From the NCBI GenBank assembly GCA_038887295.1, contig JAWAKW010000001.1, positions 173,668-237,667 of the forward strand: a stretch of 64,000 nt of DNA, in the 5' to 3' direction. Origin of the DNA: Candidatus Anstonellaceae archaeon (GTDB lineage: Archaea > Micrarchaeota > Micrarchaeia > Anstonellales > Anstonellaceae). The position numbers were made by a program, and so were the translations under genes. Positions 1 through 64,000 of the stretch are shown here, piece after piece. Numbering within the stretch: the first letter of the stretch is position 1; every line of letters begins with the position of its first letter. The notes under the pieces were generated by a model. It worked only from the letters and a program-made list of their open reading frames with translations. It did no database searches and was not told the origin of the DNA.

Positions 1-1124
1 GGGATTGGCAAGCACAGCCACCTTTCCAGCAGAGGAATAAACCTGTTTTTTTTGGCCGTCATCCAGCCAGGCAAAAACCGCACCCTCAACAGGCTTTCCG
101 CCAAAAGTCAGCTCAAACTCATGTCGGTTTCCCCTCATGCCAAGAGGCTTTGCGCTCAGTCCAAGCACCTGGAGATAAGCAGCTGCCTTAAGGTTGCCGA
201 ACTGGTCCTCAACTTTGATGATAGCAGGCCCGCTTGTGCTGAAATTTGCTGAAAACAACCCTACCCATCTTTCGCCAAAGGCAACTCCCACTTCTTGCTT
301 TCCAATCTGCTTTCTTCCTGCAAATATCTTTGCTTCCAGCTGCGCACGCCTTTCATTTTCCAGCTCCAGCTCAAATTGAGCTGGCTGGCCTGCTACCACC
401 TCTTTTGGGCCCATCAGCCTTCCTGGGGCAGAAGAAAGTCTCCCCGTATCAATCATTCGGCACTGCTCACCAACATGCACTATCCTGCAATATGCTGCTG
501 TGGAATTTACAGGGTAATCCATGATTGAAACCCTTCCAGAAAACATACGAGCGTTTTCGTTCAAAAGCGCCTTTTTTACTGCTTCCTGCACCGCTTCCTC
601 CTCTTTCCCAAGGTGAAGCTTCACAACCTCAAAGCCAGAATTGCCTTCTATTGAGGTGATTTTGCCATACTGGTCAATCGCTTTCCCTTCAAGTGCAACT
701 ATGGCAACTGCCTTTGCGCTTTGGTTGGACTGATAAATTTCAAGCGGAAGTGCGCCTGAGGCAGAAATTACAATGGCATTTTCCATGCCAGCAGCCTCCT
801 GCGGGTAGGCAAAAAGCACCTGAATCCCACACCTTTCAAGCTGCCGTTGCACCATTTGCGCCAAATCCTTGCTTATTCCTGGAAGCTGATTGCTGGAAAG
901 CACCACAAACTTGCTTGGGAAGGGGCTGTCCTTGCACTCAATCCAGCTTTCCCCTTCCTCTTGCAGCAAATGAGCCAAAACTACCTGCTGCCCTCCCCAA
1001 TCTGCGATTTCTGCGCCATAAAATGCAAAGGTTGGCAAATCCTGCCGGCTCACCTGCTCTTTTTGCTGCCATCCAATTTGCAAAATGAGAAACAAAGCAA
1101 GGAGGATTCCAGCTGCAAAAATGG
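1..1124 (-). CDS. N-terminal part of a secreted or membrane-anchored protein (possible PA-domain-like); the gene continues past the window start and was not listed in the ORF track.
   Basis: Manual minus-strand translation from the ATG at 1124 reads MRYAIFAAGILLALFLILQIGWQQ... and stays open to position 1, which is an N-terminal hydrophobic anchor followed by a long soluble region. The plus-strand ORFs at 52..528 are antisense to it. Confidence 0.55.
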
Positions 1125-1130
1125 CATATC

Positions 1131-2525
1131 TCATGTTGCCACTTTCCAAACAGTGGTGCCGTCTTTGCGGTCTTCAATTATGATTCCTTTTTCCTGCAGG
1201 CTTTTCCTTATGGAGTCTGCCAGCGCAAAATCCTTCCTTTTGCGCGCCTCGTCACGCTTCTGCAGCAGCCTTTCAATTTCCTCTGCTGGAATTGGAAGCT
1301 TGGCTTCGGCTGGCTGCAGACCGAATACTGCAAGCAGCTTTTCAAGGGTGGCTGCTGCGGAAAGAGCATCCATTTTGCCTGCGGTGGAATCCGAGCAGGC
1401 AGCATTTATTTTCCTGGCAAGCATGAAAAGCGCAGCCATGGCATTTGGACTGTCAAAGTCGTCATCCATGCAAGATACAAATTTGCGCTCGGCCTCCAAG
1501 GCCGCCTCAGAAAGCTTCGCAGTGCCTGTTGGCGGAAGCGGGTAGGATTTTGCAGAGCGGATTGCCTGGTGCAGGCTTTCAAGCGAGCTTGCCGCAGACA
1601 AAATCGACTGCCGCGAAAAGTCAATCGGGCTTCGGTAATGCGTGAGGGCAAAAAACATCCTGATTGCCTGCGGGTTGAATTCTGCAAGCGCATCCTGGAT
1701 GGTGATGAAATTCCCAAGGGATTTTGCCATCTTTTCCCCGTTTACCGTAAGAAAGCCAGTGTGCAGCCAGTACCTTACAAACCTTTTGCCGGTAGCCGCC
1801 TCGGATTGGGCTATTTCATTTTCATGGTGGGGGAAAACAAGGTCGCGCGCACCCCCATGAATATCTATTGTTTCGCCCAAGCAAGAGATGCTCATCGCAG
1901 AGCATTCTATATGCCAGCCAGGTCTGCCTTCTCCCCAAGGGGAGCTAAAGGTCGCCCCCTTTTCCTGCCCGAATTTCCACAGCGCAAAATCCTGCGGGTT
2001 TCTTTTTTCCTCATCCACCTCAACCCGCGCCCCTGCCTTTATTTGCTCCATGTTTTGCCCGGAAAGCGCCCCGTAGCCTTGGAACTTCATCACATCAAAG
2101 TAGACGCCTGAGGAAGTCTGGTAGGCATAGCCGTTTTGCATTATCCTTTCTATAAGGGCAATTATCTGCGGAATATACTGGCTTACTTTAGGGGAGAAGT
2201 TCGGCTTTTTTATCCCAAGCACCTCAAATTCGCGCTCTGATTGGGAATTGAACATAGCCGCAAGCTCAAGCGGCGCCATTCCCATCTCTTTTGCGCGGTT
2301 TATTATCTTGTCATCTATGTCAGTCACATTTTGCACGTAGGTGACTTCATAGCCCTTAAACTCAAGGTACCTTCTTATGTTGTCAAATGCCACCAGCGTC
2401 CTTGCATGCCCCAGATGGCTTTTGTCATAAGGGGTAATGCCGCAAACGTACATCTTTACCTTGTTTTTTTCCTGGGGGACAAATTCTTCCTTGGCTTTTG
2501 TCAGCGTGTTGTATACTCTCACCAA
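1131..2525 (-). CDS. cysS: cysteinyl-tRNA synthetase
   Basis: Class I aaRS motifs are present: HIGH-type HLGHAR near the N-terminus and KMSKS-type KMAKSLGN. The length of 464 aa is typical. Confidence 0.9.
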   Translation of the reverse strand: MVRVYNTLTKAKEEFVPQEKNKVKMYVCGITPYDKSHLGHARTLVAFDNIRRYLEFKGYEVTYVQNVTDIDDKIINRAKEMGMAPLELAAMFNSQSEREFEVLGIKKPNFSPKVSQYIPQIIALIERIMQNGYAYQTSSGVYFDVMKFQGYGALSGQNMEQIKAGARVEVDEEKRNPQDFALWKFGQEKGATFSSPWGEGRPGWHIECSAMSISCLGETIDIHGGARDLVFPHHENEIAQSEAATGKRFVRYWLHTGFLTVNGEKMAKSLGNFITIQDALAEFNPQAIRMFFALTHYRSPIDFSRQSILSAASSLESLHQAIRSAKSYPLPPTGTAKLSEAALEAERKFVSCMDDDFDSPNAMAALFMLARKINAACSDSTAGKMDALSAAATLEKLLAVFGLQPAEAKLPIPAEEIERLLQKRDEARKRKDFALADSIRKSLQEKGIIIEDRKDGTTVWKVAT

Positions 2526-2530
2526 ATCCC

Positions 2531-2941
2531 CTAAACAGCCCGCACCTCAACCGTCTTTTTGGCGTAGTTGAGGATGTGTGAATAGTCGCGGTAGTGCTGG
2601 TTTATGGTCAAAACCAGTGCGTATGTGCCTGGGGCGGTCTGGGTGCTTGCGCACACAGAAAAGCTTGCGGTTTTGGTTTTGCCGGGTTCAATTTCACCCA
2701 GCCTAATCTCCTTCATCTTTGCAAGGATTGCATTTTCAAACCCAAGAGCCTTTGGGATTTCCAGGCTTGCGGAAGCCAAAAACTGCTTGTCAGAGACGTT
2801 GGTGACTGAGACAATCACTTCTATGCAGTTTTCCTTCCTGGCATCCAGCCTCATTGGCCGAAGGCTGGTGGAAAAATTGAACGGAAGCCCTGGCTTTGCA
2901 GGCTCCTGGCCTTTTCCGAATATTTCCTCAAGTATGCCCAT
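2531..2941 (-). CDS. hypothetical beta-rich protein (possible Ig-like or CARDB-like fold)
   Basis: 136-aa ORF immediately downstream of cysS on the same strand; Ser/Thr/Val-rich beta-strand pattern. Confidence 0.4.
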   Translation of the reverse strand: MGILEEIFGKGQEPAKPGLPFNFSTSLRPMRLDARKENCIEVIVSVTNVSDKQFLASASLEIPKALGFENAILAKMKEIRLGEIEPGKTKTASFSVCASTQTAPGTYALVLTINQHYRDYSHILNYAKKTVEVRAV

Positions 2942-2947
2942 TTTGCA

Positions 2948-3361
2948 TCACCTTCTGCGCTTTCTTTTGCGCCTCTGGTCTTGCACAGGATGCTGACTGA
3001 GGCGCTGGAAGTGCGGAACATCAGCCATGCAAAGCTCAAAAAACACAAGCAGTATTGCAAAAAGCGAAACTATCTCAAAAAGGGCTGAAAGGAGCCCCGA
3101 GCTTGCCTCAGAAAAACCAAGCTGAGACCCGAAAAGCTCCACTGCAAACCCTGCTGCAAACCCAACCGATGCCACCCCCAAGGCAGTGGCATAGCGGACA
3201 GCCCTCCATTTTGCATAAAAGAAGTGCACTGGTAGATGCCTTCGTGCCTTGTCCCAATTCAGCTTATAGTACGCAAAAAGCAGGCTTGCAAGCAAAGCAA
3301 GCACTACCTTGACCAAAAGAACTGAAGAAATAATTTCCGAAGCCTCTGGCTGGGCAGCCAT
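2948..3361 (-). CDS. hypothetical membrane protein
   Basis: Multiple hydrophobic helices and a basic C-terminal tail. The start was trimmed to the internal Met (MAAQPE...) to remove the overlap with the upstream gene. Confidence 0.4.
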   Translation of the reverse strand: MAAQPEASEIISSVLLVKVVLALLASLLFAYYKLNWDKARRHLPVHFFYAKWRAVRYATALGVASVGFAAGFAVELFGSQLGFSEASSGLLSALFEIVSLFAILLVFFELCMADVPHFQRLSQHPVQDQRRKRKRRR

Positions 3362-3389
3362 GCAAAATTTTTGCACAGCTGAATTAAAA

Positions 3390-3806
3390 TTATTTGCCAA
3401 TCCTGTCTGCTGCAAGGTGCGAGGCCACCCCAACAAATGCGGCAAGGCCTTCTTGCCAACCAAACAGCGCAAAGCCTGCGGCAAAACAAACCAAGGCAGA
3501 AATTAAAGTGTGCGTAATCCCTCTGTGCCTTGGCCTGAAAAGCACCCATGCAGCCCATGTCCCTGCCAAAAGCAAAAAAGCAACCAGCAAGCTTCTAAAC
3601 ATCAATCCTAATGCAATTGCTACAAGCACAAGGAAAAGGCGCATTATTTGAGAAATCTTGCTTGAGTCCAGGTCAATGTCTGGCAAAAGCGAAAAAAATC
3701 CGGAAATTGCGCAGATGCTGGCAAGCTTCCAGCCATCTGCTCCAAGCAACCACCCTAAAGCTGCACCGGCTACCAAACCAAAAAGAAGATGAGCCTGCCA
3801 CTTCAC
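3390..3806 (-). CDS. membrane-bound metal-dependent hydrolase-like protein (DUF457/YdjM-like)
   Basis: Polytopic membrane protein with His-containing motifs (RHRGITHTL, ASHLAADR) typical of the DUF457 family. Confidence 0.45.
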   Translation of the reverse strand: MKWQAHLLFGLVAGAALGWLLGADGWKLASICAISGFFSLLPDIDLDSSKISQIMRLFLVLVAIALGLMFRSLLVAFLLLAGTWAAWVLFRPRHRGITHTLISALVCFAAGFALFGWQEGLAAFVGVASHLAADRIGK

Positions 3807-3815
3807 TCAAAACCC

Positions 3816-4337
3816 TCAGTACTGCAAGCTTTTAACAAACCTCCTAAAGTGTTGCAAATAGCGCCTCATGTGGTGTTCTTGTTCAGATTGCGACATTTTT
3901 GCAAGCTCATAAGAAAGTCTCATAATTTCATAGTATGCCTCACCAAAGGCGGCATCTGAAGTTATTTCATCTTGGCTTGCTATTGAGGTTGCCTCGCACA
4001 GGTCGGCCAAATACTTAAGCTGCTCCAAAGCCTCTCTCCCTTTTTTAGTCAGCTTTAGGCGCTTCCTTGCTGTCAAGCGCTTTCGGATTGCAGAAAAAAG
4101 CATGACAAGATAATAGTATATTTGGTGCAAAATCGTCATTTTGGTTTCTGTCTGCCGCTGGACCGTAAGATCCACAACTATTGGTGCATAGGTTTCCTGC
4201 GGAACTATAAGAAGCGCCTCTGCTTTGGGATCAACAAAGCGTTCATCCATCAACCTGCCAAACTGGTGCCTTCTCCTTTCAACTGGTCCTTCTGGCTTTT
4301 TGAGAATTGGCTGAGGCTCCTGGAAAATCTGTTCCAT
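3816..4337 (-). CDS. hypothetical protein, possibly a PadR/winged-helix-like regulator
   Basis: 173-aa ORF with a basic helix segment KRLKLTKKGREALEQL; it is convergent with island gene 1. Confidence 0.3.
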   Translation of the reverse strand: MEQIFQEPQPILKKPEGPVERRRHQFGRLMDERFVDPKAEALLIVPQETYAPIVVDLTVQRQTETKMTILHQIYYYLVMLFSAIRKRLTARKRLKLTKKGREALEQLKYLADLCEATSIASQDEITSDAAFGEAYYEIMRLSYELAKMSQSEQEHHMRRYLQHFRRFVKSLQY

Positions 4338-4367
4338 ACTGGTCGCTGCTTTTATTTTTGTGTCAAG

Positions 4368-4378
4368 ATTTATATAAT
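4368..4378 (+). promoter_or_regulatory. archaeal TATA box for island gene 1 (leaderless start at 4401)
   Basis: TTTATATAA lies about 25-30 nt upstream of the ATG at 4401, the spacing typical of archaeal leaderless transcripts. Confidence 0.5.
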
Positions 4379-4400
4379 TGATTTTTCACGAAATACACTT

Positions 4401-7400
4401 ATGTTCAAACAAGAAAACACCTCTGTCTATTTTTCTAAAACAACCACACCATATTACTTTACTAGCCTAAACAACTATAAGGAAACACTTAAGGGAACTT
4501 CTAATATAACCATCGGCTTAATTAAAGTAAAAGAAGGAACTCTCAAAGAGATTCTCCAGCTACGTAATTCGTTTGGTTTTACAGAAGATCAAATCAAATC
4601 TTTGGTACCTTTTGGGACTCCTGATAGATCTGCTCCAACAAACATAATTGAAAGCAAAGATTATCTTTTACAAAAATATGGTGATTCCTACAGGATTTTT
4701 AAAAAAAATGTAGATCCTGTAGAAAGCCTCCAAAATGCGCTTTCTCCTTGGCAGATAAAAATAGATAAAGATGTTGCATCTCAAATCGTCAACAACTTAA
4801 TTTCTACAAAAGGAAAAGATTATTCAATAGGCGTTCAATCAAATGGTAAGGATTATGTACTTCGCTTCTCTTCTTTAAGTAATGGAACAACTTATTCTCT
4901 AAGTGTTTTTGAAACAAATATCCTCACAGAACAAATGCGAACTGAGATTGTTTCAAACTTTGAAAATTTTGAAAATCACTATAACTCAAATCCTGATTTC
5001 AAGAAGAAATGGGATAACTTTGCTTTGCTTAGGCCATTTCTTGTTGAAAAGATTATCACAGGAATGCAAAGTGAGATGAGAGAAATTTTTAGAACTTTTT
5101 CAGAAGGTCTTAATCATCACATCATTGCTGAGATCAACAAACCAATAATAACTGAAGGAATCGTTGGTTATGAACAAAAGAATTTGAACCTAAAAAGCAA
5201 TGGTAATTACTATGATATTGAGTTTTTGTCTTCACCAAATATTAAAGCTTTTGAAAATGATCTAAAAAAATATGGATTCAAAGAAGACGAAATCAAAAAA
5301 GCCAAAAAGCTTGACGAAACCACTATTTATTACCTCAATAATAGACCCTATCGTTATTACAAGCACGGTTATTATGAAATAAGAAACGACGGTCAAAGTT
5401 CATTTATTGCACAAAGGACAAAGGAGGGAGAATATGAGCTTATCTTAAGGATTAAGAAATCATACCTGGATGATAACAAGACCCTTAAACTGGGGGACTG
5501 GACTATTAGCAAGGCACAAAAAGATAGTGCAACCTTGAAAATCCCAATTTACGGCCAAAAAGAGGAACCTAACTTTTTCAAAAAGAACATTGAGGCCCAC
5601 ACACTTTATATTAGACCTTTAGATCCTAACTCAATCAAGCAGCTAGAGAAAGAAGGTGTAATATTTGAAGGAGAAGATCTAAAAACAATTGAACAGCTCT
5701 TATACAACTTATTAAAACCTTCTATGTTCGATTATTTATTAAGAAATAAGATCAAAACCGCAATCTCAAACATTAAAGATCCAAAATACGGCTTTTGGGA
5801 TATTGATAGTGGTGATTCTAGATTACAGATTAAAAAAATAGAACAGGGTAGAAAATTCCAAATAATAGATAAGCTTTTAATAGGAAAACAAATCGAAAAT
5901 GGAAGGCTTATAGGAAGCTTCCAATATAATGTTTCAGAAAAAAACGGCCGCGTCTGGCTTTCAACCTATCGTTATAGCGGGCTTTACTATTTAGATCCTT
6001 ATGCTATTGGAATGTTTTCTACTGCTGTCAAAGGATTTGTAGAAGGATTAAGCGGAATAGTTACAGATCCTATTGAATTTTTCTTACCTTTTTTGAAAAG
6101 ACCAAATGCTGTTGTCGAAAATGCAGTAAAGAACCCTACGCCTGAAAATATACGAAATGCAGCTTTCGCGTTGGATATGTGGATGGTAGATTCACTCTTG
6201 ACATCAACAGGATATGGTATAGTTATAAGCAAGGCCGCTTTAAAAGTTGTTGGACGGAGCCTTTCAAAAGCAACCTTAAGAAAGTTAGGTGAAAAGATAA
6301 CTAATGGGGGTATAATAGATAATCTTGCAAACCACCATGATGAAATCTTCAAAATTTTGATGGATACCAATCTAAAAAATGGGTCGTCAGTAGATAATAT
6401 AATAATCAAGTACGTCGGCGAGGATATATATCGTAAAGATCCAATCCAAGCGATCCAGAAGTTTTTTGATTCTCCTGACCCTCTTTTGATGCCTTTGAAA
6501 AGAGAAGTAGCAGAAGCACTCGGTGTCGATCTCACATTTTCTAATCTTGCCAAAGGAGCTGCAACAGCTGTATCTAAAACTGTGACTAATGTTGAAAGAT
6601 ATGCAAAACCCCTCCATCATTATTTAGACGATTGGACAGAACACGTCGCACAAAAGTTGCTTAGCGTTGACAAACAAGAGTTTTTACAGATAGATTTCTT
6701 ACCTTCTATTCAGTCATCCCTTGAGAAACTTCTAAAAAATAAACTGCAGAATCTAAAGATTGATATCAGCGAAATTTTGTCAAGAAAAGAAGTTCTTGAT
6801 GCGTATGAAAAAGCACTCAATTCTCTAAGTGCAGAAGATATTATAGAATATCTGAATGCAATTAAAAAGGAACTAATCAAAGAACTCAAAAATTTGAAAG
6901 CAGATAAAGAAATTATTGACTACGTTGAAAAAGGCATCACTTCTCCTCAGATAACAGGCAGGCCATTAGGCTCTGTTGGGCGGAAATTAACTGCGGAAGG
7001 TGCTCTCCTAGGTGAAATGTTAGAGGATATCATGCTGAAAGCGCAAATCAAAAGGCGTCTAATAAGCTCATTAAAAGACATTAGTGAGGAAGAAATCGGC
7101 CGTCAGGTAGATAATGTTTGTAAGAACATTAATTCTTGGAAAAGCAAGGAAGATTACATTAACCAATTCAAACAACATGTCAAAAACCTTGATGGAGTAA
7201 GCAAACAAATAATAGATGCAGTAAATTCTCTCAAACCACAAGAGATTCAAATCATTCCCATGGGTGCTCTTGTTTCAAAACAAGCAATTAAAAAAACTAA
7301 AAATTTACCCAGTAGTAGTGGAAAGCCTCAATTCCTCAATAGTATTCAAGATGCAAAAGACTCATACTCAATCCATATGTTTGGGGATGAACAAATCTTG

Positions 7401-8423
7401 CTTGGCTCACTTGCAAAGAAGGCAGATAAACTCGTCGACCTTCCAAACGAAATTATAAAAATGGAAGAATATCTTGCAAGATTCGTAGGCTTAAAAGACA
7501 GTCGCATTCTTAGGTTTATGAATGAAGACGATTTTATCTCCACTTTAAATAAAACTAAATATTCAGAAAAATACAAAGAATATTTAATAAAATCGTTTAA
7601 AGACCTTCGAGATCGATATATTCAATACACCTCAGGTAATTCTATAAGCGAAGCTTTCTTTATCGATTGCTCTTCCTTTGTTCAAAAAATGAAGAAAGCA
7701 AAGAATTTCAATTTCTTGAAGAATAGGAATCGACTGCAAACTATTATGCATGAACATCTATTCGATGCGATGAACGCAGTAAACGCTTATACAAGACGCC
7801 AAGAACTTATACAAAGTTTCATAAGTAAAATGGATGAGGCCAAAATTGAATTTAACAAGCAAATAAGAGACAAACTAGAAAAAGGGATAATCTCAGGTGA
7901 AGAACTAAAGAAGCTAGAAGATGAGATCATAAATAAGATAACTACTAATCAACAGTTGCAGCAAACACTCTCTGAGATCAGGAAACTCTCACTACAAATC
8001 GATTCATTTATCAAGGATACCATGTCGTATAAGTTCTTTAAACTCATGACTGATCTAGAATCATTCAGCAAAGTCGTGTCAGCTGTTATTAAGATCGGCA
8101 ACTCTATCTTCAAGAGTAGTAAAGAATTTTCCACCTTAATAAATAACTATCCCGAGCTTAAGATAACCATTATGGGATTAGTAATGTCAGAATATATAGA
8201 AGCATTATCGCAAAAAAAAGTCCCCCCAATTGACGATCTCATTAGAAATGCAAACGGACAAGTTTCCTCTCCAACTATCCTAAATAAACGCGGAGCCAAA
8301 TCTACAATACCAGAAGAATTGGAAACTCCAGAAGAATTGGAAACTAAAAATTCAGGTCAAGGTGAATCGAAAAGAATAGATATAGATCCCAATCAGAATA
8401 AATATCTAAAACCAGATTTTTAA
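4401..8423 (+). CDS. giant ORFan protein 1 (1340 aa), N/K-rich with a long coiled-coil region in its second half
   Basis: Long uninterrupted frame. The start was placed at the ATG at 4401 because the upstream extension in the ORF track overlaps the convergent gene 3816..4337 and a TATA box sits at -28. There is no signal peptide, no P-loop, and no family I recognise. Confidence 0.75.
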   Translation: MFKQENTSVYFSKTTTPYYFTSLNNYKETLKGTSNITIGLIKVKEGTLKEILQLRNSFGFTEDQIKSLVPFGTPDRSAPTNIIESKDYLLQKYGDSYRIFKKNVDPVESLQNALSPWQIKIDKDVASQIVNNLISTKGKDYSIGVQSNGKDYVLRFSSLSNGTTYSLSVFETNILTEQMRTEIVSNFENFENHYNSNPDFKKKWDNFALLRPFLVEKIITGMQSEMREIFRTFSEGLNHHIIAEINKPIITEGIVGYEQKNLNLKSNGNYYDIEFLSSPNIKAFENDLKKYGFKEDEIKKAKKLDETTIYYLNNRPYRYYKHGYYEIRNDGQSSFIAQRTKEGEYELILRIKKSYLDDNKTLKLGDWTISKAQKDSATLKIPIYGQKEEPNFFKKNIEAHTLYIRPLDPNSIKQLEKEGVIFEGEDLKTIEQLLYNLLKPSMFDYLLRNKIKTAISNIKDPKYGFWDIDSGDSRLQIKKIEQGRKFQIIDKLLIGKQIENGRLIGSFQYNVSEKNGRVWLSTYRYSGLYYLDPYAIGMFSTAVKGFVEGLSGIVTDPIEFFLPFLKRPNAVVENAVKNPTPENIRNAAFALDMWMVDSLLTSTGYGIVISKAALKVVGRSLSKATLRKLGEKITNGGIIDNLANHHDEIFKILMDTNLKNGSSVDNIIIKYVGEDIYRKDPIQAIQKFFDSPDPLLMPLKREVAEALGVDLTFSNLAKGAATAVSKTVTNVERYAKPLHHYLDDWTEHVAQKLLSVDKQEFLQIDFLPSIQSSLEKLLKNKLQNLKIDISEILSRKEVLDAYEKALNSLSAEDIIEYLNAIKKELIKELKNLKADKEIIDYVEKGITSPQITGRPLGSVGRKLTAEGALLGEMLEDIMLKAQIKRRLISSLKDISEEEIGRQVDNVCKNINSWKSKEDYINQFKQHVKNLDGVSKQIIDAVNSLKPQEIQIIPMGALVSKQAIKKTKNLPSSSGKPQFLNSIQDAKDSYSIHMFGDEQILLGSLAKKADKLVDLPNEIIKMEEYLARFVGLKDSRILRFMNEDDFISTLNKTKYSEKYKEYLIKSFKDLRDRYIQYTSGNSISEAFFIDCSSFVQKMKKAKNFNFLKNRNRLQTIMHEHLFDAMNAVNAYTRRQELIQSFISKMDEAKIEFNKQIRDKLEKGIISGEELKKLEDEIINKITTNQQLQQTLSEIRKLSLQIDSFIKDTMSYKFFKLMTDLESFSKVVSAVIKIGNSIFKSSKEFSTLINNYPELKITIMGLVMSEYIEALSQKKVPPIDDLIRNANGQVSSPTILNKRGAKSTIPEELETPEELETKNSGQGESKRIDIDPNQNKYLKPDF

Positions 8424-8464
8424 ATATTGATTGAAATATTGAATAAATGTGAAGAGGTGTTCAT

Positions 8465-11035
8465 ATGAATCAAAACACACAACAAAAATCTGTCAATCAT
8501 ATTGATGAATTTAATAGATATGCCAATTGGTGTATGTCCTTTTCTACTAAATATGGCAATTCTTTCAGGAAAGAAGGAGACAATATTGAAATAGTTGATA
8601 ACAGAACTGAAAGCAATAAAATACAGATAACAAAAAAAGAAATCGGAGACTTATTTTATAATTTCAAGCAAGTCAAATATCATTTTGACCAACTTACCAA
8701 ACAAGGTCTAAATAACGAAGAAATCAAGGAGTTATTCTCTACTCTAGAACTATGGAAGTATTTCTTCTTTGGCAACCTACCGTGGGATACTGATCACAAA
8801 GCCAAAGATGTAATTTCCTCATTTCAAAACATGAAAGATCTTTTTATGTATAAAACTTGGGTAACAGAATTCAAAGGTGCAAAAAATGACCAAGACAAAA
8901 TAAATCTTTGGTACAATATCAAAAAGGTTTTCAACTTGGCAGATAAGCATGTGAAGGATAAAAACTCTACTGTTGAATCTCTCTCTAATCAAGTCTATAA
9001 TGATATAATTAAAGATGTTGAGAAAATCAAAAATAGATATTTTAAAGGTCTTGATTTAAACACATTACATAATGAGAAAGAAAAAATCATAGATTCATAT
9101 AATAAATCCGTAATAGCTTCTTCTCCGACAAGCAAAAAGACCAATCAACCAGCACCCTCAAATATAGTGCTAACAGCAGAGCAAATATACAAACAAAATA
9201 AATACCTCCAAGCAGCAGCAACAGTCGATTTCGATAATGCCCCAAATGCAACAAGAAGACTCTTGGTTTCATCAGGTCTTCTTACTGAAGAACAGTTGGA
9301 AAAACCAAATGAGACCATTCAAGCAATATTTACTTCGTTTTATACCATGAAGCTTGTTAGAGAAGAAAACGCTACAAAAAAGACGATACAACTTCTCAAA
9401 TCCATCATGGAAAAGGACGGGGTTGAAATCACCCCGGAAAACATCCTCAAATATCTATGGAACGAACAAGAACAAAGATCAAGGCTTGCCGCAGCGATGG
9501 TAGGCCAGCAAATTGGCAATAAAAAAGTAAGTCAAGGAAATGCAAAGTGGTGGGAAGGCATATTTAAGATAGTCTATGAGCGTTCTGGGGCAACTCAAGT
9601 GCAAGTTCCGACTCTCCAAAGTGAGCATAATGCTCTTCTTCGCCAGGCAGAAGAGCTCATTAACAATGCAACAGACTACCAAAAGCAGCAGCCAGCATTC
9701 CAATCTCTCAACACTATTTACCAGGCAAATAAAGATTTATCTCCAACAGACATTACACAAGAGACAAATAATGCACTCAAGAATGCGATTGAAGAAGCCA
9801 AAAAGGCCCCACTTTCTCCTGAACAGAAGTTAGAGGCCCAGTCTCAGAAGCGACAGCTCAATGTCATTTATTCCTACAACAACGAGTTTGCCAATATAGA
9901 TCATCCATTGGCAAAGCACCTTCACAAAGAGTTACAAAAAGATACAGGCTATTTTTCAATCATAGCATCATCTCTGTACCGAAAGATAGATCAAGAAAGT
10001 ATAGCGGCAGCATCTATAATAGCAGAAGATTATGTAAATGCAGTCAAGTCAAACATTCAATTTTTTGCAAAGTTTTATGACCAGTCAAAGTCTTTCGGAG
10101 AGAACGTAGTTCAATATTACAGAAATCTTCAAGTATTAGATTTGATTTCATTGCTTGGAAAAAGAGTGCCAATTGATAATCAAGGCAATACCGCACTTTA
10201 TACTACCACAAGCTATTTCATTGATATGGGTTATATAAAGAAAGAAGGTGAAAAATTTGTTGCAACAGATGACGCCCCGCAATTGCTTAAAAATATGATG
10301 AAAAGAGGATCTTTGGTAGGAACCGCAGAGCAAATACTAAATCAAGACGCATTTGAGATCCTTGCGCATTTTGGTCTTGCAACTATTGACAAGAAAGGCA
10401 AAGTGAGTCTGGATGAAGCAGCATTAAATAAGCTCTCCAACGAAGAGCAAGAGATACTAAAGAACTTTGTAAATAAGTACAACTCTGACAAAACAGTTGC
10501 AATATACGAAAGTGAGCCAGGCAAGTCTTCGCCCGCAGAAGTTATGGTTAAGCTTGTAAAAAGTTATATTCAACCTTCACCAGAAAATATTACTGAAAGA
10601 AAAGAAACAACAACTACTCAAACGCCTCCCACAAAGAAAGAAGAACAACCAACAACTCCACCACAGCCCACCCCTCAGCCACCCATCACAGGCGAAAAAC
10701 CTGAGAGCACGCAATTACCACCAGAACAGACGAGAATAATAATTGGAGATGCTTGGTTCGAAAGTAACGAAGCCAGCACTTATAGATATAATAATGAATT
10801 CCAAAACATAAGAGGTTTGGAGAAAATACATGAGATACTAAGCAAACAGTGGGGTGAGCTTGTAAATCAAGTCAAACAGAAGCTTGGAAACGATGAAGTT
10901 CTAACTTTGCAAAAAATCCAGAATTTTGTCAATACTGTAATATCTGATGACATGCTAAAATCCTATTCTCAAAGTTATTTAACTAATATAAATTCTCTAT
11001 CTAATTACATTGCAGCTATGGAGATTAGAAAATAG
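8465..11035 (+). CDS. giant ORFan protein 2 (856 aa) with a Thr/Pro/Gln-rich linker
   Basis: GAGGTG Shine-Dalgarno 6 nt upstream of the ATG and a 41-nt gap after gene 1 indicate an operon. The low-complexity TTTTQTPPTKKEEQPTTPPQPTPQPP segment lies near the C-terminus. Confidence 0.75.
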   Translation: MNQNTQQKSVNHIDEFNRYANWCMSFSTKYGNSFRKEGDNIEIVDNRTESNKIQITKKEIGDLFYNFKQVKYHFDQLTKQGLNNEEIKELFSTLELWKYFFFGNLPWDTDHKAKDVISSFQNMKDLFMYKTWVTEFKGAKNDQDKINLWYNIKKVFNLADKHVKDKNSTVESLSNQVYNDIIKDVEKIKNRYFKGLDLNTLHNEKEKIIDSYNKSVIASSPTSKKTNQPAPSNIVLTAEQIYKQNKYLQAAATVDFDNAPNATRRLLVSSGLLTEEQLEKPNETIQAIFTSFYTMKLVREENATKKTIQLLKSIMEKDGVEITPENILKYLWNEQEQRSRLAAAMVGQQIGNKKVSQGNAKWWEGIFKIVYERSGATQVQVPTLQSEHNALLRQAEELINNATDYQKQQPAFQSLNTIYQANKDLSPTDITQETNNALKNAIEEAKKAPLSPEQKLEAQSQKRQLNVIYSYNNEFANIDHPLAKHLHKELQKDTGYFSIIASSLYRKIDQESIAAASIIAEDYVNAVKSNIQFFAKFYDQSKSFGENVVQYYRNLQVLDLISLLGKRVPIDNQGNTALYTTTSYFIDMGYIKKEGEKFVATDDAPQLLKNMMKRGSLVGTAEQILNQDAFEILAHFGLATIDKKGKVSLDEAALNKLSNEEQEILKNFVNKYNSDKTVAIYESEPGKSSPAEVMVKLVKSYIQPSPENITERKETTTTQTPPTKKEEQPTTPPQPTPQPPITGEKPESTQLPPEQTRIIIGDAWFESNEASTYRYNNEFQNIRGLEKIHEILSKQWGELVNQVKQKLGNDEVLTLQKIQNFVNTVISDDMLKSYSQSYLTNINSLSNYIAAMEIRK

Positions 11036-11104
11036 CGCATACATCCTAAAGAAATCTCGTGGAATTGATTAGCTTTATATTAATATTATATATAATTTAT
11101 AAAC

Positions 11105-13384
11105 ATGAATCAATACAAGCTAATCCAATCCAAAAATGAAACCATAAAGGATATTTTAGAAGGTATCAAAGATAAAAAAACCAAAGACGATGTCAAAAAT
11201 GTAATCAACAATATCAAAGATGATTACAAATATCTAAAAGATTTCCTTGTAGGTGTTTATCATCTCCAAAACTTTAATAGTATAATCCTATCCCTCATCA
11301 AGCTTTATGATAAAGATCCAAATAATTTTCGACAAAATATCGAGTATCTCCACTCAGTTTTGCTGCAAAAGGATATAAACAAATTTAGTGAAGAGTTAAG
11401 CTCTTTAACAACAAGCACCACTCAGATTTTAACAACAAGCAGCACTCAGATACCGCTGCCAAAGTCCGCTTCAAATTGGTATCTGATTGGTATGTCCCTT
11501 TTCTCTGACAAACCATTTTCTCCACGGTATTCTCCCATGCCACACAAACCTTCCAGAATATGGACACCTTTCGATCAGAGGATGCAACAGATTATGTACG
11601 GAGATTTAAATCAATCCTTCATCCAAGAATATAATGTTCAAGCATGGCCCTTCCAACTTGATTTTCCAGAGCGATATCTAAATCTTTTTAGACCTACTCG
11701 TGTGAGATATCCATTTTTAGTTACTGGATATTTCACGGGAGGAAGTCTCGTGAATCTTAATTTTAACTCAGGTAATATTGATACATTTTCTCTTATAGAT
11801 ACTGCTCACTTAGTCACAGGAGTGAATGTTCTCAAAAATAAATTAATCATAAATCAAGCAGCCATAGCCTTTAAAATGCTTCAAGGAACAACTTCTCTAT
11901 CACGTATTGAAAGGCACACGGATTTATCATCTAAACTGGATCTGCTTTTTAGGAATGGGGAAAAAACTACAGGTCAAATGCTTGTATTCCTTGAAAATAA
12001 ACGTTATGGCATACTCCAAGGCTACTATTACGACGGCAAAAGCTGGTTTGCATCAGATTTGGTCATGAGAGATGGAAAAATCATCTCTGGTGGAACAGCC
12101 CAAGGCGTTCTTCAGGGAGATTCTTTGGCAGGTTTATTTAATTACAATAAGCTAGGTGAGAATGACACTTTCTACGTAGTGCTTTACTCTAATTCTTTGG
12201 GGGCAGGTGTTGAAGCACAACAAAACACCAACCAAAAGCTAATCTCTTTCTTGAAGAATCTGGACGATTTTTCAGTTGAAGTCGGAGTCTTCTCTTTAGA
12301 GAGAGGCTATTTCGGTCAAGATGTTGATAAAGCTCAAGGTGGTATAATTGGGTTTGGCAACCAAAACTTTCATGTTTCTACATTTGTCGGTTCAGAGCAT
12401 TCTGAAGTTAATATACTTGGACTTGCAGCTGCTGCACAACGCACTGCAGCATCATTTTTCATAAGAAAAAATGAGGAAGGGGATATCACTCACGGAAATA
12501 TCAACCTTTCTACTTCTAAAAAGATAGGAAATACCACAATAACTTTTTCATCAAGAGTGAAAGGCTCTAAAAGAAGCACAGAGGGCCAAGGAGCTATCGA
12601 GGTTAGAATAGGAGAGGACGCAGATGCAACTATCATCAGATTTGGTTATGATGGTATCAGTCAGGTCGATTTCTTCAAGCGGTCTGCAAACTTCTTTAAT
12701 AGCCAAAATATAACAGACACAAGAAGCCTCATCAACGCAATCAATGCTCTTCTTTTAGTTACGCCCCTCGAAAACTTTCCTTATCCCTTAGCACAAGTGG
12801 AAATTGAAAAGGATGGAGGAAGAATCACATTATCCAAGTTAAAAGAAGGAGGAAGCGGATTCTCCTACGAAATAAAAGATTTTATGGGCATGAAAAAAGC
12901 ATTTTCCTCATTAGCTTTGACACCAAAGGGCAAAATCCTTAATTTAGGGTTTGATGTTGACCATAATAATCAACTAGTATTGCAAGTAGGCAACAAGAAT
13001 GTTGCTCTTGGCACCAGAGTAAAAATCGGAGAAGGTAAAATAGTCGGATCGGCTGGATGGGAACAAGGTTCTTTTAAGACCACTTTTGGATATAGTGAGA
13101 AATTAGGAGATACATCTGTTGAATCGGCTATGGTTACAGGTAAAAGTCCACAAGGTAACTATTGGGGGGGCCAGCTTAATATTTCTTATAAGATTGATGA
13201 TAATGTAAATCTTGGAGGTTCTGTTGGAGTTCTAAAGTTCAATAATATCACATACTTTTCAGCTGGCAGCAACTTTAAGATCAAGAATGACTGGGGGGAA
13301 TTCCAAGCGGGATTTGTCTTTATGTTCTCGAAAATTTCACCCCTCAACTATTTCTTCTCTATCAATTATGGCTCTAGAAAATAG
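11105..13384 (+). CDS. giant ORFan protein 3 (759 aa) with a beta-rich, beta-barrel-like C-terminal half
   Basis: The C-terminal roughly 400 aa show alternating hydrophobic/Gly-Ser-Asn-Thr patterning (GSVGVLKFNNITYFSAGSNFKIKNDWGEFQAGFVFMF). An AT-rich TATA-like stretch lies immediately upstream. Confidence 0.75.
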   Translation: MNQYKLIQSKNETIKDILEGIKDKKTKDDVKNVINNIKDDYKYLKDFLVGVYHLQNFNSIILSLIKLYDKDPNNFRQNIEYLHSVLLQKDINKFSEELSSLTTSTTQILTTSSTQIPLPKSASNWYLIGMSLFSDKPFSPRYSPMPHKPSRIWTPFDQRMQQIMYGDLNQSFIQEYNVQAWPFQLDFPERYLNLFRPTRVRYPFLVTGYFTGGSLVNLNFNSGNIDTFSLIDTAHLVTGVNVLKNKLIINQAAIAFKMLQGTTSLSRIERHTDLSSKLDLLFRNGEKTTGQMLVFLENKRYGILQGYYYDGKSWFASDLVMRDGKIISGGTAQGVLQGDSLAGLFNYNKLGENDTFYVVLYSNSLGAGVEAQQNTNQKLISFLKNLDDFSVEVGVFSLERGYFGQDVDKAQGGIIGFGNQNFHVSTFVGSEHSEVNILGLAAAAQRTAASFFIRKNEEGDITHGNINLSTSKKIGNTTITFSSRVKGSKRSTEGQGAIEVRIGEDADATIIRFGYDGISQVDFFKRSANFFNSQNITDTRSLINAINALLLVTPLENFPYPLAQVEIEKDGGRITLSKLKEGGSGFSYEIKDFMGMKKAFSSLALTPKGKILNLGFDVDHNNQLVLQVGNKNVALGTRVKIGEGKIVGSAGWEQGSFKTTFGYSEKLGDTSVESAMVTGKSPQGNYWGGQLNISYKIDDNVNLGGSVGVLKFNNITYFSAGSNFKIKNDWGEFQAGFVFMFSKISPLNYFFSINYGSRK

Positions 13385-13405
13385 AATTGATTGTTCTTCT
13401 AAAAA

Positions 13406-13477
13406 TGGACCCGGGGGGATTCGAACCCCCGGCCTCCTGCTTGCAAAGCAGGCGCGCTACCACTGCGCCACAGGCCC
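13406..13477 (-). tRNA. tRNA-Ala(TGC)
   Basis: Manual fold gives acceptor GGGCCTG/CGGGTCC with the G3:U70 Ala identity pair, D-arm GCGC-AGTGGTA-GCGC, anticodon loop TTTGCAA and T-loop TTCGAAT. Total length is 72 nt and a T5 tract follows. Confidence 0.85.
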
Positions 13478-13536
13478 ACGCCAACGCTTGTTTTTTTCAA
13501 GGAAGCATTTTTATATCGAACTGCCAAACTTAACGC

Positions 13537-13872
13537 ATGGGCCTGCTTGAGCTAATCAAGAATATGCTTAAGCCTAAGTCCCCACTTGCTTCTCAGAAGG
13601 CAAAATGCCCAAAATGCTCTGCCCAGCTTGAGCTTGGCGCAGAGCGCTGCCCTTCATGCGGAACTCATGTAGAATCGATGTTTGCTATTTCCTGCCCGAA
13701 ATGCAAGGAGCAAAATCCACTTAGGGCAGAAAAATGCTCCAAATGTGGTTTTTCGTTTGTCCAGCAACAGGTAGGAACCGGGAAAGTGATTTATATCTGC
13801 CCAATTTGCGGATACCGCGCCGATTATTTCATGCTCTCATGCCCATCTTGCGGAGTAAAATTTGTAAGCTAA
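13537..13872 (+). CDS. multi-zinc-ribbon protein
   Basis: Four CxxC...CxxC pairs (CPKCSA..CPSCG, CPKCKE..CSKCG, CPICG..CPSCG). Confidence 0.55.
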   Translation: MGLLELIKNMLKPKSPLASQKAKCPKCSAQLELGAERCPSCGTHVESMFAISCPKCKEQNPLRAEKCSKCGFSFVQQQVGTGKVIYICPICGYRADYFMLSCPSCGVKFVS

Positions 13873-14273
13873 TCTGTAAGCCTAAATTTGTAGCCGTAGT
13901 GTATAAGACCTTCTTCAGAATCTTCAATTATTCTTCTGAATACCATTTCAACTTTATCGCCTATACTGACTTTTTTTGCTCCTACAATTTGGGCAGTGAG
14001 CCGCGGTCCCTCATCAAGCTCTACAATTGCCAAAATATAGGGCACTTGCTTTTCAAATCCAGCAGGCCCGGCGGTCACCTCCGTAAAGGAATATATTTTG
14101 CCTTTGCCTGAAAATTGCCTGCTTTCTATTTTTCCTTTCCTGCGGCACTTTGGGCAAAGCTTTCTTGCAGGAAAGTAGCTGGTTTGACAATTTCGACAAT
14201 ATGTACCAACCAGCCTATATCTTTCTGGTATCCTTCTCCAAGTTATTGCAAGGTTTTCAGATGGCAAGTTCAT
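13869..14273 (-). CDS. DUF35 OB-fold/Zn-ribbon protein, the thiolase/HMG-CoA synthase partner
   Basis: CxxC..CxxC ribbon (CRNCQ...CPKCRRKG) and position downstream of the thiolase form the archaeal DUF35-thiolase-HMGCS trio. Confidence 0.75.
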   Translation of the reverse strand: MNLPSENLAITWRRIPERYRLVGTYCRNCQTSYFPARKLCPKCRRKGKIESRQFSGKGKIYSFTEVTAGPAGFEKQVPYILAIVELDEGPRLTAQIVGAKKVSIGDKVEMVFRRIIEDSEEGLIHYGYKFRLTD

Positions 14274-14278
14274 CCCCC

Positions 14279-15439
14279 CTAAACTTTCCTGAATATATGC
14301 ACCACCGCAGTAGCTCCAGAGCCGCCTACATTATGAGTCATGCCAATTTCACAGTCTTTTACCTGCCTGCCTTCTGCCTTTCCACGAAGCTGCCAGACAA
14401 TTTCCACAGCTTGCTTTACCCCAGTTGCGCCAACCGGGTGGCCACAACCTTTCAGCCCTCCAGAGGTGTTTACTGAAATTTCTGCATTAAGTGCAGTTTT
14501 TCCCTCCTCTGATGCCTTCCCGCCTTCACCCTTTGGGAAAAAGCCCAGATCCTCTATTGCCATAATTTCAGCAATCGTAAAGCAGTCATGAACTTCTACA
14601 ACATCAATGTCTTTTGGGGAGAGTCCGGCTTGCTGATAAGCTTTTTTTGCTGCAATTTTCGTGCTTTTTAGCTCAGTCATGTTTTCCCTTGAGTGAAGTG
14701 CAAGCACATCCGAGGCCTGTGCAGATGCGACTATTTCAATCGGCTGCTCACAGTAGCGCTTTGCCTTTTCAAGCGGCATCAGAATTGCTGCTGCAGCGCC
14801 ATCTGTAATTGGCGAGCAGTCAAAAAGCTTCAGCGGAGATGCAATGTATTTACTTTTCATCACAGTTTCCACAGTTATCTCATTTTGGAAATGAGCATAC
14901 TTGTTTTTGGCGGCGTTTGCATGGTTTTTAACTGCAACTGAAGCCATCTGCTCTTCTGTTGTGCCGTACTGGTGCATGTGCCTTCGTGCCATAAGAGCAT
15001 AAATTGCAGGAAAAGTTGCTCCCATAAAAAGCTCCCATTCTTGGTCACCTGCTCCACCAAGTGCAGAGGCAACTTCATTGCCAGGGGTGTCAGTCATCTT
15101 CTCCACCCCACCAACCACTACGCAATCATGCATGCCAGAGGCAACTGCCAAGTATCCTGTCCGCAGTGCAACCCCCCCAGAGGCGCAAGCCGCCTCCACT
15201 CTGGTAGATGGGATGGGAGTAAGACCCATAAAGTCTGCCACCAATGCACCTACATGCTCCTGCCCAACCAGTGAACCAGGGGCCATGGTCCCAATATAAA
15301 GTGCGTCAATCTCTTCCCCATGAAGATTGGCATCCTCTACCGCTCTTACTCCTGCTTCAATTATCATATCTCTAAATCCACGTGTCCATTCTTCCCCGAA
15401 TTTACTCATCCCTACGCCAACTATTGCAACTCTTCTCAT
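14279..15439 (-). CDS. acetyl-CoA acetyltransferase (archaeal thiolase)
   Basis: Thiolase-fold motifs (ACASGG-like EAACASGGVA, CSPITDGAAA, GHPVGATG). Confidence 0.85.
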   Translation of the reverse strand: MRRVAIVGVGMSKFGEEWTRGFRDMIIEAGVRAVEDANLHGEEIDALYIGTMAPGSLVGQEHVGALVADFMGLTPIPSTRVEAACASGGVALRTGYLAVASGMHDCVVVGGVEKMTDTPGNEVASALGGAGDQEWELFMGATFPAIYALMARRHMHQYGTTEEQMASVAVKNHANAAKNKYAHFQNEITVETVMKSKYIASPLKLFDCSPITDGAAAAILMPLEKAKRYCEQPIEIVASAQASDVLALHSRENMTELKSTKIAAKKAYQQAGLSPKDIDVVEVHDCFTIAEIMAIEDLGFFPKGEGGKASEEGKTALNAEISVNTSGGLKGCGHPVGATGVKQAVEIVWQLRGKAEGRQVKDCEIGMTHNVGGSGATAVVHIFRKV

Positions 15440-15443
15440 ACAA

Positions 15444-16499
15444 TCACATTTTCAGCTTGCCCCTATTCTTTACATAAATTGCATAATCCACATACTCTTT
15501 GTCATTTATGTAGTCTTGTAGGCGCCTTCCTTTGTACGCTTCCCTTTTCTGCAGAAGTACATCAGTTACCCGAATAGCAAAGGCATCTGAGCCTGCACCT
15601 GAGCCAAAAGAAGTCAGAAGAATTCTCTGCTCAGGCTTTGCAATATCCAACACACCGCAAAGCCCAATCAAAGAAGCGCCAGAATACGTGTTGCCAATTA
15701 TCGGAGTGAAAAGCCCTGGCTTGACTTTTTCTGGGTCAATTCCCATCTTTTTTGCCGCCTCAATTGGGAATTTGCCGTTTGGCTGGTGAAATACGAAATA
15801 ATCATAGTCTGCAGCCCGCGTCCCGGTTTTTTCAAAAAGCGCCTGCGTAGCCCCCATCACATGCCTAAAGTAAGCAGGCGCACCGGTGAACCTGCCCCCA
15901 TGAGAAGGGTAGTGCGCATGCTGCTTCCTCCAAAAATCAGGGGTATCAGTGGTAAATGAGCACGTAGCCTCAATTTCTGCAACAATCTCCTCCTTTTGTT
16001 GCCCAATCAGGAACGCGGCTGCCCCTGCAGAGGCAGTGTATTCCAGCGCATCGCCAGGTCTTCCTTGTGCTGTATCCGAGCCAATCGCAAGCCCGTATCG
16101 TATCATCCCTGCGCCCACCATGCCCATGCACATCTGAATGCCAGCGGTCCCTGCCTTGCAGGCAAACTCCAAATCCGCTGCGGTAAGGTTGGGGGTTGCG
16201 CCTATGGCTTCTGCCACAATAGTTGCAGTCGGCTTGACCGCATAAGGGTGAGATTCAGAACCAACATATACCGCGCCAATGGCTTCAGGATCCAGTTTTG
16301 CAAAAGCAATTGCATTTCTTGCAGCCTCCACTGCAAGGGTGGCAGCATCCTCGTCTATAGCTGGAACTGATTTTTCCATCACCCCAAGACCCTTGGTTAT
16401 CCGCTCTCCCTCTTCTCCCCATACACGGGCTATCTCTTCAGTCTTTATTCTGTATTTTGGAACATATGCACCATATCCTACTATTCCAACTGATTGCAT
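15444..16499 (-). CDS. hydroxymethylglutaryl-CoA synthase (archaeal type)
   Basis: The N-terminus [15 protein letters not shown] and the length are typical; it is coupled to the thiolase by a 5-nt gap. Confidence 0.85.
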
Positions 16500-16507
16500 G
16501 GTTTCAC

Positions 16508-17191
16508 CTAAATTTTGTTGAGCACTTCCTTTATTTTCGGAACCTCCATTGAAGTGATTATTACAGGTATCTGCTCTCGCTCTGCTATCTTTATTGCAAG
16601 TGGGTCAACCTCCTTTATCCCGTGGAGGACCACCACCGAAGGCTTCATGGGAGTCACCCTAATCACCACCATCGGGCTCCTCCCTGTGGAAACCTGGGTA
16701 AATATAAATGCCCTCTCTGACATTGTCCCATAAAGCTTTGGAAATTGGCTGTAGGGCATCTCCAAAATTATCTTCAAACTCTCCATCAAGGTGTATCCAT
16801 AAAGCTTTTTGACCTTCATCAGCTCCTCGTTTGCCACCACGCTTCCGCCTATCAGCTTTTGGAAATCAATTGCAGAGATGCTAGTTGCAAATTCATGAAG
16901 CTCAAAATACTGATCGGTTTTGTCTGCCCCCTGAAGCAGCTTGGACAATATAGGGCTTCCGCGCTCCAAATCGATTTGGATAAGCGCATTTACGAATCTT
17001 TTTATTACCCCTGAGCCAGGCGACTTGCGCCGGTTTCCTTCATAGTCGCTTATAGTCGAAGGTGAAATTTTCAGCACAGAAGCAAGCTCTGCTTGGGTAA
17101 TTGCAAATATCTCTCTCCATTTTTTCATGGTGGAGCCGGGTGTAGGACTGAGAGTTATTTCCCCTGCTATCTCGTTTTTGAGTTTTTCCAT
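16508..17191 (-). CDS. HTH (XRE-like) transcriptional regulator with a C-terminal ligand-binding-like domain
   Basis: N-terminal HTH ([21 protein letters not shown]); archaeal COG3620-like architecture. Confidence 0.5.
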
Positions 17192-17293
17192 TAGTTGCCT
17201 TTTTCATTCAAAGCATTTTAAATATTATCGAATTTGAATTTGGCATTTGTCGTATAAAATGGTTTTAAATCCTACCTTCATTCTCCTTACTTT

Positions 17294-17812
17294 ATGGTGC
17301 TTTCCAATCAAGATATCAAAGCTGAAATAAAAAGAGGGCGGCTTAAGTTTTTTCCTCAGATTTCTGAAGATCAAATAGGTCCTTCTTCAGTGGATCTGAC
17401 TTTGTCAGGCACCTTTTGGGTGTTTAAAGGCAAATATTTAGGCAAAACCTTGGACCTTTCAAAAGTTGGGTTTCAGCAAGCAATTCAAAAGCACAAAGGC
17501 AATTCCATAACCCTTGCCCCAGGCCAGATGTGCCTTGGGATAACGAAAGAGCGAATTAGCATGCCAAACGATCTCATTGGGACTCTGGAAGGAAGAAGCA
17601 GATATGCAAGAATGGGGCTTGCAGTGCATGTTACCTCTGCGCTGGTGCACCCGGGCTCCAACAACCACCAGGTCCTTGAAATAGTCAATTTTGCTCCATT
17701 TGCAGTAACCATAAAAGAAGGCATGAGAATCAGCCAGGTAGTGTTTGAAAGACTGGAAACACCAACCTCAATGCCTTATTCAAAATACGGAAAAGTTGCA
17801 AGAAAGCAGTAA
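17294..17812 (+). CDS. dcd: dCTP deaminase / dUTPase-family protein
   Basis: MVLSNQDIK... N-terminus and the SVDLTLSG motif; 172 aa. Confidence 0.7.
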   Translation: MVLSNQDIKAEIKRGRLKFFPQISEDQIGPSSVDLTLSGTFWVFKGKYLGKTLDLSKVGFQQAIQKHKGNSITLAPGQMCLGITKERISMPNDLIGTLEGRSRYARMGLAVHVTSALVHPGSNNHQVLEIVNFAPFAVTIKEGMRISQVVFERLETPTSMPYSKYGKVARKQ

Positions 17813-17819
17813 ATCTAAA

Positions 17820-19598
17820 TCAGATTTTTTTGGTGAGAGAGAGTATTTCATAAAGCAGCTCAAGTTCTTCCTTTTCTAATTGGCCTTTGGCTTCAAGCTC
17901 GCGTGCTTCGCTTGAGACAATGTAAGTGTAAAGGTAATCATGCTCAGAAAAGGATTTGCCACAAACTGCGCCTTCAACCGAGATTGCAACCTGCTCCCCT
18001 TTTTTTGCAAGCTGAAGCCCTTTGCCTTCCTTTTGTATCTCTCGCACTTCACCTACAATCTCTCCGGCAGCAGTCATCAGCCTCACTCCTTTCTTGAGCT
18101 TGCCTGCAACCACTTCAATGCCAAATATCGCTGGCTTGCTTGAGCGGAAGGTGCATCCCGGAAGCACCAAAATTTTTGCAGGCAAGGGAAGCCGTTCTGC
18201 AGCAGCCTTTGCCTGGTTTTTTTTCTGCTCCTCCACCCAATCCAAATATTCCTGGCAAAGCGAATAAATCACATTAGAATGGAATATTTTCACCCCAAGC
18301 CTTGCCGCCTCCTCATACGCTTCTTCTTCCACCCCAATATTGAAAACCAGCACCACGCCAAGATATGGGTTGGATGAAGCCACCACAGAAGCATCTATCA
18401 CATCCTTGCGCGTTACCTTACCTATGCCTGCCCTTTTTACCTCCACCCCGCTGTTAGAAAGCAGTTTGCGCAGCGCCTCAAGCGAGCCGAGGGTGTCTGC
18501 CTTTACAATCACCCCGCTTTTGCCGGTGTCTTGCAGTATTCGCTTTATCATTGCGTCAATCTCTGCACCTTCACCTTCCTGGCCTACAAGGACAGGCGAG
18601 CCAGGAAGCGCGTCCTGCAGTCCAGGAGCATATACTTTCACCCCGCAGGCTGCAATCACCTCATCTATGTAATCGTACTTTTCCCGGTCGGTTGGCCGAA
18701 GCTTGGGCTTAAGCAGCGCCCGCACCCGGACAGAGGCAGCACCATTTATTGTCCCAAAAACTATCTGGTCGTTTTTGCGAAGCTTTCCTTCATACAAGAT
18801 GATATCTATGGTGGTGCCCAATCCCTTTTCCTCCTTTACCTCAAGCACCGTTCCTCTTGCAGGCTGATCCTCCTTTCTGGAAAGCTCCCGCTCCAGGAAT
18901 TTTTGTGCAAGCCCCGCCACAGTCAGCAAAAGCTCAGGCACGCCCTCAGAAGTCCTCGCAGAGACAGGTATGATTGCAATCTGCCGTGTAAAGTCCTTTA
19001 TCCTGTCAAACCTCTCTGCTGAAAATCCTTCCTCTACAAGCGAGCCTACTATTCGGTATATCATCTCCTCAAGCCTGGCTTGCACTTGCGGCTTTTGGCT
19101 TTCAATTGAGGAAATGATGGAGCATCCGCCCTGCTGGCTCTTCCAGCCTTCCACCAAATCAATTTTGTTTGCAGCAACTACAAAAGGAGTCTTGAATTGC
19201 TTCAGTATTGCCAGGCTCTCCTTTGTCTGCGGCTGGAACCCAGCTGTCAAATCCACCACCAATATTGCAATGTCTGCAATGCTCCCCCCGCGCTGGCGCA
19301 GGTGAGTGAACGCCTCGTGCCCTGGAGTATCTATGAAAAGGAGGCCTGGAATGGTAAATTTCGGAAGGGAGCTGACTGCTTTGCTGCAGGCAGCCTTTAT
19401 GTCCTCAAGCGAAATCTCTGAGGCGCCAATATGCTGGGTTATTGCGCCTGCTTCTTTTTTTGCAACATTTGTTTTGCGTATCGCATCAAGAAGGGTGGTC
19501 TTGCCATGATCCACATGGCCCATCACCACTACAATCGGCTGGCGAAGCGACATGCCCTCACCTGTTTTCCCCCAAGTAGCGCCCAGAATATCCAGCAT
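17820..19598 (-). CDS. infB: translation initiation factor aIF5B (IF2 homologue)
   Basis: GTPase motifs GHVDHGKTTLLD and DTPGH; 592 aa. Confidence 0.9.
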   Translation of the reverse strand: MLDILGATWGKTGEGMSLRQPIVVVMGHVDHGKTTLLDAIRKTNVAKKEAGAITQHIGASEISLEDIKAACSKAVSSLPKFTIPGLLFIDTPGHEAFTHLRQRGGSIADIAILVVDLTAGFQPQTKESLAILKQFKTPFVVAANKIDLVEGWKSQQGGCSIISSIESQKPQVQARLEEMIYRIVGSLVEEGFSAERFDRIKDFTRQIAIIPVSARTSEGVPELLLTVAGLAQKFLERELSRKEDQPARGTVLEVKEEKGLGTTIDIILYEGKLRKNDQIVFGTINGAASVRVRALLKPKLRPTDREKYDYIDEVIAACGVKVYAPGLQDALPGSPVLVGQEGEGAEIDAMIKRILQDTGKSGVIVKADTLGSLEALRKLLSNSGVEVKRAGIGKVTRKDVIDASVVASSNPYLGVVLVFNIGVEEEAYEEAARLGVKIFHSNVIYSLCQEYLDWVEEQKKNQAKAAAERLPLPAKILVLPGCTFRSSKPAIFGIEVVAGKLKKGVRLMTAAGEIVGEVREIQKEGKGLQLAKKGEQVAISVEGAVCGKSFSEHDYLYTYIVSSEARELEAKGQLEKEELELLYEILSLTKKI

Positions 19599-20046
19599 CA
19601 GCTTTCTCAGACAGCCTCACAATCACAAGCTGCGCCACCCTTGCATTCCTGTGAAGCACAATCCCTTTTGGGTTGTGCACCACAAGAAGCGATTCGCTTC
19701 TTCCGTGGTATCCAGGGTCCCACAAAGCACAAGCAATATCCGCCCCGCATCTTAGAAGCGAAGAGCGAGGGAATCCAAATGCAGCGCAGCCCAGAGGAAC
19801 CCTAACATACTCATTGTAAATTATTTTGTAGCACCCCTGCGCTAGCCTCACTCTTCCTTGCTCAAATTCAATCTTTTCTGTTTTGCTTATTTTGCGGGAG
19901 GAATTATCATAATCTATCTCGCCTTCGCTTTGGAAGGCATGCACTTCCTGCAGCGTCAAATCTATACCCGCAGGTTGGACTTGCACCTTTTCATTTATTC
20001 CCTCCACAAATTTGGCTGCCTGCTTCCCCCTCAATATCATGCTCAA
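19558..20046 (-). CDS. dUTPase / dCTP-deaminase-family paralogue
   Basis: The QPAGIDLTL motif and beta-barrel dUTPase-like length; its 3' end overlaps the aIF5B start by 41 nt. Confidence 0.6.
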   Translation of the reverse strand: MSMILRGKQAAKFVEGINEKVQVQPAGIDLTLQEVHAFQSEGEIDYDNSSRKISKTEKIEFEQGRVRLAQGCYKIIYNEYVRVPLGCAAFGFPRSSLLRCGADIACALWDPGYHGRSESLLVVHNPKGIVLHRNARVAQLVIVRLSEKADAGYSGRYLGENR

Positions 20047-20077
20047 AGTTTAAGCCGCACGTTATTAAAAATCTGCT

Positions 20078-21085
20078 TTAAAAGGCAGAGAATCCCAAAA
20101 CACATACAAGCGAAATCAGCAGATTGTCATCTTCGTTTTGGAGGCTTTCTGCAACTGCCGCCAAAACAGCAACCAAAAGCGCCTGCCAGCCGAAAGCAAC
20201 AACCGGCAGGCAGGCTGCCACAAATGAAACACTTCCTTCCACTGTTTTCTTCTTGTTGTAGGGCAGTAGCACCTTCCCTCTTCTGCCTATCAAGGTGCTT
20301 GCCGCATCCCCGGCACCCAATATGAAAATAGAAGCCACTATTTCATCCGTTAGGGGCAGAAGAGTGATTGCCGCAAGAGCACCTGCAAAAAGGGTGATTG
20401 CTCCATGTCCTGGGATAGGAGAGGGGCGGTCAAAAAGCGCAAGGAAAAAATCCGCAATGCCGACCCCAAAAATATGAAGCCAAGCAAAAATCATGCCCAA
20501 TGCAAGTGCTGTTCCCACCACCAACTCACCTGTATGCGCACCAAAAAGCCAAACAAGCGCAGCAATCAGCATACAAGCTGCAAAGTGGGCAAATTGCCTT
20601 GCGTCTTCAGCAGGGGCAAGTGCGCCAAATTTTGGCTGCAAAAAGGCTGGCCGATATATGTATTGCGCAAGCATGCAGGCAAAAATGGATAAAGCAAGTC
20701 CAGCGGCAACTTCAGCAAAAGTATGCACCCCAAGATAAATGCGAGAATACGCAACCAGCCATGCAAAGGCAAAGTAGCCCAAAAACAACCTGCTTGTAAG
20801 GAAAGCAGTTGCAACGCTGAAAGCTATAAGGGAGTGCAGGGAGGGAAGTGAGTAGTCTTGGGGGCACGCTACTGCAGAGGCAGCCTCTGCGCAAGGCCTC
20901 TCCTTTGCAAGAAGATTCTTAAGCCCGAACCCAAGCAAAATTGCAGCCATTAATGCAACTAAAGCAAATGCAACCCTTTTTTTCTCTCCAACTACCCAGG
21001 CAAGCCCAAGGAGAGCTGTAGTGGTTGCCCCAAAAGAATACGGGTGGTGCAAAAGCAAAGCAGTAGCATAAAACAGGTCAGGCAT
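20078..21085 (-). CDS. PAP2-family membrane phosphatase (polytopic, fused C-terminal membrane domain)
   Basis: PAP2 motifs (KERPC..., PSLHS, SRIYLGVHT) within a polytopic protein. Confidence 0.6.
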   Translation of the reverse strand: MPDLFYATALLLHHPYSFGATTTALLGLAWVVGEKKRVAFALVALMAAILLGFGLKNLLAKERPCAEAASAVACPQDYSLPSLHSLIAFSVATAFLTSRLFLGYFAFAWLVAYSRIYLGVHTFAEVAAGLALSIFACMLAQYIYRPAFLQPKFGALAPAEDARQFAHFAACMLIAALVWLFGAHTGELVVGTALALGMIFAWLHIFGVGIADFFLALFDRPSPIPGHGAITLFAGALAAITLLPLTDEIVASIFILGAGDAASTLIGRRGKVLLPYNKKKTVEGSVSFVAACLPVVAFGWQALLVAVLAAVAESLQNEDDNLLISLVCVLGFSAF

Positions 21086-21102
21086 AAATTTGCTTTTGGC
21101 CG

Positions 21103-22221
21103 ATGCCTTTTATTATTTACCTTCTAAGTAGCCTTATGGCACAAAAAAAGGCAAGGCAGGCAAGCTTGGCAGAAAGTCAAGAGGACAAGCCAGACCATGT
21201 GGATGCTTTGGTGGCAAAGGCTTTTGACTCCGACCCATCGGTGCGGCTGCAGGTTGCGCGCGAGCTTGGGAAAATAGATGACCCGCGGGCAGTATTTGCC
21301 CTTATTGAGCTTTCCTCAGACAAAGACGAGCAGGTGCGCCAGGCAGCACAGCAGTCGCTGGACAATTTCAAGGATGAAGAAAAAGAAGCAATTGTTTCGC
21401 TTGAGAAGCTTCTTGCAGAGCGCAAGGAATCCACCCAGCAGCAGCCTACTTCTTCTTCCAAAGTTTCGCAGCTGATGGCGCCCACTATCGAAAAGCTGTT
21501 TTCCCATTACGAGCCGCAAAAAAGGGAATCTGTCAAAAGGAAGCTTTTTCCTTCCCTTCAAAAGCTATTTGGCTTTTCCAAGCAGGATTTGGATCCGCTT
21601 CAGGGGTTGGACAAGATAGGCACAGTTGAAAAGGAAGAGACTCCAAGGGAGGAGTCAAAGCCCCAAAATGCATCTAATTTCCCAATCGGGCAGCACCAGG
21701 AGCCAGCACTTCCACAAAGAGAAGAAACGCCAGCAAAGGAGGAAGAGCTGGAAGAAGCCCCGGTTGAGCAAGGAAGGCTTTTTGAGATTGCATACAAACT
21801 TGCAACTACTCCGGGAATTGGAAAAGCGGATCTTAAGCGCGAGCAAAACAGGTTGCTCTCGAACTTCAAAAAAGAGCTTTCGCTTGCGTTCAAGATGGCA
21901 GCTGCAAAAGCAGCACAGGAAGGCCTTACAAGCTTTTCTGGCCTCAAGCCAGGGATGAAAAATCTATCCTTTGCAGAAATGCAGATAGTTTCAATCTCTG
22001 ATGCAGAACATCAGGAAGGGGTAAAAAGGAAGCCTTATGCAAAAATCAGGCTTACAGATGGGCACAAAGAGCAGGCGGTGCTGGTTCCTCACGAGAGAGC
22101 AGCAGGACTAAAGCCACAAGACAAAATCATCCTGAAAAATGTTTCAGTGGATTTCCTTGTTGAAACCCAAGAAGTAGTCCTGCTCGTCAAGCCAAAAAGC
22201 AAAATCCTTTTAGTCAAGTAG
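21103..22221 (+). CDS. HEAT-repeat protein with a Glu/Pro-rich linker and a C-terminal OB-like domain
   Basis: HEAT-type repeats (DSDPSVRLQVARELGKIDDPRAVFALIELSSDKDEQVRQAAQQSL); an acidic low-complexity middle region. Confidence 0.5.
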   Translation: MPFIIYLLSSLMAQKKARQASLAESQEDKPDHVDALVAKAFDSDPSVRLQVARELGKIDDPRAVFALIELSSDKDEQVRQAAQQSLDNFKDEEKEAIVSLEKLLAERKESTQQQPTSSSKVSQLMAPTIEKLFSHYEPQKRESVKRKLFPSLQKLFGFSKQDLDPLQGLDKIGTVEKEETPREESKPQNASNFPIGQHQEPALPQREETPAKEEELEEAPVEQGRLFEIAYKLATTPGIGKADLKREQNRLLSNFKKELSLAFKMAAAKAAQEGLTSFSGLKPGMKNLSFAEMQIVSISDAEHQEGVKRKPYAKIRLTDGHKEQAVLVPHERAAGLKPQDKIILKNVSVDFLVETQEVVLLVKPKSKILLVK

Positions 22222-22953
22222 CCTATCCTGCTCTTTCATCAGCCTTTTTACTTTTGCAATCCTTTTGAGCAAAGATGGGTGGGCGCTCAAAGACAAAAGA
22301 TTTACGATCTTTTCAGCCAGTCTTGCGTTTTCCCAGAACTTTTCAAGCACTTCCAGCAGCTCTTTCCCATAACCCATCATTACTGCAAAGCGGTCAGCTT
22401 GGTATTCCTCTTTGCGTATCTTGATTTTTTTTGCATGCAAACGCTTCAGCAAGTCAAAAAAGCATGAGGCAAATTCTATCATTCCGCACGCTTTTTGAGA
22501 TATGTTGCCCCTCCAACATCGGCGTATTGCATTTTCAAGCCGCTTAAAGCTCAATAAAATCTCCAAATTTTCATCATCGTTTTTGTCGCCCAAACCTATG
22601 TGTCCAATCTCATGAGCTATAACTGCAAGAAGCTGCCCGTCATTTGCTTCCTTCAGCAAAGGGGTGCTGAGGAAAATGTTCATACTTTTTGAAGTAAATG
22701 CATTCCATCTGGAGTCCTCAAAGCTCAAAAAGAATATTTCTTCTGCTTTTGCCTCCTGTAGCATCTTTTGAATCTCTGCAAGGATTTGCGGGCGATCTTT
22801 GGCGAGGTTTACAATGCTTACGCCAACTGCAGAAGGAACAGCCCTTATTCCATCGGCCTCCAATATAGGTATTTTCTTCCATTTATTTTCTCCTCTTGGC
22901 AAAGTTGGCTGCTTGCAAGAGGCGCTCTGAAGTGACTGGTTTGGCTTTTGCAT
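22210..22953 (-). CDS. zinc metalloprotease (HExxH, M48/HtpX-like soluble form)
   Basis: Motif AHEIGHIGLGD plus a downstream Glu. Confidence 0.5.
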   Translation of the reverse strand: MQKPNQSLQSASCKQPTLPRGENKWKKIPILEADGIRAVPSAVGVSIVNLAKDRPQILAEIQKMLQEAKAEEIFFLSFEDSRWNAFTSKSMNIFLSTPLLKEANDGQLLAVIAHEIGHIGLGDKNDDENLEILLSFKRLENAIRRCWRGNISQKACGMIEFASCFFDLLKRLHAKKIKIRKEEYQADRFAVMMGYGKELLEVLEKFWENARLAEKIVNLLSLSAHPSLLKRIAKVKRLMKEQDRLLD

Positions 22954-23017
22954 GCTGATTTTGTGCTGGAAAATGTTTATAAGGTTGTGTTTAAAAGTGA
23001 ATTTACACGTAAAATGG

Positions 23018-23539
23018 TCATTCCACTTTCCTTATTTTAAGATAAGGTGAAATCCAGCGGCAAAACTCAAACCCAAAAACCACAAGCTTTCCCTTTTCCT
23101 TCTTAACCCTAAACCCAAGCCTCAAAAGCACTATTTCATCAGTTGCATCCCCTTCAAAATAGCAAATCTTTTCATTTTCTAAAACTCCACCAGTGGAATC
23201 GAATAAGCCTGCAAAATAGGATGCGGCAAATTCATTTTTGTATTTGAGCCTCTCCTGTCTCTTTTCAAGTTCTTGCTGAAGCCATGCTCGCACTGCGCTA
23301 TTGTAAAAGTAGCATTTCTTGCCACTTTCTTGATCGTATTTTATTTTGTTTGGCTGGGCAAAACCTTCATCCAAGCAGATTTTGATAAATACCTCGCAGA
23401 GCTGCTGGCTCCCCTCCACTCCAACTCCTTCCTTCGTTTTTCTGCCTTTCCACAGCCCTAAAATATAAGCTCTGGTAGGATTCATCACAAGCTTCATGCA
23501 AAAATAGCTGCAGGCAAAATTAAATAGCATTTTATACAT
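23018..23539 (-). CDS. LAGLIDADG-like homing-endonuclease-fold protein (free-standing)
   Basis: Two LAGLIDADG-like segments (YILGLWKGRKTKEG and YFAGLFDSTGGV). Confidence 0.4.
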   Translation of the reverse strand: MYKMLFNFACSYFCMKLVMNPTRAYILGLWKGRKTKEGVGVEGSQQLCEVFIKICLDEGFAQPNKIKYDQESGKKCYFYNSAVRAWLQQELEKRQERLKYKNEFAASYFAGLFDSTGGVLENEKICYFEGDATDEIVLLRLGFRVKKEKGKLVVFGFEFCRWISPYLKIRKVE

Positions 23540-23558
23540 TTGTGCACATCAATTTCTT

Positions 23559-23825
23559 ATGCCCCCAACATATTCTGAGCACGGGCAAACTCTCCAAAGC
23601 TCTTGTTCTTTGCTGATAAATCAAATAGACTCAGAGCTAACAAAATCCAAGCAAACAGGCTCACCTGCATACAACAATACTCTTGCCAAAATCAAGGACG
23701 AGTTAAGCAAACTTGACTTTTCCAAGGTCGATGCTTCAAATAGGCAAAATTATGAGAGGCTGCTTGCCTCATATAAGCTGCTTTTTTATCTGCTGAAGCT
23801 AAGGCAGGAATATTCGCTCCAATAA
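23559..23825 (+). CDS. hypothetical small protein (ORFan cluster 2)
   Basis: 88-aa ORF that opens a co-directional block of unknown genes. Confidence 0.4.
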   Translation: MPPTYSEHGQTLQSSCSLLINQIDSELTKSKQTGSPAYNNTLAKIKDELSKLDFSKVDASNRQNYERLLASYKLLFYLLKLRQEYSLQ

Positions 23826-23841
23826 CAATGGATTTGTCATT

Positions 23842-24564
23842 ATGAAAAATCAGAGAAATTTTGAGGCTAGCCTGAACATGCTTTGCGACAATCTGCTTCC
23901 TTCCTTAGTTTCTTCTGCCACCAAGTCTTTGTCAGATGGCGTCTTTTTTGCTCCACAGAATCTTCGTCAAAGAATCATGTCAAACGTGGTGATTGCGTTT
24001 TCTAGTCTTCGTAGAAGCTCTATAAGGCCGCAAGAGGTTGCAGATGCGCTTCATACTTTAGGAATGCAAGATTTTTCAGGTGAGTATTTCTTTGAGCGCC
24101 CACGAGGAAGAGATTTCAGCGGAGTGTGGAAGGATGCAACAGAATTTGTGGATTATGCGATAATGTATGGAAGCGGCAAAGTGAAGGAAAGCAAACCAGT
24201 GCAGATTGCAAGAACCACCATCCACGACTTTTTCAAGGATACATCACTTTCAATAAGTGAAAGATATGGATTCTACCTCTCACTTGTCGAGCTTTTCTCC
24301 AAATCTCCAACCCTTGCGTACAGGATAATTGCACAAGCAGACGGAGCAACTCCAAAAGAAAAGCTCCTTAATGCATTTACCGAATTCAATCAAACATATG
24401 GAAATAGATACGGTACTATCTCACTTCCAGATGCTAATTTGGGCGCATTGCATAATGTACGCACTCCATTCTATTCTTCCTTGCAGGAATTTAAGCAGCA
24501 CAACAGCGCAAGCCTTGTTTCACTCTTTGGGAAAATCCAGATGGGAAATTTGATGCATATATAG
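23842..24564 (+). CDS. hypothetical protein; likely the 5' part of a frameshifted larger gene
   Basis: The ORF ends at the TAG at 24562-24564, but an adjacent reading frame is open across this point and continues into 24678..25712. Confidence 0.5.
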   Translation: MKNQRNFEASLNMLCDNLLPSLVSSATKSLSDGVFFAPQNLRQRIMSNVVIAFSSLRRSSIRPQEVADALHTLGMQDFSGEYFFERPRGRDFSGVWKDATEFVDYAIMYGSGKVKESKPVQIARTTIHDFFKDTSLSISERYGFYLSLVELFSKSPTLAYRIIAQADGATPKEKLLNAFTEFNQTYGNRYGTISLPDANLGALHNVRTPFYSSLQEFKQHNSASLVSLFGKIQMGNLMHI

Positions 24565-24566
24565 AT

Positions 24567-25712
24567 GCTAATTTCAGGGTAAATCAAGAAGGTCCAAATA
24601 AAGGAAAATACTCGGTTGATCTTCTCAATTCTGCCCTTGCAAGGCTGAATACTGCTTCAAATTATTACTATTCAACCTTGATTTCAGAATTTGCAGGCCC
24701 TGCTCAAAATGGCAGCTGGATGATAAACGACAGAGCAGTTCAGGATTTGAATGGCAACAATAAAATAGATGCGTTCGAGCTTTTGCCAATATTTTCTGAA
24801 GAGGATTTGAAATCCACTGCAAGCTCTCTTTTCCAGAAAAGATTGACCTTTTTTCAGCAGTACGTCTCAAACCTAAATCAGCTGATAAATAAATTAAAAA
24901 CCTTCAATCCAGACGCCAAAGGCAAAGAAGAAGCAACCTCAAGAATGGCAATTTTAGTAAGTGCAGGCTTTTTTGAAGAAATTACTCAAGAAACCTATGA
25001 AAGTTTGCAAGACAAATCACTTTCATTTAAGCTTGGTGATAAATATTATCAGCTTACAGAAGTTGGCAAGCAGGCAATCAATCAAATCGATGTAAGCCAA
25101 GATCAAACAAAATATGCAACTGCAGTTAAGCAAGTTAAGGACGGACTTGATGAAAGACTTATTTCTAATGGCAAGATGAAGGAAAAGTATGCCTGGCTTG
25201 GCAACCTCATTCTTTTTGTAAAAGAACAGCTTTCTCCCTCTTCACAAGAGCCTTACTGGATTAAAGGCGATGAAACAAAAGGAACCGAGCAAAGAAAATC
25301 CATATATCAGCAGTCACTGTTGGATGTAAACAAAATAAACAACCTTTCAGAAGAGTACAGTCCATCTTCTATCTTTGAGCTTGCCTTTTACAATGCTTCC
25401 AAGCAGCAGCCAGATTTGAATTTGCAAAATCATCTGTTTTATAAAAATGGGAACACACAGACCCCTCGTACCAGAGAAGAGCTTAAAGCTTTGTCTGCAA
25501 GGCTTGCGAACTCAGAATTAAATCCGCAATCATTAATCCAGAAAATCCAATCATTTGATTCAGGTGAAATCCAAAAAGAAGAAAACCAACAAAGAACAGA
25601 CCAGGAAAACTCGCAACAGATTAGCCAAACCATCCCAGAATCATTTTTAACCTCACTAAATGAGGCACAAAGACTGTTGGCAATCAGCTGCAAGCAATTA
25701 GAAAGTATTTGA
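24567..25712 (+). CDS. hypothetical Q/N/K-rich protein; likely the 3' part of the same frameshifted gene
   Basis: The frame is open from at least 24540 (manual translation ...DANFRVNQEGPNKGKYSVDLLNSALARL...). The ORF track shows only the Met-start portion at 24678. Confidence 0.5.
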   Translation, partial: ANFRVNQEGPNKGKYSVDLLNSALARLNTASNYYYSTLISEFAGPAQNGSWMINDRAVQDLNGNNKIDAFELLPIFSEEDLKSTASSLFQKRLTFFQQYVSNLNQLINKLKTFNPDAKGKEEATSRMAILVSAGFFEEITQETYESLQDKSLSFKLGDKYYQLTEVGKQAINQIDVSQDQTKYATAVKQVKDGLDERLISNGKMKEKYAWLGNLILFVKEQLSPSSQEPYWIKGDETKGTEQRKSIYQQSLLDVNKINNLSEEYSPSSIFELAFYNASKQQPDLNLQNHLFYKNGNTQTPRTREELKALSARLANSELNPQSLIQKIQSFDSGEIQKEENQQRTDQENSQQISQTIPESFLTSLNEAQRLLAISCKQLESI

Positions 25713-25978
25713 ATGATGACATGACCATTAAGGAGGAATATACAAAGACAGAAAACAACCAGCTAGTGCTCGACGAATCAAAATTCGAGCCTGACGAATA
25801 TCTTCGTCTGCTTGCTTATTTTAACCTAAGTACTAACGTTGCATATATGATAAACAAATATTTTGAGATATCTCAGTCGAAAGTAATGCCTAAAAGCGGG
25901 GTAACTTTTGACTCTGCAGACCAGCAGACATTAAACGAATCACTCAAGTTTTTCAAGGATCATTTTCCTGAGCAATAA
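25709..25978 (+). CDS. hypothetical small protein
   Basis: 89-aa ORF overlapping the previous stop by 4 nt (translationally coupled). Confidence 0.4.
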   Translation: MNDDMTIKEEYTKTENNQLVLDESKFEPDEYLRLLAYFNLSTNVAYMINKYFEISQSKVMPKSGVTFDSADQQTLNESLKFFKDHFPEQ

Positions 25979-25979
25979 C

Positions 25980-26894
25980 TCAGCTTCCAAATTTCGGTCC
26001 ATCGCGTTGCCACCTATCATCGGGCTCGGCATGAATTAAAACCTCGCTTATTGATGGAAAGCTCTTGCGCAGTCTTGCTTTGACTTTTCTGCAAACTTCA
26101 TGCGCTTTTTTGATGTTCATCCTTGGAGAAAGCTGGATGTGAACATCCAGCTGGATTTTGCCAGAAGCGCTGCGCGCCCTCATTTTGTGAAAAGATCGCA
26201 CTCCCTTTACTTTCATTATTTCGCGACCATACTTTTCCAGCTGGGCAAGAGGAGGGCTTTGGTCAGTAAGTTCAGCAATTGTTTCCTTGCCCACTTCAAC
26301 CACGAGTCTGTACATAAACAATGCTACAACAACTGCGACCAGAGGATCAAGCCAATATACGCCCCACATGCTTGCCACTAGTCCAAAAAGCACTAAGCTG
26401 TTTTGTGCTATATCGCTTGTGTAGTTGCCCAAAAATGCAGAGATTGCAGGCGTTTTGCTTGCAGTCTTTTTGATATACCAAACAAAAACTATATCCACTA
26501 TTACAGTTATTAGAGCAAGCAATATTTCTACTGCTCCAACTGCAAGGACTTTCCCCTCGATCAGCCTCTTTATCGCCTCAATCAAAATCCAGCTTGCAGC
26601 AGCGGCAATCAGCGCAAGTTGAGCAATTGATGCAAGGGCATCATATTTCCCATGCCCAAAGTGATGATCCACATCAGCAGGTGCATTTGCCTGCCTTATT
26701 CCAATATACGCAAATGCATTCCCAAGCAGATCAAATAATGAATCAACCAACACTGCAAATACTGCAATCGAGCCAGTAAGTGCTAAAACTGCTGCTTTGA
26801 TTAAAATGAGGAAAACGTTTGCAACAAATACCACACTTATTGTGCGCAAATTTCGCATTGCAAAGATTTTTGCCGCACAGTATTTATTTTGCAC
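25980..26894 (-). CDS. cation diffusion facilitator family transporter
   Basis: Six-TM N-terminal domain with the HFGHGKYDALASIAQL motif and a C-terminal cytoplasmic domain. Confidence 0.8.
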   Translation of the reverse strand: MQNKYCAAKIFAMRNLRTISVVFVANVFLILIKAAVLALTGSIAVFAVLVDSLFDLLGNAFAYIGIRQANAPADVDHHFGHGKYDALASIAQLALIAAAASWILIEAIKRLIEGKVLAVGAVEILLALITVIVDIVFVWYIKKTASKTPAISAFLGNYTSDIAQNSLVLFGLVASMWGVYWLDPLVAVVVALFMYRLVVEVGKETIAELTDQSPPLAQLEKYGREIMKVKGVRSFHKMRARSASGKIQLDVHIQLSPRMNIKKAHEVCRKVKARLRKSFPSISEVLIHAEPDDRWQRDGPKFGS

Positions 26895-26902
26895 GCTTCA
26901 GG
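26891..26902 (-). promoter_or_regulatory. 3'-flank half of the 16S processing stem
   Basis: gcacgcttcagg here is perfectly complementary to cctgaagcgtgc at 28634-28645 in the 5' flank; adjacent TTGTCTCTGTT/AACAGAGACAAGG also pair. Confidence 0.6.
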
Positions 26903-26964
26903 CGAAAACCGCAACAGAGACAAAAAAGCCTCACCCCTTGCTTCAAGACGCTCCATTCTTTATT

Positions 26965-28577
<1,613 letters not shown>

Positions 28578-28633
28578 CGGTCTTGCAAGTGGAATTGCGG
28601 TAAAGCACTTCCTTGTCTCTGTTTCGTTTGTTC

Positions 28634-28645
28634 CCTGAAGCGTGC
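28634..28645 (-). promoter_or_regulatory. 5'-flank half of the 16S processing stem
   Basis: See the partner at 26891-26902; this geometry is typical of archaeal pre-rRNA bulge-helix-bulge processing stems. Confidence 0.6.
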
Positions 28646-28785
28646 GTCGAACGCGAAAGAATCGCATTCCCATTGAAAGCATTCGCTGATGCTTAAAGTT
28701 TCGGTGTGCCACAAAGGCATCAGCAAACTTTTGCCATCAGCCGCTTGTGGCTGATGAAAACGCGCAAGTGCTATCTTTGCCCAAA

Positions 28786-28797
28786 AGCATTTATAAA
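28786..28797 (-). promoter_or_regulatory. candidate TATA box of the 16S rRNA promoter
   Basis: ATTTATAAATGC on the minus strand lies about 210 nt upstream of the mature 16S 5' end; this position is inferred only. Confidence 0.3.
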
Positions 28798-29064
28798 TCT
28801 TGTCCCCGGTCAGCTGCTTATCTACAATGCCAAGTCCAAAATTTCCAAGCAATGCTTGCACTCTTACTGCCTATGCAGCTGCAGTACAGCACATTAGGTA
28901 CTTAAGGTCGCACTTATTAATTGCCTCAAGAAATAGCTGTTTGAATACTGCTTGCTTGCCTCATCCAGTGGAGGCAATGTTTTTTGCAAATTCCTCTCCA
29001 AAAGAGAAGCACACCGAAGGAAGTGACGCTCAGTCTTGCCTTTCCTGCCAGAATGGACTCTTTT

Positions 29065-30258
29065 TCATTTTTCTTTGTGCGCAGGCAGGATTACAGTCAC
29101 TGTAGTTCCTTTCAGCACTTCTGACTCAGCAGAAATTGTGCCGCCGCTTGAAGCAACAATCTCCTTTACAAGCAACAGCCCAACGCCCACCCCTTTTTCT
29201 CCTGAAGTGCCTTTTGCAGATTCAACATTTCCATTCCCAAAAAGCAACGCCAAGGTTTCCTTAGTTATACCAACGCCATTGTCTATGATCTTCATTTTCA
29301 CCTTGCCATCCAGCTTTTCAGCCTCTATCCTTATTTTACCTTCATAATTTGAGAATTTGACTGAGTTGGAAAGTAGGTTTCGCAAAATGCAGGAAAGTAC
29401 TGCCGGGTCTGCATCAACCACCACATCCTTTGGAACCGCGTTTTCAAACTTTATTCTTTTTTCACCATTTGCGTATATTGCTATCCCTTCATCCACAATT
29501 TCTCTCAGAAGACGCCTTTCCCTTTGGTAATTTTCACTTTTTGCCTTATACCAAGAAATCATATCAGACAGTATCGCGTTCATTTCTTTCATCTGCTTGT
29601 GAATTGAGGAAGAAAATAGGCGAATAGTTTCTTCCTTCATCTCATCTATTTCCTCAGCCATCATCTCTGACATTCCAATAACCGCATTCATGAGGTTTTT
29701 CAAATCATGGCCAAGCACTCCTACTACAAGTTCAGAGGAAGCTGCCTCTGCTTTGAATTTTTCAGCAATTGCAGCAAGCTGAACAACCTTCTCATGAATC
29801 TGCGTAATTTCCACTATGAAAACTGCATAGTACCCTCCGTTGCTGCATTTTATTGGCTTTTTTTGCACCAAAAACTTTGCTTTTCCTTCCCTACAGGTTG
29901 AAAACCCTTTCACTTTTGCGTCTTCAAAGTCCACCAGCTTTTCATAAGAACTTGAATCTTCTTGCAAAAACTTTTCGGAAAATTCAGCAATTTTAGAGGC
30001 ACTCTTCAGCCCAAGCAACCGCAAGCACTCCTCGTTTGCGTATGCAAGCTTTCCATTTTCGTATATTTGAAGTGCTATTGGCAGCTGGTTCAACACTATC
30101 CATTTTTTTTGCAGGCTCTGCCCCATCACTTCGGCAGCAAAATAAAGCTTGGGATGGAGAAGCTTTTGGAAGAATTTGGAAAAGCCACCCTTTCTTTGTG
30201 CAGGGAGGTATTTTTGATAGTAATACTTTTCCACCTTTTCTACTTTACTTTGTATCAT
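29065..30258 (-). CDS. sensor histidine kinase (PAS-like, HisKA and HATPase_c domains), orphan
   Basis: The H-box VVGVLGHDLKNLMNAVIG and the ATPase N, G1 and G2 boxes (LRNLLSNSVKF, IIDNGVGI, GEKGVGVGL); no response regulator is adjacent. Confidence 0.8.
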   Translation of the reverse strand: MIQSKVEKVEKYYYQKYLPAQRKGGFSKFFQKLLHPKLYFAAEVMGQSLQKKWIVLNQLPIALQIYENGKLAYANEECLRLLGLKSASKIAEFSEKFLQEDSSSYEKLVDFEDAKVKGFSTCREGKAKFLVQKKPIKCSNGGYYAVFIVEITQIHEKVVQLAAIAEKFKAEAASSELVVGVLGHDLKNLMNAVIGMSEMMAEEIDEMKEETIRLFSSSIHKQMKEMNAILSDMISWYKAKSENYQRERRLLREIVDEGIAIYANGEKRIKFENAVPKDVVVDADPAVLSCILRNLLSNSVKFSNYEGKIRIEAEKLDGKVKMKIIDNGVGITKETLALLFGNGNVESAKGTSGEKGVGVGLLLVKEIVASSGGTISAESEVLKGTTVTVILPAHKEK

Positions 30259-30333
30259 TTAATCTGACTCCACAGTTCACTTTTCATTTTATGTTTATAA
30301 GTGTTCAAAAATGTTTATTATCCTTTTGCATTT

Positions 30334-31626
30334 TTAAGGTTTCAGTCTCACCCTGTCCCGCGGGAACACCACCGCCTCCCTTATGTTGCGCAGTCCGCAA
30401 ATTTTCATAGTGAGCCTATCTAAGCCAATTGACCATCCTGCATGAGGTGGCGCACCGCTTCTGAACGCATTTACATAAAACTCAAATGATGAAGGGGAAA
30501 GCCCGCGGCTTTTCAGCTGCTCAACCAGAATCTCTGCCTTATGTACTCTTTGCGCCCCAGAGGAGATTTCCAAACCCTCAAAGTTCAAGTCATATGCATA
30601 GCATATTTTCGGATTTTCTTCAGAAGGCATAGAGTAAAACGGCCGGATGGCGGATGGCCATTCGGTAATAAAATAGGTGGAATAGCCCAAAATTTCAGAA
30701 AGCTTCTCCTCTGTTGCGCGGCTGAAATCCTGCCCCCATTCAAACTCCACACCGCTATTTTGAAGCTTCTCCACAAGCTGGCTGTAAGTGTGGCGTGGAA
30801 TCGAGGAAGGAACCTTCAAGTCCCTCCCAAGCAAATCTAGTTCCTCTTGGCAGTCTTTTTTGACTTTTTCCAAAATGTAAAGCACTACCGACTCAAGCGC
30901 ATCCACTGCATCTTTATGGTCTGCAAACGCAATTTCAAGGTCCATCTGATAAGCTTCATTCAAATGAGTAAGAGTGTTGTGCTTTTCTGCCCTAAAGACA
31001 GGCACAGTCATATAGACTTTGTCCATCCCACCAATTATTGCAAGCTGCTTGTAAAGCTGGGGGGATTGGACCAAAAAGGCCTCCTTTTCAAAATACTGCA
31101 CTTTGAATAGGTCGGCACCACCTTCGGTTGCCGCCTCCACTATGGTTGGTGGGTGAAGCTCCACTGCTCCCATTTGCTGGCATTTCTCGCGGAAAGCCTG
31201 CGCAGCCCTGCTTCTTATCTTAAATATTGCCAATGTGGTCGGTCTTCTCAAATCTATATAGCGGTGGTCCAGCCTTACATCAAGCTCTGCACTCACCTGC
31301 CCAGTCACATCTATAGGCAGCTTGCCTTGTATTTGGTTGAGCACTGTTATGACAGAGGGAATTATCTCGCATCCTGCTTCTGCTATTTTGCTTTCAGTAA
31401 CTACCCCTTCAACGCACACTACGGTTTCTTTTGGAAGATCCATACGGGCCAAAACCTCTTGCGGCTCCCTGCCTGCCTTTGCAGTGATTTGGATTATCCC
31501 AGTGTGGTCGCGGACTTGCAAAAAGCGCAATTTACCCAAATTGCGGACCTCATGGACCCAACCTGCAATCTTTACATGCTTGCCTATGATTTTCTTTGCC
31601 TGAGCCACGAAATGAGTGCGAAACAT
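30334..31626 (-). CDS. aspS: aspartyl-tRNA synthetase (archaeal/eukaryotic type; asparaginyl-tRNA synthetase not excluded)
   Basis: Class II motifs: an N-terminal OB domain (VKIAGWVHEVRNLGKLRFLQVRD), FRAEKHNTLTHLNE and GLDRL. The start was trimmed to MFRTHF.... Confidence 0.8.
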   Translation of the reverse strand: MFRTHFVAQAKKIIGKHVKIAGWVHEVRNLGKLRFLQVRDHTGIIQITAKAGREPQEVLARMDLPKETVVCVEGVVTESKIAEAGCEIIPSVITVLNQIQGKLPIDVTGQVSAELDVRLDHRYIDLRRPTTLAIFKIRSRAAQAFREKCQQMGAVELHPPTIVEAATEGGADLFKVQYFEKEAFLVQSPQLYKQLAIIGGMDKVYMTVPVFRAEKHNTLTHLNEAYQMDLEIAFADHKDAVDALESVVLYILEKVKKDCQEELDLLGRDLKVPSSIPRHTYSQLVEKLQNSGVEFEWGQDFSRATEEKLSEILGYSTYFITEWPSAIRPFYSMPSEENPKICYAYDLNFEGLEISSGAQRVHKAEILVEQLKSRGLSPSSFEFYVNAFRSGAPPHAGWSIGLDRLTMKICGLRNIREAVVFPRDRVRLKP

Positions 31627-31667
31627 TGCATGCACCGCTTTGGATTTGTTGCGGCATTTTAATAAGT

Positions 31668-32165
31668 TTATTCGAACACAAGCTGCACTTCTTCCTCCAG
31701 AAGCTGGCAAAGCACCCTCTCAAGAGTTTGCAGGTCAATCGGAAGGCGTGGCAAGTCTTTTTTTGGCAGCCTCACTTTGGTGAACTCTCTGCCTTGGCTG
31801 AATACTCTGTTTATGCCAAGAAGGCGCACAGGAGAAATTATATCCGCAATCGTCTTTTTTACATTTCCTTGAGCCTCAGCAATCCTTACTTTTTTGCCAA
31901 GCGCAGCAGAAAGTTCACCGACAACTTTCCCATCCTTCCCTATCAACAACCCTACTTCTCCTTCAGTAAGAATGAGGACCACCTTGCCCAAATCCAACGC
32001 TTTGGTAAAGCTTGCATTAGTGATGTTGTGCCTCTCATTTATCTTGTAAAGGATTTGGGCTACCTCAAAATCAAGCTGGGTTATCTTTCCTGCCTGTAGC
32101 TTTTTTGTGCAAGATGAGCAAAGGTTTCCACTTATGGCATCTTGCTCACAGACAGGTGTTTTCAT
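31668..32165 (-). CDS. KH-domain RNA-binding protein (NusA/Dim2-like) with an N-terminal Cys cluster
   Basis: Two KH-like GxxG segments (IGKDGKVVGEL). Confidence 0.4.
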   Translation of the reverse strand: MKTPVCEQDAISGNLCSSCTKKLQAGKITQLDFEVAQILYKINERHNITNASFTKALDLGKVVLILTEGEVGLLIGKDGKVVGELSAALGKKVRIAEAQGNVKKTIADIISPVRLLGINRVFSQGREFTKVRLPKKDLPRLPIDLQTLERVLCQLLEEEVQLVFE

Positions 32166-32207
32166 CCTTCATCACCTGGCAGGTGATGGATACAGGTGAA
32201 GGATGAA

Positions 32208-32498
32208 TTACTTGGCCAATTTTATTTCTATTGCAGAAACCTTGCTTTTTGTGCCGTCTTCTGAGTCAAGCTCCTCTGTTTTGGTGAGGATGCTTGCTAT
32301 TTTCACGTCCGGCAAGAACCTGTTGCGGACTATTTCCGCAACATCTACCGCGTGGGAAATCAGCTTCCCTCGCGCTTTGATATAAACTTCCTTGGCTCCG
32401 CTGTTAAATTGCGTCACCACGGCAAGAACATATCCCATAGTGGATTTTTTCCCAATGTAAATGACATTGCTGTCTTTTTGTTGTGTTGTCTGCTCCAT
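32208..32498 (-). CDS. albA: DNA/RNA-binding protein Alba
   Basis: Strong match to Alba along its length ([52 protein letters not shown]). Confidence 0.85.
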
Positions 32499-32511
32499 TC
32501 ATTCCACCTCG

Positions 32512-33390
32512 CTATCCTATTTTCCTTCCTTTCCTGTATTCCATCACCAATGCCTCAAGGTCGATTTTTTCTGCATCCACATTTAAAATCTGATTGCTTG
32601 CAGGTTTTTGTTCTTTTTGCTTTTCCTCTTTGCGAAGCATGCCTTCAAGCTGCCTTATGCGCAAAAGGGCAGCCTCCAGCCTGGCCTTAAGTTTCTGTAT
32701 TTCCCGGTCCCTCATCATTTTCTGCCTTGCTTCATTTTCAGCCATGCGCAGTCGCCTTTCAGCCTCACTTTTTTCGCTTTCAAGCCGCTCCACCATCAGC
32801 TTGAGGTTTGCATTCTGCCTTGCAAGCAGCGCAAAGCGAACCCTCAGCTCCTCCAAATTTACAGCCTGAATCTTTTTTTCAGGTGAAACAGAAGGTGCAG
32901 CCGCCTGCTCCTCTGCCGCAAGGACTTCCAAAAGCGCATCCTTTAGCCTGTATCCTTTCAACACCAAATGCTTGACAACCTCCTTATCTTTTCCTTCCAG
33001 GTCTTCAAGCGCATCTATCTGCCGCAGCTTGTTTGCATACGCCCTATGCGCCAAGACTGCTGCCACATAAGCATCCCGCTCATGCGCGCTTGAAATCTTC
33101 TGGAATCTCGCATAAGCCCTCTTTTCCTCCTCTCTTACTACTCTGTTGGGCAAAAAGAGGCGGCATGCAAAATAAGAGGCTATTTTCTGCGCAAGCTCGG
33201 GTGCCTCCCCAACATCGCAGGCGATTAGTGAGGGCGTGCCGTATCTTTGGATTGTGGCAACCAGGCTTCTACTTCCTCCGTCAAGCAGGCTGCCGCCACC
33301 AATTCTCCTCCCTCTCAAGTCCAATACCGCAAACCCAACTGTCGTGCCAGGGTCTATACCAACTATGATGTATTTTCTTTCAGTACGCAT
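32512..33390 (-). CDS. RNase H-fold (DUF460/COG2433-like) predicted nuclease with a C-terminal coiled coil
   Basis: The N-terminus YIIVGIDPGTTVGFAVLDL is typical of the YqgF/RuvC-like fold, and the C-terminal 120 aa are heptad-rich. Confidence 0.45.
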   Translation of the reverse strand: MRTERKYIIVGIDPGTTVGFAVLDLRGRRIGGGSLLDGGSRSLVATIQRYGTPSLIACDVGEAPELAQKIASYFACRLFLPNRVVREEEKRAYARFQKISSAHERDAYVAAVLAHRAYANKLRQIDALEDLEGKDKEVVKHLVLKGYRLKDALLEVLAAEEQAAAPSVSPEKKIQAVNLEELRVRFALLARQNANLKLMVERLESEKSEAERRLRMAENEARQKMMRDREIQKLKARLEAALLRIRQLEGMLRKEEKQKEQKPASNQILNVDAEKIDLEALVMEYRKGRKIG

Positions 33391-34630
33391 GGTTTTGCCC
33401 GATTTTTTTCTTTGATATTGCCTGGTGCAAAATCACATGTGTCTGCCTTTCCACATTCTCCTTGACCACTACCCCAGCATCAATCCAGCAGCCATCCCCT
33501 ATCATCCTCCCAGGCATCACTGCGCTTAGCACCCCCATTTTGGTGTTGTCCCCTATTATTGCGCCAAGCTTGGTGCGCCGAGTGTCTATCACCACATCAT
33601 TCACAAGCGCCTTGATGTTCCCTTCATCAAACCTAAAATTTGCAATCTGGGTTGCTGCCCCAAAATTGCAATTGGAGCCGATTATGGAGTCGCCGATATA
33701 GGTCAGATGCTTGGCATTCACTTTATCAAATATTATGCTATTTTTCACAGTGGTTGAATCCCCAATGTCGCAATCCCTGCCTATCGAGGTTGTGCCTCGA
33801 ACATAGGCGTGTGGGCCGATATGGGTGTTTTGCCCGATATACACATTCCCCTCTATTACAGACTCGCGTATCTCAGCGCCGCTTTCCATGTATACTTTCC
33901 CTTTGATAATTGAATTTTCGATTTTGCCTTTCTTTTCAGGGAGCTTTGAAAGCAAAAACTCATTTGCCGAAAAAAGCTGCCAAGGCATACCCATATCCAG
34001 CCAATAGTTTTCTATCTGCACTGCCTTTGCACCAACCAGCAAATCCACTATTTCGTATTCACCTCGTGGGGATTTTTTTATCTCATTGATTTTTTTGAAA
34101 ACGCTTGGCTCAAAAACATAAAGCGAGCAGTTTGCCAGGTTGCTTTTTGGATTTTGTACCTTTTCTTCAAACCCAGCAATCCTCCCATCCTTGACAACTG
34201 CAGTCCCATACTCTTGCGGCTCCTCCACTCTTTTGAGGGCTGCAGTAATTTCGCCTTCTGCTTCTTTAGCAAGCTTTTCAAGTGCAGCTGCTTCAGTGAT
34301 TATGTCGCCTGCCACCCCAAAAAAGACATCATCTGCAAACTCCTCGGCTTCACCAAAAGCCGCCGCAGTCCCATACTTTTCGCCTTGCTCTATGAAATGC
34401 AGCTTTAAAGAAGGAACAGGATTCTTCTCAAAATATTCAGTTATTGACTCCTTTTTGTATTTCACTACCACTGCCGCTTCCCTTACCCCCACCAAGGCAA
34501 GGTTCTCAAGCACATGCTGCAGGATTGGCTTTCCTGCAAGCTGTATCATGCATTTTGGGCGGGTGTAAGTTAGGGGGCGAAGCCTTTTCCCTTCGCCTGC
34601 AGCAAGCACCACTGCCTTCCTTATTGCCAT
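33380..34630 (-). CDS. bifunctional sugar-1-phosphate nucleotidyltransferase/acetyltransferase (GlmU-like)
   Basis: The NTP-transferase N-terminus (AVVLAAGEGKRLRPLTYTRPKCM) plus left-handed beta-helix hexapeptide repeats at the C-terminus. Confidence 0.8.
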   Translation of the reverse strand: MAIRKAVVLAAGEGKRLRPLTYTRPKCMIQLAGKPILQHVLENLALVGVREAAVVVKYKKESITEYFEKNPVPSLKLHFIEQGEKYGTAAAFGEAEEFADDVFFGVAGDIITEAAALEKLAKEAEGEITAALKRVEEPQEYGTAVVKDGRIAGFEEKVQNPKSNLANCSLYVFEPSVFKKINEIKKSPRGEYEIVDLLVGAKAVQIENYWLDMGMPWQLFSANEFLLSKLPEKKGKIENSIIKGKVYMESGAEIRESVIEGNVYIGQNTHIGPHAYVRGTTSIGRDCDIGDSTTVKNSIIFDKVNAKHLTYIGDSIIGSNCNFGAATQIANFRFDEGNIKALVNDVVIDTRRTKLGAIIGDNTKMGVLSAVMPGRMIGDGCWIDAGVVVKENVERQTHVILHQAISKKKIGQNHAY

Positions 34631-34889
34631 GTTATTGCGTTGAAGCGATTAGTTTATTAAAATGCTCTTGCAGGACTTCAAAAAAGCTGATGTTTGGCAA
34701 GCGTGGATGTTTTAAAGGAGGTAAAAGTAGCAGTCAAGCTTCTAACTAAAAATTACCAAAAAGTTGCGCTCCCAATACTTCTGCCCCTTCTGTATTCAAC
34801 GTGCGGCCTTCTTGAACAGCTTCTAGAAGAACTGAGAGAAGAAGTTGCTTTTTCTACTAATCATGCATCCAGCTTTTGTTTTTTATGCG

Positions 34890-35045
34890 CTAGAATTTGA
34901 AATGCTTGCGGCGCAGATGCTTGTTGAATAGTTTCGCGCCTTTGCTTTCTTGATTAGGCAGTCTGCCCATCACTTCAACATATGCGAAATTGTTTTTCGG
35001 GTTGCCATAATTAGAATCTGAAGACTTTGGAGCAAATCCACCCAT
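34890..35045 (-). CDS. small basic protein (51 aa), hypothetical
   Basis: Manually found ORF MGGFAPKSSDSNYGNPKNNFAYVEVMGRLPNQESKGAKLFNKHLRRKHFKF that starts 6 nt after the upstream gene's stop; it is below the ORF-track size cut-off. Confidence 0.25.
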   Translation of the reverse strand: MGGFAPKSSDSNYGNPKNNFAYVEVMGRLPNQESKGAKLFNKHLRRKHFKF

Positions 35046-35051
35046 GAAAAA

Positions 35052-36386
35052 TTAGCTTCTATGTATTTCTTCCAGGATAATTTTTTCTGCCCTCTGCACC
35101 ACTTCATGAAGCCTTTTTTGGGTTTTTGCCTCGCATGTAAGCCTTATTGCAGGCTCGGTTCCAGAAGGCCTAATAAGCACCCACCCATCCTCAAAATCAT
35201 ACCGCAGGCCATCCACACATGACATTTTACCTTCAAATGCAGGCCTTTCAAGGATTTTTTGCATGATTTCCTCCTTTTTTTCTGGGCTGCATTTGTATTT
35301 TCTCCTTTCCATTGGGTAAGTTTTTATCTGTCTTGCGGCCTCTGAAAATCTTCCTAGTTTTGCAAACATCTCTGCAATCATCACCGCTGTCATCAGTCCA
35401 TCTGCACAAGGAAGTGCATCCGGAAAAATGTACTCTCCACAAGGCTCCCCTCCGAACACTGCTCCCTCGTTGAGGACTGCCTCAGCAACATTCAAGCTCC
35501 CCACTGGCGTGATGATTATTTTTGCACCTAGGCTTTCTGCTGCCTGGCGCACTGCAAGCGAGGCTTCAACCGTGGTAACTATTTTTGGCTGGGTCTTGCC
35601 TGATTTAGAGATGAAGTATTTGCAAAATAGCGCAAGCTGCACGTCAAGTGCAAGCACTTTCCCATCTTCGCAAATTGCAATTGCCCTGTCACCGTCGCCG
35701 TCAAAAGCAATACCAAAGTCGCACCCCCACGCAACCACTCTTTCAGAAGCTTCTTTAAGCGTAGATAGATTTGGCTCCAAATTTCTCGTGAAATTGCCGG
35801 GCTTTTCGCAATTCAGGCACATTACTTGGCAGCCAAGCTCAGAAAATAGTTTTGGGGCAATAAGGTATGCTGCCGCATTCCCGCAGTCCAAAAGCACCTT
35901 TGGCCTTTTTTTTGCAATTGCCTGCACATCCACTTTAGACAGGATGAAAGAGAGGTAATCAGCAGAGTAGTCTGCAGAGGCAAGCTGGCCTACCTCTTTC
36001 CAATCCACCACTTTCGGAGCCTCGTTGTAAGCCTTCTTTATTTCCTCCTCATGCTTTTTGCTGAACTCCATGCCACTCAAAAACAGCTTTATCCCGTTGT
36101 ATTCGGGTGGATTGTGTGAAGCAGTAATCATTGCACCTGCACACTTTTCCTTCCATGTTGCATAGGCAAGCAAGGGCGTAGGGCCCACTCCAGCATCTAT
36201 CACGCTGCAGCCTGCCTGCATTGCCCCTGCTGCAAGCTGGTTTGCAAGTATGGGCGAAGTTGGGCGGGTATCCTTGCAGATTACCACCTTGCTACTTATG
36301 CTTTTTAGGGCATTTCCAACTTTGTAGGCAAGCTGGGGGGTTATTTCACTGCCGTACACGCCCCTTATTCCGGATGTTCCGAACAT
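35052..36386 (-). CDS. phosphoglucosamine/phosphomannomutase
   Basis: The N-terminus MFGTSGIRG and the active-site TASHNP motif. Confidence 0.85.
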   Translation of the reverse strand: MFGTSGIRGVYGSEITPQLAYKVGNALKSISSKVVICKDTRPTSPILANQLAAGAMQAGCSVIDAGVGPTPLLAYATWKEKCAGAMITASHNPPEYNGIKLFLSGMEFSKKHEEEIKKAYNEAPKVVDWKEVGQLASADYSADYLSFILSKVDVQAIAKKRPKVLLDCGNAAAYLIAPKLFSELGCQVMCLNCEKPGNFTRNLEPNLSTLKEASERVVAWGCDFGIAFDGDGDRAIAICEDGKVLALDVQLALFCKYFISKSGKTQPKIVTTVEASLAVRQAAESLGAKIIITPVGSLNVAEAVLNEGAVFGGEPCGEYIFPDALPCADGLMTAVMIAEMFAKLGRFSEAARQIKTYPMERRKYKCSPEKKEEIMQKILERPAFEGKMSCVDGLRYDFEDGWVLIRPSGTEPAIRLTCEAKTQKRLHEVVQRAEKIILEEIHRS

Positions 36387-36606
36387 GGCTTTGTTGTTGG
36401 AAATTAGATTTTTAAATTTCAGCTATGCCATCTATTCGTATGAGTGTGGATAGGATAACCATAAGCAGCCCGCAGTCTTCTGCAGGGATATTGGGCATCA
36501 CCCCCAACACCAACCTTGGAGGAATAAAGTTCAACCCAAGGGCAGTGGTGCTTTTTGCAGTCGCATTCATCCTGCTTGTAAAAATCGCTGAGCTTATTTT
36601 GCGCCC

Positions 36607-37713
36607 CTAAAGTTTGGAAAAAAGCGCCTCAGCCTCTTTTGCAACCTTGTTTGTGTGTTGCTTGGGGCAAATTACAAGCGCCTCCAGCCTCTGTATTTTT
36701 TCAAGAGATGCAACCAGCTGGGAGCATCCAGCCAAAGGTACAAGCCCAACAGAGCTTTTCACATTTATCGAGGAGCCAAGCTTGATGCTCGGAAAATCCA
36801 GCAGCACCTCGCAGCCGCAAGCAGAAGAAAGCCGCTCCTCAAGCTCCTGCTGCATGCCTGCCAAATCTAGACGCTGCGTTCCGAACGCTTTCTTGTAAAG
36901 CCTTCTTTTCATTATGCTTTCTGCATATTTCCTGCTTCCTTTTATTTGCAAAAGGGCCTGAAGCATCTGCGCATCAGTCATTTCTAATGCAGCCTTTGGC
37001 TCCAGTCCTCCCTCCTTTATGGCTGCGCTTATCCCCTGTTGCAGCATCCTGCTTGCAATCCTTACGGTTTTGTGCAAATACACAGTGAAAAACATGATAT
37101 ACCTTGCAACAAGCAAGGATTCTGCAGCCTCCAAACCCCTCTCCTGTAGCACCAGCTGCTTACCTGAAAACTCCAAGCAGCTTGTAATTCTGTCTGCATC
37201 TATTACGCCATATGCTACGCCGGTGTAATGCGAATCCCTCAGCAAATAATCCATCCTGTCTGCGCCGATATCCGAGCTTATTATCTTTCCAAGTGGCTGG
37301 TCGCACAAAGATGCAATCTTTTTTGGCTGGAACTGCTCACCTATTATGTCTGCAATCTCGCTTTTTTGTACTATCCTTTTTCCAATTTCCTCGTGCGTGC
37401 CTATGTGCTTTGCAAGCACGTATTCTGCCTCGTGCGAAAAGCACACATGGCCAATGTCATGAAGTAGGGCAGCAAGGCGGACCATCTGCGTTTTTTCCTC
37501 CTCCAGCCCAAGTTCCTTGCAAATACGGTCTGCCAACGCAAGAGTCCCTATTGAGTGTTCAAACCTGGTATGGTTTGCACCAGGATAAACCAAATATGCT
37601 GCGGCAAGCTGCCTTATGCCGCGAAGCCTCTGCATATGCCAGCTATCCAGCACCTCTTCCTCAAGAGAAGTCAGTGAAACATTCCCATGCAGCGCATCCC
37701 TTATCTTCACCAT
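36607..37713 (-). CDS. HD-domain phosphohydrolase (dNTP triphosphohydrolase-like)
   Basis: HD motifs (RFEHSIGT ... LLHDIGH). Confidence 0.65.
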   Translation of the reverse strand: MVKIRDALHGNVSLTSLEEEVLDSWHMQRLRGIRQLAAAYLVYPGANHTRFEHSIGTLALADRICKELGLEEEKTQMVRLAALLHDIGHVCFSHEAEYVLAKHIGTHEEIGKRIVQKSEIADIIGEQFQPKKIASLCDQPLGKIISSDIGADRMDYLLRDSHYTGVAYGVIDADRITSCLEFSGKQLVLQERGLEAAESLLVARYIMFFTVYLHKTVRIASRMLQQGISAAIKEGGLEPKAALEMTDAQMLQALLQIKGSRKYAESIMKRRLYKKAFGTQRLDLAGMQQELEERLSSACGCEVLLDFPSIKLGSSINVKSSVGLVPLAGCSQLVASLEKIQRLEALVICPKQHTNKVAKEAEALFSKL

Positions 37714-37717
37714 CCCA

Positions 37718-38539
37718 TCAAGCCTTGCTGTATTTGCCTTTTTGCTTTTCCATCACTTCTCCATCCTCACACAGATGCACAAGTATGCACCTGCAAGCAT
37801 CTGCCGGCAGGCCAATTTCGGCTGACACTTCTTCCGCACTTTTTTCGTTTTTTGATAAGGCAAGGAGAGCTTTCTTTTCCCATGACTGGTAAAACTGCCT
37901 GCTTATAAAGTAGAATTTTTTGTCAAATGAGCGTGTGCCTCTTATCTGGCCGCTTTTCATCTGCTCTGCATAATTGTTTGCCAAGGCGCGCGCTTGCGCT
38001 TCCTCCTCCACCACCACCCAGCCGTGCTTTTCAAAATGCTGTGCAGGTGTCAAGGCTTCCTTTGGCTGCGGCTGCTGGTCCTTTACTGCATTGAATGCCG
38101 CCTCTGCAACCGAATAGACTCCTTCTGGATACCTTTGATCCTTGAAGATATGCACTATCTTTTTTTCCATCAGGCCTGAAAGCACCTTTTGCTCCTGGGC
38201 AGTCAGCACCTTGCCAATCTCCTTCGGAGTCCTTTTTTCAAACCTGACATTCAAAAGCTTGCGCAAAACCTCTTTTTCCTGCTCAGAAAATGCCGCCGCA
38301 CTTGCAGGCTTGCCCTTGTTTTCTATGAATCCCTTTGCCAGCAGCAAATATGCCCCCTCCTTGAGAGGAAAAAGTTCAAACTCACTATATGAGGAAAATT
38401 CAGGCGGCAAGCTTCCTGAAATTGCAAACCCTTCTTTGGTTTTGCTTATCTTGATTTCCAAAAAACCTACCTCAGCGCACCAGTTTTTTGCGGACCACTT
38501 TCCCCGCAGGCTTTTCCTCACAGAAAATTTCAGCTTCAA
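37718..38539 (-). CDS. hypothetical protein with a C-terminal winged-helix-like domain
   Basis: 273-aa ORF. Its 5' end overlaps the 3' end of the upstream AMMECR1 gene by 68 nt, so the true start may lie further in. Confidence 0.35.
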   Translation of the reverse strand: MKLKFSVRKSLRGKWSAKNWCAEVGFLEIKISKTKEGFAISGSLPPEFSSYSEFELFPLKEGAYLLLAKGFIENKGKPASAAAFSEQEKEVLRKLLNVRFEKRTPKEIGKVLTAQEQKVLSGLMEKKIVHIFKDQRYPEGVYSVAEAAFNAVKDQQPQPKEALTPAQHFEKHGWVVVEEEAQARALANNYAEQMKSGQIRGTRSFDKKFYFISRQFYQSWEKKALLALSKNEKSAEEVSAEIGLPADACRCILVHLCEDGEVMEKQKGKYSKA

Positions 38540-39104
38540 ACCTTTTTATCTTGGCAGAGGGTGACATCCACATGTCAGGCGGAAGGCCTGCCTTTTGGCA
38601 CAAGTGCGAAAGGAACTCCTTTTCATTCCAGTTCCACTCCACAGGAACCTGTGGAAGCAAAAGCCCAGAGGCATACCCATATTCAATGATAAGGCCGTCT
38701 CTTCCAATCTTTATCTTGCTTGGGTATTCGGATGGAGAGCGCACCTTTATCTCCTGAGGCACAGTAAGCACACTTACCTCCACTGTGCATTTTTCAAACT
38801 CGTGCTTTTCAACAGGAGCAAATCGCGGGTCATCAAATGCGGCAGAAAGAGCGCAGTCAACCACCGCAAGCCCAAGCTCCTTTATAGGCAAAGGATACCC
38901 TATGCACCCTCTCAATTCTTTGGAAGGGTATTCTTCCAACGTCACAAATACTCCCATTTTTTCTGCCAGCACGCCATCTGTTTTTTCAGGCGAAATCTTC
39001 TTTCCGGTTTCCAAATAAGCCTCTATTGCCTTCCTTGCAAGCCTCACAAGATAGGTGCCATCCTCAAGCGAGATTACCATCCCAACACCAATATGTTCTT
39101 TCAT
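38472..39104 (-). CDS. AMMECR1-domain protein
   Basis: The conserved LRGCIGY motif and overall AMMECR1 length. Confidence 0.65.
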   Translation of the reverse strand: MKEHIGVGMVISLEDGTYLVRLARKAIEAYLETGKKISPEKTDGVLAEKMGVFVTLEEYPSKELRGCIGYPLPIKELGLAVVDCALSAAFDDPRFAPVEKHEFEKCTVEVSVLTVPQEIKVRSPSEYPSKIKIGRDGLIIEYGYASGLLLPQVPVEWNWNEKEFLSHLCQKAGLPPDMWMSPSAKIKRFEAEIFCEEKPAGKVVRKKLVR

Positions 39105-39139
39105 GCTTAATTTTTAAATGAGCAGTGCACTATTTTTGC

Positions 39140-39649
39140 ATGGACTTTGTTGACCAGGTAATCGCAGTAAAAAAGCCATCGCAAAATCTGCTTGATTCTC
39201 TTGCAGAGCAATACTCCCAAGTGGCGTTCAAATTCGGCTATTTTGAAGCCCAATCTCCCTGCTGGCTTTATTTCATGAGGAAGGACGGCTCCTCGGCGGC
39301 TTTTGAGATTCAGTTCGGAAATGTTTCCGAATTCAAAGCCTCTCTTGGAAAGCTTGTAAGTTCAAAAGCGTCCATTTGCTTTTTTATAACCTCCTCCATG
39401 GCGCACACCATGCGGCTGGAGGAGGTGCGCGGACTGCTTTTGAGGAATTTTGAAATAGGCAATCAGAAATTTGTGCTGATTGATATAGAAAACAGCCGTG
39501 CAATCAAGGTAAACTTTGAATGGGAGAACTTCAAGCAGAAGATGTCTTCACAAGAAGGCGCAGCGTCAGCAGCCCATCCACCGCTTTTTAGGCCCCAAAG
39601 GAAAAAGAAGGTCTTCGGCAAAAGGGGCCAGCACAAAAAGCAGGACTAA
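39140..39649 (+). CDS. hypothetical protein with a basic C-terminal tail
   Basis: ORF trimmed to MDFVDQV...; no motif recognised. Confidence 0.35.
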   Translation: MDFVDQVIAVKKPSQNLLDSLAEQYSQVAFKFGYFEAQSPCWLYFMRKDGSSAAFEIQFGNVSEFKASLGKLVSSKASICFFITSSMAHTMRLEEVRGLLLRNFEIGNQKFVLIDIENSRAIKVNFEWENFKQKMSSQEGAASAAHPPLFRPQRKKKVFGKRGQHKKQD

Positions 39650-39726
39650 TTCCACACAATTCCACTAAATACAAAGATTTATATAAAGATGCCCCAATAA
39701 TTCTTAGTGCTTGGAGGAGGTGCTTT

Positions 39727-40935
39727 ATGAAAAAGTACGCCATTGCGCTAATTTCTCTCTTGCTATTTTCCTTAGTAGCTGCAGCTTCAAACTATTCTGC
39801 ACAATATGTGGTGGATGGATGGTTCAAGGTCAACCGCACAGTATTGGTTGAGGAAAGCACCAATCCATGCTTTAGGGGCCCTGTCAACATCTGCGCTGTC
39901 TTGGGTGGCTATGGCTCACCATTTGCATCCTCCCAAAGCAAAGTGACGGTTTCAATTTCTGTACAAAACATTGGAAGCGTCACACGAACCAATATAACTT
40001 TTGGAGAAAGCATCTCCTTTGTTCCCCAAGGGGTGAAAATCCAATTCTTGCAGCAGCCTGAAGGCAGCGACGGCAAAATAGTTTATTGGAAGGTTTTGCG
40101 CCTTGCCCCAGGCGAGTCCAAAACATTTTCCTATCAGTTCGAGGCAGAAAAGATAGGTGAGTATTTCCCACCAGTCAGCGTGGTGGCAGAGCCAATTCAG
40201 ATTTCCCTTTCAGCCCCCTCAGTAGTTTCAGCAGGCCAAATTGTAAACATTGCACTAAGAAGCTCGCTTGACGAGCCCGTGGCCGGAGCAACTGTTTTTG
40301 TGGAGACGGCAGACGGAACAAAGAGGGCAATCAAGACCAATGCTTATGGGGTTGCTTCCTTTGTGGCTGAAAGCAGCGGCTTTTACACTTATTCTGTAGA
40401 AGGCTTCCGCCTCAGGCAGCCGGTTTCCACCAAAGTGTTGCTGCAGGAGGAACAAAGCACCCCGCAGGTAACTGCTGCAGCAGTTGGCAATAAAGACTTC
40501 TTCTCAGCGCTTGCAGGCATCTTCCCAATCGTTGCTGCAATTTTTGCAATTGCGGTAATTGCCCTTGTACTCTACAACTTCGTCACCTCGCAAAAAGAAG
40601 AAGAGCAGCAGCCAACGCAAAAGCAACAGGAGGCGCCAACACCCACTTACTCACAGCAGATTTCCTTTGGCAAAGAGGAGGAGATAGCGCAGACTACACG
40701 GGACATCCTTGAAAGCAGGAAAAGGCAGCTTGCAGAAAAATCAGCACACCCCCCAGTCATGGAAGAAAAGGGGGAGGTTTTTGAGGCAAAGGAAGAGGAA
40801 GTTGCACAAACCCAAGAGGAAATCGACAAAGCAATAGCAGAGCTTGAGGCAATCAGGCAAAAACTTCACGAAAAAGTAAAGGAAAAGAAGCCAACAGCAC
40901 CAGCACCCAAGCACGCGCACAAGAAGAAAAAGTAG
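39727..40935 (+). CDS. cell-surface protein: signal peptide, beta-rich ectodomain, C-terminal TM anchor and an E/K-rich tail
   Basis: The N-terminal signal MKKYAIALISLLLFSLVAAASN, a TM segment near residues 285-305 (IFPIVAAIFAIAVIALVLY), and an upstream TATA (tttatataaa) plus a GGAGGAGGTG Shine-Dalgarno. Confidence 0.6.
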   Translation: MKKYAIALISLLLFSLVAAASNYSAQYVVDGWFKVNRTVLVEESTNPCFRGPVNICAVLGGYGSPFASSQSKVTVSISVQNIGSVTRTNITFGESISFVPQGVKIQFLQQPEGSDGKIVYWKVLRLAPGESKTFSYQFEAEKIGEYFPPVSVVAEPIQISLSAPSVVSAGQIVNIALRSSLDEPVAGATVFVETADGTKRAIKTNAYGVASFVAESSGFYTYSVEGFRLRQPVSTKVLLQEEQSTPQVTAAAVGNKDFFSALAGIFPIVAAIFAIAVIALVLYNFVTSQKEEEQQPTQKQQEAPTPTYSQQISFGKEEEIAQTTRDILESRKRQLAEKSAHPPVMEEKGEVFEAKEEEVAQTQEEIDKAIAELEAIRQKLHEKVKEKKPTAPAPKHAHKKKK

Positions 40936-41310
40936 CTATCTGCATTTTTCATCTTGCGGCAGGATGCATGGCCCAAAGCCAGTCCCGCATTCATTGCACT
41001 CTGAGTAGCCGAACCTGCAGCCGTCATAGCTGCACCCAATCCTTTCCTTTGGGTTGCAAATTTTCCTGGGCAAAACGCAGATTCCCCATCTTCCGCGGTA
41101 GCACTTCTGAGTCCCATTGCACCCGTCCTTTGTGCAATTCCGAACCTGACCTTCCTGGCATTCTTGTGCAAGCTGCTTGCCTGCTTCTTGCTGCTTGGAA
41201 AAAGGTACTTGGTGGGGGGTCTCAGCAGGCTTTTCCTTTGCAAAAAATATGATTAAAGCTGCAATTGCTGCAGCTGCAAGAAAAACCACCGCACGCCTCA
41301 TCTTCTTCAC
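40936..41310 (-). CDS. small secreted Cys-rich protein
   Basis: A signal peptide followed by about 16 Cys in 90 aa (GCNGTQKCYRGRWGICV...); it resembles the Cys-rich domains of the pilin-like cluster. Confidence 0.5.
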   Translation of the reverse strand: MKKMRRAVVFLAAAAIAALIIFFAKEKPAETPHQVPFSKQQEAGKQLAQECQEGQVRNCTKDGCNGTQKCYRGRWGICVLPRKICNPKERIGCSYDGCRFGYSECNECGTGFGPCILPQDEKCR

Positions 41311-41311
41311 T

Positions 41312-42202
41312 TCAGCTGTACGAAAGTTGGGGAAGGGATTTTGATTTCACATAATATTCAAGCTGGGAAACAAGAGATCCAAACATGCTCCTTCTTTTGA
41401 TGGTGCTTGAAAGCATGCATTCCCTAGGCTCTCCCTTTAGCCCTGCAAGTTCCCCTGCTTTTCTTAGGGCATCATCCCTTTTTCCAAGCTCATCCACCAG
41501 TCCCACATTTTTTGCTTGCCTGCCGGAAAGAATCCGCGCATCCAGCACCTGCTCAAACAGCACTTCATTCAGCCTTTCACCTCTTCCCTTCCTTATTGCC
41601 TCCACGAACTGGGAAAAGCTTTCATTCAAAAGTGAATAAAGAACCCCATACTCTTCCTTGCTCATTGGGCGGGCAGGAGAGCCTATGTCTTTCATTTCCC
41701 CTGTCTTAATGACAGTTTCATTGTAGCCAATTTTCTCAAAGAGCCTGCTCATATCTGCAAAGCTCATGCGCGCCCCAATGCTTCCGGTTATTGCATTTGG
41801 GTTTGCAATGATGTAGTCGGTTGCAGTTGCAATCAGATAGGCTCCAGAAGTCCCAATTTCATTTATGTGCGCCACTTTGGTCTTGTTGAGGCTTGAAAGA
41901 GCATCATATATTTCAGTGCTTGCAACCACGCTTCCCCCAGGGGAATCTATCAGAACTAGCACCGCTTTCACATCCTTCCTTTCATTCGCGCTCATTATGT
42001 CCTGTGCTATGCTTTTTGCCCCGCGAATTTCATCAAAAAACAAACTGGCACGCACATCATCGTAAATTATCGGCCCTTTTATTTCCACTATCCCCACGCA
42101 GCCTTCTGGCGGGCTTACAGAAAAAAGAGAAATCACAAGAAATGAACCTATTAGCAGGGCAACTAGCCACCAAATATAGGATTTGTTTCCTTTTGAAGCC
42201 AC
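41312..42202 (-). CDS. sppA: signal peptide peptidase SppA (S49 family)
   Basis: The LIDSPGGSVVAS and GTSGAYLIATA...ITGSIGA motifs. Confidence 0.8.
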   Translation of the reverse strand: MASKGNKSYIWWLVALLIGSFLVISLFSVSPPEGCVGIVEIKGPIIYDDVRASLFFDEIRGAKSIAQDIMSANERKDVKAVLVLIDSPGGSVVASTEIYDALSSLNKTKVAHINEIGTSGAYLIATATDYIIANPNAITGSIGARMSFADMSRLFEKIGYNETVIKTGEMKDIGSPARPMSKEEYGVLYSLLNESFSQFVEAIRKGRGERLNEVLFEQVLDARILSGRQAKNVGLVDELGKRDDALRKAGELAGLKGEPRECMLSSTIKRRSMFGSLVSQLEYYVKSKSLPQLSYS

Positions 42203-42263
42203 AAAAATCCCCTACCCTCCTTTTCTTTCAAAACTTAATAAACTTCACTCCCAAAATATTGCG

Positions 42264-42794
42264 ATGGATTTTTGGCTGGAAAAGACAATTCTTTTCATTC
42301 TTCCTTCCTATTTTGCAAACTCTGTCCCTGTTTTGCTTGGTGGCAAGGACCCAATTGATGCAAAAAGGAAGCTTTCAGACAAAAAAAGGGTTTTTGGCGA
42401 CGGAAAAACCATCCGAGGCTTTCTTTCAGGCGTGCTATTTGCAATTGTTATAGGGGCCGTACAGTGGCTGCTGCTTTCCAATACTTCTTTTGACCTTTAC
42501 AATTCAAAGCTTTCAGATTATGTGCTTGCTGGGTTTCTGCTTGGCCTTGGGACTATGACAGGGGATTTGGTTGGAAGCTTCATCAAAAGGAGGCAAGGCA
42601 TACCGCAAGGCAAACCCTCTTTCCTTTTGGACCAGCTTTCTTTTCTTCTTTTTGCCCTCCTGTTTTCCTACCCAGTCGCATCGCACCTGATTTCTTTGCA
42701 GTCATTGGCTCTCCTTATGTTTTTGACCTACTTTGTCCACGTAAGCGCAAATATCTTCGCGCACAAAATAGGCTTGAAAAAAGTACCTTGGTAG
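42264..42794 (+). CDS. carS: CDP-archaeol synthase
   Basis: Polytopic protein with the CarS-type GDGKTIRGF motif; start trimmed to MDFWLEK... to avoid overlapping sppA. Confidence 0.7.
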   Translation: MDFWLEKTILFILPSYFANSVPVLLGGKDPIDAKRKLSDKKRVFGDGKTIRGFLSGVLFAIVIGAVQWLLLSNTSFDLYNSKLSDYVLAGFLLGLGTMTGDLVGSFIKRRQGIPQGKPSFLLDQLSFLLFALLFSYPVASHLISLQSLALLMFLTYFVHVSANIFAHKIGLKKVPW

Positions 42795-43559
42795 TCATCT
42801 GATATAGCTTAAGTCGTGCTTGCTAGGCTCAACAGGCGGCATTCCCTTTCCAGACATGGCTTCCTTTTCCATCTTCCTTGCAAACATCTCGCTTTCCTTT
42901 GCCCGCTGGTCCAGCTTTTTGACATCAACTTTTATGTCCAATATTTTGCAGAGAACTTCCAGCACGGCTTGGGCAGAGCGCGCATCCACAAAACCGCCAT
43001 GCGTTTCACCCATCAGGCAAATCCCTTTCATGTTCCTGATTTTGCCTAAACCTAAAAGCAGCCCTGCTGCGCCAATTATAGAACCTCTGCTTTCCCCGAA
43101 TATAACGCCATGCTTTTTGTAATCCTCTATCATCTCCTTGTGCGTCACTACCCCGAAAACCTTTGGCACAGTGGGCATTTTACCAGTGCCGTACCCACCA
43201 AGGGTGATTACCAGCTTTACGCCTTTCTTTTGAGCAAAGTCCAATATCTTGCCGCTCACTTCATATTGCGCCTCAGATGTGACTGCCTGAACATCCCCCA
43301 CCAAAATGAGCAAATCAGAAGTTTTCCCTTTTGCAACATAGAACTTGTTTTTTATCATCCGCATTACTCCGTTGCGCTGCATCAGAACCTGATGCGGAAA
43401 GTGCGGGGAGTAAAGCTCTGCAATTTTTTCTGCACCAAGCTCAGCAATCAGATGGTCTGCAGCAATTTTTCCCACCAGCCCAATGCCTGGCAGGCCCTCT
43501 ATCAATATTGGGTTTTTGAGCCGCACCTTCTTTTTCTCCACAATTGTAGTTTCCTTCAT
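42795..43559 (-). CDS. PAC2-family proteasome assembly chaperone-like protein
   Basis: The PAC2-like N-terminus LIEGLPGIGLVGKIAADHLI; it sits downstream of nop10 as in many archaea. Confidence 0.6.
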   Translation of the reverse strand: MKETTIVEKKKVRLKNPILIEGLPGIGLVGKIAADHLIAELGAEKIAELYSPHFPHQVLMQRNGVMRMIKNKFYVAKGKTSDLLILVGDVQAVTSEAQYEVSGKILDFAQKKGVKLVITLGGYGTGKMPTVPKVFGVVTHKEMIEDYKKHGVIFGESRGSIIGAAGLLLGLGKIRNMKGICLMGETHGGFVDARSAQAVLEVLCKILDIKVDVKKLDQRAKESEMFARKMEKEAMSGKGMPPVEPSKHDLSYIR

Positions 43560-43564
43560 TTTCC

Positions 43565-43705
43565 TCACTGCAACTGCCTGCGGTATTTTGCATATTTTTC
43601 CTGCAGGCTAAATTTTGGGGGATGGGGGCTTTTTGTCGGCGTTCCACAATGGATTTCATCAAGCGTGTATGCGTTGCATATGCTGCAACGCCTCATCCTC
43701 TTCAT
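43565..43705 (-). CDS. nop10: H/ACA ribonucleoprotein subunit Nop10 (46 aa), missed by the ORF track
   Basis: Manual translation gives MKRMRRCSICNAYTLDEIHCGTPTKSPHPPKFSLQEKYAKYRRQLQ, with the Nop10 zinc ribbon and the AHPP.FSP.DKY motif; it lies immediately downstream of aIF2alpha as in the conserved cluster. Confidence 0.8.
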   Translation of the reverse strand: MKRMRRCSICNAYTLDEIHCGTPTKSPHPPKFSLQEKYAKYRRQLQ

Positions 43706-43742
43706 GCTTCTCCATTACAAAAACATGAATTTAAATGGCTTT

Positions 43743-44513
43743 CTACTTTTGCTCCCTTGAAAATTCGGCAAAAGCACCTGCCTTCTTTGCTGCAGCAGTT
43801 ATTTGCGAAACTATCTCGCTTAGAGCCCTTTCTGCGCTTTTGTAATCTTGCGCCACCACCTTCAGCTGGTACTTCGGGGCGCCAAGATAGTGGATGGAAA
43901 ACTCCACCCCAGAATACTGAAGACTGCCAAAAATTGACTTTATCCTTTCCACCCCATCAGGCGCATAGAAAATCAACGTGAGAACTCCAGAAACCTCGGC
44001 TCGAGCCTTCTTGATGCTTTTTGCAGCAACTTCAAGCAAGGCTTTTGCAAGGCCCTTTTCTATTTTAAGGCCATCCAAAGCCCTCTGCTCTTCCTTGCTG
44101 ATTGCCTCAAAAGCATCCATCAGACTACCGTATCGTTCAACCAATGCCTGTCTTGCGGAATTTTCCTCAGTCTTGGTGGACTTTGCAAGCTTTAGCGCAA
44201 CATCAAAAAGCTTCTCCGCCCTTCGCTCCCTCCTGCTTTCATCAAGCTTTGCCTTTTTTTCCGCCTCAGTCACCCTTTTGAGGGAAATGTCAATTTGGTT
44301 TTTTTCAGGGTCAATCCTCCAAACTTTTGCAACCAGATGCTGACCTTCGCTCAAAAACTCGTGTATGTTTTTTATCCATCTGGGAGCAACTTCTGAAATA
44401 TGCACAAATGCCTCCTTGCCGCCATATTCATCCAGGGTACAAAATGCCCCATAAGGCATTATTTTTTTTACTGTAATTAGCACAAGCTCATCTTGTTGCG
44501 GCAATTTGGCCAT
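43743..44513 (-). CDS. translation initiation factor 2 alpha subunit (aIF2alpha)
   Basis: N-terminal S1 domain (ELVLITVKKIMPYGAFCTLDEYGGKEAFVHISEV). Confidence 0.85.
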   Translation of the reverse strand: MAKLPQQDELVLITVKKIMPYGAFCTLDEYGGKEAFVHISEVAPRWIKNIHEFLSEGQHLVAKVWRIDPEKNQIDISLKRVTEAEKKAKLDESRRERRAEKLFDVALKLAKSTKTEENSARQALVERYGSLMDAFEAISKEEQRALDGLKIEKGLAKALLEVAAKSIKKARAEVSGVLTLIFYAPDGVERIKSIFGSLQYSGVEFSIHYLGAPKYQLKVVAQDYKSAERALSEIVSQITAAAKKAGAFAEFSREQK

Positions 44514-44526
44514 CCAACAACCTTCT

Positions 44527-44691
44527 TCACAGCACCTTGATTACCTTTATACCTTCTGCAAGCTTTACTTTAGAGCCTGTGGGCGTGGCAAGGGTTGCAG
44601 CGCAAACCAGGCACTTCACAGTGCTTGCTACATTCCCGAAAATGTTTTGCTCGTTTCCGCAAACGCACTTTACCCTCAGGAACTTGCTCAT
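44527..44691 (-). CDS. rps27e: ribosomal protein S27e (54 aa), missed by the ORF track
   Basis: Manual translation gives [54 protein letters not shown] with the C4 zinc-finger S27e signature. Confidence 0.85.
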
Positions 44692-44700
44692 CCCAACACC

Positions 44701-44982
44701 TCATGCAGAAAGCTCCAGCTTCTTTTTTGTTCGAGTTCCAACCACGCGCTCGTGCTTCTTTTTGCACTCCTGGCATTCCAGGATAAGTTTTTGCCTTACG
44801 CCTTGCTTTTTTACAGGCACCTTCCCTGCCCTTTTGCCACCATGCCCCATAAGCTTTCTTTCGTGCTTTCTTGTTCCCATTGCAAGAGTCCTGGCTTTGC
44901 TTTTTGAAGCAAGCCTCGCCTTATGTACGGTGTGCTTTCGGCAGTGTGGGCAATATGTCCTTATCTCTTTTGGGTGCTTCAT
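44701..44982 (-). CDS. rpl44e: ribosomal protein L44e
   Basis: C4 zinc ribbon (CPHC...CQEC) within a basic 93-aa protein at the head of the L44e-S27e-aIF2alpha-Nop10 cluster. Confidence 0.75.
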   Translation of the reverse strand: MKHPKEIRTYCPHCRKHTVHKARLASKSKARTLAMGTRKHERKLMGHGGKRAGKVPVKKQGVRQKLILECQECKKKHERVVGTRTKKKLELSA

Positions 44983-44992
44983 CACAATCTCC

Positions 44993-45550
44993 TCAATCAA
45001 CAAGCTCTGCAAGCTTGCCTTTTACCAGCAATTCTGCCTCTTCAGGGGGCAAAAGCCCTTCTTCCCCTCCTTTGAAAGGTCCAATTATTTTGCTTCCTGC
45101 CCCCATGTAAGCTGGGACGTCTTTTGTGAATCTTACCTTTTTAAGCTTGCTTGTTGCAGCGGATTGCTGAGCTGCCTCATATCCTTTTTCAAAGCCAGAA
45201 AGCAGAGCCTCTATCCTTTCATTTTCATGGCTTATTATGTCGCAAAACCTATCGTAAAGCTCGTGCTCTTCCTTCGTCATATTCTCTTTGCTTATATGCG
45301 CCCCACTGCTTCTGAGTGCCTCAAAAAGTATTTTCTGCCTCCTTATTGCGGCAATCTCCTTGATGGTTGCAATTGAATTTTCGAACTCTTTCATCTGCAT
45401 GATGGAGCGATGCGTCTGAAGCTCGCTGTATTTGTTTGCAAGGAATTGCTTGATGGAGTCGTAAAAGTCTGGCGGAAGGTTGCACAGCCCTGGCTGGGAT
45501 TTTTCTTCGCGCACCAAGTCCCTCAAATTCTTATAGTTGATTTCCTCCAT
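44993..45550 (-). CDS. GINS subunit (Gins51-like), putative
   Basis: 185-aa helical protein immediately upstream of priS, the position Gins51 occupies in many archaea; the call rests on context only. Confidence 0.4.
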   Translation of the reverse strand: MEEINYKNLRDLVREEKSQPGLCNLPPDFYDSIKQFLANKYSELQTHRSIMQMKEFENSIATIKEIAAIRRQKILFEALRSSGAHISKENMTKEEHELYDRFCDIISHENERIEALLSGFEKGYEAAQQSAATSKLKKVRFTKDVPAYMGAGSKIIGPFKGGEEGLLPPEEAELLVKGKLAELVD

Positions 45551-45595
45551 TGCTGCGCCTCCCCTTTTTGTTCAGTTTCAAAAAGAATAAAAACA

Positions 45596-46696
45596 CTAAG
45601 CAAGAGTGGCAGCTTTTTTGCACAAAAGGTAAATTGCAGCAAATTTTGGCAGGGCAAGCTGGCTGCCTGCCTGAACTGGCCCAAAAGAAAAATCGCCCAG
45701 CGAAAGAGATGGTATATTTTCAAGCAGCCTAACTTTCACCTCTTCCTTCCCAAAAACTAAAGCATCCTTCATCGGATCAAAATTATCCAAGCTTTTCACT
45801 TTTTTTGCAGCAAGGCCGCTTCCGCCATGAAGGCTGTCTGGCAGCCGAATCAGCTTGGTGACATCTGCAGTAACATTTGAGTCAATCCTCACGCAAAGCT
45901 CGCCTTTCATCTCCTCAAATGCCTTTTGGAGCTTTTTTTCAAATCCGGGGATGCCGCACCTTCCCCAATCCCCCCAACTTATCGCTTCCTTCAACCTGCC
46001 TTTTTCTGTTTTGAGCCTTCGCCAAATTGAGGCTGCAAATCCTTCATCCTCCAATTTGCTGCAAAAGGCAGTCGCAAACTTCCCCCTATACCCTTCCTCC
46101 GTTGGTTTGGGCCCAAAAAGTTTCTTTCCGTCCTTCCAAAAGAACCTGTCAAAGGCAAGCCCCACCCCTCCTATGTAATCCGCAATCTCCCTTCTGGCTT
46201 CTCTATCCAGCTTCAGTATGTTCGGATTCCTGACATGGACATGGTAGCCTCTGCTTCCTGAAAAATTCACCTCAATTTCATGCTTTTGAATTCCAAAATC
46301 CGCGACCAAAAATTCCTCAATCAACCTGATTGTATCCTGCTTGACTTTTTGCAGGCAACTGCTGCAAGTGAATTTTCCGCATTCGTGCGGCTGGGCATCC
46401 AAATCAAAAACCAAATCCGCCCCCAGCCATGACTTTTTCGGCATAGGTCTTGCATCAGGAAACTCATAGTAGCTTACAGAATACGAAACATAAAGTGGAA
46501 CTTCTGATGAAAGCTTCCCCTGAAGCTCTACTGCACTTTTTATTTTAATGTGCCTGAATTCGATCTTTTTTTCCCATCCCCCAAAGCCAAATTCTCGCTG
46601 CTCAATTCCAGGCACAGAAAGCAAAACCTTCTTGTAATGCTGCGCAAACGCCTCTCTTACAAATTCCTCCTCTGGCGTTGGTGCTTTTTCTGTCAT
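45596..46696 (-). CDS. priS: DNA primase small (catalytic) subunit PriS
   Basis: The Prim-Pol catalytic motif DLVFDLD, a downstream HVH and a zinc-knuckle (CSSC). Confidence 0.85.
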   Translation of the reverse strand: MTEKAPTPEEEFVREAFAQHYKKVLLSVPGIEQREFGFGGWEKKIEFRHIKIKSAVELQGKLSSEVPLYVSYSVSYYEFPDARPMPKKSWLGADLVFDLDAQPHECGKFTCSSCLQKVKQDTIRLIEEFLVADFGIQKHEIEVNFSGSRGYHVHVRNPNILKLDREARREIADYIGGVGLAFDRFFWKDGKKLFGPKPTEEGYRGKFATAFCSKLEDEGFAASIWRRLKTEKGRLKEAISWGDWGRCGIPGFEKKLQKAFEEMKGELCVRIDSNVTADVTKLIRLPDSLHGGSGLAAKKVKSLDNFDPMKDALVFGKEEVKVRLLENIPSLSLGDFSFGPVQAGSQLALPKFAAIYLLCKKAATLA

Positions 46697-46697
46697 C

Positions 46698-47714
46698 TTA
46701 CTCCCTTTCCTCCTTTCTCAGCCGCGCCCCATGGATCGAATCCTTGTATAAAAGCGGATTGCCGCAGCGACAGTCTGCAATGCAAAGCCCATAGCCATCC
46801 ATGGTGCTGCACGATGGCATCGAGTATTTTTTGGAGCGGATATAGTCTACTTGGTAGCGCGTGGTTTTTTCTGAAAAATCTGGCGCATGGCGGAACAAAT
46901 CCACTATTTTTTCCACGCTCAACCCAGCATGTGTCAGGTATATTGCAAGCGCCACCCTTCCTGTATGCGACACGTTGATGTTCATTGCCAAATCCTCAAT
47001 TAGCTTCCTTATGCAAGGAGGGTAGTTTTCCTGACTTATCTTTGTGATTGCCATCTCAAGTCTTGGCACCAGCTTAAGAATCCTTTCAGCAGCTTTTTTC
47101 ACCTGCGGGGCAACTTCTACCTTTAGCGGCAGCGTCTCCTCCATCCTCTTGCGTATCGCCTCCTCAAGTATCCTGATTTGCTCATGCCTGCTGACCCACA
47201 CCCACCCAGCCTTTAGCCTGCGGTTTGAAAGCTTGTAGTCATAGGATTTCGGGCTGAATGAAAGATATTGCCAAAAAGGAATTCTAAATCCGCCTTGGTC
47301 TGCAGTTTCAAAAGTTATTCCCATCTCTGCAGCCACCTTTTGCACATTTTCATAAGTGTCCGCACCAAGGTATTCGCCTGCCCTCTTTGCCTCTGCAATG
47401 CAGTACCTGCTTGCAATGTACCGATTGGATGTGGCGGCAACAATCATTCTTGAAGCTGCATACACTGCAAGCTCTTCCTCTTGTGCCTCAGGAAGTTGTG
47501 CAACTTTCTTTATTTTGCCTGTTTCAAGAGCCTCCTGCACCCTTTTTTCCGCCTTTTCAATCAGCAGACCGGTCAGTTGCACCCCTGCTGAGGAAACATA
47601 GTCCTTTGCTTCTTTGGTAAAAGGATAGCGAGCGCAGAAGGCAAGATCTGCCATAGAAAAATCAAGCAAGCAATTTTTTATAAAATAGCTTATTACGGGC
47701 AATTTTGCTGGCAA
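46698..47714 (-). CDS. priL: DNA primase large subunit PriL
   Basis: C-terminal Fe-S domain cysteines (CSTMDGYGLCIADCRC); coupled to priS by a 1-nt gap. Confidence 0.8.
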   Translation of the reverse strand: MPAKLPVISYFIKNCLLDFSMADLAFCARYPFTKEAKDYVSSAGVQLTGLLIEKAEKRVQEALETGKIKKVAQLPEAQEEELAVYAASRMIVAATSNRYIASRYCIAEAKRAGEYLGADTYENVQKVAAEMGITFETADQGGFRIPFWQYLSFSPKSYDYKLSNRRLKAGWVWVSRHEQIRILEEAIRKRMEETLPLKVEVAPQVKKAAERILKLVPRLEMAITKISQENYPPCIRKLIEDLAMNINVSHTGRVALAIYLTHAGLSVEKIVDLFRHAPDFSEKTTRYQVDYIRSKKYSMPSCSTMDGYGLCIADCRCGNPLLYKDSIHGARLRKEERE

Positions 47715-48433
47715 TAGGACGAGCAGCTATCCTGGTAACGAATACAAGCAACTACATTGCAGCCTGCCGGATTGCAATCACAGCACTGCTCTCCGGCACC
47801 ACACCTTTCATAGACACATTCTGCATAGCCAGGTTCAGCACATCCTCCTGTGCCCCAGCCGCAGCCTACCGCTCCGCATTCTGCAAGGGTTTGGCAGTAA
47901 GTGCAGCTTCCAAGTGCGCAGGTGCCTCCTCCTCCACTTGTGCTTTTTGAGCAGCGCAAAGCAAGCTTTCTTCCTCCTGCCTGCCTTTTTCCTTCAAGAT
48001 AGCCGCTTGAATAAGTGAATGCAAGTGAAAGTCCCTTTACACTATCCTGCGGACAGAAAGGTCCAATTACATTCACCCTTACTGCCTTGCCGCTTTCCAG
48101 TTGAACTTGGCTGTTTGGCGTATTTGAACCATACATGCAAAAGATACGCGAAACGTTGTCAATTTCTATCTCAGTCAATCTGAGTGTGTCTGGCTGGTTA
48201 TTGGTTAAAACCAGAACATATGCGTTTGTATTTTGACCGCATACAGGCCCTACAAAGCTTTTGGCATCCACTACACTGATAGGCCTTGCGCTTCCCCAAT
48301 ATGCCATAGATTCAGCAATAGTGCTATCTGATGTCACCAAAGGTGAGAAACCCAAAAGATAAATCACACCAAGTGCAATCAGCAGCACCACACCCAAAAT
48401 AATCAAATACTCTGCTGAAGTCTGTGCTTTCAT
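47693..48433 (-). CDS. pilin-like protein with a class III (type IV prepilin-like) signal peptide and a Cys-rich C-terminal domain
   Basis: The N-terminus MKAQTSAEYLIILGVVLLIALGVIYLLGF and a C-terminal roughly 80 aa holding more than 20 Cys. Confidence 0.65.
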   Translation of the reverse strand: MKAQTSAEYLIILGVVLLIALGVIYLLGFSPLVTSDSTIAESMAYWGSARPISVVDAKSFVGPVCGQNTNAYVLVLTNNQPDTLRLTEIEIDNVSRIFCMYGSNTPNSQVQLESGKAVRVNVIGPFCPQDSVKGLSLAFTYSSGYLEGKRQAGGRKLALRCSKSTSGGGGTCALGSCTYCQTLAECGAVGCGWGTGGCAEPGYAECVYERCGAGEQCCDCNPAGCNVVACIRYQDSCSSYCQQNCP

Positions 48434-48475
48434 GTACTAAATTTGCCGCTCTAATTTAACTTCTTTTTGGTTTTA
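48340..48475. repeat. ~135-bp direct repeat (copy 1) spanning the pilin 5' coding end and the upstream intergenic region
   Basis: Near-identical to 49126..49262 (a few mismatches); it includes a TTAAAT TATA-like box about 26 nt upstream of the ATG. Confidence 0.8.
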
Positions 48476-49216
48476 GCGATAGTCGCATCGGTTTAGCTGA
48501 GAAAACCAGTAGCATTCACCAGGTGAGTTTTCACAATCTTGTTGTGTTTGGCAGTATTCGCACTCTCCTTGCATCATACACCTCATATAAGGAGTCAAAG
48601 GTATACAAAAATTATTCAAGTCATCCCAGTAGCATCCTGCTGCAATGCAAGAAGGCTCTCCAGTGCATGCAGCACAATTAGAAGATGAGCATGTTCCAGA
48701 AGGAACTTGATTTTCCGGTTCTGCGCACTTCAATGCAAGTTTCTTTTCTCCAGCTTGCCTCTTGTTTGAAAGATAAGGCGTATCATAATTGAACACAAGC
48801 GAAAAATCCCTTACTGCATCAATCGGGCAATTGCTATCAGTAATCACATTCACCTTCAAAGTCTGGCCAGGAGTAATACCAATAGATGAAGAAGGTGAAG
48901 CGGCCCCATATGTGCAAAATGTCCTTGAAACATTGTTTATTCTTATTGACTTAAGATAAATTGGTTCAGGTGCTGAATTGTAAAGCACCATCACATACCC
49001 TTCAGAATTCGGAATTCCGCAAAGATACCCTCCAGTGTTTTTTATATCAATCACATTAATCGGCTTTACAGTGCTCCTCCAATATATCTGAGACTCTGTT
49101 ATATCTGCTTCCTTTCCTACAAGAGGAAAAAAGCCCAAAAGATAAATCACACCAAGTGCAATCAGCAGCACCACACCCAAAATAATCAAATACTCTGCTG
49201 AAGTCTGTGCTTTCAT
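48473..49216 (-). CDS. pilin-like paralogue with the identical class III signal peptide and a Cys-rich 'CIAAGCYWD' C-terminal domain
   Basis: The first 29 aa are identical to the neighbouring gene, and the C-terminal 65 aa are about 65% identical to 49256..49585. Confidence 0.65.
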   Translation of the reverse strand: MKAQTSAEYLIILGVVLLIALGVIYLLGFFPLVGKEADITESQIYWRSTVKPINVIDIKNTGGYLCGIPNSEGYVMVLYNSAPEPIYLKSIRINNVSRTFCTYGAASPSSSIGITPGQTLKVNVITDSNCPIDAVRDFSLVFNYDTPYLSNKRQAGEKKLALKCAEPENQVPSGTCSSSNCAACTGEPSCIAAGCYWDDLNNFCIPLTPYMRCMMQGECEYCQTQQDCENSPGECYWFSQLNRCDYR

Positions 49217-49262
49217 GCACTAAATTTGCCGCTCTAATTTAACTTCTTTTTGGTTTTAGCGA
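49126..49262. repeat. ~135-bp direct repeat (copy 2)
   Basis: See copy 1. Confidence 0.8.
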
Positions 49263-49585
49263 TACTCACATTGATTTAGTGGAGAAAACCAGTAGCATTC
49301 ACCAGGAGATTGTTCACACAATTGCTTTGTTTGGCAATATTCGCATCTTGCATTCATTATGCATTGTACATAAGGTGTCAGTGCGATGCATTGATTGTTT
49401 CTTCCATCCCAGTAGCATCCTGCTGCAATACAGGCAGGCTCTACTTTTTGCATATGGCAAGTGCCTGCTTGGAAAGTCTTTGTTTGTTTTTCAATCAACA
49501 AAGCTGCTGTTGCAACACCAAGCAAAACAACCAAGGCTAAAGCAGCAAATGTGATTTTCATGTATGCTTTATACACGTTTTTCAT
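49256..49585 (-). CDS. small secreted protein consisting of a signal/TM segment plus the 'CIAAGCYWD' Cys-rich domain
   Basis: A hydrophobic N-terminus followed by CIAAGCYWDGRNNQCIALTPYVQCIMNARCEYCQTKQLCEQSPGECYWFSPLNQCEYR. Confidence 0.6.
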   Translation of the reverse strand: MKNVYKAYMKITFAALALVVLLGVATAALLIEKQTKTFQAGTCHMQKVEPACIAAGCYWDGRNNQCIALTPYVQCIMNARCEYCQTKQLCEQSPGECYWFSPLNQCEYR

Positions 49586-49615
49586 AGTTTCACCACTTTA
49601 TACTTTTAGAAGGAT

Positions 49616-50602
49616 TTACTTTTTATTCCTTTGCATCATTGCCGCAAGCAGAGGAAAAACCAAAGTTGCATCTGCCTCAACAAAAGCAGAATTTTCCATT
49701 CTTTTGAGCTTGTTCCAGGACACTGCTTCGCGCGGGCGCGCACCCGAAAGCGAGCCATCGTACTCTGTCCCAGTTGAAACATAAACGGCATAATCGAGCC
49801 CATTTCGTAATATGGCAGCGCCAATCAGGTGGTGCTTTGCAATCCCTCCGCCCAAAATAATCCCGCCAGTCTTTTGAGCACCAAGCACAATGTCATAAAA
49901 CCTCTTCAGCTCCTCTGCAGCATCCACAACAAAAGGCTTTTCCCAGTGCTTCTGGTTAAAAAAATAAAAGTGGTCGCCCATTGCACCATCCAGCGGCCCT
50001 GGCAAAAAAACCGGAATATTATTTTTTGAGCACCAATAAAGGAATGAGTTTTTATCGCTTATCGTTTTCCCAAGCTCGTGCACATATTGGCTCATGCAAA
50101 TCTTCCCGCCGCTTTTTTTGTACATGCCCTCCATGAATTTCAGATGCTTTTTTTCAAATTCAACATATTGTTCGTCTTTAACGAATATGTTCCCAATTCT
50201 GTTCATTCCATTTGCCTTCAGCTGCGCATCATCTACATCAAAGCTTCCAAGCAAAAATGGCTGGCTTGCCTTCATCACATCTTCCTCTACTGAGCCGGTA
50301 GAGGTGACTATGCAATCTATCAGCTTGTGCTTGCACAAATATGCAAATATTTCGCGCAGGCCAGACGAAACCATATTCGACGTAAAAGTCAAAAATATAG
50401 TCGCCTTTTCCTGCTGCATCCTTTCTATTATCTTGTAAGCTTTCCACAAATACGAAGCTTGGAAGCCCAAAGTGCGATAGCCGTCCACAAACTCGCAAAG
50501 CTTCATATGGGGGTGTGGCTCAAACCCTGATATTTTTGGCAATGGCGCCTTCCTTATCTCAGTTGACAGAACCTTTCTTTTGAAAGAAGGATTGCGCTTC
50601 AT
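49616..50602 (-). CDS. dys: deoxyhypusine synthase
   Basis: The C-terminal GGGIAKHH...STGTEYDGS motif block. Confidence 0.8.
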   Translation of the reverse strand: MKRNPSFKRKVLSTEIRKAPLPKISGFEPHPHMKLCEFVDGYRTLGFQASYLWKAYKIIERMQQEKATIFLTFTSNMVSSGLREIFAYLCKHKLIDCIVTSTGSVEEDVMKASQPFLLGSFDVDDAQLKANGMNRIGNIFVKDEQYVEFEKKHLKFMEGMYKKSGGKICMSQYVHELGKTISDKNSFLYWCSKNNIPVFLPGPLDGAMGDHFYFFNQKHWEKPFVVDAAEELKRFYDIVLGAQKTGGIILGGGIAKHHLIGAAILRNGLDYAVYVSTGTEYDGSLSGARPREAVSWNKLKRMENSAFVEADATLVFPLLAAMMQRNKK

Positions 50603-50608
50603 GAAATT

Positions 50609-50932
50609 TTACTCTTTGAGGGCCCGCAAAAGCATTAGCCTTGCAGTCTTTTCCTCTATTTTGACCTTCTTCAGTTTGGCAACCAGCTTGTTTTCCCCAA
50701 GCATTGAAAGCCAAGGAGAAAAGTGGTCGCCCAGTGCGTGGAACAAAACTGCCTCAAGAGGAGCAGTTTTTATCAGGTATATAAGCTCAGCAACATTTTT
50801 TGCCCTTCCAACCACCCTTCCGTCCGGCATTTTAAATATGAACTCTTTCCCTGGTGGGCAATCTTTCATATTATTCACCTCTTGCGCAACCTTCTCTTTG
50901 CTTATTTTTAATTCTTTTGATTGGTTTTCCAC
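50609..50932 (-). CDS. hypothetical protein
   Basis: 107-aa ORF; no motif recognised. Confidence 0.35.
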   Translation of the reverse strand: MENQSKELKISKEKVAQEVNNMKDCPPGKEFIFKMPDGRVVGRAKNVAELIYLIKTAPLEAVLFHALGDHFSPWLSMLGENKLVAKLKKVKIEEKTARLMLLRALKE

Positions 50933-51704
50933 AATTGTGCATCATGGCAGCCACAAACCCAAGCTCCAAAGCAAGGTCGGTTGCTGAAAAAAAGCAACCC
51001 AAAACCTTGTGAAGGTGCTCCGCAGCCTTTTTGTTTAGGTATGAAGCAGAAACTGCCGCATCGAACGGATTTGGGCAGGTTGAGAAAATGGCTGCAAGAA
51101 GGCCTGCAAGCACATCGCCAGTTCCGCCTTTGGTCATGCCTGCATTCCCACCTGCTACTTTCTTTATTTTCCCAAAAGATGCAATAATATCTGTCCGTCC
51201 TTTAAGCAAAATGGTGCAGTTGTATTTTTGCGAAAGTGCTGCCGCAGTTTGGGCAGAGGCAGGCTGGCCAAAAGCAGCACGGAATTCTTTCACATGAGGG
51301 GTAAGGATTGCATTTTGGTGAAGAAGAGAAATAGGTAGCAGCCGCAAAGCAGCAGCATCAAGCACGCACTTTTTCTTGCTTTTCAAAACTTTCTCCACCA
51401 TCCTTCTTGTTCTCGCAGAAACATCCATCCCATTGCCAATCAATACGCAGTCAGCCCTTTCAAAAACCTCTGGAAGCTCTTTTTTTCCTATACAAATCAC
51501 ATTAGGTGTGGCTATTCTCATTTTTCTGAGGGCTTCCACATTTTGCGGCAGTGAATAAAAATAGACAAGGTCGCAAAACCTCATTGCAGCAAGTGCAGCT
51601 AAGATAGGTGCCCCATGGTAGGTTTTGCTGCCCCCTATTATCAGCACTACTCCATTTTGCCCCTTATGGCTGTCTTTTTTTGGGGCAGGCATCCAAAGCC
51701 TCAT
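50871..51704 (-). CDS. ADP-dependent NAD(P)H-hydrate dehydratase (YjeF C-terminal/Nnr2 family)
   Basis: The NGVVLIIGGS and GTGDVLAG motifs. Confidence 0.75.
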   Translation of the reverse strand: MRLWMPAPKKDSHKGQNGVVLIIGGSKTYHGAPILAALAAMRFCDLVYFYSLPQNVEALRKMRIATPNVICIGKKELPEVFERADCVLIGNGMDVSARTRRMVEKVLKSKKKCVLDAAALRLLPISLLHQNAILTPHVKEFRAAFGQPASAQTAAALSQKYNCTILLKGRTDIIASFGKIKKVAGGNAGMTKGGTGDVLAGLLAAIFSTCPNPFDAAVSASYLNKKAAEHLHKVLGCFFSATDLALELGFVAAMMHNCGKPIKRIKNKQREGCARGE

Positions 51705-51755
51705 TGTGCTTGCTTGGAAAATTACATTCAAAAGCTTTTGTGTGAAATTAAAAAT

Positions 51756-53210
51756 ATGGGAAGCCAAAAGAAAGAATACTGCGGGGTATTTGGCATATAC
51801 TCATTTTCCTCAAGCGAGATTGCACACCAAATATACTTGGGCCTGATGAACCTCCAGCATCGAGGCCAGGATTCAGCAGGAGCTGCAACCTCTGATGGAA
51901 AGGAGCTTTTCAGCATAAAAGGGCTGGGGCTAGTTTCCGATATCTTCACGCCAGAGTCCATAAAGAGCCTCAAAGGGTTTGCAGGAATAGGACATGTGCG
52001 CTACCCAACAATTGGTGCAGGTGGCGTCGAGGATGCCCAGCCATTCGTGGCTTCTTTGGGGAACAAGTCATTTGCGCTTGCCCACAATGGCAATCTTTCA
52101 AACTATGGCAAAGTGCGAAAAGAAATGGTGCAACAAGGTCATAAATTCAGCTCAAGCTGCGACGCAGAGCTTATCTTGGCAGTCTTTGTGCAAGCTTACA
52201 AAAAGCACAATGATTGGTTTTTGGCAATACAGGAGCTGATGAAGAAGTTGGATGGAGCATATTCTGTTGTTATCGTAAGCAACCAAGGTGAGCTTGCAGC
52301 ATTTCGCGACCCTCTTGCGATCCGGCCGCTATGCTTTGGCAGAAGCAAGGAAGAAATCGTCTTTGCCTCAGAGTCGGTAGCCCTTGATATAGTCTCATGC
52401 AAACTCGAAGGCGATTTGCAGCCGGGTGAAGTCGTCTTGGTTTCTCCTGCTGGCATCAAAAGAAAGCAATTAGCAGGAAAATCCCAACCCAAGCACTGCA
52501 TGTTTGAATATGTCTATTTTTCTCGCCCAGACTCAAAATTGGATGGAAGATGGGTCTATGAAGTTCGCTATAAGCTTGGGAAGGCGCTTGCAAAGGCAGC
52601 ACCAGTTAAAGCAGACATCGTGGTGCCAGTACCAGACACTGCAAGAAGCGCCGTAGAAGGATATTCTGCAGAAAGCGGAATTCCGGTTGCAGAAGGGCTG
52701 ATTAAAAATAGGTATGTTGGCCGGACATTTATCATGCCTTCGCAGCAAAAGAGGGCAGATGCTGTGCGGCTCAAGCTGAATGCGGTGCGAAACATACTCG
52801 AAGGGAAAAGGGTGGTGCTTATAGATGATTCAATAGTGAGGGGCACCACTATGGGGCCAATAGTAAAGCTAGTGAGGGACGCAGGAGCAAAGGAGATACA
52901 CTTGAGAATCACCTGCCCTCCAATTATAGGCCCGTGTTTTTATGGCATCGACCTTCCAACATATAGTGAATTGGTGGCTGCAAACAAGAGTGTAGAAGAG
53001 ATAAGGAAAATGGTTGGTGCAGATTCCCTTGTTTATCAATCTGTGCAGGATTTAGTGGATGCAATAGGAATAGGGAAAGAAAACCTTTGCCTTGGATGCA
53101 TCACACAAAGGTATCCTACAGCTTTCGGCCAGAAGCTTTCAGAAAAAATGAAGCAAGCCCACAAAGAAGGCAAGGAAGGGGGAGTTCGTGTTTGGGAGGA
53201 GCAAAGCTGA
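51756..53210 (+). CDS. purF: amidophosphoribosyltransferase
   Basis: The N-terminal nucleophile CGVFGIY after a short propeptide, and a PRTase domain with C-terminal Fe-S cysteines (CLGCITQRYP). Confidence 0.85.
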   Translation: MGSQKKEYCGVFGIYSFSSSEIAHQIYLGLMNLQHRGQDSAGAATSDGKELFSIKGLGLVSDIFTPESIKSLKGFAGIGHVRYPTIGAGGVEDAQPFVASLGNKSFALAHNGNLSNYGKVRKEMVQQGHKFSSSCDAELILAVFVQAYKKHNDWFLAIQELMKKLDGAYSVVIVSNQGELAAFRDPLAIRPLCFGRSKEEIVFASESVALDIVSCKLEGDLQPGEVVLVSPAGIKRKQLAGKSQPKHCMFEYVYFSRPDSKLDGRWVYEVRYKLGKALAKAAPVKADIVVPVPDTARSAVEGYSAESGIPVAEGLIKNRYVGRTFIMPSQQKRADAVRLKLNAVRNILEGKRVVLIDDSIVRGTTMGPIVKLVRDAGAKEIHLRITCPPIIGPCFYGIDLPTYSELVAANKSVEEIRKMVGADSLVYQSVQDLVDAIGIGKENLCLGCITQRYPTAFGQKLSEKMKQAHKEGKEGGVRVWEEQS

Positions 53211-53517
53211 GCTTCATTCCAAGCCTTTCAGCCGCCTTAGAAGGCTTCTTTCGCACGGCAATCTCTGGATTTATATTCTTTCTCTAATGAAAAGGAAAAA
53301 AGTATATGCCTATGCTCTGCCTCAGCACATATTTTCGAAGTTCGGCTTTTTGCCATCTAAGCTTATGATATACTTTGTGCTTTATAAGCTGGAGTCAGAA
53401 GGCCTTATTGCATCTTCATTTGAGGAGAGGCGCAAATATTACGCACTTACAACTAAAGGCAAACAAGAACTTTTGAGAGCAAAAAAATTCCTTGCACAGC
53501 TTTCAAGGAGGCTTTGA
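53188..53517 (+). CDS. PadR-family transcriptional regulator
   Basis: The GNLWIYILSLMKRKKVYAYAL winged-helix signature. Confidence 0.65.
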   Translation: MFGRSKAELHSKPFSRLRRLLSHGNLWIYILSLMKRKKVYAYALPQHIFSKFGFLPSKLMIYFVLYKLESEGLIASSFEERRKYYALTTKGKQELLRAKKFLAQLSRRL

Positions 53518-54098
53518 GGATGGGCAAGAAAGCAATACTTCTTACAGGTGTGCCAGGAACAGGCAAGACCACCGCCGCAAAGCTTGCAGCCAAGGCGCTT
53601 GGGGCAAAGCTGATACAAATAAACCACCTCGTCGAATCTGAACAACTTTACTCTCGTGTTGATTCAGACGGAGCAAAGGTAGTGCGGCTTGGGCTGCTAA
53701 AAGAAGCAATCTGCAAGGCAATAAAGCAAAGCAGTCTGCCTGCGATCATCGAAGGCCATCTTGGCTGCGAAATCCGTCTGCCCGTCCAAAAAGTAATAGT
53801 GCTTCGATGCCATCCCAAAATCCTGCGAAGAAGGCTTGCAAAAAGGAAATACTCTCCTCAGAAGATATCCTCAAATGTGCTTTCAGAATGCCTAGATTAT
53901 TGTACAGTGCTTTCTGAAAAAAACTATGGCAAAAGGAAAGTTTGGGAAATTGATACAACTTCTCTTTCAAAAAAGCAGGTGGCACAAGAGATTGTAGCGA
54001 TATTTGGCGGCAAGAAAAAGGGCAAGCCAGTCTCTTTTCCTGATGCTTTTGAGCAGGAAGCAATTACCTCTGCGAAGCTGAACAAATTGCTTTCTTAA
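53514..54098 (+). CDS. adenylate-kinase-like NTPase (Fap7/AK6-like)
   Basis: The Walker A motif ILLTGVPGTGKTT. Confidence 0.5.
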   Translation: MRMGKKAILLTGVPGTGKTTAAKLAAKALGAKLIQINHLVESEQLYSRVDSDGAKVVRLGLLKEAICKAIKQSSLPAIIEGHLGCEIRLPVQKVIVLRCHPKILRRRLAKRKYSPQKISSNVLSECLDYCTVLSEKNYGKRKVWEIDTTSLSKKQVAQEIVAIFGGKKKGKPVSFPDAFEQEAITSAKLNKLLS

Positions 54099-54358
54099 AG
54101 GCCTGCAAAATCAGACTCTTTCTTTCCCTTTGGGAAAACCTTGCCGGTTGGAGATAAGACAGGCAGGGAATACTCTTCTGCAATTCTTATAAGCTCCTGC
54201 AAATCCACAAAGCGATCTGCCACCAAATAAGGGATTTTTCCTGCAGGCGAATCCAACCGTTTTATCTTGAATTCAACTAGCTGGAACATGCCTGCCCTTT
54301 TGCAGCGAATCTGAACCTCTCCTTTCTTGATGGCCTCCTGCTGTAATTCCTTGCTCAT
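54095..54358 (-). CDS. hypothetical protein
   Basis: 87-aa ORF. Confidence 0.3.
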   Translation of the reverse strand: MSKELQQEAIKKGEVQIRCKRAGMFQLVEFKIKRLDSPAGKIPYLVADRFVDLQELIRIAEEYSLPVLSPTGKVFPKGKKESDFAGL

Positions 54359-54549
54359 AAAATCCCTTTCAAAAAAACATACACAACATAAATAGGTGTC
54401 CCACTTTCGTCATATTCTTTTTCTATTTCTACTTTTTCGCCTTTGCGCTCATACATTTTTGCAACTTCCAATGCAGCATTCTTGTACTGCGTCATATACA
54501 CTGCTTTTTTCCCAATCCCTTCTTTCTTGCCTCGCCTAGATTTGCCCAT
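54355..54549 (-). CDS. hypothetical small basic protein
   Basis: 64-aa ORF coupled to the previous gene by a 4-nt overlap. Confidence 0.3.
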   Translation of the reverse strand: MGKSRRGKKEGIGKKAVYMTQYKNAALEVAKMYERKGEKVEIEKEYDESGTPIYVVYVFLKGIL

Positions 54550-54564
54550 CCTTATACGCCTTTA

Positions 54565-54650
54565 TAGCCCCAATCGGATTCGAACCGATGTCCCGAGGTC
54601 TCTCCCGTCAGACCAGAGCCTCGTGTCCTTGACCACTAGACGATGGGGCT
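54565..54650 (-). tRNA. tRNA-Gln(CTG) with a 13-nt intron at the canonical 37/38 position
   Basis: Manual fold gives acceptor AGCCCCA/TGGGGCT (A1:U72 is typical of archaeal tRNA-Gln), D-arm GTCT-AGTGGTCAA-GGAC, anticodon stem CGAGG/CCTCG separated by 20 nt (loop CTCTGG plus intron TCTGACGGGAGAG plus A), and T-arm ATCGG-TTCGAAT-CCGAT. Confidence 0.7.
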
Positions 54651-54741
54651 GCCACTTTTGACTGCCAATTTCCTATCGTTGCATACATTTTAAATAAGAA
54701 TCTAAAATAAAAAACACTCAAAATATGGTTCGGGTTTTTTT

Positions 54742-55338
54742 GTGAAAATTGAAATAATCCATCAGCCGCTGAGTTTTGAAAACAAAGGAACCACTATTTT
54801 TGATCATCTGAAGCAAATAGTTCAGTTTGCCATAAACTTTGCAGGAAAGCTCAGCTGGAAAACCCTAATTGGCCATGCCTCAAAAGCAGGAATAGAGTTA
54901 ATCCGTCCTTCCTTGGAAGAATTTCTCAGCTACGACTCAACAGTCAGCTTCATTATAGGATTGGACTACGACAAAGATATGTTCAAAACAGTAAAGAAAT
55001 TGTGGTCGTTGCAAAATGAACTTCAGCAGAAATTCTCACCCAATAAGTTCGAAATCAGCATTTTTCTTAGCCCAAACAAAAAAGAAATTCTTCATATAAA
55101 GATGCATTGGCTTTCTGCGCAAAACACCAATGATGAGCGCCACTATATACTTTTTGGCTCTCCTAATCTTTCCAGTGGCGGTCTAAGAAAAAATGCTGAG
55201 CTTGCAGCCTGCCTGCACCTAAGTAGAAAAGACAAAGAGCAAATTGTGCAATTTGAAAAAATATGGGAGAAGTACAAAACAAGCAAAAACAGCATTCCTC
55301 TCAGCAAATATATTCATTCCAAACTTTCGTGGCACTAG
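54742..55338 (+). CDS. PLD-like (HKD-motif-like) nuclease-superfamily protein, putative
   Basis: HIKMHWL...GSPNLS resembles a degenerate HxK...GSxN motif; the call is weak. Confidence 0.35.
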   Translation: MKIEIIHQPLSFENKGTTIFDHLKQIVQFAINFAGKLSWKTLIGHASKAGIELIRPSLEEFLSYDSTVSFIIGLDYDKDMFKTVKKLWSLQNELQQKFSPNKFEISIFLSPNKKEILHIKMHWLSAQNTNDERHYILFGSPNLSSGGLRKNAELAACLHLSRKDKEQIVQFEKIWEKYKTSKNSIPLSKYIHSKLSWH

Positions 55339-56225
55339 CCTTCTTCAATCTCAAGCGAAAGATTGGCAGGCTTTGCTCCAAGAATAAGTTTGCTGGTGGA
55401 AACAAAATCTGCGCCTGCCTCAAAGTACTTGGCAGCAGTTCGCATTGTTATGCCTCCAGAGGCCTCTATAATGATTTTTGGATTTTCCTGTCTTGCAGCC
55501 ATGGCAATCCTGCTGAATCTTTTCCACCCAACATTGTCAATCAAAATAGCATCAGCCCCACATTTTGCAGCAAAAGCAGCCTCTTTTTCAGAAGACACTT
55601 CAACTTCTACAAATTTTCCTTTAGGGAAGGATGAAATTGCTACACAGATTGCATCTTCAATTCTTCCCATTCTTTTTCTTATCATTGCAAGATGATTGTC
55701 CTTTACAAGTATGCCATCTGCAAGTGACAGCCGATGGGTCAAGCACCCACCAACCAAAACTGCCCTTTTGCAAGAATCCGAAAGTCCAGGATATGTTTTT
55801 CTTGTGGCTGCCACTTTCCATTTGCCATACTTTTGTGCTGCCTTCCTGCTTGCAGTAGCTATTCCAGAAAGAACCATCAGAAAATTCAGAGCCGCCCTTT
55901 CGCAGGCAAGAATTGCCCGGCAATTCCCGTAAAGTTGGCATACAACCTGGCCTTTCTTCACTTCATCCCCTTCTGAAGAATTCCATTTGCAGGAAACTTT
56001 TTTTGAAGAAAATATCTCATTTGCTTCAAAAGTACCGCACAGTACAAAATCCGATTTTGCCACAATCCTTGCACGGCATCTTTCATTTCTTTTAATGCAA
56101 AATACGGATGTAATGTCCTTTGATGCATCCTGTCTCAATGCTTCAAGTGCTGCCTTCTTTGCATTTTTGCCAGACGGTTTGCGCAAAAAGAATTTTTCCA
56201 GCCTCATGAATTTATTTGGCGGCAA
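55335..56225 (-). CDS. nadC: nicotinate-nucleotide pyrophosphorylase (quinolinate phosphoribosyltransferase)
   Basis: The LVKDNH and IEASGGIT motifs. Confidence 0.8.
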   Translation of the reverse strand: MPPNKFMRLEKFFLRKPSGKNAKKAALEALRQDASKDITSVFCIKRNERCRARIVAKSDFVLCGTFEANEIFSSKKVSCKWNSSEGDEVKKGQVVCQLYGNCRAILACERAALNFLMVLSGIATASRKAAQKYGKWKVAATRKTYPGLSDSCKRAVLVGGCLTHRLSLADGILVKDNHLAMIRKRMGRIEDAICVAISSFPKGKFVEVEVSSEKEAAFAAKCGADAILIDNVGWKRFSRIAMAARQENPKIIIEASGGITMRTAAKYFEAGADFVSTSKLILGAKPANLSLEIEEG

Positions 56226-56240
56226 TTTATTATATTTAGC

Positions 56241-57419
56241 TTGGGAATTTGCCTCATGGCAGGTGAAGAGGAGGCAATTGGTGCGCTTGGCCTTCTTATC
56301 CTGATTGGTCTGGCAAGCAGACTTTTCCTCAAAAAGACAGGACTTTCAGACCTTTTCATTTTGATGCTGGTTGGAATAGCAGCAGGCCTATTTATTCCAG
56401 CCCAAACGATACAGACGCTTTCGGCATTTGCTCTGCCTTTTGCAGCAATTACACTTTTCATGATAATACTTGGTGAAGGGCTGAACATTTCAATAGAGCA
56501 TGCCAAGCACCTACATAAGGCACTGCTTTTGGGAACGTTTTCCTTCTTCTTTTCATTCCTTTCTATTTTCGTCATTCTTAATTTTGCAATCGACGCAGAG
56601 CTTTTTGTCTTGCTTACTGTAGCTTCAATTTTTGGCGGAATTGCACCAGAGCTTGCATTAAGCGTCATTTCAGGATTAGGCAGAGGCAAAGAGGCAGCTG
56701 CAATAGGTGAGCTTGAAGCAGTATTTTCTGATGCTCTTTCAATTATGCTTGCATTAGTCTTCCTTTCAGCTGCAATTTCTGGCAAAGAGCCTCAGTTCCT
56801 TCCATTTGAGCTTGCTTTTGAGGTGCTGCTTTCGGTTGCAGCAGGAGCAGTTTTTGCTGCATTCTGGAAAGCATTCTTGTTTAAAAGCGAGGAAGAACAT
56901 CAACATCTTCTGGTAATTGGGCTTGCAGCAATTCTTTATGCCATAAGCGGTTTATTAGGTGCAAATGGAGTAATTTCAGTATTTATCTTTGCATTCTTTT
57001 TGGGCAATCTTTCCCACCCATCAATCAATGAAATGAGAAGATTCCAATTCGAACTTTCATTTTTCCTGAGAACTTTCTTTTTTGTTTATCTTGGGATGCT
57101 GCTATTCCATTCTCCAAAGCCATTTGAACTTGCAACGATTGCCCTTGCCTGTTCACTTACGCTTGCCTTTTTTCGACTTGTCTGCACAAGGCTTGTCCTT
57201 TTTATTGCCCCAGAAGCAAAAGAAGAAAGAATACTCGAATTTATCTCTGGTAGAGGACTAACTTCTGCAGTGCTTTCAGTGTTTACACACCAAAAATTTA
57301 CCTCTCACGGCATTTCATCAATAGACCTTCCATTGTTTGCTCTTTTTGTAATTTTCTTCACTAACGCAATCTCAGCATTTCTTCTTTTTAAGAAAAGGAA
57401 GCTCAAAGCAGCCGGTTGA
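56241..57419 (+). CDS. cation/proton antiporter (CPA family)
   Basis: Polytopic membrane protein of 392 aa with the CPA-like helix organisation. Confidence 0.6.
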   Translation: MGICLMAGEEEAIGALGLLILIGLASRLFLKKTGLSDLFILMLVGIAAGLFIPAQTIQTLSAFALPFAAITLFMIILGEGLNISIEHAKHLHKALLLGTFSFFFSFLSIFVILNFAIDAELFVLLTVASIFGGIAPELALSVISGLGRGKEAAAIGELEAVFSDALSIMLALVFLSAAISGKEPQFLPFELAFEVLLSVAAGAVFAAFWKAFLFKSEEEHQHLLVIGLAAILYAISGLLGANGVISVFIFAFFLGNLSHPSINEMRRFQFELSFFLRTFFFVYLGMLLFHSPKPFELATIALACSLTLAFFRLVCTRLVLFIAPEAKEERILEFISGRGLTSAVLSVFTHQKFTSHGISSIDLPLFALFVIFFTNAISAFLLFKKRKLKAAG

Positions 57420-58086
57420 TTTTGTCCTTATGCTTCTTTGCAACCTCAGCAACCACGTCCTTTAGGCCAAGTCCGATTGCAATTGCAAAGCCCAATCCAA
57501 CTGCAACTGCAAATGCAGAAAGGAGCACCAGGAAAGACCAAATCAGAAGAGATGGATCTGCCGCAGGCAAAAGCAGAGGCAAAGCAATCACAAGTGCATT
57601 GTATGCTATGAAAATCTCTACTAGAATAGCAAGGGAATTGGCAAACGGTATCTTTTTGCTTTCTTTCATTTTGTCAGTTATGTAGTCTCCTGCCATGAGC
57701 GCAGCCATCAAGATTATTACTCCTTGAAGCAGCATGGGTAAATACCCAATTGCTTGCAGGGCAATAGTGCTTATTAGGCCAATCTTGACTACATCAGCAG
57801 CAATTCCCAAAAAAGCCACCATTATGTACAGCTTCAAAAGCGTCACGGCAATTCCACTGAATGTAAAGCCCAAAAATGCATCATGCACGCCGTGGCTTTC
57901 TAAGAATTTCTCCAGGCGTATCCTTACAAAAAACTCTTTGAGTGCATTCCCAAGAAGATAAGCAACGCCCCAGCCTATTGCAAGAATCACAACCAGTATG
58001 GCAAAAGCAGCCACCCCTTCAAGCAAATTGCCTACAAACCCGCTTGCACCAGTGGCAAACTTGTCAAGCGCCATTTCAAACGCCAT
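57403..58086 (-). CDS. hypothetical polytopic membrane protein
   Basis: Six or seven hydrophobic helices. Confidence 0.4.
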   Translation of the reverse strand: MAFEMALDKFATGASGFVGNLLEGVAAFAILVVILAIGWGVAYLLGNALKEFFVRIRLEKFLESHGVHDAFLGFTFSGIAVTLLKLYIMVAFLGIAADVVKIGLISTIALQAIGYLPMLLQGVIILMAALMAGDYITDKMKESKKIPFANSLAILVEIFIAYNALVIALPLLLPAADPSLLIWSFLVLLSAFAVAVGLGFAIAIGLGLKDVVAEVAKKHKDKINRLL

Positions 58087-58141
58087 AACTAATCACCAAA
58101 GAAAAAGCTCCTAGTTTCTATATAAACGTTTCTCTTGAAGC

Positions 58142-58741
58142 TCAGCAAGAACTAGAAAAAGACTCAAATTCATCCAACTTTTTTCTTGCCTGATTTACAA
58201 GAGAAGCAAAATCAAAGTTCTGGTCGTTGTCCGCTGATGCAAACTGCGCAAGCAGCTGGACGTCTTTTTTCCTGATTGCACTTTCAACTACCCACCTAAG
58301 CTCCCTATTTACTCCTCGGATTGCTTGTTTGAAATGAAACAAATCCTTTTCGCAATGGTATACCATATTTAGTTGGTTGTGCCTAATTAGTATTAGCAAG
58401 CCATATCTTATCGCTCTCTTTTGCATGCAATAAAACAGCGCATTTGCTATCCTTTCAAATTGATGGTTTCTTGCAAGCGCATCAATTGCAATAATCGAGT
58501 TCCATCTACCTTCTGCATAGCCTGCAATGCTTTCTAATATATCAAAAGCCCCATTTCTTTCAAGGAACAGTATCGCCTCCCTTACCTCATTTATATTCTT
58601 TGACTTTTTTGCGGTGTACTCTGCCATAGCAAGCTTTTGCGCAGTGATGTCTTCCTCAACAATTACTGCAACCCGCCTTATTTCAGTGCCGACTCGCTTA
58701 GCAGGAGTAGTGGTGAGATATTTGACCCTCTTTTGCATCAT
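58142..58741 (-). CDS. hypothetical protein
   Basis: Start trimmed to MMQKRVKYL so the ORF does not run into the divergent tRNA-Val gene. Confidence 0.35.
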   Translation of the reverse strand: MMQKRVKYLTTTPAKRVGTEIRRVAVIVEEDITAQKLAMAEYTAKKSKNINEVREAILFLERNGAFDILESIAGYAEGRWNSIIAIDALARNHQFERIANALFYCMQKRAIRYGLLILIRHNQLNMVYHCEKDLFHFKQAIRGVNRELRWVVESAIRKKDVQLLAQFASADNDQNFDFASLVNQARKKLDEFESFSSSC

Positions 58742-58815
58742 TCTTTTTTCCTTTGAACATTTTATAAAGCAAAATGCCACATTTTTTAGCTGTTTGCAGC
58801 CAAAACAGAAAGCAA

Positions 58816-58910
58816 GGGCCCGTAGTCGAATAGCCAAATCCAGGCTCGACAATGGTTAAGACGTCGCTCTTACACAGCGAAGATTCGCGGTTCGAATCCG
58901 CGCGGGCCCA
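58816..58910 (+). tRNA. tRNA-Val(TAC) with a 22-nt non-canonical intron in the D-loop
   Basis: Manual fold gives acceptor GGGCCCG/CGGGCCC, anticodon arm TCGCT-CTTACAC-AGCGA, variable AGATT and T-arm CGCGG-TTCGAAT-CCGCG. The stretch between nt 8 and 26 is 41 nt instead of 19, and removing AATAGCCAAATCCAGGCTCGAC (58829..58850) restores a normal D-arm. Confidence 0.7.
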
Positions 58911-58924
58911 TTCCCTAGGGGGCA

Positions 58925-59050
58925 CTAATCTAATCCTTAGGGCCCCCTGAGGGTTCACCCCCAAAGGGCAACCGCAATTTTTTTGGTATGGGGATCTAAT
59001 CTAATCCTTAGCGCCCCCTCACTGTTCAACCCGAATGGTAACCGCAATTT
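58925..59050. repeat. tandem pair of ~55-60-nt imperfect direct repeats downstream of tRNA-Val
   Basis: ctaatctaatccttagggccccctgagggttcacccccaaagggcaaccgcaattttt compared with ctaatctaatccttagcgccccctcactgttcaacccgaatggtaaccgcaatttttt. Confidence 0.75.
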
Positions 59051-59139
59051 TTTGGAAAGAGTTTGCCAAAAATAAGACAACCCACTATTCTGCAAACTTT
59101 TTTTCTTCAACCCCCAAACTCCCCAGCAGATCTAGTGTT

Positions 59140-59260
59140 TGCCTTAGGGGTTGAGGAAAGGGGACAATAGAAACGCTGGTGTTCCCCTTTCCACTGGTGT
59201 TGGCATTAGGGGTTGAGGAAAGGGGACAGTGGAAAATCTAGTGTTCCCCTTTCCAGGGTG
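59140..59260. repeat. tandem pair of ~55-nt direct repeats, each holding a 10-bp GC-rich hairpin
   Basis: ttaggggttgaggaaaggggaca.tagaaa..ctggtgttcccctttcc occurs twice, each with stem GGAAAGGGGA/TCCCCTTTCC; the repeats lie at the 3' end of the minus-strand gene 59238..59828. Confidence 0.75.
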
Positions 59261-59828
59261 TGCCTTCTATAAAGTAGGAAAGCTCGACCAGATATCTTAC
59301 ATATTTTTTCCTTCCAGCATAAGATAACTCATCGTATGCAAGCACTCCCAAATCGGTTAAACAGATTTTGCGTTCCTCAAAAAATGAGGAGGATGGCAAG
59401 ATGTAGCATTGACCTTCATCAGTATTACCAATGGGCACTTTTTCTACTTCAACTGCGCCTGTCAGATTAATCTCATAGGCAGAAAGCATTCTGTTGCTTT
59501 CAAAGAAAGTAGTTATATCATTACATTCTTCCTTCTCATTTTTTATGCAAAAAAACACTTGATTTTCAAGAAAATAAAATAAAATTGAAGACCTTTTTTC
59601 AGCATCTGCATAAACTTCAATTTTCATTCTTCTTCCTTCTCGCCATACTGTCTCATACCTTTCTTTGCCATCCTCATAAATTACATAATGCGCAGTATAG
59701 TTGATTTTACTTTCGGGAAGGAAAAAAAACTGACTGCTTGAAGCACCATCTGGTCTATTTTGCGTCTCATTATTTTGAATGTCAACACAGCCAAGCAAAA
59801 GCAGGAATGCCAAAATTTCAAATCGCAC
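59238..59828 (-). CDS. putative secreted lipoprotein-like protein
   Basis: A signal peptide ending LLLLGC followed by a hydrophilic domain. Confidence 0.45.
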   Translation of the reverse strand: MRFEILAFLLLLGCVDIQNNETQNRPDGASSSQFFFLPESKINYTAHYVIYEDGKERYETVWREGRRMKIEVYADAEKRSSILFYFLENQVFFCIKNEKEECNDITTFFESNRMLSAYEINLTGAVEVEKVPIGNTDEGQCYILPSSSFFEERKICLTDLGVLAYDELSYAGRKKYVRYLVELSYFIEGTPWKGEH

Positions 59829-59879
59829 TATCGCATTTTCCCAGCACTTTTTATTACTTTTTTGCTTGATTTCAAATCA

Positions 59880-60167
59880 ATGTATCTGAAAATCCACAAC
59901 AACGGCGAAGTGGTTGCCCTTTGTGATGAAGATTTGTTAGGCAAGGTTTTTTCAGATGGACCGCGAAAGCTTGACCTTGCAAAATATGCTGATTTTTACG
60001 CAGGCCAAAAGGTAAGCATCAAGCAGGCTGCAGAGGTGCTGAAAACTGCAAGGAATGTCAATCTGGTCGGCAGAGAGGCGCTGCAAGCAGCAAAAGAGGC
60101 AGGGCTGGAGGTTTCAGGAGCCATCTTTATCGGCGGCGTGCCACACCTTCAAATCTATCGCATCTAA
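59880..60167 (+). CDS. hypothetical protein (conserved archaeal small protein-like)
   Basis: Start trimmed to MYLKIHNNGEV to avoid overlapping the convergent upstream gene. Confidence 0.35.
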   Translation: MYLKIHNNGEVVALCDEDLLGKVFSDGPRKLDLAKYADFYAGQKVSIKQAAEVLKTARNVNLVGREALQAAKEAGLEVSGAIFIGGVPHLQIYRI

Positions 60168-60206
60168 AACCTAACTAATATTAATTTTTCACTCCTTCCT
60201 TTTTGC

Positions 60207-60608
60207 ATGAAGCAAATTGCAATTATCGCAGATGACAGGGTAGGATTGCTGGCAGACATTTCCTATATTTTAGGCAAGGCAAAAATAAATATTGAAGCAA
60301 TCTCGGTTCAGACACAGGGCGACAAAGGCATCATCAATCTTACTGTCAAAGATGACCAAAAAGCAATGAAAATGCTTTCTTCAAATGGCTTTCAGGTGTT
60401 TGCCTCAGATATCTTGCTGGTGCGACTCAAAGATGAACCAGGCGAAATGGCAAAAATGACAAAGATTTTGCGGGACAACCATATCAATATTGAATCGCTT
60501 TATATTGTGGCACGCGGATGCGATGGCTTTGCAGTGCACGCACTCAAAGTGGATAAACAAAAGAAGGGAAAGAAACTCCTTTCAGACTTTATCATCAAAT
60601 CAGACTAA
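60207..60608 (+). CDS. tandem ACT-domain protein
   Basis: Two ACT-like halves (IAIIADDRVGLLADISYILGKAKINIEAISV ...). Confidence 0.6.
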   Translation: MKQIAIIADDRVGLLADISYILGKAKINIEAISVQTQGDKGIINLTVKDDQKAMKMLSSNGFQVFASDILLVRLKDEPGEMAKMTKILRDNHINIESLYIVARGCDGFAVHALKVDKQKKGKKLLSDFIIKSD

Positions 60609-60644
60609 TGCCTTTTTATAGGTAGCCTTCGAGGAATACTTTGG

Positions 60645-61049
60645 GTGTGGGAAATGAAGCAGATGACTGTTATTGTGCCGGATAAAGTAGGCCTTTTGGC
60701 AGATATTTCCTATATCTTAGGAAAGGCAAAAATAAACATCGATTCAGTTTCTGTGGCTTCTACAGGAGGAACCGCAATACTTACATTCTTTCTTAAAGAC
60801 GAAAAAAAAGCAGCACAGCTTTTGAGGCAAAACGGCTACAAAGTACTGGAATCTGAAGTGTCTATCGCCCGACTAAAAGACAGACCTGGTGAGCTTTCTG
60901 AGCTTTCCTCAAAGCTTGCAGAGGCAAATATCAACATTCTCAATCTCTATATAGTGGCAAAAGAAAGCGGATATGCATACGTGGCAATCAAGGTAGACAA
61001 ACCAAGGAAAGCAAAGAAGATACTTATTCCATATTTGCAAGCAGACTAG
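60645..61049 (+). CDS. tandem ACT-domain protein (paralogue)
   Basis: About 45% identical to the previous gene, with the same TVIVPDKVGLLADISYILGKAKINIDSVSV segment. Confidence 0.6.
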   Translation: MWEMKQMTVIVPDKVGLLADISYILGKAKINIDSVSVASTGGTAILTFFLKDEKKAAQLLRQNGYKVLESEVSIARLKDRPGELSELSSKLAEANINILNLYIVAKESGYAYVAIKVDKPRKAKKILIPYLQAD

Positions 61050-61924
61050 CTTTCCGGAAGTTCTATTTCCAGCTCGAATGCAGAAACAAACTTTGCCTTT
61101 TTTGCAGCAAGCACATCATTTATCTTTTCAATCTCCAATCCTTTTGCCTTAAGCTCATTTGCTTCTTGCAGCACTTGGCTTACAGCCTCAAAATTAGAAT
61201 AGATTGCCTCAGCACATTTTCTTGCTTCTTGCCGTTTCAGCTCAATCTCCTCCAAAGCTTTCTTTTGGTGTTCTAGCCGCTCTACAAGTTTTTTGTACGC
61301 CTTTTGCGCTTCTCTTTCATCAGCTGTTTCCCTCGGCTGATTGGCATAATAAAAATCCAAAGCTTCTGAAAAAGTCTGGAATTTCAAATCTCCCTCCTGC
61401 GCTTCAAAGCTGTATGAGGAAGGTTTGCCAGAAGCATCCAGCTTCACCCCAAAAGAAGGAACCAAAGGCAGATTCATTTTGAAACCCGTGGGCTTCGGGA
61501 AAGAATATTTTTCTCCTTTTGCAATCTTTCTTCCACCAGCATCATCATTTCTCAGGCATGCAAGTATGCAGTTATTCGAGTCTGCCAAAATCAGATTCCC
61601 TTTCCTAAAAAGCTCAAAAATCAGCATCTGTTCTTCTGACTTAAGCAAAACTATCCTATCTGACTCATGCTGCCAAATCCGATCAACTTTTTTGCCCTCC
61701 AGCCTCTTTCGCAGGAATGCCACAAACCCGTCAGGGGAAGGTTGTGCTTGAAATGCCTGCATGGTAAGGTGAAGCCTGACCGGGGGCTCAAACAAAAGCT
61801 CTTGTGAGCCTATTTTGAAAAGGAAAATACCATCTTGCGTCTTTCTGATTTTTCCAATGTGCTTGCCTTGCAGGAAAGAAAGTTCGGCTAAAACAAAGTG
61901 CAAGTCAGCAGAAGACATCTGTTG
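61046..61924 (-). CDS. NFACT-N domain protein (short Rqc2/NEMF/FbpA-family homologue)
   Basis: The N-terminus SADLHFVLAELSFLQGKHIGKIRKTQDGIFLFKIG matches NFACT-N and a coiled coil follows. Only about 290 aa, whereas family members are usually more than 500 aa. Confidence 0.5.
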   Translation of the reverse strand, partial: QQMSSADLHFVLAELSFLQGKHIGKIRKTQDGIFLFKIGSQELLFEPPVRLHLTMQAFQAQPSPDGFVAFLRKRLEGKKVDRIWQHESDRIVLLKSEEQMLIFELFRKGNLILADSNNCILACLRNDDAGGRKIAKGEKYSFPKPTGFKMNLPLVPSFGVKLDASGKPSSYSFEAQEGDLKFQTFSEALDFYYANQPRETADEREAQKAYKKLVERLEHQKKALEEIELKRQEARKCAEAIYSNFEAVSQVLQEANELKAKGLEIEKINDVLAAKKAKFVSAFELEIELPES

Positions 61925-61979
61925 CATGAAAAAAGCTTTTTGCTTATCCTTTTTTATTTGCAACGCCCAATAGTGTGCC

Positions 61980-63260
61980 ATGTCAAAAATCAAGGACCCC
62001 TCTTTGGCCTCAAGCGGGCTGCTGGAACTGGAGTGGGCAAAGAAAAACATGCCGCTTCTTTCTAAAATAACGCGCGATTTTGAGAAGGGGAAGCCATTTG
62101 AAGGCATAAACATTTCAGTTGCACTTCATCTTGAGAAAAAGACTGGAGTGCTTTTGCTGGCCTTGGCAGCGGGAGGAGCACGTGTGTATGCTTCTTCCTG
62201 CAACCCGCTTACCACAGATGATTCAGTGGCAGCTGCACTTTCAAAAGAAGGCATAGAGGTATTTGCCTGGTCAGGCCAAACAAGGAAGGAATATTATTCC
62301 TGCTTCAATTGGGTGCTTGACGCCAAGCCTCACATAATAATTGATGATGGTTGTGACTTGATAAATTTAGTCCACTTTTCAAGGAAAGATGCTTCAAGTA
62401 AGCTTTTGGGTGCATGCGAAGAGACAACCACCGGAGTTCTTCGCCTTTTGGCAATGCAGAAAGCAGGAAAGCTTTCAATCCCGGTTTTTGCGGTAAATAA
62501 TGCTTATTCAAAATTCTTGCTTGACAATCAATTTGGCACCGCACAATCTACTGTCGAGGCAATCTCGCGTGCCACTAACAAGCTGATTGCCGGCAAAACC
62601 GTGGTGGTGGTTGGCTATGGCTGGTGTGGCAGAGGGATCGCAAGCAGAATGAAGGCAATGGGTGCAAATGTAATAGTAGTGGAAGCGGACGTGCAGGCAG
62701 AAGCAGGGCCCTCGGGAGCCCACAAGGCACTTTTAGCTCTTTACGAAGGTTTCCGCGTAATGCCCATGAAGCAGGCTGCAAAAGAAGGAGATATCTTTAT
62801 CACAGCAACAGGAAATACTTCTGTTATTTCTGCTCCTCACTTTTCTCTTATGAAGGATGGTGCAATATTGTGCAATGCAGGACACTTCGATGTGGAAATC
62901 GACCAGGCGGCCTTGCACAAAGCAAGCAAAAGGATATGGAAAGTCAAGGAGAATATAACTGCCTACCAGCTTAAATCAGGTAAGATTCTTTATCTTCTTT
63001 CCGAGGGAAGACTGGTGAATTTGGCAAGGCCTGCTGGTCAAGGCCATCCCATAGAGATAATGGATGGCAGCTTTGCGCTTCAGGCTTTATGCTGCAGGCT
63101 GCTTGCAACCCAAAAGCCGCCTTCGCCTGGCGTGCATCCTGTGCCATGGCAAATCGATACTCAGGTGGCTCGCATGATTTTGGAATCTGCAGGCATAAAG
63201 TTGGAAAAACTAAGCGAAAAACAAAGAAAGTACTTGCAGGACTTTGCTTACGGCACCTGA
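61980..63260 (+). CDS. ahcY: S-adenosyl-L-homocysteine hydrolase
   Basis: The NAD-binding VVVVGYGWCGRGIA segment and overall SAHH architecture. Confidence 0.85.
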   Translation: MSKIKDPSLASSGLLELEWAKKNMPLLSKITRDFEKGKPFEGINISVALHLEKKTGVLLLALAAGGARVYASSCNPLTTDDSVAAALSKEGIEVFAWSGQTRKEYYSCFNWVLDAKPHIIIDDGCDLINLVHFSRKDASSKLLGACEETTTGVLRLLAMQKAGKLSIPVFAVNNAYSKFLLDNQFGTAQSTVEAISRATNKLIAGKTVVVVGYGWCGRGIASRMKAMGANVIVVEADVQAEAGPSGAHKALLALYEGFRVMPMKQAAKEGDIFITATGNTSVISAPHFSLMKDGAILCNAGHFDVEIDQAALHKASKRIWKVKENITAYQLKSGKILYLLSEGRLVNLARPAGQGHPIEIMDGSFALQALCCRLLATQKPPSPGVHPVPWQIDTQVARMILESAGIKLEKLSEKQRKYLQDFAYGT

Positions 63261-63312
63261 ACGCAACATATTTATGCCTTTTTACTTTTAACCCTACACT
63301 TTGAGGGATAGT

Positions 63313-63597
63313 ATGAAAATAAGCGAGCTTAAGCCTGGCACAAATGCAGACGTGGAAGGTGAAATTGTAAAATTGGAGCCTCCGCGGGACATAATCACAA
63401 AGTTCGGCAAGAAAACTCGTGTTGCAAATGCAACTCTCAAAGATGACAGCGGAGAAATTCTGCTTTCACTTTGGGACAAGGATGCAGATGCATTTGCAGA
63501 AGGCGACAGGGTAAGAGTAGAAAAAGGCTGGGTATCAGAATTTCGCGGAAACTTGCAGCTTTCTGCAGGCAGATCTGGGAAAATCACCAAGGTTTGA
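63313..63597 (+). CDS. OB-fold single-stranded nucleic-acid-binding protein (short SSB/RPA-like)
   Basis: About 95 aa with a typical OB pattern (VEGEIVKLEPPRDIITKFGKKTRVANATLKDDSGEILLSLWDKDA). Confidence 0.5.
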   Translation: MKISELKPGTNADVEGEIVKLEPPRDIITKFGKKTRVANATLKDDSGEILLSLWDKDADAFAEGDRVRVEKGWVSEFRGNLQLSAGRSGKITKV

Positions 63598-63628
63598 TTT
63601 GTGTTAGAAAATGGATAAGTTAATATCG

Positions 63629-63668
63629 TGTTAACATATATTTAAAAATGTTAATTCTATATTAACAT
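63629..63668 (+). promoter_or_regulatory. palindromic putative operator upstream of the thermosome gene
   Basis: A perfect 8-nt palindrome TGTTAACA (63629-63636) and the inverted repeat ATGTTAAT-N5-ATTAACAT (63648-63668) share the half-site TGTTAA. They lie 50-90 nt upstream of the thermosome ATG, with a GAGGTGAT Shine-Dalgarno at -11. Confidence 0.45.
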
Positions 63669-63719
63669 CTGCTTGCAAAGCCGATTTTCTGCTCAATATT
63701 TTTGTGAGAGGTGATATAA

Positions 63720-64000
63720 ATGACTAAAGCACTTGAAGGACAGCAGGTAATGATACTCCCTGAAGGGAGCAACAGAGTAATTGGTAGGGATGCGCAAAGA
63801 ATAAACATAGCAGTCGCATATGCAGTTGCAAACATAGTCAGAACCACTCTTGGTCCAAAGGGAATGGACAAAATGCTGGTCTCTGAGCTTGGAGATATCG
63901 TTATTACTAACGATGGCGCAACTATTCTGGAAGAAATGAATGTCGAGCATCCCGCAGCAAAGATTATGGTAGAAATTGCCAAGACCCAAGACAAAGAGGT
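63720..64000 (+). CDS. ths: thermosome (group II chaperonin) subunit, N-terminal part; continues past the window end
   Basis: The N-terminus [19 protein letters not shown]...[13 protein letters not shown]...ITNDGATIL is the group II chaperonin signature. The frame is open at the window end, so the ORF track did not list it. Confidence 0.85.

Follow-up and report, generated by a model that had tools for sequence, protein, structure and literature searches.

A giant-protein operon at a fixed tRNA-Ala site in Anstonellaceae-type Micrarchaeota, with cassette replacement between sister strains

We think it fairly probable that the AT-rich block of three giant genes beside tRNA-Ala is a replacement-type hypervariable locus: a giant-protein operon kept at a fixed position in Anstonellaceae-type Micrarchaeota and shaped by recombination and diversifying selection. 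The stretch of DNA analysed here (the window, 64,000 nucleotides) would then carry its own allele of an operon that is specific to the lineage. A preliminary description, made from the sequence alone, had guessed at a small-genome symbiotic archaeon, in agreement with the NCBI source (Candidatus Anstonellaceae archaeon; Micrarchaeota, DPANN), and had read the block as an integrated or decayed element placed at a tRNA 3' end. This latter reading did not survive comparison with related genomes.

Results

Three giant genes under constraint

The block consists of three intact, co-directional giant ORFs on the + strand (1340, 856 and 759 aa), as first described. ORF1 (1340 aa; 4401..8423, + strand) is K/I/L-rich and its ATG lies at 4401, not 4402. 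About 25-30 nt 5' of this ATG, a TATA-like box of archaeal type, TTTATATAA (4369..4377, + strand), can be read from the sequence and probably serves as promoter for an operon transcript with a short leader or none; the same TTTATATA element, with GGTCGCTG just ahead of it, stands 5' of the first operon gene in L081, an assembly from another species. ORF2 (856 aa; 8465..11035, + strand) is preceded by a Shine-Dalgarno-like GAGGTG (8454..8459, + strand) 6 nt before its start, and similar GGTG/GAGG sites are found at the inner genes of the equivalent operons of relatives. ORF3 (759 aa; 11105..13384, + strand), the last gene before tRNA-Ala, has a TATA-like box of its own, TTTATATT (11074..11081, + strand), about 27 nt 5' of its ATG. 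These signals agree with the earlier idea that ORF1 and ORF2 form an operon: the two are probably co-transcribed, and ORF3 is probably driven by its own promoter. Within ORF2, a conserved core (aa 235-420) is followed by a Pro/Thr/Gln-rich linker (around aa 705-757), after which comes a C-terminal domain, some 100 aa long, bearing a Y-x-Y-N-N-E motif, of which there is a second occurrence at aa 469. With dN/dS of 0.12-0.36 in the operon, and with ORFs of 759-1340 codons remaining intact in 35%-GC DNA, ORF1-3 are real genes under constraint.

None of the three proteins matches an entry in Pfam, PHROGs, PADLOC, NCBIfam or the PDB sequences. A hydropathy scan of ORF1-3 detected neither a transmembrane helix nor a signal-like N-terminus, and a motif scan found no real P-loop, the sole weak match (GYYYDGKS) being placed in a predicted beta strand; the domain searches brought up no surface-protein domain in the giant proteins. 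ORF1 was found in this species only, that is in the window and in the sister strain L001 (99.6% identity, dS 0.0085, dN/dS 0.18 from only 12 changes). Scans of viral and metagenome contigs and of phage records found no relative, and none appeared among the matches listed by a word-indexed search of 5.8 billion proteins, a weak negative given that this collection does not hold ORF1 itself.

An abrupt break in composition

The composition break noticed by eye is borne out by computation. GC is 0.353 across 4401-13384 and 0.455 in the remainder of the window, where the minimum among windows of the same size is 0.419. In 500-nt windows, GC stays at 0.31-0.41 over 4500-13000, against 0.45-0.53 in the left flank, and is back at 0.43-0.53 by 13500-16500 in the right flank. 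GC3 is 0.30-0.33 in ORF1-3, whereas most genes elsewhere in the window have 0.41-0.59 and three AT-richer ORFs have 0.33-0.38. The AT shift lies partly in synonymous codon choice, beyond amino-acid composition, as seen in the codon fractions of the block and of the rest (TTA 0.23 vs 0.04; GTG 0.09 vs 0.39; CTG 0.05 vs 0.20).

In every genome examined, the giant genes of this site are poorer in GC than the DNA that flanks them. The island reading of the block would be refuted by relatives carrying the same genes at conserved positions with host-like composition, and such a case was found in part: in L081 the homologues of ORF2 and ORF3, in the same slots, are nearly host-like (GC3 0.59-0.64 vs 0.65-0.73).

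The site is occupied in all relatives inspected

Co-directional giant genes were found at the same site in 11/11 related assemblies inspected (L001, L004, L005, L006, L008, L011 and L081-L085), beside copies of tRNA-Ala that are identical or near-identical, some of them with introns (these were located by blastn). The operons hold two to four giant proteins. In the window, the left anchor is formed by YdjM (3390-3806, assigned by Pfam) and the conserved hypothetical gene h173 (3816..4337, - strand), which is divergent from ORF1. The right anchor is an intronless tRNA-Ala(TGC) (13405..13478, - strand; ARAGORN and Rfam), whose 3' end faces the ORF3 stop over a 20-nt spacer. Wherever both sides are assembled, cysS/YdjM/h173 flank the giant genes on the left and tRNA-Ala/Zn-ribbon/OB/thiolase on the right; this holds for the window, L081, L084 and, on the h173 side, L008. 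Further assemblies extending into the right flank show the same genes there, and L085 consists of giant genes and tRNA only. A homologue of h173 (40% identity) borders the giant genes in L008, and in L081 the pair is h207 and YdjM in place of h173 and YdjM, the full order being cysS, h136, YdjM, h207, genes of 144/811/910/758 aa, Zn-ribbon, OB, thiolase, HMGS, HTH, dcd and aIF5B.

A chimeric assembly had been raised as a concern. Both junctions are backed by independent assemblies: L001 has an identical h173/ORF1 junction on one contiguous stretch, and a junction of an ORF3-family gene with tRNA-Ala is also seen in L001, L081, L082 and L085. In five assemblies, the window included, the ORF3-family stop lies 4-20 nt from tRNA-Ala.

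ORF2 and ORF3 belong to small, clade-restricted families

The last gene before tRNA-Ala belongs to the ORF3 family in the window, L001, L005 and L081-L085. This family amounts to 8 proteins among 1.84 billion representatives, and all members with a recovered locus sit at this chromosomal site. All pairs compared (21/21) are 23-34% identical whatever the distance between hosts, with host thiolases 82-100% identical: the ORF3 alleles are ancient and their divergence is saturated. In the word-indexed search of 5.8 billion proteins, made with the single ORF3 and with a 3-sequence profile, only ORF3 itself was among the matches listed, likewise a weak negative.

The corresponding slot of another species holds L081_910, a homologue of ORF2 that matches it at 35% identity across aa 235-420 (E 2e-32) and again in the C-terminus (E 4e-10). 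A weak relation (hhalign probability 38%, E 3e-4) links the ORF2 family to the B family, formed by the second giant gene of L083, L011, L006 and L008. Save for this one, no significant profile-profile match was obtained between ORF1-3 and their positional counterparts in L004, L006, L008 and L011, and the tRNA-side giant genes of these four assemblies have no detectable similarity to ORF3. The giant proteins of relatives, searched against Pfam, PHROGs, PADLOC, NCBIfam and PDB sequences, belong to no family except in two cases, L006_16874 with TPR repeats and L083_1021 with a weak DUF4198 match. No sequence similar to ORF1-3 was found outside the clade. The initial label of ORFans holds for ORF1, and not for ORF2 and ORF3, which form very small families restricted to the clade.

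A cassette replaced between sister strains

The sister strain L001, whose thiolase is 100% identical to that of the window, carries a different 3' part of the operon; both are MAGs from hot-spring metagenomes, L001 from sample QQ_201907. By blastn, the two DNAs are 98.5% identical over 4218-10572, then without similarity over 10573-13404 save for one 94-nt match at 71%, and, up to about 15.4 kb, again 98-100% identical from the tRNA (13404) across the thiolase gene. The replaced cassette (10573..13404, + strand) thus runs from the linker and C-terminal domain of ORF2, over the region holding the ORF3 promoter and the whole of ORF3, to the end of the 20-nt spacer; its breakpoints lie at the ORF2 Pro/Thr linker (10572) and at the tRNA 3' end (13404). 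At the protein level, the two strains share about 35% identity in the ORF2 tail and 30% in ORF3. The ORF2 C-terminal modules of the window, L001 and L081_910 form one family, with a shared Y-x-Y-N-N-E...IH..L motif.

Synonymous divergence climbs along the operon: dS is 0.0085 in ORF1, 0.017 in ORF2 aa 1-415 and 0.17 in aa 416-700, and is saturated further on; dN/dS reaches 0.36 in ORF2 aa 416-700, against 0.02-0.17 in housekeeping genes. The 30% identity of ORF3 did not arise by divergence in place, because dS is as low as 0.0085 in ORF1, only 3 kb away, and 0.06-0.09 in genes on the other side of the tRNA. The tRNA-Ala gene of this locus anchors recombination and is no attachment site.

Predicted structure of ORF3

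A low-confidence model of ORF3 (pLDDT 45), built from 8 sequences and only moderately better than a single-sequence AF2 model (pLDDT 35, discarded), predicts a helical bundle at aa 10-103, an unstructured stretch at about 104-280, a beta-meander at 280-518, two helices at 520-551 and a second beta-meander at 645-756. Matches of ORF3 to BFVD structures were dropped, their TM-scores being about 0.1. When the pLDDT 45 model was compared with bacterial outer-membrane beta-barrels, Foldseek TM-scores were 0.1-0.3. ORF3 differs from these barrels (TamA/BamA, LptD, porins, autotransporter translocators) in sharing no sequence similarity with them, and its termini display neither a signal peptide nor a C-terminal aromatic insertion signal, the N-terminus being polar and helical and the C-terminus ending in ...INYGSRK. 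To our knowledge, no outer membrane has been demonstrated in the source organism.

Discussion

Proposed exchange of old alleles through conserved arms

The conserved flanks could serve as homology arms, with the tRNA gene on the right and, on the left, either h173 or the operon's conserved 5' part. Through these arms, whole or partial cassettes would be traded among lineages by homologous recombination, and the persistence of old, very divergent alleles in the gene pool would most likely be due to diversifying (negative frequency-dependent) selection. Selection as the cause is read from the pattern, as the species is represented by only two genomes. Low GC and foreign codon usage would reflect import from, or a long stay in, an AT-richer part of this pool; alternatively, the strong GC3 shift of this particular allele could come from transfer from outside the clade. 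The argument that all these assemblies carry the same locus is itself partly positional, because ORF1 is confined to one species and the tRNA-side genes of L004, L006, L008 and L011 are unlike ORF3, and for that part unrelated cargo gathered at a hotspot could be the explanation.

The products of ORF1-3 may together build one assembly. Because the ORF2 C-terminal domain and ORF3 are replaced together, we infer that the former docks onto the latter. ORF3, with its predicted helical head and two amphipathic beta-meanders, would be the variable, specificity-bearing part in contact with a partner cell, host or virus. A role of the block in host interaction, one of the functions suggested at the outset, is possible. 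Surface exposure is the usual reason for hypervariability of this kind and would suit such a part; it is unproven here because the giant proteins lack a signal peptide or transmembrane helix.

Toxin-like and contact-apparatus readings

A conserved body followed by an exchangeable C-terminal module and a downstream gene is the typical layout of CdiA-CT/CdiI, Rhs and LXG loci. The cassette resembles these polymorphic toxin loci in that a variable C-terminal module is swapped together with the downstream gene, from a breakpoint at the low-complexity linker just 5' of the ORF2 C-terminal domain. ORF2 could accordingly be conceived as a delivered protein with a swappable C-terminal effector, and ORF3 as its cognate protector or receptor. 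We consider this unlikely: the ORF2 C-terminal domains are homologous to each other rather than unrelated toxin folds, no toxin, immunity, nuclease, peptidase or secretion-linked domain was found, and no secretion-system genes lie nearby. Moreover, known immunity proteins are much smaller than ORF3 (759 aa), no small immunity gene lies directly downstream, and across genera no other member of the locus is as well conserved as ORF3. The tripartite toxin-like system that had been suggested finds no support in these searches.

A more specific version of a contact role, to which we also give little weight, is that ORF2 and ORF3 form the specificity module of an undescribed envelope-spanning or partner-contact apparatus in Micrarchaeota. 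ORF3 would then be an archaeal beta-barrel or amphipathic sheet exported by a non-classical route and inserting into, or docking onto, a membrane or an incoming host structure, and the pool of alleles with about 30% identity would determine the hosts or partners that a strain can engage. Cryo-electron tomography of a cultured Micrarchaeote (ARM-1) revealed large envelope and cytoplasmic structures to which no genes are assigned (PMC11329633); an unassigned barrel-shaped docking platform seen in ARM-1 is one candidate.

Defence hotspot, mobile element or neutral decay

Another possibility is that the tRNA-side site gathers unrelated anti-virus systems, of which ORF1-3 would be an undescribed one. 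Hotspots of defence genes next to tRNAs are well known in bacteria, according to the accessible part of one report (PMC10250203), and the present site shares with them a fixed position and varying content, some occupants (those of L004, L006, L008 and L011, and ORF1) showing no detectable mutual similarity. That content is nonetheless non-random: ORF3-family genes are present in 8 assemblies and ORF2/B-family genes in at least 3-8, with constant order, orientation and promoter place. PADLOC returned zero matches, and the motif scan revealed neither NTPase nor nuclease motifs nor those of other enzymes. We hold a defence hotspot to be quite improbable.

The starting hypothesis of a decayed or fixed integrative element (a provirus or ICE-like island) at the tRNA-Ala 3' end, with integrase and att repeat lost, now appears very improbable. 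The block does resemble tRNA-linked islands and proviruses in adjoining a tRNA 3' end and in its strongly atypical GC and codon usage, and the confinement of ORF1 to this species would also fit. It lacks, in contrast, the integrase, the duplicate of the tRNA end and the empty site of such elements, as well as the small genes typical of mobile elements. No integrase had been noticed at first, and this stands: only ORF1-3 fill 4401-13384, none of them found in Pfam, PHROG or NCBIfam, and the flanks are h173, YdjM and a Zn-ribbon gene. The reported absence of an att repeat was likewise upheld, a repeat search yielding chance-level matches only and a 22-nt probe from the tRNA 3' end (up to 3 mismatches allowed) finding in the window only tRNA-Ala itself and another tRNA at 58.9 kb. 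Among the 11 related loci there is no empty site, each being filled by homologous or analogous giant genes; the tRNA-side gene is homologous across genera, and another species (L081) carries ORF2 and ORF3 homologues at near-host composition. Neither viral nor plasmid relatives of ORF1-3 were detected (scans of IMG/VR with ORF1, ORF2 and the ORF3 family; tblastn against INPHARED phages and PLSDB plasmids), and two scans of metagenome contigs gave no match. Position beside the tRNA is thus not the mark of an integrated element that it was taken for, and, as a caution on method, an AT-rich block at a tRNA is insufficient to call one.

Least likely of all is neutral decay, in which vertically inherited, weakly constrained and fast-evolving genes drift under AT-biased mutation with neither allele exchange nor selection for diversity: the low GC of the giant genes in every genome and a dN/dS above that of housekeeping genes in ORF2 aa 416-700 would suit it, but the swap boundaries are sharp, the 759-1340-codon ORFs are intact and the family motifs are conserved.

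A candidate recognition locus

An atypical (low) GC is a general feature of flexible islands, and it holds for the block too. The closest parallel to the recombining operon that we propose is perhaps offered by the flexible islands of H. walsbyi. As far as the accessible part of their description goes, these islands keep a fixed position in all strains, exist in very divergent versions between otherwise similar genomes, diversify by homologous recombination and carry genes under purifying selection, four properties in which the giant-gene locus is like them. The H. walsbyi islands carry recognisable S-layer/glycoprotein and envelope-biosynthesis genes and involve mobile elements, whereas the giant-gene locus has just its two to four giant proteins, devoid of signal peptides, TM helices and known domains, and lacks mobile-element genes. 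The SPEARE proteins of Nanohaloarchaeota carry protease, adhesion and nuclease domains together with membrane or secretion signals. ORF1-3 are like SPEARE and other DPANN giant surface proteins in being very large, lineage-restricted, encoded by a small-genome symbiont and suspected of host contact, but none of the SPEARE-type domains and signals was found in them.

We know of no genes for the recognition of, or connection to, other cells by DPANN archaea. Old alleles shuffled between near-identical strains are the signature of a recognition locus. Since it is clade-specific, fixed in position and restricted to giant proteins of uncharacterised families, with old alleles that are shuffled, the locus is a testable candidate for determining partner or virus specificity in Anstonellaceae.

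Results

The AT-rich block at 4340-13405 contains exactly three long ORFs, all on the + strand: ORF1 (4401-8423, 1340 aa), ORF2 (8465-11035, 856 aa) and ORF3 (11105-13384, 759 aa; NCBI locus tag QXT25_01015, a hypothetical protein on a 442-kb contig of a Candidatus Anstonellaceae archaeon MAG). They are the three very large co-directional ORFs of the preliminary description, here confirmed, and they end 20 nt from the 3' end of tRNA-Ala(TGC) (13405-13478, - strand). The sequence reads as having a TTTATATAA box ~25-30 nt upstream of the ORF1 ATG, a GAGGTG site 6 nt upstream of the ORF2 ATG after a gap of 41 nt, and a TATA-like box belonging to ORF3, which follows ORF2 after 69 nt. Judged by these motifs, ORF1 and ORF2 look like one operon, a reading that had already been proposed, and ORF3 may also be transcribed independently. 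Ordinary archaeal core genes flank the block. On the left are cysS, a pair of small hypothetical genes, YdjM and the conserved hypothetical gene h173 (3816..4337, - strand); on the right are a Zn-ribbon gene, a group of three encoding OB-fold, thiolase and HMG-CoA-synthase proteins, an HTH gene, dcd and aIF5B.

The tRNA-proximal part of this locus is swapped as one cassette, and the breakpoints fall within conserved sequence. A second MAG, from a sister strain (L001), encodes a thiolase 100% identical to the window's; DNA identity is 98.5% over 4218-10572, similarity is essentially absent over 10573-13404 (one 94-nt match, 71%), and identity is again 98-100% from the first tRNA base through the thiolase gene, to ~15.4 kb. 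The replaced piece comprises the linker and C-terminal domain of ORF2 and the whole of ORF3, the ORF3 of L001 (772 aa) being 30% identical to the window's. dS rises toward the cassette, from 0.0085 in ORF1 to 0.017 (aa 1-415 of ORF2) and 0.17 (aa 416-700) before saturating, and is 0.06-0.09 across the tRNA; this gradient is the mark left by recombination around a polymorphism that has been maintained for a long time. All 21 pairs within the ORF3 family share 23-34% identity, regardless of how similar the host thiolases are (100% or 82%), so the alleles are much older than the strains carrying them and move between lineages. Intact reading frames and dN/dS of 0.12-0.36 show that the giant genes are functional.

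A second strongly divergent patch separates the two strains at 18000-21500 (70-84% DNA identity; dS 0.84 for aIF5B and 1.27 for the ORF after it, with surrounding DNA 93-100% identical), suggesting that recombination has imported further DNA into housekeeping genes.

By searching one genome per species with the adjacent thiolase, and by adding contigs that encode ORF3 relatives, we found eleven further clade assemblies covering the site. All carry co-directional giant genes converging on tRNA-Ala, and none of the eleven has an empty site. The products measure 1340, 846 and 772 aa in L001, in the window's orientation; 144, 811, 910 and 758 aa in L081, where the entire cysS-to-aIF5B neighbourhood is repeated; 1021+, 975, 1315 and 567+263 aa in L083, the final gene being split in two; 560+ and 758 aa on the short contig L085; 644+ aa in L082 and 629+ aa in L005, both at contig ends; 429, 266, 571 and 1466 aa in L004; 317, 1021 and 1512 aa in L006; 896 and 1429 aa in L008, with an h173 homologue at the boundary; and 817 and 1351 aa in L011. 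The frameshifted long-read contig L084 has fragments. More distant Micrarchaeota (thiolase at most 78% identical) have other genes at the site.

An ORF3 homologue adjoins the tRNA in the window, L001, L005 and L081-L085 (in L085 by HMMER only), with 4-20 nt between stop and tRNA in the window, L001, L081, L082 and L085. The same slot of L081 holds an ORF2 homologue (35% identity over aa 235-420, E 2e-32) sharing the linker and C-terminal domain layout, and in L081 the TATA box upstream of the first operon gene is placed as in the window; a profile links ORF2 weakly (38% probability) to its positional counterpart in L083, L011, L006 and L008. With the site occupied and ORF2 and ORF3 homologues in place, proximity to the tRNA reflects inherited synteny, and the tRNA is not an attachment site. 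Confined to this clade, the locus has a fixed position with a conserved promoter and gene order, and two small protein families recur in it.

The tRNA-Ala itself was found by blastn in every relative; ARAGORN missed it in most because of introns. The gene is uninterrupted in the window, L001, L082 and L085, has one intron in L004, L005, L006, L008 and L083 and apparently two in L081 (12293-12507); the exons of the intron-split gene of more distant relatives are identical to the window's.

The abrupt AT-rich character first noted for the block stood up to computation. In 500-nt windows GC is 0.31-0.41 across 4500-13000, with 0.45-0.53 in the left flank and 0.43-0.53 regained by 13500-16500; 4401-13384 averages 35.3% GC vs 45.5% in the remainder, the lowest other stretch of this size in the 64 kb having 41.9%. 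Since GC3 (0.30-0.33 in ORF1-3 vs 0.41-0.59 in most other window genes) and synonymous usage differ (TTA 0.23/0.04, GTG 0.09/0.39, AGA 0.52/0.24, ORF1-3 vs other genes), the shift extends beyond amino-acid content into synonymous codon choice. Giant genes are GC-poorer than their neighbours in every genome compared, by a varying gap: those of L081 are close to the host (GC3 0.59-0.64 vs 0.65-0.73) and those of L085 extreme (0.22-0.24). Given this variation, the window's strong deviation would fit an allele that came from, or has long circulated in, a more AT-rich branch of this gene pool.

At 22000-26000 the DNA is again AT-rich, though less so (GC 0.38-0.43), and this stretch includes an ORF at 24678-25712 with GC3 0.36. 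An archaeal 16S rRNA gene (26964-28577, - strand) accounts for the local rise in GC at 27-28 kb; at 1614 nt vs the 1478-nt Rfam model it probably contains an insertion, and the window has no 23S gene beside it. Two further Rfam tRNA genes (58816-58910, +; 54565-54650, -), both >71 nt, probably contain introns; ARAGORN missed the former and misread the latter as having a 4-base anticodon.

ORF1-3 have no hydrophobic helix, signal-like N-terminus, or catalytic or P-loop motif of substance, and at most trace cysteine; Pfam, PHROGs, PADLOC, NCBIfam and PDB sequences give no meaningful match. This bears out the initial impression of proteins lacking signal peptides, P-loops and a recognisable family. 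A full HMMER pass over 1.84 billion representative proteins defines an ORF3 family of eight, each a singleton cluster; six come from Micrarchaeota/Anstonellaceae by source name or recovered locus and two from metagenome contigs. ORF1 has a relative in the sister strain alone, a negative weakened by the absence of ORF1 itself from the protein collection searched: ORF1 (start 4401) and its L001 counterpart are missing from the 15-billion-protein collection, which does contain ORF2 and ORF3 from both MAGs, and the ORF1 gene may be uncalled, differently started or flagged as a pseudogene in public records. Viral contigs, phage genomes, plasmids and JGI metagenome contigs yielded nothing related.

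Aa 469-492 and 773-796 of ORF2 repeat a Y-x-Y-N-N-E-F-x-N-I...H..L motif; the L001 allele conserves it, as does the C-terminal domain of the 910-aa L081 protein. An M-F-[LVI]-[FL]-[QY] N-terminus, possibly a signal for sorting or processing, begins 5/499 ORFs (>=100 aa, 15 loci), all five being giant genes of this locus (L081:7259, L083:3056, L011:18960, L008:11908, L004:9752), with L081:4728 (GTG start) a possible sixth; in the window ORF1 begins MFKQ, and ORF2 and ORF3 MNQ.

A single-sequence model of ORF3 was useless (pLDDT 35). With the eight-member family alignment pLDDT reached 45 (55-79 in aa 350-510), and at this confidence the predicted order is an N-terminal bundle of helices (aa 10-103), an unstructured segment, one beta-meander (aa 280-518), a pair of helices and another beta-meander (aa 645-756).

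Discussion

We propose, from two genomes of the species, that selection may be what keeps this locus diverse, as it does recognition or antigen loci. Because they are replaced together, the ORF2 C-terminal domain and ORF3 would interact, and the assembly could act where the organism meets another cell or a virus; the main obstacle to such a role is that ORF1-3 bear no export signal.

A polymorphic toxin would share the breakpoint layout but is unlikely: the C-terminal modules are homologous members of a single family, an immunity gene would be far smaller and less conserved than ORF3, and there is no toxin domain. Quite improbable, too, is a defence hotspot; a fixed site with variable content agrees with it, but known defence domains are absent and, unlike random cargo, the same families recur in the same order. 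The integrated or decayed island envisaged in the preliminary description is very doubtful, contradicted by synteny (11/11 related assemblies occupied) and by the lack of mobile-element relatives; the absence of an integrase and of a tRNA 3'-end repeat, recorded there as well, was upheld, and this too speaks against integration. Neutral fast evolution is hardly credible, as it could not create such abrupt boundaries next to DNA with dS 0.01, and mis-assembly is unlikely, both junction types recurring in independent assemblies.

In evolutionary behaviour the locus matches the replacement-type flexible genomic islands described for Haloquadratum walsbyi, among others (PMC4535781); in content it differs from them, with giant proteins lacking domains or signals in a DPANN archaeon.

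Anstonellaceae belong to Micrarchaeota, within DPANN. Cryo-ET of a cultured micrarchaeote has revealed envelope structures with no assigned genes (PMC11329633). The locus, compared here between two genomes of the species, offers a tangible candidate for strain-level specificity among Micrarchaeota.

Follow-up and report, generated by a model that had tools for sequence, protein, structure and literature searches.

The region under study lies at positions 23018 to 25978 of the window, the whole 64,000-nt stretch of DNA that was analysed, and contains four co-directional ORFs on the forward strand together with one gene on the opposite strand. The four ORFs, of 88, 240, 344 and 89 aa, are present as described in the original prediction, and together span what was once one 807-codon gene (23559..25978, forward strand). 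Fragment 1 (88 aa, 23559..23825) carries ancestral codons 1–85 followed by an out-of-frame tail to TAA 23823–23825. Fragment 2 (23842..24564), 240 aa from its ATG, ends at TAG 24562–24564, and homologous sequence appears in its frame already from about position 23818 (RSNNNGFVIM in the window vs QSNDNGFVMM in the intact homologue P0001). The adjacent frame, that of fragment 3 (24495..25712), is open from 24495 across this TAG, where it reads ENPDGKFDAYIDANFRVNQEGPNKGKYSVDLL, and continues to 25712; it contains no ATG, GTG or TTG between 24495 and 24678, its first start codon being TTG 24678, which gives 344 aa (24678–25712); the GenBank protein starts at ATG 24717 and has 330 aa. Fragment 4 (25709..25978), 89 aa from TTG and 85 aa from ATG 25721 in GenBank, corresponds to the C-terminus of the ancestral product. 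The GenBank annotation lists the block as four separate hypothetical proteins (QXT25_01085, QXT25_01090, QXT25_01095 and QXT25_01100).

A divergent intergenic region of 61 nt (23498..23558) separates the block from the minus-strand gene of a 159-aa protein (QXT25_01080, 23018..23497), whose true start is over-extended by the 173-aa ORF 23018–23539. Judging from archaeal promoter geometry, this region contains two candidate TATA-like boxes, the A/T-rich TTTTATAC (23530–23537), about 26 nt before the start codon of the forward gene, and TTAAATAG (23520–23527, minus strand), about 26 nt from the start of the 159-aa gene. The GC content of the block is 39.2% (36.7–41.9% per ORF), compared with 47.2% in the left flank, 44.7% in the right flank and 35.5% in the low-GC island at 4122–13384. 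Hence, a composition intermediate between island and backbone holds qualitatively, but not at the 43–48% previously given.

Translated and joined, the four ORFs are collinear over 100% of their length with two 807-aa proteins, P0001 and P0070 (NCBI QXN37_01850), at 94–95% amino-acid identity. P0001 takes in the 88-aa and 89-aa ORFs as well and aligns along the entire conceptual fusion (100% coverage, 94% identity). Homologues at a greater distance, P0064 (1017 aa) and P0066 (867 aa), are likewise unsplit. In a sister population the gene is an intact, single 807-aa ORF, 97% identical and in full synteny in three assemblies; the DNA identity of the block to two of its loci, L001 and L007, is 97.1%. 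Alignment with L001, L007 and L008 revealed exactly three gaps within the gene, of −2, −1 and −1 nt. The first, a 2-nt deletion (AG in L001) between 23817 and 23818 (feature 23815..23820), lies outside any homopolymer and has adjoining substitutions, the window reading TTCGC where L001 reads TTTACAG. The second removes 1 nt from a G-run (24529..24531, GGG in the window vs GGGG in the intact allele), and is the break from which a frameshifted gene was originally proposed. The third, also outside a homopolymer, is the deletion of one nucleotide (C in L001) between 25676 and 25677 (feature 25675..25678), with CTG-TTGG in the window vs CTGCTTGG in L001. At the peptide level, SLFGENPDGKF, which P0001 reads across the second site, would be replaced by SLFGKIQMGNLMHI, and LRQEY(L/S)QSN by LRQEYSLQ at the first. 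Putting back the 4 nt restores 807 open codons with no internal stop. The proposal of one gene split by a frameshift is therefore borne out for ORFs 23842–24564 and 24495–25712, but there are three breaks instead of one, and the ancestor, which takes in all four ORFs, was of about 807 aa and not about 620 aa.

Since the source is a metagenome-assembled genome, analysed here as its consensus sequence, it should be considered whether the genome in fact carries the intact 807-codon gene and the three 1–2-nt deletions are consensus artefacts, or whether the broken form might be a minority allele in the source sample. One deletion does fall inside a short G-run (24529–24531), and the repaired frame is perfectly open. 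On the other side, a Logan contig of 2,549 nt (L006, from SRR27730019) is 100% identical to window positions 23271–25819, all three breaks included, having been produced by an independent assembler, though probably from the same reads as the metagenome-assembled genome. Two of the deletions are outside homopolymers, one of them being a complex change with flanking substitutions. Furthermore, in the 13.4-kb syntenic alignment every other indel is a multiple of three within coding sequence (3 or 6 nt), intergenic, or located at a gene end (the last IF-2 codons), so that no further frame-breaking indel occurs in any other gene; by our own arithmetic, the chance that three errors scattered at random over about 12.7 kb of coding DNA would all hit the 2.4-kb gene is about 0.007. 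This indel distribution and the identical independent assembly speak against random sequencing error as the chief cause, and we regard an intact gene behind a faulty consensus as improbable.

Programmed −1 ribosomal frameshifting, also raised in the original prediction, would produce the full-length protein by slippage at the heptamer A_AAT_TTG (24546..24552, forward strand), combined with recoding at the other two sites. This heptamer is of the X_XXY_YYZ type and lies in the fragment 2 reading frame (zero frame), 10 nt upstream of the TAG; the 70-nt overlap offers no other candidate for a −1 slip. However, the same heptamer is present in the intact allele at 97% identity, where no shift is needed, and the frame break is accounted for by a single G lost 15 nt upstream of it. 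The three breaks (−2, −1, −1) differ, share no common motif and would each need recoding. No stimulatory RNA structure was found in the 100 nt downstream (24553–24652; MFE −20.2 kcal/mol, z = −1.1), 28 of 200 shuffled sequences folding as well, nor is the shift conserved in homologues, since the close ones (P0001, P0070 and P0071) and the distant ones (P0064, P0066 and P0002) all read straight through. Lacking downstream structure and conservation, and with an intact allele that requires no shift, programmed frameshifting was rejected, and its probability appears negligible.

The GenBank listing of four hypothetical proteins could also be taken at face value, as a genuine gene fission yielding four separately expressed, functional proteins. 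In line with such a scenario, the ATG of fragment 2 is a Met also in the intact protein, and a more distant homologue (L002) is likewise in two pieces, of 216 and 709 aa. Yet the L002 split lies elsewhere and is caused by an in-frame TAA, so its architecture is not common to the window, and the close homologues, whose splitting at the same point would have indicated separate genes, are unsplit there, the sister population at 97% identity having a single ORF. Moreover, the breaks fall inside conserved sequence, the first 61 conserved codons of fragment 3 offer no start codon, and the last codons of fragments 1 and 3 are out of frame. A functional fission thus seems quite unlikely, and the reading we favour is that of one gene inactivated by three deletions.

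The breaks probably abolish the function of the gene, even if the fragments could still be expressed, as might be imagined for fragment 2, which retains its ancestral ATG. The dN/dS of the block is 0.36, compared with 0.00–0.25 for 12 neighbouring genes, a value that could merely reflect a fast-evolving protein. When the 39 amino-acid differences were polarised with outgroups they appeared symmetric (5 vs 7), and the block contains neither nonsense substitutions nor large deletions and keeps its putative promoter region. Since the polarisation is symmetric and there are no nonsense substitutions, nothing independently points to a long period of neutral decay in the window lineage, and the gene must have been inactivated recently. 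The intact allele comes from SRR27730023 and the broken one from SRR27730019, sibling samples of one study.

The ancestral product is an 807-aa, soluble, mostly alpha-helical protein of a tiny lineage-restricted family. An exhaustive HMMER profile search returned only five representatives among 1.84 billion, and relatives were found in 1 of 185,579 species-representative genomes. The family had no match in Pfam, PHROGs and PADLOC, nor in the viral sets IMG/VR and BFVD, including a Foldseek search of the 807-aa protein against BFVD at E ≤ 0.001. In loci L003 and L004 the gene is absent and the CDF gene directly adjoins a 162–164-aa gene, the 807-aa gene being accessory and inserted into the backbone between the genes of the CDF transporter and the 159-aa protein.

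A separate observation concerns the more distant relatives. There, the homologue is the second of three genes in an operon encoding giant orphan proteins, all starting with MFLFQ; the operon is at the position occupied in this window by the low-GC island. The motif is conserved as peptide and not as DNA. By eye, the C-terminus of the first operon protein consists of Ig-like beta-rich repeats and that of the third is beta-rich and aromatic-terminated. The window copy of the 807-aa gene is solitary and has no MFLFQ N-terminus. The three island proteins (1433, 856 and 759 aa) showed no homology to the operon proteins of L005 by BLASTP or hhalign, and a protein search with the third gene of that operon found only itself. 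We tentatively speculate, at rather long odds, on an undescribed fast-evolving three-protein module of Anstonellaceae and related Micrarchaeota, with the 807-aa family as a component, MFLFQ on all its members and the block as a detached, tag-less relic. If so, the module would sit in a hypervariable locus, running from conserved genes to tRNA-Ala, that is the site of the low-GC island, and the three island giants would be unrecognisably diverged analogues. MFLFQ might then act as a novel signal for the export, processing or assembly of a machinery of the cell envelope or of host contact, as hinted at by the C-termini of the first and third operon proteins.

Upstream of the block, the two LAGLIDADG-like motifs reported on the opposite strand (YILGLWKGRK and YFAGLFDSTGG, ORF 23018–23539) are present in the 159-aa protein, and the fold proved to be real, monomeric and double, with an alpha-beta-beta-alpha-beta-beta-alpha arrangement in each half and two interface helices. 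The protein has 61 homologues of uniform length in Micrarchaeota, at 46–67% identity, and its gene shows a dN/dS of 0.09. The order 16S, CDF, this gene, HEAT, PAP2, DCD and IF2 is kept in L003, L004, L007 and the window. In the first family motif, LGLWKG-R19, the arginine is nearly invariant and, according to the register suggested by the motif alignment, would stand where a catalytic acid is expected. In the second, FAGxFD-x-[K/T/R]-GG, hhalign aligned the K/T of the family (FDA[K/T]GG) with the catalytic E found in a true LAGLIDADG_3 endonuclease (FDAEGG). From these residues, the protein appears to be catalytically degenerate and to have lost both catalytic acids. No Pfam family, LAGLIDADG_1, _2 and _3 included, was matched at E ≤ 0.1, the precomputed Pfam annotation is empty for all 61 homologues, and the family profile gave only a spurious match among PDB sequences (E = 1.4). 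Comparison of that profile with an I-DmoI sequence was not significant, and the motif register alone was used. Most likely, this is a sequence-specific nucleic-acid-binding protein, of DNA or RNA, and not a nuclease.

These features bear on the suggestion that the region is a second mobile or accessory patch, in which the block would belong to a mobile element and the LAGLIDADG ORF would be its homing endonuclease. Besides the double-LAGLIDADG fold itself, such an origin could be invoked from the lower GC of the 807-aa gene and its absence at this position in other Micrarchaeota, and from the true LAGLIDADG_3 endonuclease ORFs that relatives carry near or in the 16S gene. Against it, the 159-aa gene occupies the same backbone position without the 807-aa gene in L003 and L004, and is widely conserved and constrained, with R and K/T at the catalytic positions of a protein that finds no Pfam LAGLIDADG match. 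Flanking repeats are limited to short matches at chance level, and no integrase, transposase or viral hallmark relatives were detected at the block with Pfam, PHROG, PADLOC, IMG/VR or, at E ≤ 0.001, BFVD. Because of the apparent loss of the catalytic acids, the conservation of the protein and its conserved synteny, the LAGLIDADG protein provides no mobile-element link, and a homing endonuclease mobilising the block seems highly improbable. The accessory character of the patch stands, as indicated by its lower GC and its absence here from other Micrarchaeota, but not the mobile one; the 159-aa gene, apparently a domesticated LAGLIDADG, belongs to the conserved backbone close to the 16S gene and has no connection with any mobility that the block might have.

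Taken together, we consider with a probability of about 0.8 that the block is the recent pseudogene of one orphan accessory gene and that its neighbour is a domesticated LAGLIDADG protein, in Candidatus Anstonellaceae (Micrarchaeota, DPANN). The ancestor would have carried an intact 807-codon accessory gene between the CDF transporter and the 159-aa gene, deletions of −2, −1 and −1 nt would then have broken the frame into four ORFs, and the gene would be decaying in the population of the window while still intact in the sister population. Given that an orphan gene is broken and its neighbour is of housekeeping type and not mobile, the finding is essentially ordinary, the MFLFQ operon being the only element here with the potential to lead to something new. 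In practical terms, QXT25_01085 to QXT25_01100 should be annotated as a single pseudogene feature instead of four hypothetical proteins, as such fragments raise orphan-gene counts in DPANN genomes. The locus also provides a strain-level polymorphism, within one hot-spring study, for a lineage-specific accessory gene under loss, consistent with the gene-loss dynamics described for Micrarchaeota. As for the 159-aa protein, it represents an uncharacterised, apparent case of homing-endonuclease domestication in archaea, near the 16S region, and would be worth studying for binding to DNA or RNA.

Among known systems, genes with programmed −1 frameshifts, such as the archaeal fucA1 of Saccharolobus solfataricus, share with the block two overlapping ORFs and an X_XXY_YYZ heptamer in the overlap; the block differs in its unconserved shift, in having no stimulatory structure and in two more, unrelated breaks. 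Compared with the monomeric double-motif LAGLIDADG homing endonucleases (I-DmoI, I-Tsp061I and the endonuclease domains of PI-SceI and PI-PfuI), the 159-aa protein has the motif-end acid changed to R in motif 1 and to K or T in motif 2, and its gene lies outside any intron or intein, in conserved synteny, under strong purifying selection and with no Pfam LAGLIDADG match. A domesticated LAGLIDADG fold is found in the N-terminal domain of the transcription factor WhiA (DUF199) of Gram-positive bacteria, whereas the 159-aa protein is archaeal (Micrarchaeota), has no C-terminal helix-turn-helix domain and shows no detectable sequence similarity to it. The block itself resembles an ordinary prokaryotic pseudogene, with several short indels that break the frame of an orthologue still intact elsewhere, collinear fragments, and an accessory, lineage-restricted gene that is perhaps under weaker constraint than its neighbours. 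It is set apart by how recent the loss is, with the putative promoter region retained and no nonsense substitutions or large deletions, and by the recovery of intact and broken alleles from sibling samples of one study.

The public record annotates a recently broken accessory orphan gene as four hypothetical proteins, and the block at window 23559-25978 (+) is a real but ordinary feature. The ORF listing returned the four plus-strand ORFs of 88, 240, 344 and 89 aa of the original prediction, as well as the TAG at 24562-24564 and an adjacent frame which is open from 24495 (reading ...ENPDGKFDAYIDANFRVNQEGPNKGKYSVDLL...) and holds no possible start codon up to the TTG at 24678. When the conceptual fusion of the second and third ORFs was used as query, only two proteins matched among 5.8 billion, P0001 (807 aa, 94% identity, query coverage 100%) and P0002 (709 aa, 44% identity). 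The N-terminal start of P0001 corresponds to the 88-aa ORF and its C-terminal end to the 89-aa ORF, and therefore all four ORFs are parts of a single gene. P0001 is encoded in L001, a contig from the Logan assembly of SRR27730023 that is syntenic gene for gene with window 13564-26992. DNA alignment of both sequences showed exactly three gaps within the 807-aa gene, each of them a deletion in the window: AG is missing between 23817 and 23818, with substitutions adjacent; a short G-run at 24529-24531 is reduced from GGGG to GGG; and a C is missing between 25676 and 25677, converting CTGCTTGG into CTGTTGG. Together the deletions move the reading frame from 0 to 1 to 0 to 2, in agreement with the frames of the four ORFs, and restoring the 4 nt in the block yields 807 codons with no internal stops. 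The proposal of one frameshifted gene of about 620 aa was right in its core inference and underestimated the extent of the damage, which comprises three deletions and all four ORFs.

The intact allele occurs in two further places, the NCBI MAG GCA_038891035.1 (QXN37_01850, L007) and, as a partial copy, L008, a contig binned as Hadarchaeum. The three intact copies share 99.8-99.96% identity among themselves and 97.1% with the window. L008 (GCA_038894025.1, JAWAQH010000055.1) is a 5.6-kb contig carrying the intact allele and the gene of the CDF transporter; it is 99.8% identical to the Anstonellaceae sequence, yet was submitted as part of a 'Candidatus Hadarchaeum sp.' MAG, probably owing to a binning error. 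The sister isolate is named QQ_201907_bins_174, which suggests the Tengchong hot-spring data set (PMC11094006) as its origin.

It is unlikely that the three breaks are an artefact of the consensus sequence. The 13.4-kb syntenic alignment contains seven other indels (three of 3 nt and one of 6 nt within coding sequences, two intergenic and one in the last codons of IF-2), and frame-breaking lesions appeared only in the 807-aa gene (n = 3). By our own arithmetic, the chance of three random errors in the aligned coding sequence all hitting this gene is about 0.007, and two of the three deletions lie outside homopolymers. L006, a contig of an independent Logan assembly (SRR27730019), is 100% identical to window 23271-25819, the three breaks included, a concordance at the level of assemblies, to be read with the proviso that L006 and the MAG of the window probably share one library. 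Programmed frameshifting, another explanation offered originally, was rejected. A heptamer A_AAT_TTG is found in the zero frame at 24546-24552, inside the ORF overlap, but the break consists of one G lost 15 nt upstream of it, and the intact allele carries the same heptamer without need of any shift. Folding of the 100 nt of RNA downstream was no better than that of shuffled sequences (z = -1.1), and the two additional, unrelated breaks would each require their own recoding.

Between the window and L001, the dN/dS of the 807-aa gene was 0.36, versus 0.00-0.25 for twelve neighbours, though such an elevation may be characteristic of the family. When the 39 amino-acid differences were polarised with three outgroups, the ancestral state was that of the window in five cases and that of P0001 in seven, so the window lineage has no excess of derived changes. 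Since the window copy of the gene also lacks nonsense substitutions, its inactivation must be recent.

No family of Pfam, PHROG or PADLOC matched any fragment or intact homologue, and neither hydrophobic segments nor signal peptides were found in the proteins of the family. Among 1.84 billion representatives, an exhaustive search with an HMMER profile retrieved five proteins: P0002, P0064 (1017 aa), P0066 (867 aa) and the fragments P0065, which is the third ORF of the window itself, and P0067, an N-terminal piece of the homologue in L002. Relatives occurred in one of 185,579 species-representative genomes and were absent from IMG/VR contigs. AF2 modelled the 807-aa protein as predominantly helical, at moderate confidence (pLDDT 69.6, pTM 0.39).

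In L005 (JGI Ga0172368_10004969, 2793-13450), the homologue stands second in a compact operon of three genes, whose products measure 1230, 1017 and 1294 aa; L010 (1433-5153), L002 (1722-4721) and L011 (1662-5546) show the same arrangement. Across these loci of giant orphans, gene sizes are about 1230, 870-1020 and 1294 aa and every gene begins with MFLFQ. This motif is conserved as a peptide, since its codons vary synonymously and a GAGGTG-type ribosome-binding site lies upstream, and it may constitute a shared N-terminal signal. By eye, the first gene product ends in Ig-like repeats, and the third in a beta-rich, aromatic-terminated region. The L005 operon is flanked by orthologues of window 1900-4370 on one side and by tRNA-Ala/DZR (window 13400-13870) on the other, and hence occupies the same place as the low-GC island of the window (4122-13384). 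The island ORFs (about 1341-1433, 856 and 759 aa; 35.5% GC; starting with MFKQ, MNQN and MNQY) have no detectable sequence similarity to the L005 operon proteins, and the locus is therefore hypervariable. Within the window/L001 lineage the 807-aa gene stands alone, begins with MPPTYSE instead of MFLFQ and is located 10 kb from the island locus, between the CDF transporter gene and a 159-aa gene. In the related Micrarchaeota loci L003 and L004 the CDF gene directly adjoins the homologue of the 159-aa gene, so the 807-aa gene is an accessory insertion in the window lineage. In L002 (ENA metagenome contig), whose homologue is 44% identical, an in-frame TAA at 2352-2354 falls at a conserved position (AWS*TGAEYMDYAI versus VWKEATEFVDYAI in P0001) and divides the homologue into 216 and 709 aa; thus two of the five lineages seen have disrupted copies. 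Tentatively, the family could form part of a module for the envelope or for host contact that is dispensable and evolves fast, of which the window copy would be a decaying relic.

Strain divergence between L001 and window 13564-26992 is strongly mosaic: dS is 0.02-0.07 for the thiolase, CDF and 807-aa genes, but PAP2 and the second dCTP deaminase (69-79% aa identity) reach 1.3-1.6, which indicates recombination between diverged populations. The GC content of the block is 39.2%, correcting the 43-48% reported initially, and that of its flanks 47.2% and 44.7%. The window contains a complete archaeal 16S rRNA gene at 26964-28577 (-), with no linked 23S gene, and the ORFs of 92-160 aa inside it (27025-27507, 28434-28861) are spurious. 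The 16S genes of the window and L007 measure 1,614 nt against a model of 1,478 positions, and so contain about 136 nt of insertions. Two tRNA genes above the Rfam threshold were atypical for ARAGORN, one at 54565-54650 (-) (86 nt, 4-base 'anticodon' call) and another at 58816-58910 (+) (95 nt, uncalled); both are probably intron-containing archaeal tRNAs.

The 159-aa gene adjoining the block on the opposite strand spans 23018-23497, rather than the 173-aa ORF, and its product is 100% identical to MEM4554427.1 (QXT25_01080), a protein of a Candidatus Anstonellaceae archaeon MAG, which places the window in the Micrarchaeota (DPANN). An M48-family peptidase gene at 22210-22953 (-), between the 159-aa and HEAT-repeat genes, is missing at that position in L003 and L004 and represents a second insertion particular to this lineage beside the conserved 159-aa gene. 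The original recognition of LAGLIDADG motifs was correct, as the AF2 model built with a 40-sequence alignment reached a pLDDT of 92.2 and a pTM of 0.89. The 61 homologues are uniform in length (about 162 aa, 46-67% identity), none has a Pfam domain and, one 'uncultured archaeon' excepted, all those named belong to Micrarchaeota MAGs. The proposed link to a mobile element was not supported: the order 16S - CDF - gene - HEAT - PAP2 - DCD - IF2 is kept in distant relatives, and no repeats, integrase or transposase were found flanking the block. The gene (dN/dS 0.09) is conserved beside the block and is no marker of mobility. The protein is domesticated and appears to be nuclease-dead, most likely acting as a nucleic-acid-binding protein. 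The catalytic-acid position is occupied in motif 1 by a nearly invariant R19, and in motif 2 by K, T or R. Genuine Pfam LAGLIDADG_3 ORFs do occur beside or inside the 16S gene of related Micrarchaeota, free-standing between 16S and CDF in L003 (2622-5009) and enclosed in a 16S gene spanning 3,038 nt, presumably with introns, in L004 (2174-5211). In the hhalign alignment with the L003 endonuclease, the FDAEGG of the enzyme lies opposite FDA[K/T]GG of the 159-aa family, which thus carries K or T where the genuine endonuclease has E.

Follow-up and report, generated by a model that had tools for sequence, protein, structure and literature searches.

We identified a tRNA-Val(UAC) gene carrying 22 additional nucleotides in its D-loop at 58816..58910 (+) of the window, i.e. 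the whole 64-kb stretch (64,000 nucleotides) of the Candidatus Anstonellaceae archaeon contig analysed here, in which Rfam recognises one archaeal 16S rRNA and three tRNAs. The presence of the insert is confirmed. [quoted passage not shown]

The gene comprises 95 nt and gives a mature tRNA of 73 nt before the CCA, as supported by Rfam RF00005 and, after splicing, by ARAGORN. RF00005 matches 58816-58910 (+) over model positions 1-71 with 58.5 bits, compared to a gathering score of 29, and places 27 nt in the D-loop for which the Rfam tRNA model has 4. On the unspliced sequence ARAGORN reported no tRNA at 58816-58910; after in-silico splicing it returned tRNA-Val(tac) of 73 nt. The sequence-only reading, which had described 22 extra nucleotides in the D-loop of a tRNA-Val(TAC), was thus borne out by the Rfam loop length and by the 73-nt tRNA obtained upon removal of the insert. 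Its count of 41 instead of 19 nt between positions 8 and 26 is correct with both positions included, and the removal of 58829-58850 it suggested yields the same 73-nt product called tRNA-Val(tac) by ARAGORN. No tool offered an alternative register in which the region would form an intact tRNA without an intron.

Read in the 5' to 3' direction, the first half of the gene consists of GGGCCCG, UA, GUCG, AAU, AGCC, AAAUCCA, GGCU, CGAC, AAU, GGUUA, AGAC and G, followed in the second half by the anticodon arm UCGCU-CUUACAC-AGCGA, AGAUU, the T-arm CGCGG-UUCGAAU-CCGCG, CGGGCCC and A. The 5' exon (58816..58830, +) covers positions 1-15 with the 5' strand of the acceptor stem, U8 A9, the D-stem residues G10-G13 and A14 A15, while the 3' exon (58853..58910, +) begins with U16, continues with G18 G19 (58854-58855), contains the anticodon TAC at 58871-58873, as read from the sequence, and ends with the discriminator A73. 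The spliced 73-nt product shows canonical U8, A14, A15-U48 (R15-Y48), G18 G19 and U54-A58 and, together with its 7-bp acceptor stem, the T-loop UUCGAAU and the anticodon UAC, has all features of a class I tRNA-Val. About 50 nt upstream of the gene we found a TATA-like box, TTTATAAA, at 58761..58768 (+), being a candidate promoter element judged by its sequence; the same motif is present at equal distance upstream in the related loci L130, L138 and L139.

Folding of the precursor places the insert in a defined secondary structure, in which the minimum free energy (MFE) folds pair the exon sequence GUCG of D-stem positions 10-13 (58825..58828, +) with the intron sequence CGAC (58847..58850, +), resulting in a 4-bp helix, here termed helix H. 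Its 5' strand is followed by a bulge AAU (58829..58831, +) and the inner intron hairpin (58832..58846, +), composed of AGCC (58832-58835), the loop AAAUCCA (58836-58842) and GGCU (58843-58846), which directly abuts the 3' strand of helix H; the latter is followed by a second AAU (58851..58853, +). RNAfold recovered helix H with its 3-nt bulge and the inner helix for the whole gene (z = -4.0 compared to shuffles) and the same three elements for the D region alone (-9.4 kcal/mol). The pairings GUCG/CGAC and AGCC/GGCU and the flanking AAU of the sequence-only reading all agree with the sequence and with these folds. Two hallmarks of archaeal BHB-type introns are therefore present, i.e. the 4-bp exon-intron helix GUCG/CGAC and, at the 5' splice site, a 3-nt bulge AAU enclosed by two helices, helix H and AGCC/GGCU. 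The strict hBHBh' 3-4-3 motif is not formed, the second bulge being devoid of a closing outer helix in the fold of the window's gene: A9 and G18 are unable to pair, which assigns the intron to the relaxed hBH or bulge-helix-loop (BHL) subclass. In composition-matched random inserts, the signature of seven base pairs at the same fixed offsets occurred in only 253 of 1,000,000 shuffles (2.5e-4); as it is present in six out of six independent inserts described below, this structure exceeds what is expected by chance.

The sequence of the window on its own does not fix the boundaries of the intron, because AAT is present at both junctions. The intron may start anywhere from 58829 to 58832, i.e. 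be shifted by 2 nt to the left or 1 nt to the right, leaving the product unchanged, and 58829-58850 and 58831-58852 give one and the same product. We place the intron UAGCCAAAUCCAGGCUCGACAA, 22 nt in length, at 58831..58852 (+), formally 15/16, based on the Rfam insertion, the cleavage rule and a comparison to the L077 gene. According to structural work summarised in PMC5829648, the scissile phosphate follows the second bulge nucleotide. For the window's gene this EndA mechanism predicts cuts after A15 (58830) and after 58852, the latter within the AAU without outer helix. Applied to all homologues, the rule results in the D-loops AAU, AGU or AAC, each of which is found in intron-less relatives. 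Cutting L077 at 13/14 or 14/15 instead yields AGU, and the identity to the intron-less genes L031/L073 is lost; together with the cleavage rule this excludes 13/14 and 14/15 and supports 15/16. The bounds 58829-58850 proposed initially thus give the right mature sequence, while the 13/14 boundary they imply fails. A literature search returned no published intron at 15/16; since the slash notation is poorly searchable, this is not evidence of novelty.

To place the gene among its relatives, we identified orthologues by their neighbouring genes. The product of the gene at 57403-58086 (-) shares 100% identity with MEM4554471.1 (QXT25_01310), a hypothetical protein on a 442-kb MAG contig of a Candidatus Anstonellaceae archaeon, and its next-best matches originate from Micrarchaeota/Micrarchaeia MAGs, which places the window in the order Anstonellales of the phylum Micrarchaeota (DPANN). 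At a neighbour identity of more than 90%, the loci L138 (GCA_038891035.1) and L139 (SRR27730023) carry an identical 22-nt intron, showing that it is not an artefact. At 77% identity, L130 (GCA_026413765.1) has a 28-nt D-loop intron in a tRNA-Val with the anticodon CAC and L133 has no D-loop intron, and at 74% L135-137 carry a 33-nt D-loop intron. No D-loop intron is present in L028, L042, L061, L084, L096 and L129 (about 60-70% identity for contigs that include the neighbour gene; L028 was placed by its other flanking genes) nor in the more distant L063 and L064. Over its first 49 nt the spliced window gene is identical to L028, L042, L061, L084, L096 and L129; across the full length, three positions distinguish it from L028. 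The tRNA-Val of L130 (~2130-2230, -) has acceptor and T arms identical to those of the window's gene, differs in its anticodon, CAC instead of UAC, and is kept below the gathering score of Rfam by its 28-nt D-loop intron.

The suggestion that the intron could serve as a marker of the lineage does not hold, as most syntenic orthologues have no intron and its distribution is patchy even at 74-77% neighbour identity. This patchy presence, together with near-identical or identical exons with and without an intron, shows that it is not a fixed lineage trait. In evolutionary terms the intron is labile, and it occupies a site that has been used recurrently.

This recurrent use became apparent from related genes interrupted at the same position. 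We scanned metagenomes with the pattern GGGCCYGTAGTCGA-N(0-30)-GGTYARGACG, allowing gaps of up to 30 nt, and obtained at least 119 tRNA-Val-like genes with a normal D-loop and at least three with same-site inserts, i.e. L057 (25 nt), L077 (16 nt) and L080 (28 nt). The numbers of intron-bearing genes given here are minimum values; due to the gap limit of 30 nt the scan missed the 33-nt intron of L135-137, which was found through synteny. A scan of a genome collection, which required the T-loop TTCGAATCC, matched nine loci pointing to Micrarchaeota, most relatives having the T-loop TTCGATT or TTCGATC rather than TTCGAATCC. The viral contigs scanned gave no match. Including the loci found through synteny, there are five further independent inserts, in L130 (28 nt), L135-137 (33 nt), L057 (25 nt), L077 (16 nt) and L080 (28 nt). 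In two cases an intron-less counterpart is known for the complete product: spliced L136 equals the intron-less L024, and spliced L077 is identical to the intron-less L031/L073. Excision in silico thereby restores a conserved mature RNA for the window's gene, L136 and L077.

All six distinct inserts share a common MFE architecture, although their inner helices have no sequence in common. In each of them D-stem positions 10-13 form a 4-bp helix with four intron bases located 3 nt upstream of G18, exactly three nucleotides are unpaired on the 5' side, and on the 3' side the inner helix abuts the 4-bp helix. We quantified covariation in this small set of six sequences for seven pairs, whose offsets were fixed relative to G13 and G18, using our own alignment with the loops replaced. 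Of the cells of these seven pairs 97.6% are paired, compared to 21-52% in slid registers, and the covariation score is 0.61 versus 0.205 in shuffles (reached by 0/500). Helix H is paired in 100% of the cells in the six sequences, including one change from G-C to G-U and one from C-G to G-C. The inner helix differs in sequence in every homologue with pairing being kept, two of the three scored pairs having changed on both sides. The relaxed hBH motif put forward from the sequence is thereby supported by the fold recovered, by the geometry common to six inserts, by covariation and by the spliced products being equal to intron-less genes.

Within this set, L130 is a particularly informative homologue, showing exon GUGG, intron CCAC and a D-stem 3' strand of (A)CAC. 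Exon G12, the intron C and D-stem C23 constitute a three-way compensatory change, and these coordinated changes indicate that the precursor helix and the mature D-stem are both maintained. The single-stranded nature of the 3' site is not uniform across the homologues, as in L130 and L135 a pairing of U8 A9 with two of the three 3' nucleotides, namely the first two, is conceivable, which would bury the 3' site in a helix. We also considered TCGA...TCGAC in the window's gene as a target-site duplication and rejected this reading, since GTCGAC is palindromic and GUGG/CCAC of L130 represents complementarity, not repetition.

The site is not restricted to tRNA-Val. In L057, a tRNA-Gln-like gene (~153-262, +) upstream of the tRNA-Val contains a 16-nt D-loop intron at the 15/16 site, with a GUCU/GGAC helix and the bulge AGA, and a second intron in its T-loop; the tRNA-Val of L057 likewise has a second intron, in the variable region. 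Unrelated introns of 16-33 nt are hence found at one site in tRNA-Val(UAC), (CAC) and (GAC) and in tRNA-Gln. Among the matches listed, 78 complete distinct tRNA-Val-like genes could be compared for their insert sites: 50 are free of inserts, about 20 carry an intron in the anticodon loop, and the remainder comprise a handful with introns in the anticodon stem, variable region or T-loop and three with the D-loop intron. A side observation concerns other archaeal tRNA-Val genes, those of L002, L006, L021, L089 and L119, in which non-canonical inserts of ~17-49 nt interrupt the anticodon stem on its 5' strand, around 28/29-29/30; uncultured archaea thus have introns at several distinct sites of tRNA-Val.

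A further intron and several intron-like inserts are present in the window itself. The tRNA-Gln(CUG) gene at 54565-54650 (-) has a 13-nt intron at the canonical position 37/38 with a strict 3-4-3 BHB motif and is misread by ARAGORN as 'tRNA-???' with a four-base anticodon (ctgg). The 16S rRNA gene at 26964-28577 (-), 1614 nt in length compared to 1478 positions of the model, contains three short inserts of ~49, 29 and 44 nt at ~28150-28198, 28017-28045 and 27769-27812 (-), which are all located in universally conserved loops, among them the 530 loop (GCCGCC^GCGGUAA). Each shares the architecture of the tRNA-Val intron, with an exon-intron helix of 4 bp (mismatched at one position in one insert), a 3-nt bulge and an inner helix abutting the 4-bp helix, and the archaeal consensus is restored when the inserts are excised by the cleavage rule given above. 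Judged by these features, the three inserts look like hBH-type mini-introns, which lends indirect support to a host endonuclease routinely handling relaxed motifs.

Based on these data we propose a model for the maturation of the tRNA. In the precursor G10-G13 (GUCG) would pair with intron CGAC instead of the usual partner A22-C25, thereby forming the 4-bp central helix of a BHB-like motif. On the 5' side of this helix, a 3-nt bulge (A14 A15 U) would separate it from the intron hairpin AGCC/GGCU, and on the 3' side A A U16 would follow without a closing helix, resulting in a relaxed hBH (bulge-helix-loop) substrate. EndA is predicted to cleave each 3-nt element 3' of its second nucleotide, the exact cut sites being deduced from the rule mentioned above, and an RtcB-type ligation would then join ...GUCGAA to UGGUUAAGAC..., giving a predicted spliced junction at which ...GUAGUCGAA is directly followed by UGGUUAAGACG.... 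Upon release of the intron, the D-stem could re-form with GAC, resulting in a standard 73-nt tRNA.

Such a route presupposes a host enzyme that presumably tolerates relaxed motifs. Relaxed motifs at non-canonical positions are cut only by (alpha-beta)2, epsilon2 and possibly loop-bearing DPANN alpha4 enzymes (PMC5829648), and it was in Ca. Micrarchaeum (ARMAN-2) that epsilon2 EndA, an enzyme with in-vitro activity on hBH/BHL introns, was first found (PMC3239211). Pfam scans of the ~70 ORFs of the window revealed no tRNA_int_endo domain, and neither an EndA nor an RtcB gene was found within the 64 kb.

Other explanations of the insert have to be weighed against splicing of a functional gene. 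The gene might be a decaying pseudogene, i.e. a tRNA-Val copy broken by random insertion or by the scar of a mobile element, in line with the locus being a rearrangement hot spot in relatives, where L028, L129 and L137 have incomplete copies of the tRNA-Val 3' end downstream of the gene, and with the extra ORF and the repeat units adjoining the tRNA in the window. We regard this as very unlikely, since the exons are intact, with 49 nt identical to intron-less orthologues and all tertiary-pair positions being canonical, and since the insert has no terminal inverted repeats. In L130, moreover, complementarity takes the place of a target-site duplication, compensatory changes preserve both the exon-intron helix and the D-stem, and the identical gene with a conserved TATA-like box is found in three assemblies. 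Slightly less likely still is a mature tRNA retaining the 22 nt as an extra hairpin in an enlarged D-arm. A stable local hairpin does form in RNAfold; however, the intron bases sequester the 5' strand of the D-stem, so that a normal D-stem could not form. Both length (16-33 nt) and sequence of the inserts vary, and what is kept, namely helix H with its 3-nt bulge and the adjoining inner helix, is the recognition geometry of the endonuclease. Retention is further disfavoured by near-identical or identical exons existing with and without an insert and by the same architecture occurring in the 530 loop and other universal 16S loops, which are intolerant of retained inserts.

Least likely of all, in our view, is that the intron is removed by a route other than EndA, i.e. 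by self-splicing or by an unknown RNase acting on the hairpin. EndA not being found in the window and the 3' site having no closing helix of the strict motif would fit this explanation. Against it, the 16-33 nt are far below the size of group I or group II ribozymes, and the geometry exactly matches relaxed EndA substrates characterised biochemically in the same phylum (PMC3239211; PMC12397907). EndA-dependent splicing of a functional tRNA-Val(UAC) precursor hence stays the explanation we prefer.

The surroundings of the gene show several additional features. Directly 3' of the tRNA-Val, two tandem units of ~67 nt (65-70 nt) are located at 58916-58982 and 58987-59053 (+), each ending in 6-7 T; as the first T-run after the tRNA-Val is the end of unit 1, this unit may be co-transcribed with the tRNA. 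About five such units are present at L130 and one at L137. They share a GGCAC(U)AA start and a small covarying hairpin (CUGA-GGG...CCC-CGAA), for which RNAalifold gave a weak 3-bp consensus hairpin only. A scan of 58700-59000 gave no Rfam match for the units at E up to 1, and C/D boxes, as expected for C/D-box sRNAs, were not seen by eye. A second tandem pair, consisting of 62-nt direct repeats with 87% identity (59132-59193 and 59194-59255, +), lies at the 3' end of a convergent ORF (59238-59828), each repeat containing an imperfect hairpin GGAAAGGGGAC...GUUCCCCUUUCC; these repeats are also present in L138.

On the other side, an ORF of 199 aa (58142-58741, -) is located between a conserved 227-aa gene and the tRNA-Val. 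Checked as a gene of an integrase or mobile element, it matched no Pfam or NCBIfam family. The slot is occupied by an ORF of 188-221 aa in the closest relatives L130, L131, L132, L138 and L139 and is empty in more distant syntenic loci, in which the tRNA directly follows the 227-aa gene. In L028, L129 and L137, the partial tRNA-Val 3'-half duplicates are found 100-200 nt downstream of the intact gene and span the insert-interrupted T-arm to GATTCCTCGCGGGCCCA. They resemble integration or recombination scars, suggesting a hot spot of mobile elements at the tRNA-Val locus of this lineage. At a distance from the tRNA, the region 4122-13384 (+) contains three very large consecutive ORFs of 1433, 856 and 759 aa without a Pfam domain; its G+C content of 35%, compared to 41-49% elsewhere, suggests that it may be horizontally acquired or a surface-protein island.

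D-loop introns and splicing via relaxed motifs are already known, also in Micrarchaeota, and our data reveal no new mechanism. One of the closest systems is the pre-tRNA-Cys(GCA) of ARMAN-2 (Candidatus Micrarchaeum acidiphilum), in which a 13-nt hBH/BHL intron at 59/60 is cleaved by the epsilon2 EndA (PMC3239211; PMC3488258; PMC12397907). Both systems belong to the phylum Micrarchaeota and have short non-canonical introns with relaxed motifs and many disrupted tRNA genes, and in both one bulge lies between two helices with the other splice site being in an unclosed region. They differ in the position of the intron, T-loop 59/60 in ARMAN-2 versus D-loop 15/16 here, and in the host, which here belongs to the family Anstonellaceae. 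A D-loop intron in an otherwise normal tRNA has been described for pre-tRNA-Thr2(UGU) of Aeropyrum pernix, which is cleaved in vitro by an (alpha-beta)2 EndA (PMC3241643); this intron is removed by EndA alone, the tRNA core slowing cleavage (PMC3241643). In contrast to the gene described here, which has no outer helix and stems from a DPANN archaeon, the crenarchaeal intron shows a full BHB with both bulges closed, and the type of enzyme presumably differs as well. The pre-tRNA-Glu(UUC) of Methanopyrus kandleri likewise has a relaxed motif in the D-loop, its HBh' intron being poorly cut by the organism's own enzyme (PMC5829648); unlike the hBH intron reported here, it is located at 20b/21, on the other side of G18 G19.

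Gain, loss and transposition of introns in Thermoproteales and the heterogeneity of tRNA-Thr in a Caldiarchaeum population (PMC4090602; PMC3293823) resemble our observations in that close genomes differ in the presence of an intron at one tRNA locus and in that relatives have tRNA fragments and mobile-element scars at this locus. Here, however, the introns occupying the shared site are unrelated in sequence, and transposition of one intron family therefore has no evidence in this lineage. No recombinase gene adjoining the tRNA-Val was identified in the window.

As a consequence of such introns, tRNA finders miss the corresponding genes, as does ARAGORN for the window's gene and Rfam at its gathering threshold for L130, and annotations of MAGs of these archaea will therefore seem to lack tRNA-Val. 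This is consistent with the published view that the incompleteness of tRNA sets in DPANN reflects disrupted genes that escaped detection (PMC5829648). Our analysis extends non-canonical tRNA introns with relaxed motifs to another family of Micrarchaeota and to the D-loop 15/16 site, shows polymorphism in intron presence and absence between close relatives, and supplies six natural variants of one substrate geometry for tests of endonuclease specificity. Whether position 15/16 is a recurrently used intron site with fast turnover in Anstonellaceae-like Micrarchaeota we can only put forward as a tentative and rather doubtful generalisation. If the introns were gained recently and independently, and do not descend from a single old intron through divergence and repeated loss, they would represent snapshots of the creation of BHB introns at a defined site and, at the same time, a set of natural substrates with which a DPANN endonuclease could be probed.

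Follow-up and report, generated by a model that had tools for sequence, protein, structure and literature searches.

The last gene of the archaeal DNA analyzed here (a stretch of 64,000 nucleotides, hereafter the window) encodes a thermosome, or group II chaperonin, which starts at the ATG at 63720 and is truncated by the window end. The 93 residues that it retains are identical in the proteins P0001 and P0002, both of 551 aa. The window is archaeal and has a 16S rRNA gene at 26964-28577, and its nearest named relatives are Candidatus Anstonellaceae of the DPANN phylum Micrarchaeota. Upstream of the thermosome gene lies an OB-fold gene, with 122 bp between the two, and the order at the locus is SAHH-OB-thermosome. 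As far as can be seen, the OB-fold gene is a syntenic neighbor that lies outside the regulon considered below. The features of the region are as follows:

63313..63597, plus strand: OB-fold (Ssb/RPA-like) gene; Pfam tRNA_anti-codon, REPA_OB_2 and Ssb-like_OB
63598..63616, unstranded: conserved block from the OB-fold stop codon to O1; about 90% conserved in the relatives L084 and L085
63617..63637, unstranded: predicted operator O1, AAGTTAAT-ATCGT-GTTAACAT; imperfect upstream copy, 23.2 bits, kept in L084 and L085
63641..63648, plus strand: predicted TATA box TTTAAAAA; same octamer as at other promoters of the window, invariant in L084 and L085
63648..63668, unstranded: predicted operator O2, ATGTTAAT-TCTAT-ATTAACAT; perfect 8+8 inverted repeat, 24.6 bits
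63669..63719, plus strand: predicted 5' UTR, from the TATA-to-start distance of other promoters in the window
63720..64000, plus strand: thermosome (group II chaperonin) gene, first 93 codons; Pfam Cpn60_TCP1, E 4e-27

The principal feature of the intergenic region is a pair of copies of one 21-bp inverted repeat, for which 16 collected sites yield the consensus tGTTAATA-N3-TATTAACa. O2 is a perfect copy, while O1 departs from it by 2 mismatches in 16 specified bases, as determined with a mismatch-tolerant search and also apparent in the inverted repeats I1 and I6. A preliminary description of this DNA had pointed out TGTTAACA, ATGTTAAT-TCTAT-ATTAACAT and GAGGTGAT, and all three sequences are present in the region that it gave, at 63629-63636, 63648-63668 and 63708-63715, respectively. 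However, it had interpreted the first two as a separate perfect palindrome and an inverted repeat, whereas TGTTAACA is in fact the right half-site of O1 and the region is better described as two 21-bp sites. O1 and O2 lie exactly 31 bp apart, start to start, which is about three helical turns and would therefore place both sites on one face of the DNA. The operator cores are separated by 14 bp that contain ATATATTTAAAAAT, and it is within this interval that the TATA box TTTAAAAA is bracketed, yielding a 52-bp operator-TATA-operator cassette (63617-63668). The right half of O1 abuts or overlaps the BRE position just 5' of the TATA box, and O2 spans the interval from the TATA box to the predicted transcription start. 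Further upstream, the conserved block at 63598-63616 includes a half-site-like GTGTTAG (63601-63607) and scores less than 11 bits with the position weight matrix described below; its role may be that of an auxiliary half-site, or it may form the OB-fold gene's terminator region.

The predicted TATA box can be compared with those of other genes in the window. Boxes of the TTTAAAAA/TTTATATA type begin about 30 nt 5' of the start codons of apparently leaderless genes in the window (PGM, HTH_3 and dcd) and lie 40-50 nt before the start codon of genes led by a Shine-Dalgarno sequence; the thermosome TATA box matches this consensus and stands at an appropriate distance. Under the spacing rule from the other TATA boxes of the window, transcription is predicted to start at approximately 63669-63671, and relative to this position O2 would occupy about -22 to -2 and O1 about -53 to -33. 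The predicted 5' UTR has less structure than shuffled versions of it (z +1.5), and the strong Shine-Dalgarno sequence that had been proposed upstream of the chaperonin ATG was confirmed, as the 16S gene of the window ends in a sequence (...GATCACCTCC) that contains the complement of GAGGTGAT. A scan for sigma-70 promoters and terminators, which is irrelevant for an archaeon, returned nothing near the site.

Several statistics bear on how unusual the repeats are in this genome. The hexamer TGTTAA is under-represented in the window, with 11 copies found versus 36.8 expected from dinucleotides, a deficit that reflects a general avoidance of TTAA (344 observed versus 806 expected from dinucleotides); 4 of these 11 copies fall within these 40 bp. 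GTTAAC occurs once in 64 kb, at this site. The core GTTAA-N7-TTAAC has two matches in the 64 kb, both at this promoter, while 300 third-order Markov simulations averaged 0.007 matches per 64 kb, with no case of two cores within 60 bp of each other. With a position weight matrix derived from the 16 collected sites, the true sites score 21-30 bits, and apart from these no match reaches 11 bits in the window, L001, L084-L086, L088, L089, L064 and L208-L211. Among 920 kb of other archaeal thermosome loci, a single match of at least 13 bits was found, at 14.7 bits. A generic inverted-repeat test gave p 0.11 for the window's promoter alone and was weak for the thermosome promoters of other Micrarchaeota/DPANN loci, with p <= 0.05 for 5 of 28, although its shuffle may be conservative. 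The p of 0.11, together with a regional A+T content of 74% and a plausible TATA box, is what one might expect if the locus were simply an ordinary AT-rich promoter in which chance palindromes flank the TATA box and no dedicated regulator is involved. Such an explanation is very improbable, as it would have to accommodate two copies of so rare a core only 31 bp apart, the lack of any cassette at the other promoters of the window, the conservation of the half-sites while the central bases vary, and the presence of the identical cassette at an unrelated promoter, that of a regulator-grpE-dnaK operon, at five loci whose flanks cannot be aligned. The latter two points are taken up next.

The contigs nearest to the window (L001-L003) are 99% identical to it and hence uninformative for footprinting. 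Two species-level relatives, L084 (GCA_026413765.1, thermosome 96% identical) and L085 (GCA_026414185.1, thermosome 92% identical), retain the SAHH-OB-thermosome synteny, and both of their thermosome promoters carry the two sites with the 31-bp spacing unchanged. Across the three lineages, GTTAAT and ATTAAC of O2 are invariant, while the spacers differ as follows:

O1 spacer: window ATCGT; L084 ACCAT; L085 ATGGT
O2 spacer: window TCTAT; L084 ATTGT; L085 ACTGT

Overall, variation is seen in 3 of 28 half-site columns versus 5 of the 6 central ones (Fisher p = 0.0011), and the DNA just 3' of O2 diverges freely. Conserved half-sites with drifting centers are the classic footprint of an operator bound by a dimer, which is how we read this sequence pattern. 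Its distribution at thermosome genes is narrow. The cassette is absent from relatives with 88-91% identical thermosomes (L086, L088 and L089), and the motif was likewise not found ahead of the thermosome in 28 further Micrarchaeota/DPANN loci, nor in any of the more distant Micrarchaeota examined. Judged from these genomes, the thermosome cassette is confined to a clade with thermosome identity of at least 92%, which would imply that regulon membership can turn over across a short evolutionary distance. As a separate observation, L088 has an hsp20 gene directly upstream of its thermosome gene. Among the stress-type genes within reach, no site was found at the HtpX-like M48 peptidase, whose promoter has a best match with 5 mismatches, nor at the S49 peptidase, PAC2 or inositol-1-phosphate synthase, the promoter of the last being without a site in L001, L084 and L085. 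The Pyrococcus orthologue of inositol-1-phosphate synthase is reportedly a Phr target. In total, about 140 kb of these genomes was examined, within which two target operons were seen.

The same symmetry that suggests an operator could also be read at the RNA level, with an O1:O2 long hairpin or an O2 stem-loop serving as an RNA thermometer, as a site for processing or as the OB-fold gene's terminator. O1 and O2 share 84% complementarity across 19 nt (I1), an O1:O2 stem forms part of the minimum-free-energy fold calculated for 63598-63725, and by hand count the O1 and O2 spacers agree at 10 of 15 positions as reverse complements versus 6 of 15 when compared directly. However, complementarity between the two sites arises automatically because each site is itself palindromic, and the fold of 63598-63725 is no more stable than that of its shuffles (z -1.33). 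The stems are all rich in A-U and G-U pairs with no U-tract after them, and the Shine-Dalgarno sequence is 40 nt away and unpaired. In addition, the TATA box would sit in the "loop," which predicts that transcription begins downstream of the element; at the regulator promoters, too, the TATA box is inside the cassette, and 9-27 nt separate the cassette from the ATG. For these reasons, we regard an RNA element as improbable and treat the cassette as a DNA-level operator in what follows.

The recurrence of the cassette at a second chaperone operon connects it to a candidate regulator. A metagenome scan with the pattern GTTAAT-N25-GTTAAT-N5-ATTAAC returned 118 stretches, mostly chance or unrelated matches; the first 80 (L090-L169) encode no relative of the thermosome, OB-fold or SAHH proteins. 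The full cassette was found in two overlapping contigs, L095 and L114, in which even the unconstrained positions resemble the Micrarchaeota sites, and among all 118 stretches only these two encode the transcription factor described below (TF). In L095, the cassette directly precedes an ORF for a 147-aa winged helix-turn-helix (wHTH) protein, and grpE comes next (Pfam GrpE, E 4e-20). The bacterial-looking contigs L092, L107, L174 and L197, as well as a repeat array in L168, were set aside as chance or unrelated double-site matches. The gene order is TF-GrpE-Hsp70 in L209, L210 and L211, TF-GrpE-(109 aa)-Hsp70 in L208 and TF-GrpE in L095, with intergenic gaps of 5-60 bp. In all five Micrarchaeota loci (L095 and L208-L211), the TF gene is first in the operon with the cassette directly upstream, its end 9-15 nt from the TF start codon in L208-L211 and 27 nt in L095. 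The preliminary description had proposed looking for the motif upstream of other chaperone genes, and this double operator before TF-grpE-dnaK is the answer to that search. In L208-L211 the cassette takes the form [GTTAAT-N5-ATTAAC]-GCTTTTAAATCTTT-[GTTAAT-N5-ATTRAC], with one-base variants in some half-sites, a start-to-start distance of 31 bp and the TATA box inside. The TF promoters align in the cassette only, and three of them have a weak third site 20 bp upstream of the first operator.

Both promoters carry the cassette within the same genomes: in GCA_026413765.1 it is found at the thermosome gene (L084) and at the TF operon (L211), and in GCA_026414185.1 likewise at the thermosome gene (L085) and the TF operon (L210). 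Closer to the window, the TF homologue P0246 (MEM4554660.1) and the thermosome P0002 (MEM4554480.1) are each encoded on a contig of 441,876 bp, their accession numbers differing by 180, and the TF homologue P0245 (MEM4348666.1) and the thermosome P0001 (MEM4347952.1) belong to the same assembly, GCA_038891035.1. By these assignments, which rest on metagenome-assembled genomes, the window's lineage encodes TF, and the cassette at the TF promoter itself was read in relatives of the window's genome (L095 and L208-L211). The fixed arrangement also speaks to the question of whether the repeats could be remnants or terminal repeats of a mobile element, or replication (iteron-like) repeats. A precedent of sorts exists in the metagenomic contig L168, where five tandem units of CTGTTAAT-TTTTT-ATTAAC occupy ORF-free, AT-rich DNA. 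In Micrarchaeota, by contrast, there is one pair only, fixed around the TATA box before chaperone genes; the about 140 kb examined holds no further copies beyond one such pair per chaperone promoter, both flanks are syntenic and the neighboring genes include no transposase or replication gene, all of which makes an origin of this kind scarcely credible.

TF is an ArsR-type winged-helix protein of about 147 aa, with Pfam HTH_5 matches at E 1e-5 to 2e-5, above the 22-bit cutoff, and sub-threshold matches to TrmB/MarR wHTH families. No curated NCBIfam family covers it, the matches there being far below the cutoffs. The family comprises about 110-150 clusters at 90% identity, and all source-named members with a phylum assignment are Micrarchaeota, Anstonellaceae included. 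Among 50 family members, the recognition-helix region has the consensus GINRITIIHHLKRLE, within which NRIT(I/V)IHH hardly varies, and conservation extends to much of the C-terminal part. A near-invariant recognition helix fits a conserved operator. The AlphaFold2 model (pLDDT 82.7) consists of a disordered N-terminus, a winged helix (H60-67, H71-84, E87-90 and E93-96) and a single 48-residue C-terminal helix, which in the model is plausibly a coiled-coil dimerization element. The best solved relative of TF is PH1932 (1uly; E 1.6e-4 with a profile of the 50 members, HTH only). A search for a phr-like wHTH gene had also been suggested, and a wHTH regulator gene does exist, as the first gene of the operon, but the protein has no demonstrable homology to Phr or HSR1. 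Phr (PDB 2p4w) was not significant either in a phmmer search of the L095 TF against the PDB (E 0.72) or with the 50-member profile (E 0.11). Foldseek with the AlphaFold2 model returned generic MarR/ArsR/Sso10a folds, all with E > 0.001, and 2p4w was not among the top 50 matches. Two other candidates were considered. An HTH_5 gene that lies about 10 kb 3' of the thermosome gene (L085, 16420-17322), encoding a 300-aa protein with a C-terminal ArsR HTH and weak similarity to Phr (E 0.0011), was rejected as the regulator since it has no operator nearby. Likewise, a distant TF homologue beside the thermosome gene in L064 has no motif in common with the cassette system.

Taken together, the cassette very probably serves as operator for a self-regulated chaperone regulon of the heat-shock type that had not been described before, and the full account that we consider best, namely a cassette bound by TF, acting as an autoregulated repressor that controls both the thermosome and the Hsp70 systems, is a probable one. 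Under this model, each 21-bp site would be bound by a dimer of the ~147-aa ArsR-type TF, such that two dimers, or a dimer of dimers, would occupy one DNA face with the TATA box between them. With O1 next to the BRE and O2 between the TATA box and the start both bound, recruitment of TFB and RNA polymerase would be expected to be hindered, and TF would thereby repress the thermosome gene as well as its own grpE-dnaK operon. Proteotoxic or heat stress would presumably release TF, resulting in co-induction of the thermosome and the Hsp70 system. Two features of the architecture underlie these inferences. Firstly, the cassette stands at the promoter of the TF operon itself, and autoregulation is therefore implied. 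Secondly, O1 lies at the BRE and O2 fills the TATA-to-start interval, and TF is therefore most likely a repressor; according to a quoted passage from the literature, archaeal regulators that bind 3' of the TATA box repress. The earlier idea that the element binds this lineage's heat-shock regulator thus gains support in its main point, while repression and a response to heat are expectations drawn from the arrangement of the sites and genes.

It is also conceivable, if rather unlikely, that the operator is real and that its bound factor activates or plays a dual role, or that the binder is a different protein, such as the PadR-family protein encoded at 53188-53517. The connection between TF and the operator is one of guilt by association, and the window does encode other small HTH proteins (PadR and HTH_3), but the genes for PadR and HTH_3 have no motif nearby, whereas the cassette directly precedes the ArsR-type gene at five of five loci, as would fit autoregulation. 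Autoregulation usually amounts to negative feedback. As for the sign of control, part of O1 extends 5' of the BRE, where some archaeal regulators activate, and TrmBL1 can either repress or activate (PMC4706686). Against this, O2 resides in the TATA-to-start interval, the classical repressing position, as for HSR1 (PMC2396416). An autoregulated TF repressor consequently remains the account that we favor.

The protein family and the motif are new, and the searchable literature yielded no description of the TF family, the motif or any regulator of an archaeal or DPANN dnaK operon, and no work on heat-shock regulators in DPANN archaea. To our knowledge, heat-shock regulators have been described for very few archaea, namely Phr in Thermococcales and HSR1 in Archaeoglobus. 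In the Crenarchaeota, no heat-shock regulator has been identified (PMC10746257). The current analysis provides a concrete candidate regulator-operator pair for an uncultivated phylum, in the form of a 21-bp motif and a ~147-aa protein family, and the two target operons together cover the main folding machines. It also illustrates a route by which an Hsp70 system of bacterial origin could be wired into archaeal transcription control. A more tentative possibility, to which we assign appreciably less than even chances, is that Micrarchaeota convergently built a circuit resembling HrcA/CIRCE from an ArsR-type wHTH protein, with the cassette having been recruited to the native thermosome promoter in the window's genus-level clade. 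In that case, one repressor encoded ahead of a bacterially derived grpE-dnaK would act through a portable operator-TATA-operator cassette, and TF might sense the signal by chaperone titration or by the melting of its long, conserved C-terminal helix. Such a circuit, if it exists, would place archaeal and horizontally acquired chaperone machines under a single stress signal.

Among bacterial systems, HrcA/CIRCE has a matching circuit logic. In Bacillus subtilis and many other bacteria, the HrcA regulator is encoded first in a regulator-grpE-dnaK operon and the same operator precedes the chaperonin gene. Similarly, TF is first in its grpE-dnaK operon, the same inverted repeat is found at the chaperonin gene, the system is presumably autoregulated, and a single genome can carry the operator at both the chaperonin gene and the dnaK operon, as is the case for GCA_026413765.1 and GCA_026414185.1. 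Despite this, TF is a 147-aa ArsR-type winged-helix protein in which no HrcA domain was found with Pfam or NCBIfam, its putative operator is GTTAATA-N3-TATTAAC rather than the CIRCE sequence TTAGCACTC-N9-GAGTGCTAA, two copies bracket an archaeal TATA box, and the chaperonin is a group II thermosome and not GroESL. There is also a resemblance to HspR of Streptomyces and other Actinobacteria, a MerR-family repressor that is encoded at the end of the dnaK operon and recognizes HAIR (CTTGAGT-N7-ACTCAAG). In both systems, the dnaK operon includes the gene for the regulator and has inverted repeats in its promoter, but the protein considered here is of the ArsR type and is encoded by the first gene.

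Among archaeal systems, heat-shock control of the Haloferax volcanii cct1 thermosome promoter reportedly depends upon sequences immediately flanking the TATA box, as Thompson and Daniels are said to have found in 1998. We know of no palindromic operator or dedicated repressor for cct1. The likeness to the present case lies in the implication of TATA-flanking sequences at an archaeal chaperonin gene, heat control here being a prediction; for a haloarchaeal hsp gene, regulation has been attributed to general transcription factors (PMC2396416). Phr of Pyrococcus furiosus is a palindrome-binding negative regulator (PMC10746257), and HSR1 of Archaeoglobus fulgidus recognizes CTAAC-N5-GTTAG downstream of the BRE/TATA (PMC2396416). 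The Micrarchaeota system shares several features with both: 1) an archaeal wHTH protein is predicted to bind palindromes beside the TATA box of a chaperone gene and of its own gene, 2) O2 lies directly 3' of the TATA box and ends at the inferred start, 3) the regulator's own promoter carries the operator (L095 and L208-L211), and 4) the TF model combines a wHTH with a long C-terminal helix, its best solved-structure matches being of the ArsR type, including PH1932. There are also distinctions. TF lacks significant similarity to Phr (E 0.11-0.72), and its half-sites differ from those of HSR1 in both sequence and orientation (GTTAATA-N3-TATTAAC versus CTAAC-N5-GTTAG), with TAAC-N5-GTTA being absent from 63598-63719. 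Furthermore, two sites flank the TATA box here as opposed to one downstream of it in Phr and HSR1 systems, and the regulon seen comprises the thermosome and grpE-dnaK, unlike the hsp20/AAA+ ATPase regulon of Phr and HSR1, in a lineage that belongs to DPANN (Micrarchaeota). The element would appear to work like the Phr and HSR1 operators and like CIRCE, yet it falls outside both, as the protein family, half-sites, number of sites and regulon are all different.

Divergent from the promoter of the operon that begins with the ArsR-type winged-helix gene (TF-grpE-dnaK), three of the loci carrying an operator pair (L208, L210 and L211) encode a conserved protein of 186-190 aa, for which Pfam returned no match:

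L208 7303-7863, (-), divergent 186-190-aa protein gene
L210 699-1259, (-), divergent 186-190-aa protein gene
L211 5295-5867, (-), divergent 186-190-aa protein gene

In L208 and L211, this gene is followed by that of a LonB protease. A weak third site is located toward the divergent-gene side in L211 and in L095, another locus with the operator pair, while a degenerate counterpart is found in L208. The divergent gene may share its operator region with TF-grpE-dnaK.

Other arrangements are evident at two thermosome loci. The thermosome of the relative L088 (199-1866) is 91% identical to that of the window and has an hsp20 gene (2-118) directly 5' of it; the two genes are separated by a GC-rich hairpin, and no GTTAAT/ATTAAC motif is present. 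At L064, from an unclassified archaeon, a distant TF homologue (28% identity; 5426-5758, (-)) is convergent to the thermosome gene, the leader of which contains a perfect inverted repeat, AATACCA-N5-TGGTATT (3620-3645).

The operator was also sought at further genes and none was found near the following three genes of the window:

53188-53517, (+), PadR-family regulator
16508-17191, (-), HTH_3 protein
22210-22953, (-), HtpX-like M48 peptidase

Likewise, none occurs at the genes for inositol-1-phosphate synthase and CDP-alcohol phosphatidyltransferase. Both genes are conserved in three relatives (L001 10843-12754; L084 15175-17095; L085 13486-15438), where they lie a few kb 3' of the thermosome, and their products could make inositol-based solutes or lipids.

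Across both strands of the whole window, TTAA is strongly avoided (344 found vs 806 expected from dinucleotides), and GTTAAC occurs a single time in the 64 kb. A restriction system, or constraints on codons and stops, might account for this. An AT-rich island (4000-13400; GC about 35% vs about 46% elsewhere) contains three consecutive, very large ORFs, which may encode surface proteins or be horizontally acquired; neither of the two searched against Pfam had a match:

4122-8423, 1433 aa
8465-11035, 856 aa
11105-13384, 759 aa

Three RNA genes were also noted in the window:

26964-28577, (-), 16S rRNA, 1614 nt
54565-54650, (-), tRNA, 86 nt
58816-58910, (+), tRNA, 95 nt

The 16S rRNA gene exceeds the 1478-position model in span, a sign of insertions; it adjoins a cation-efflux gene, and no 23S gene follows it within the window. 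Both tRNA genes are above the usual length and are probably intron-containing archaeal tRNAs; ARAGORN gave no name to the first ('anticodon ctgg').

Similar sites were encountered on metagenomic contigs as well. L168 (434-590) has five CTGTTAAT-TTTTT-ATTAAC units in tandem, spaced 31 and 37 bp, within extremely AT-rich DNA devoid of ORFs; iterons are conceivable candidates. The bacterial-looking contigs L092, L107, L174 and L197 have paired sites, GTGTTAAT-TTAAT-GTTAAC ... AGTTAAT-N5-ATTAACAC, 31 bp apart and just 5' of a small secreted protein (e.g. L107 5737-5788). This pair probably belongs to an unrelated system, its similar geometry being a coincidence.
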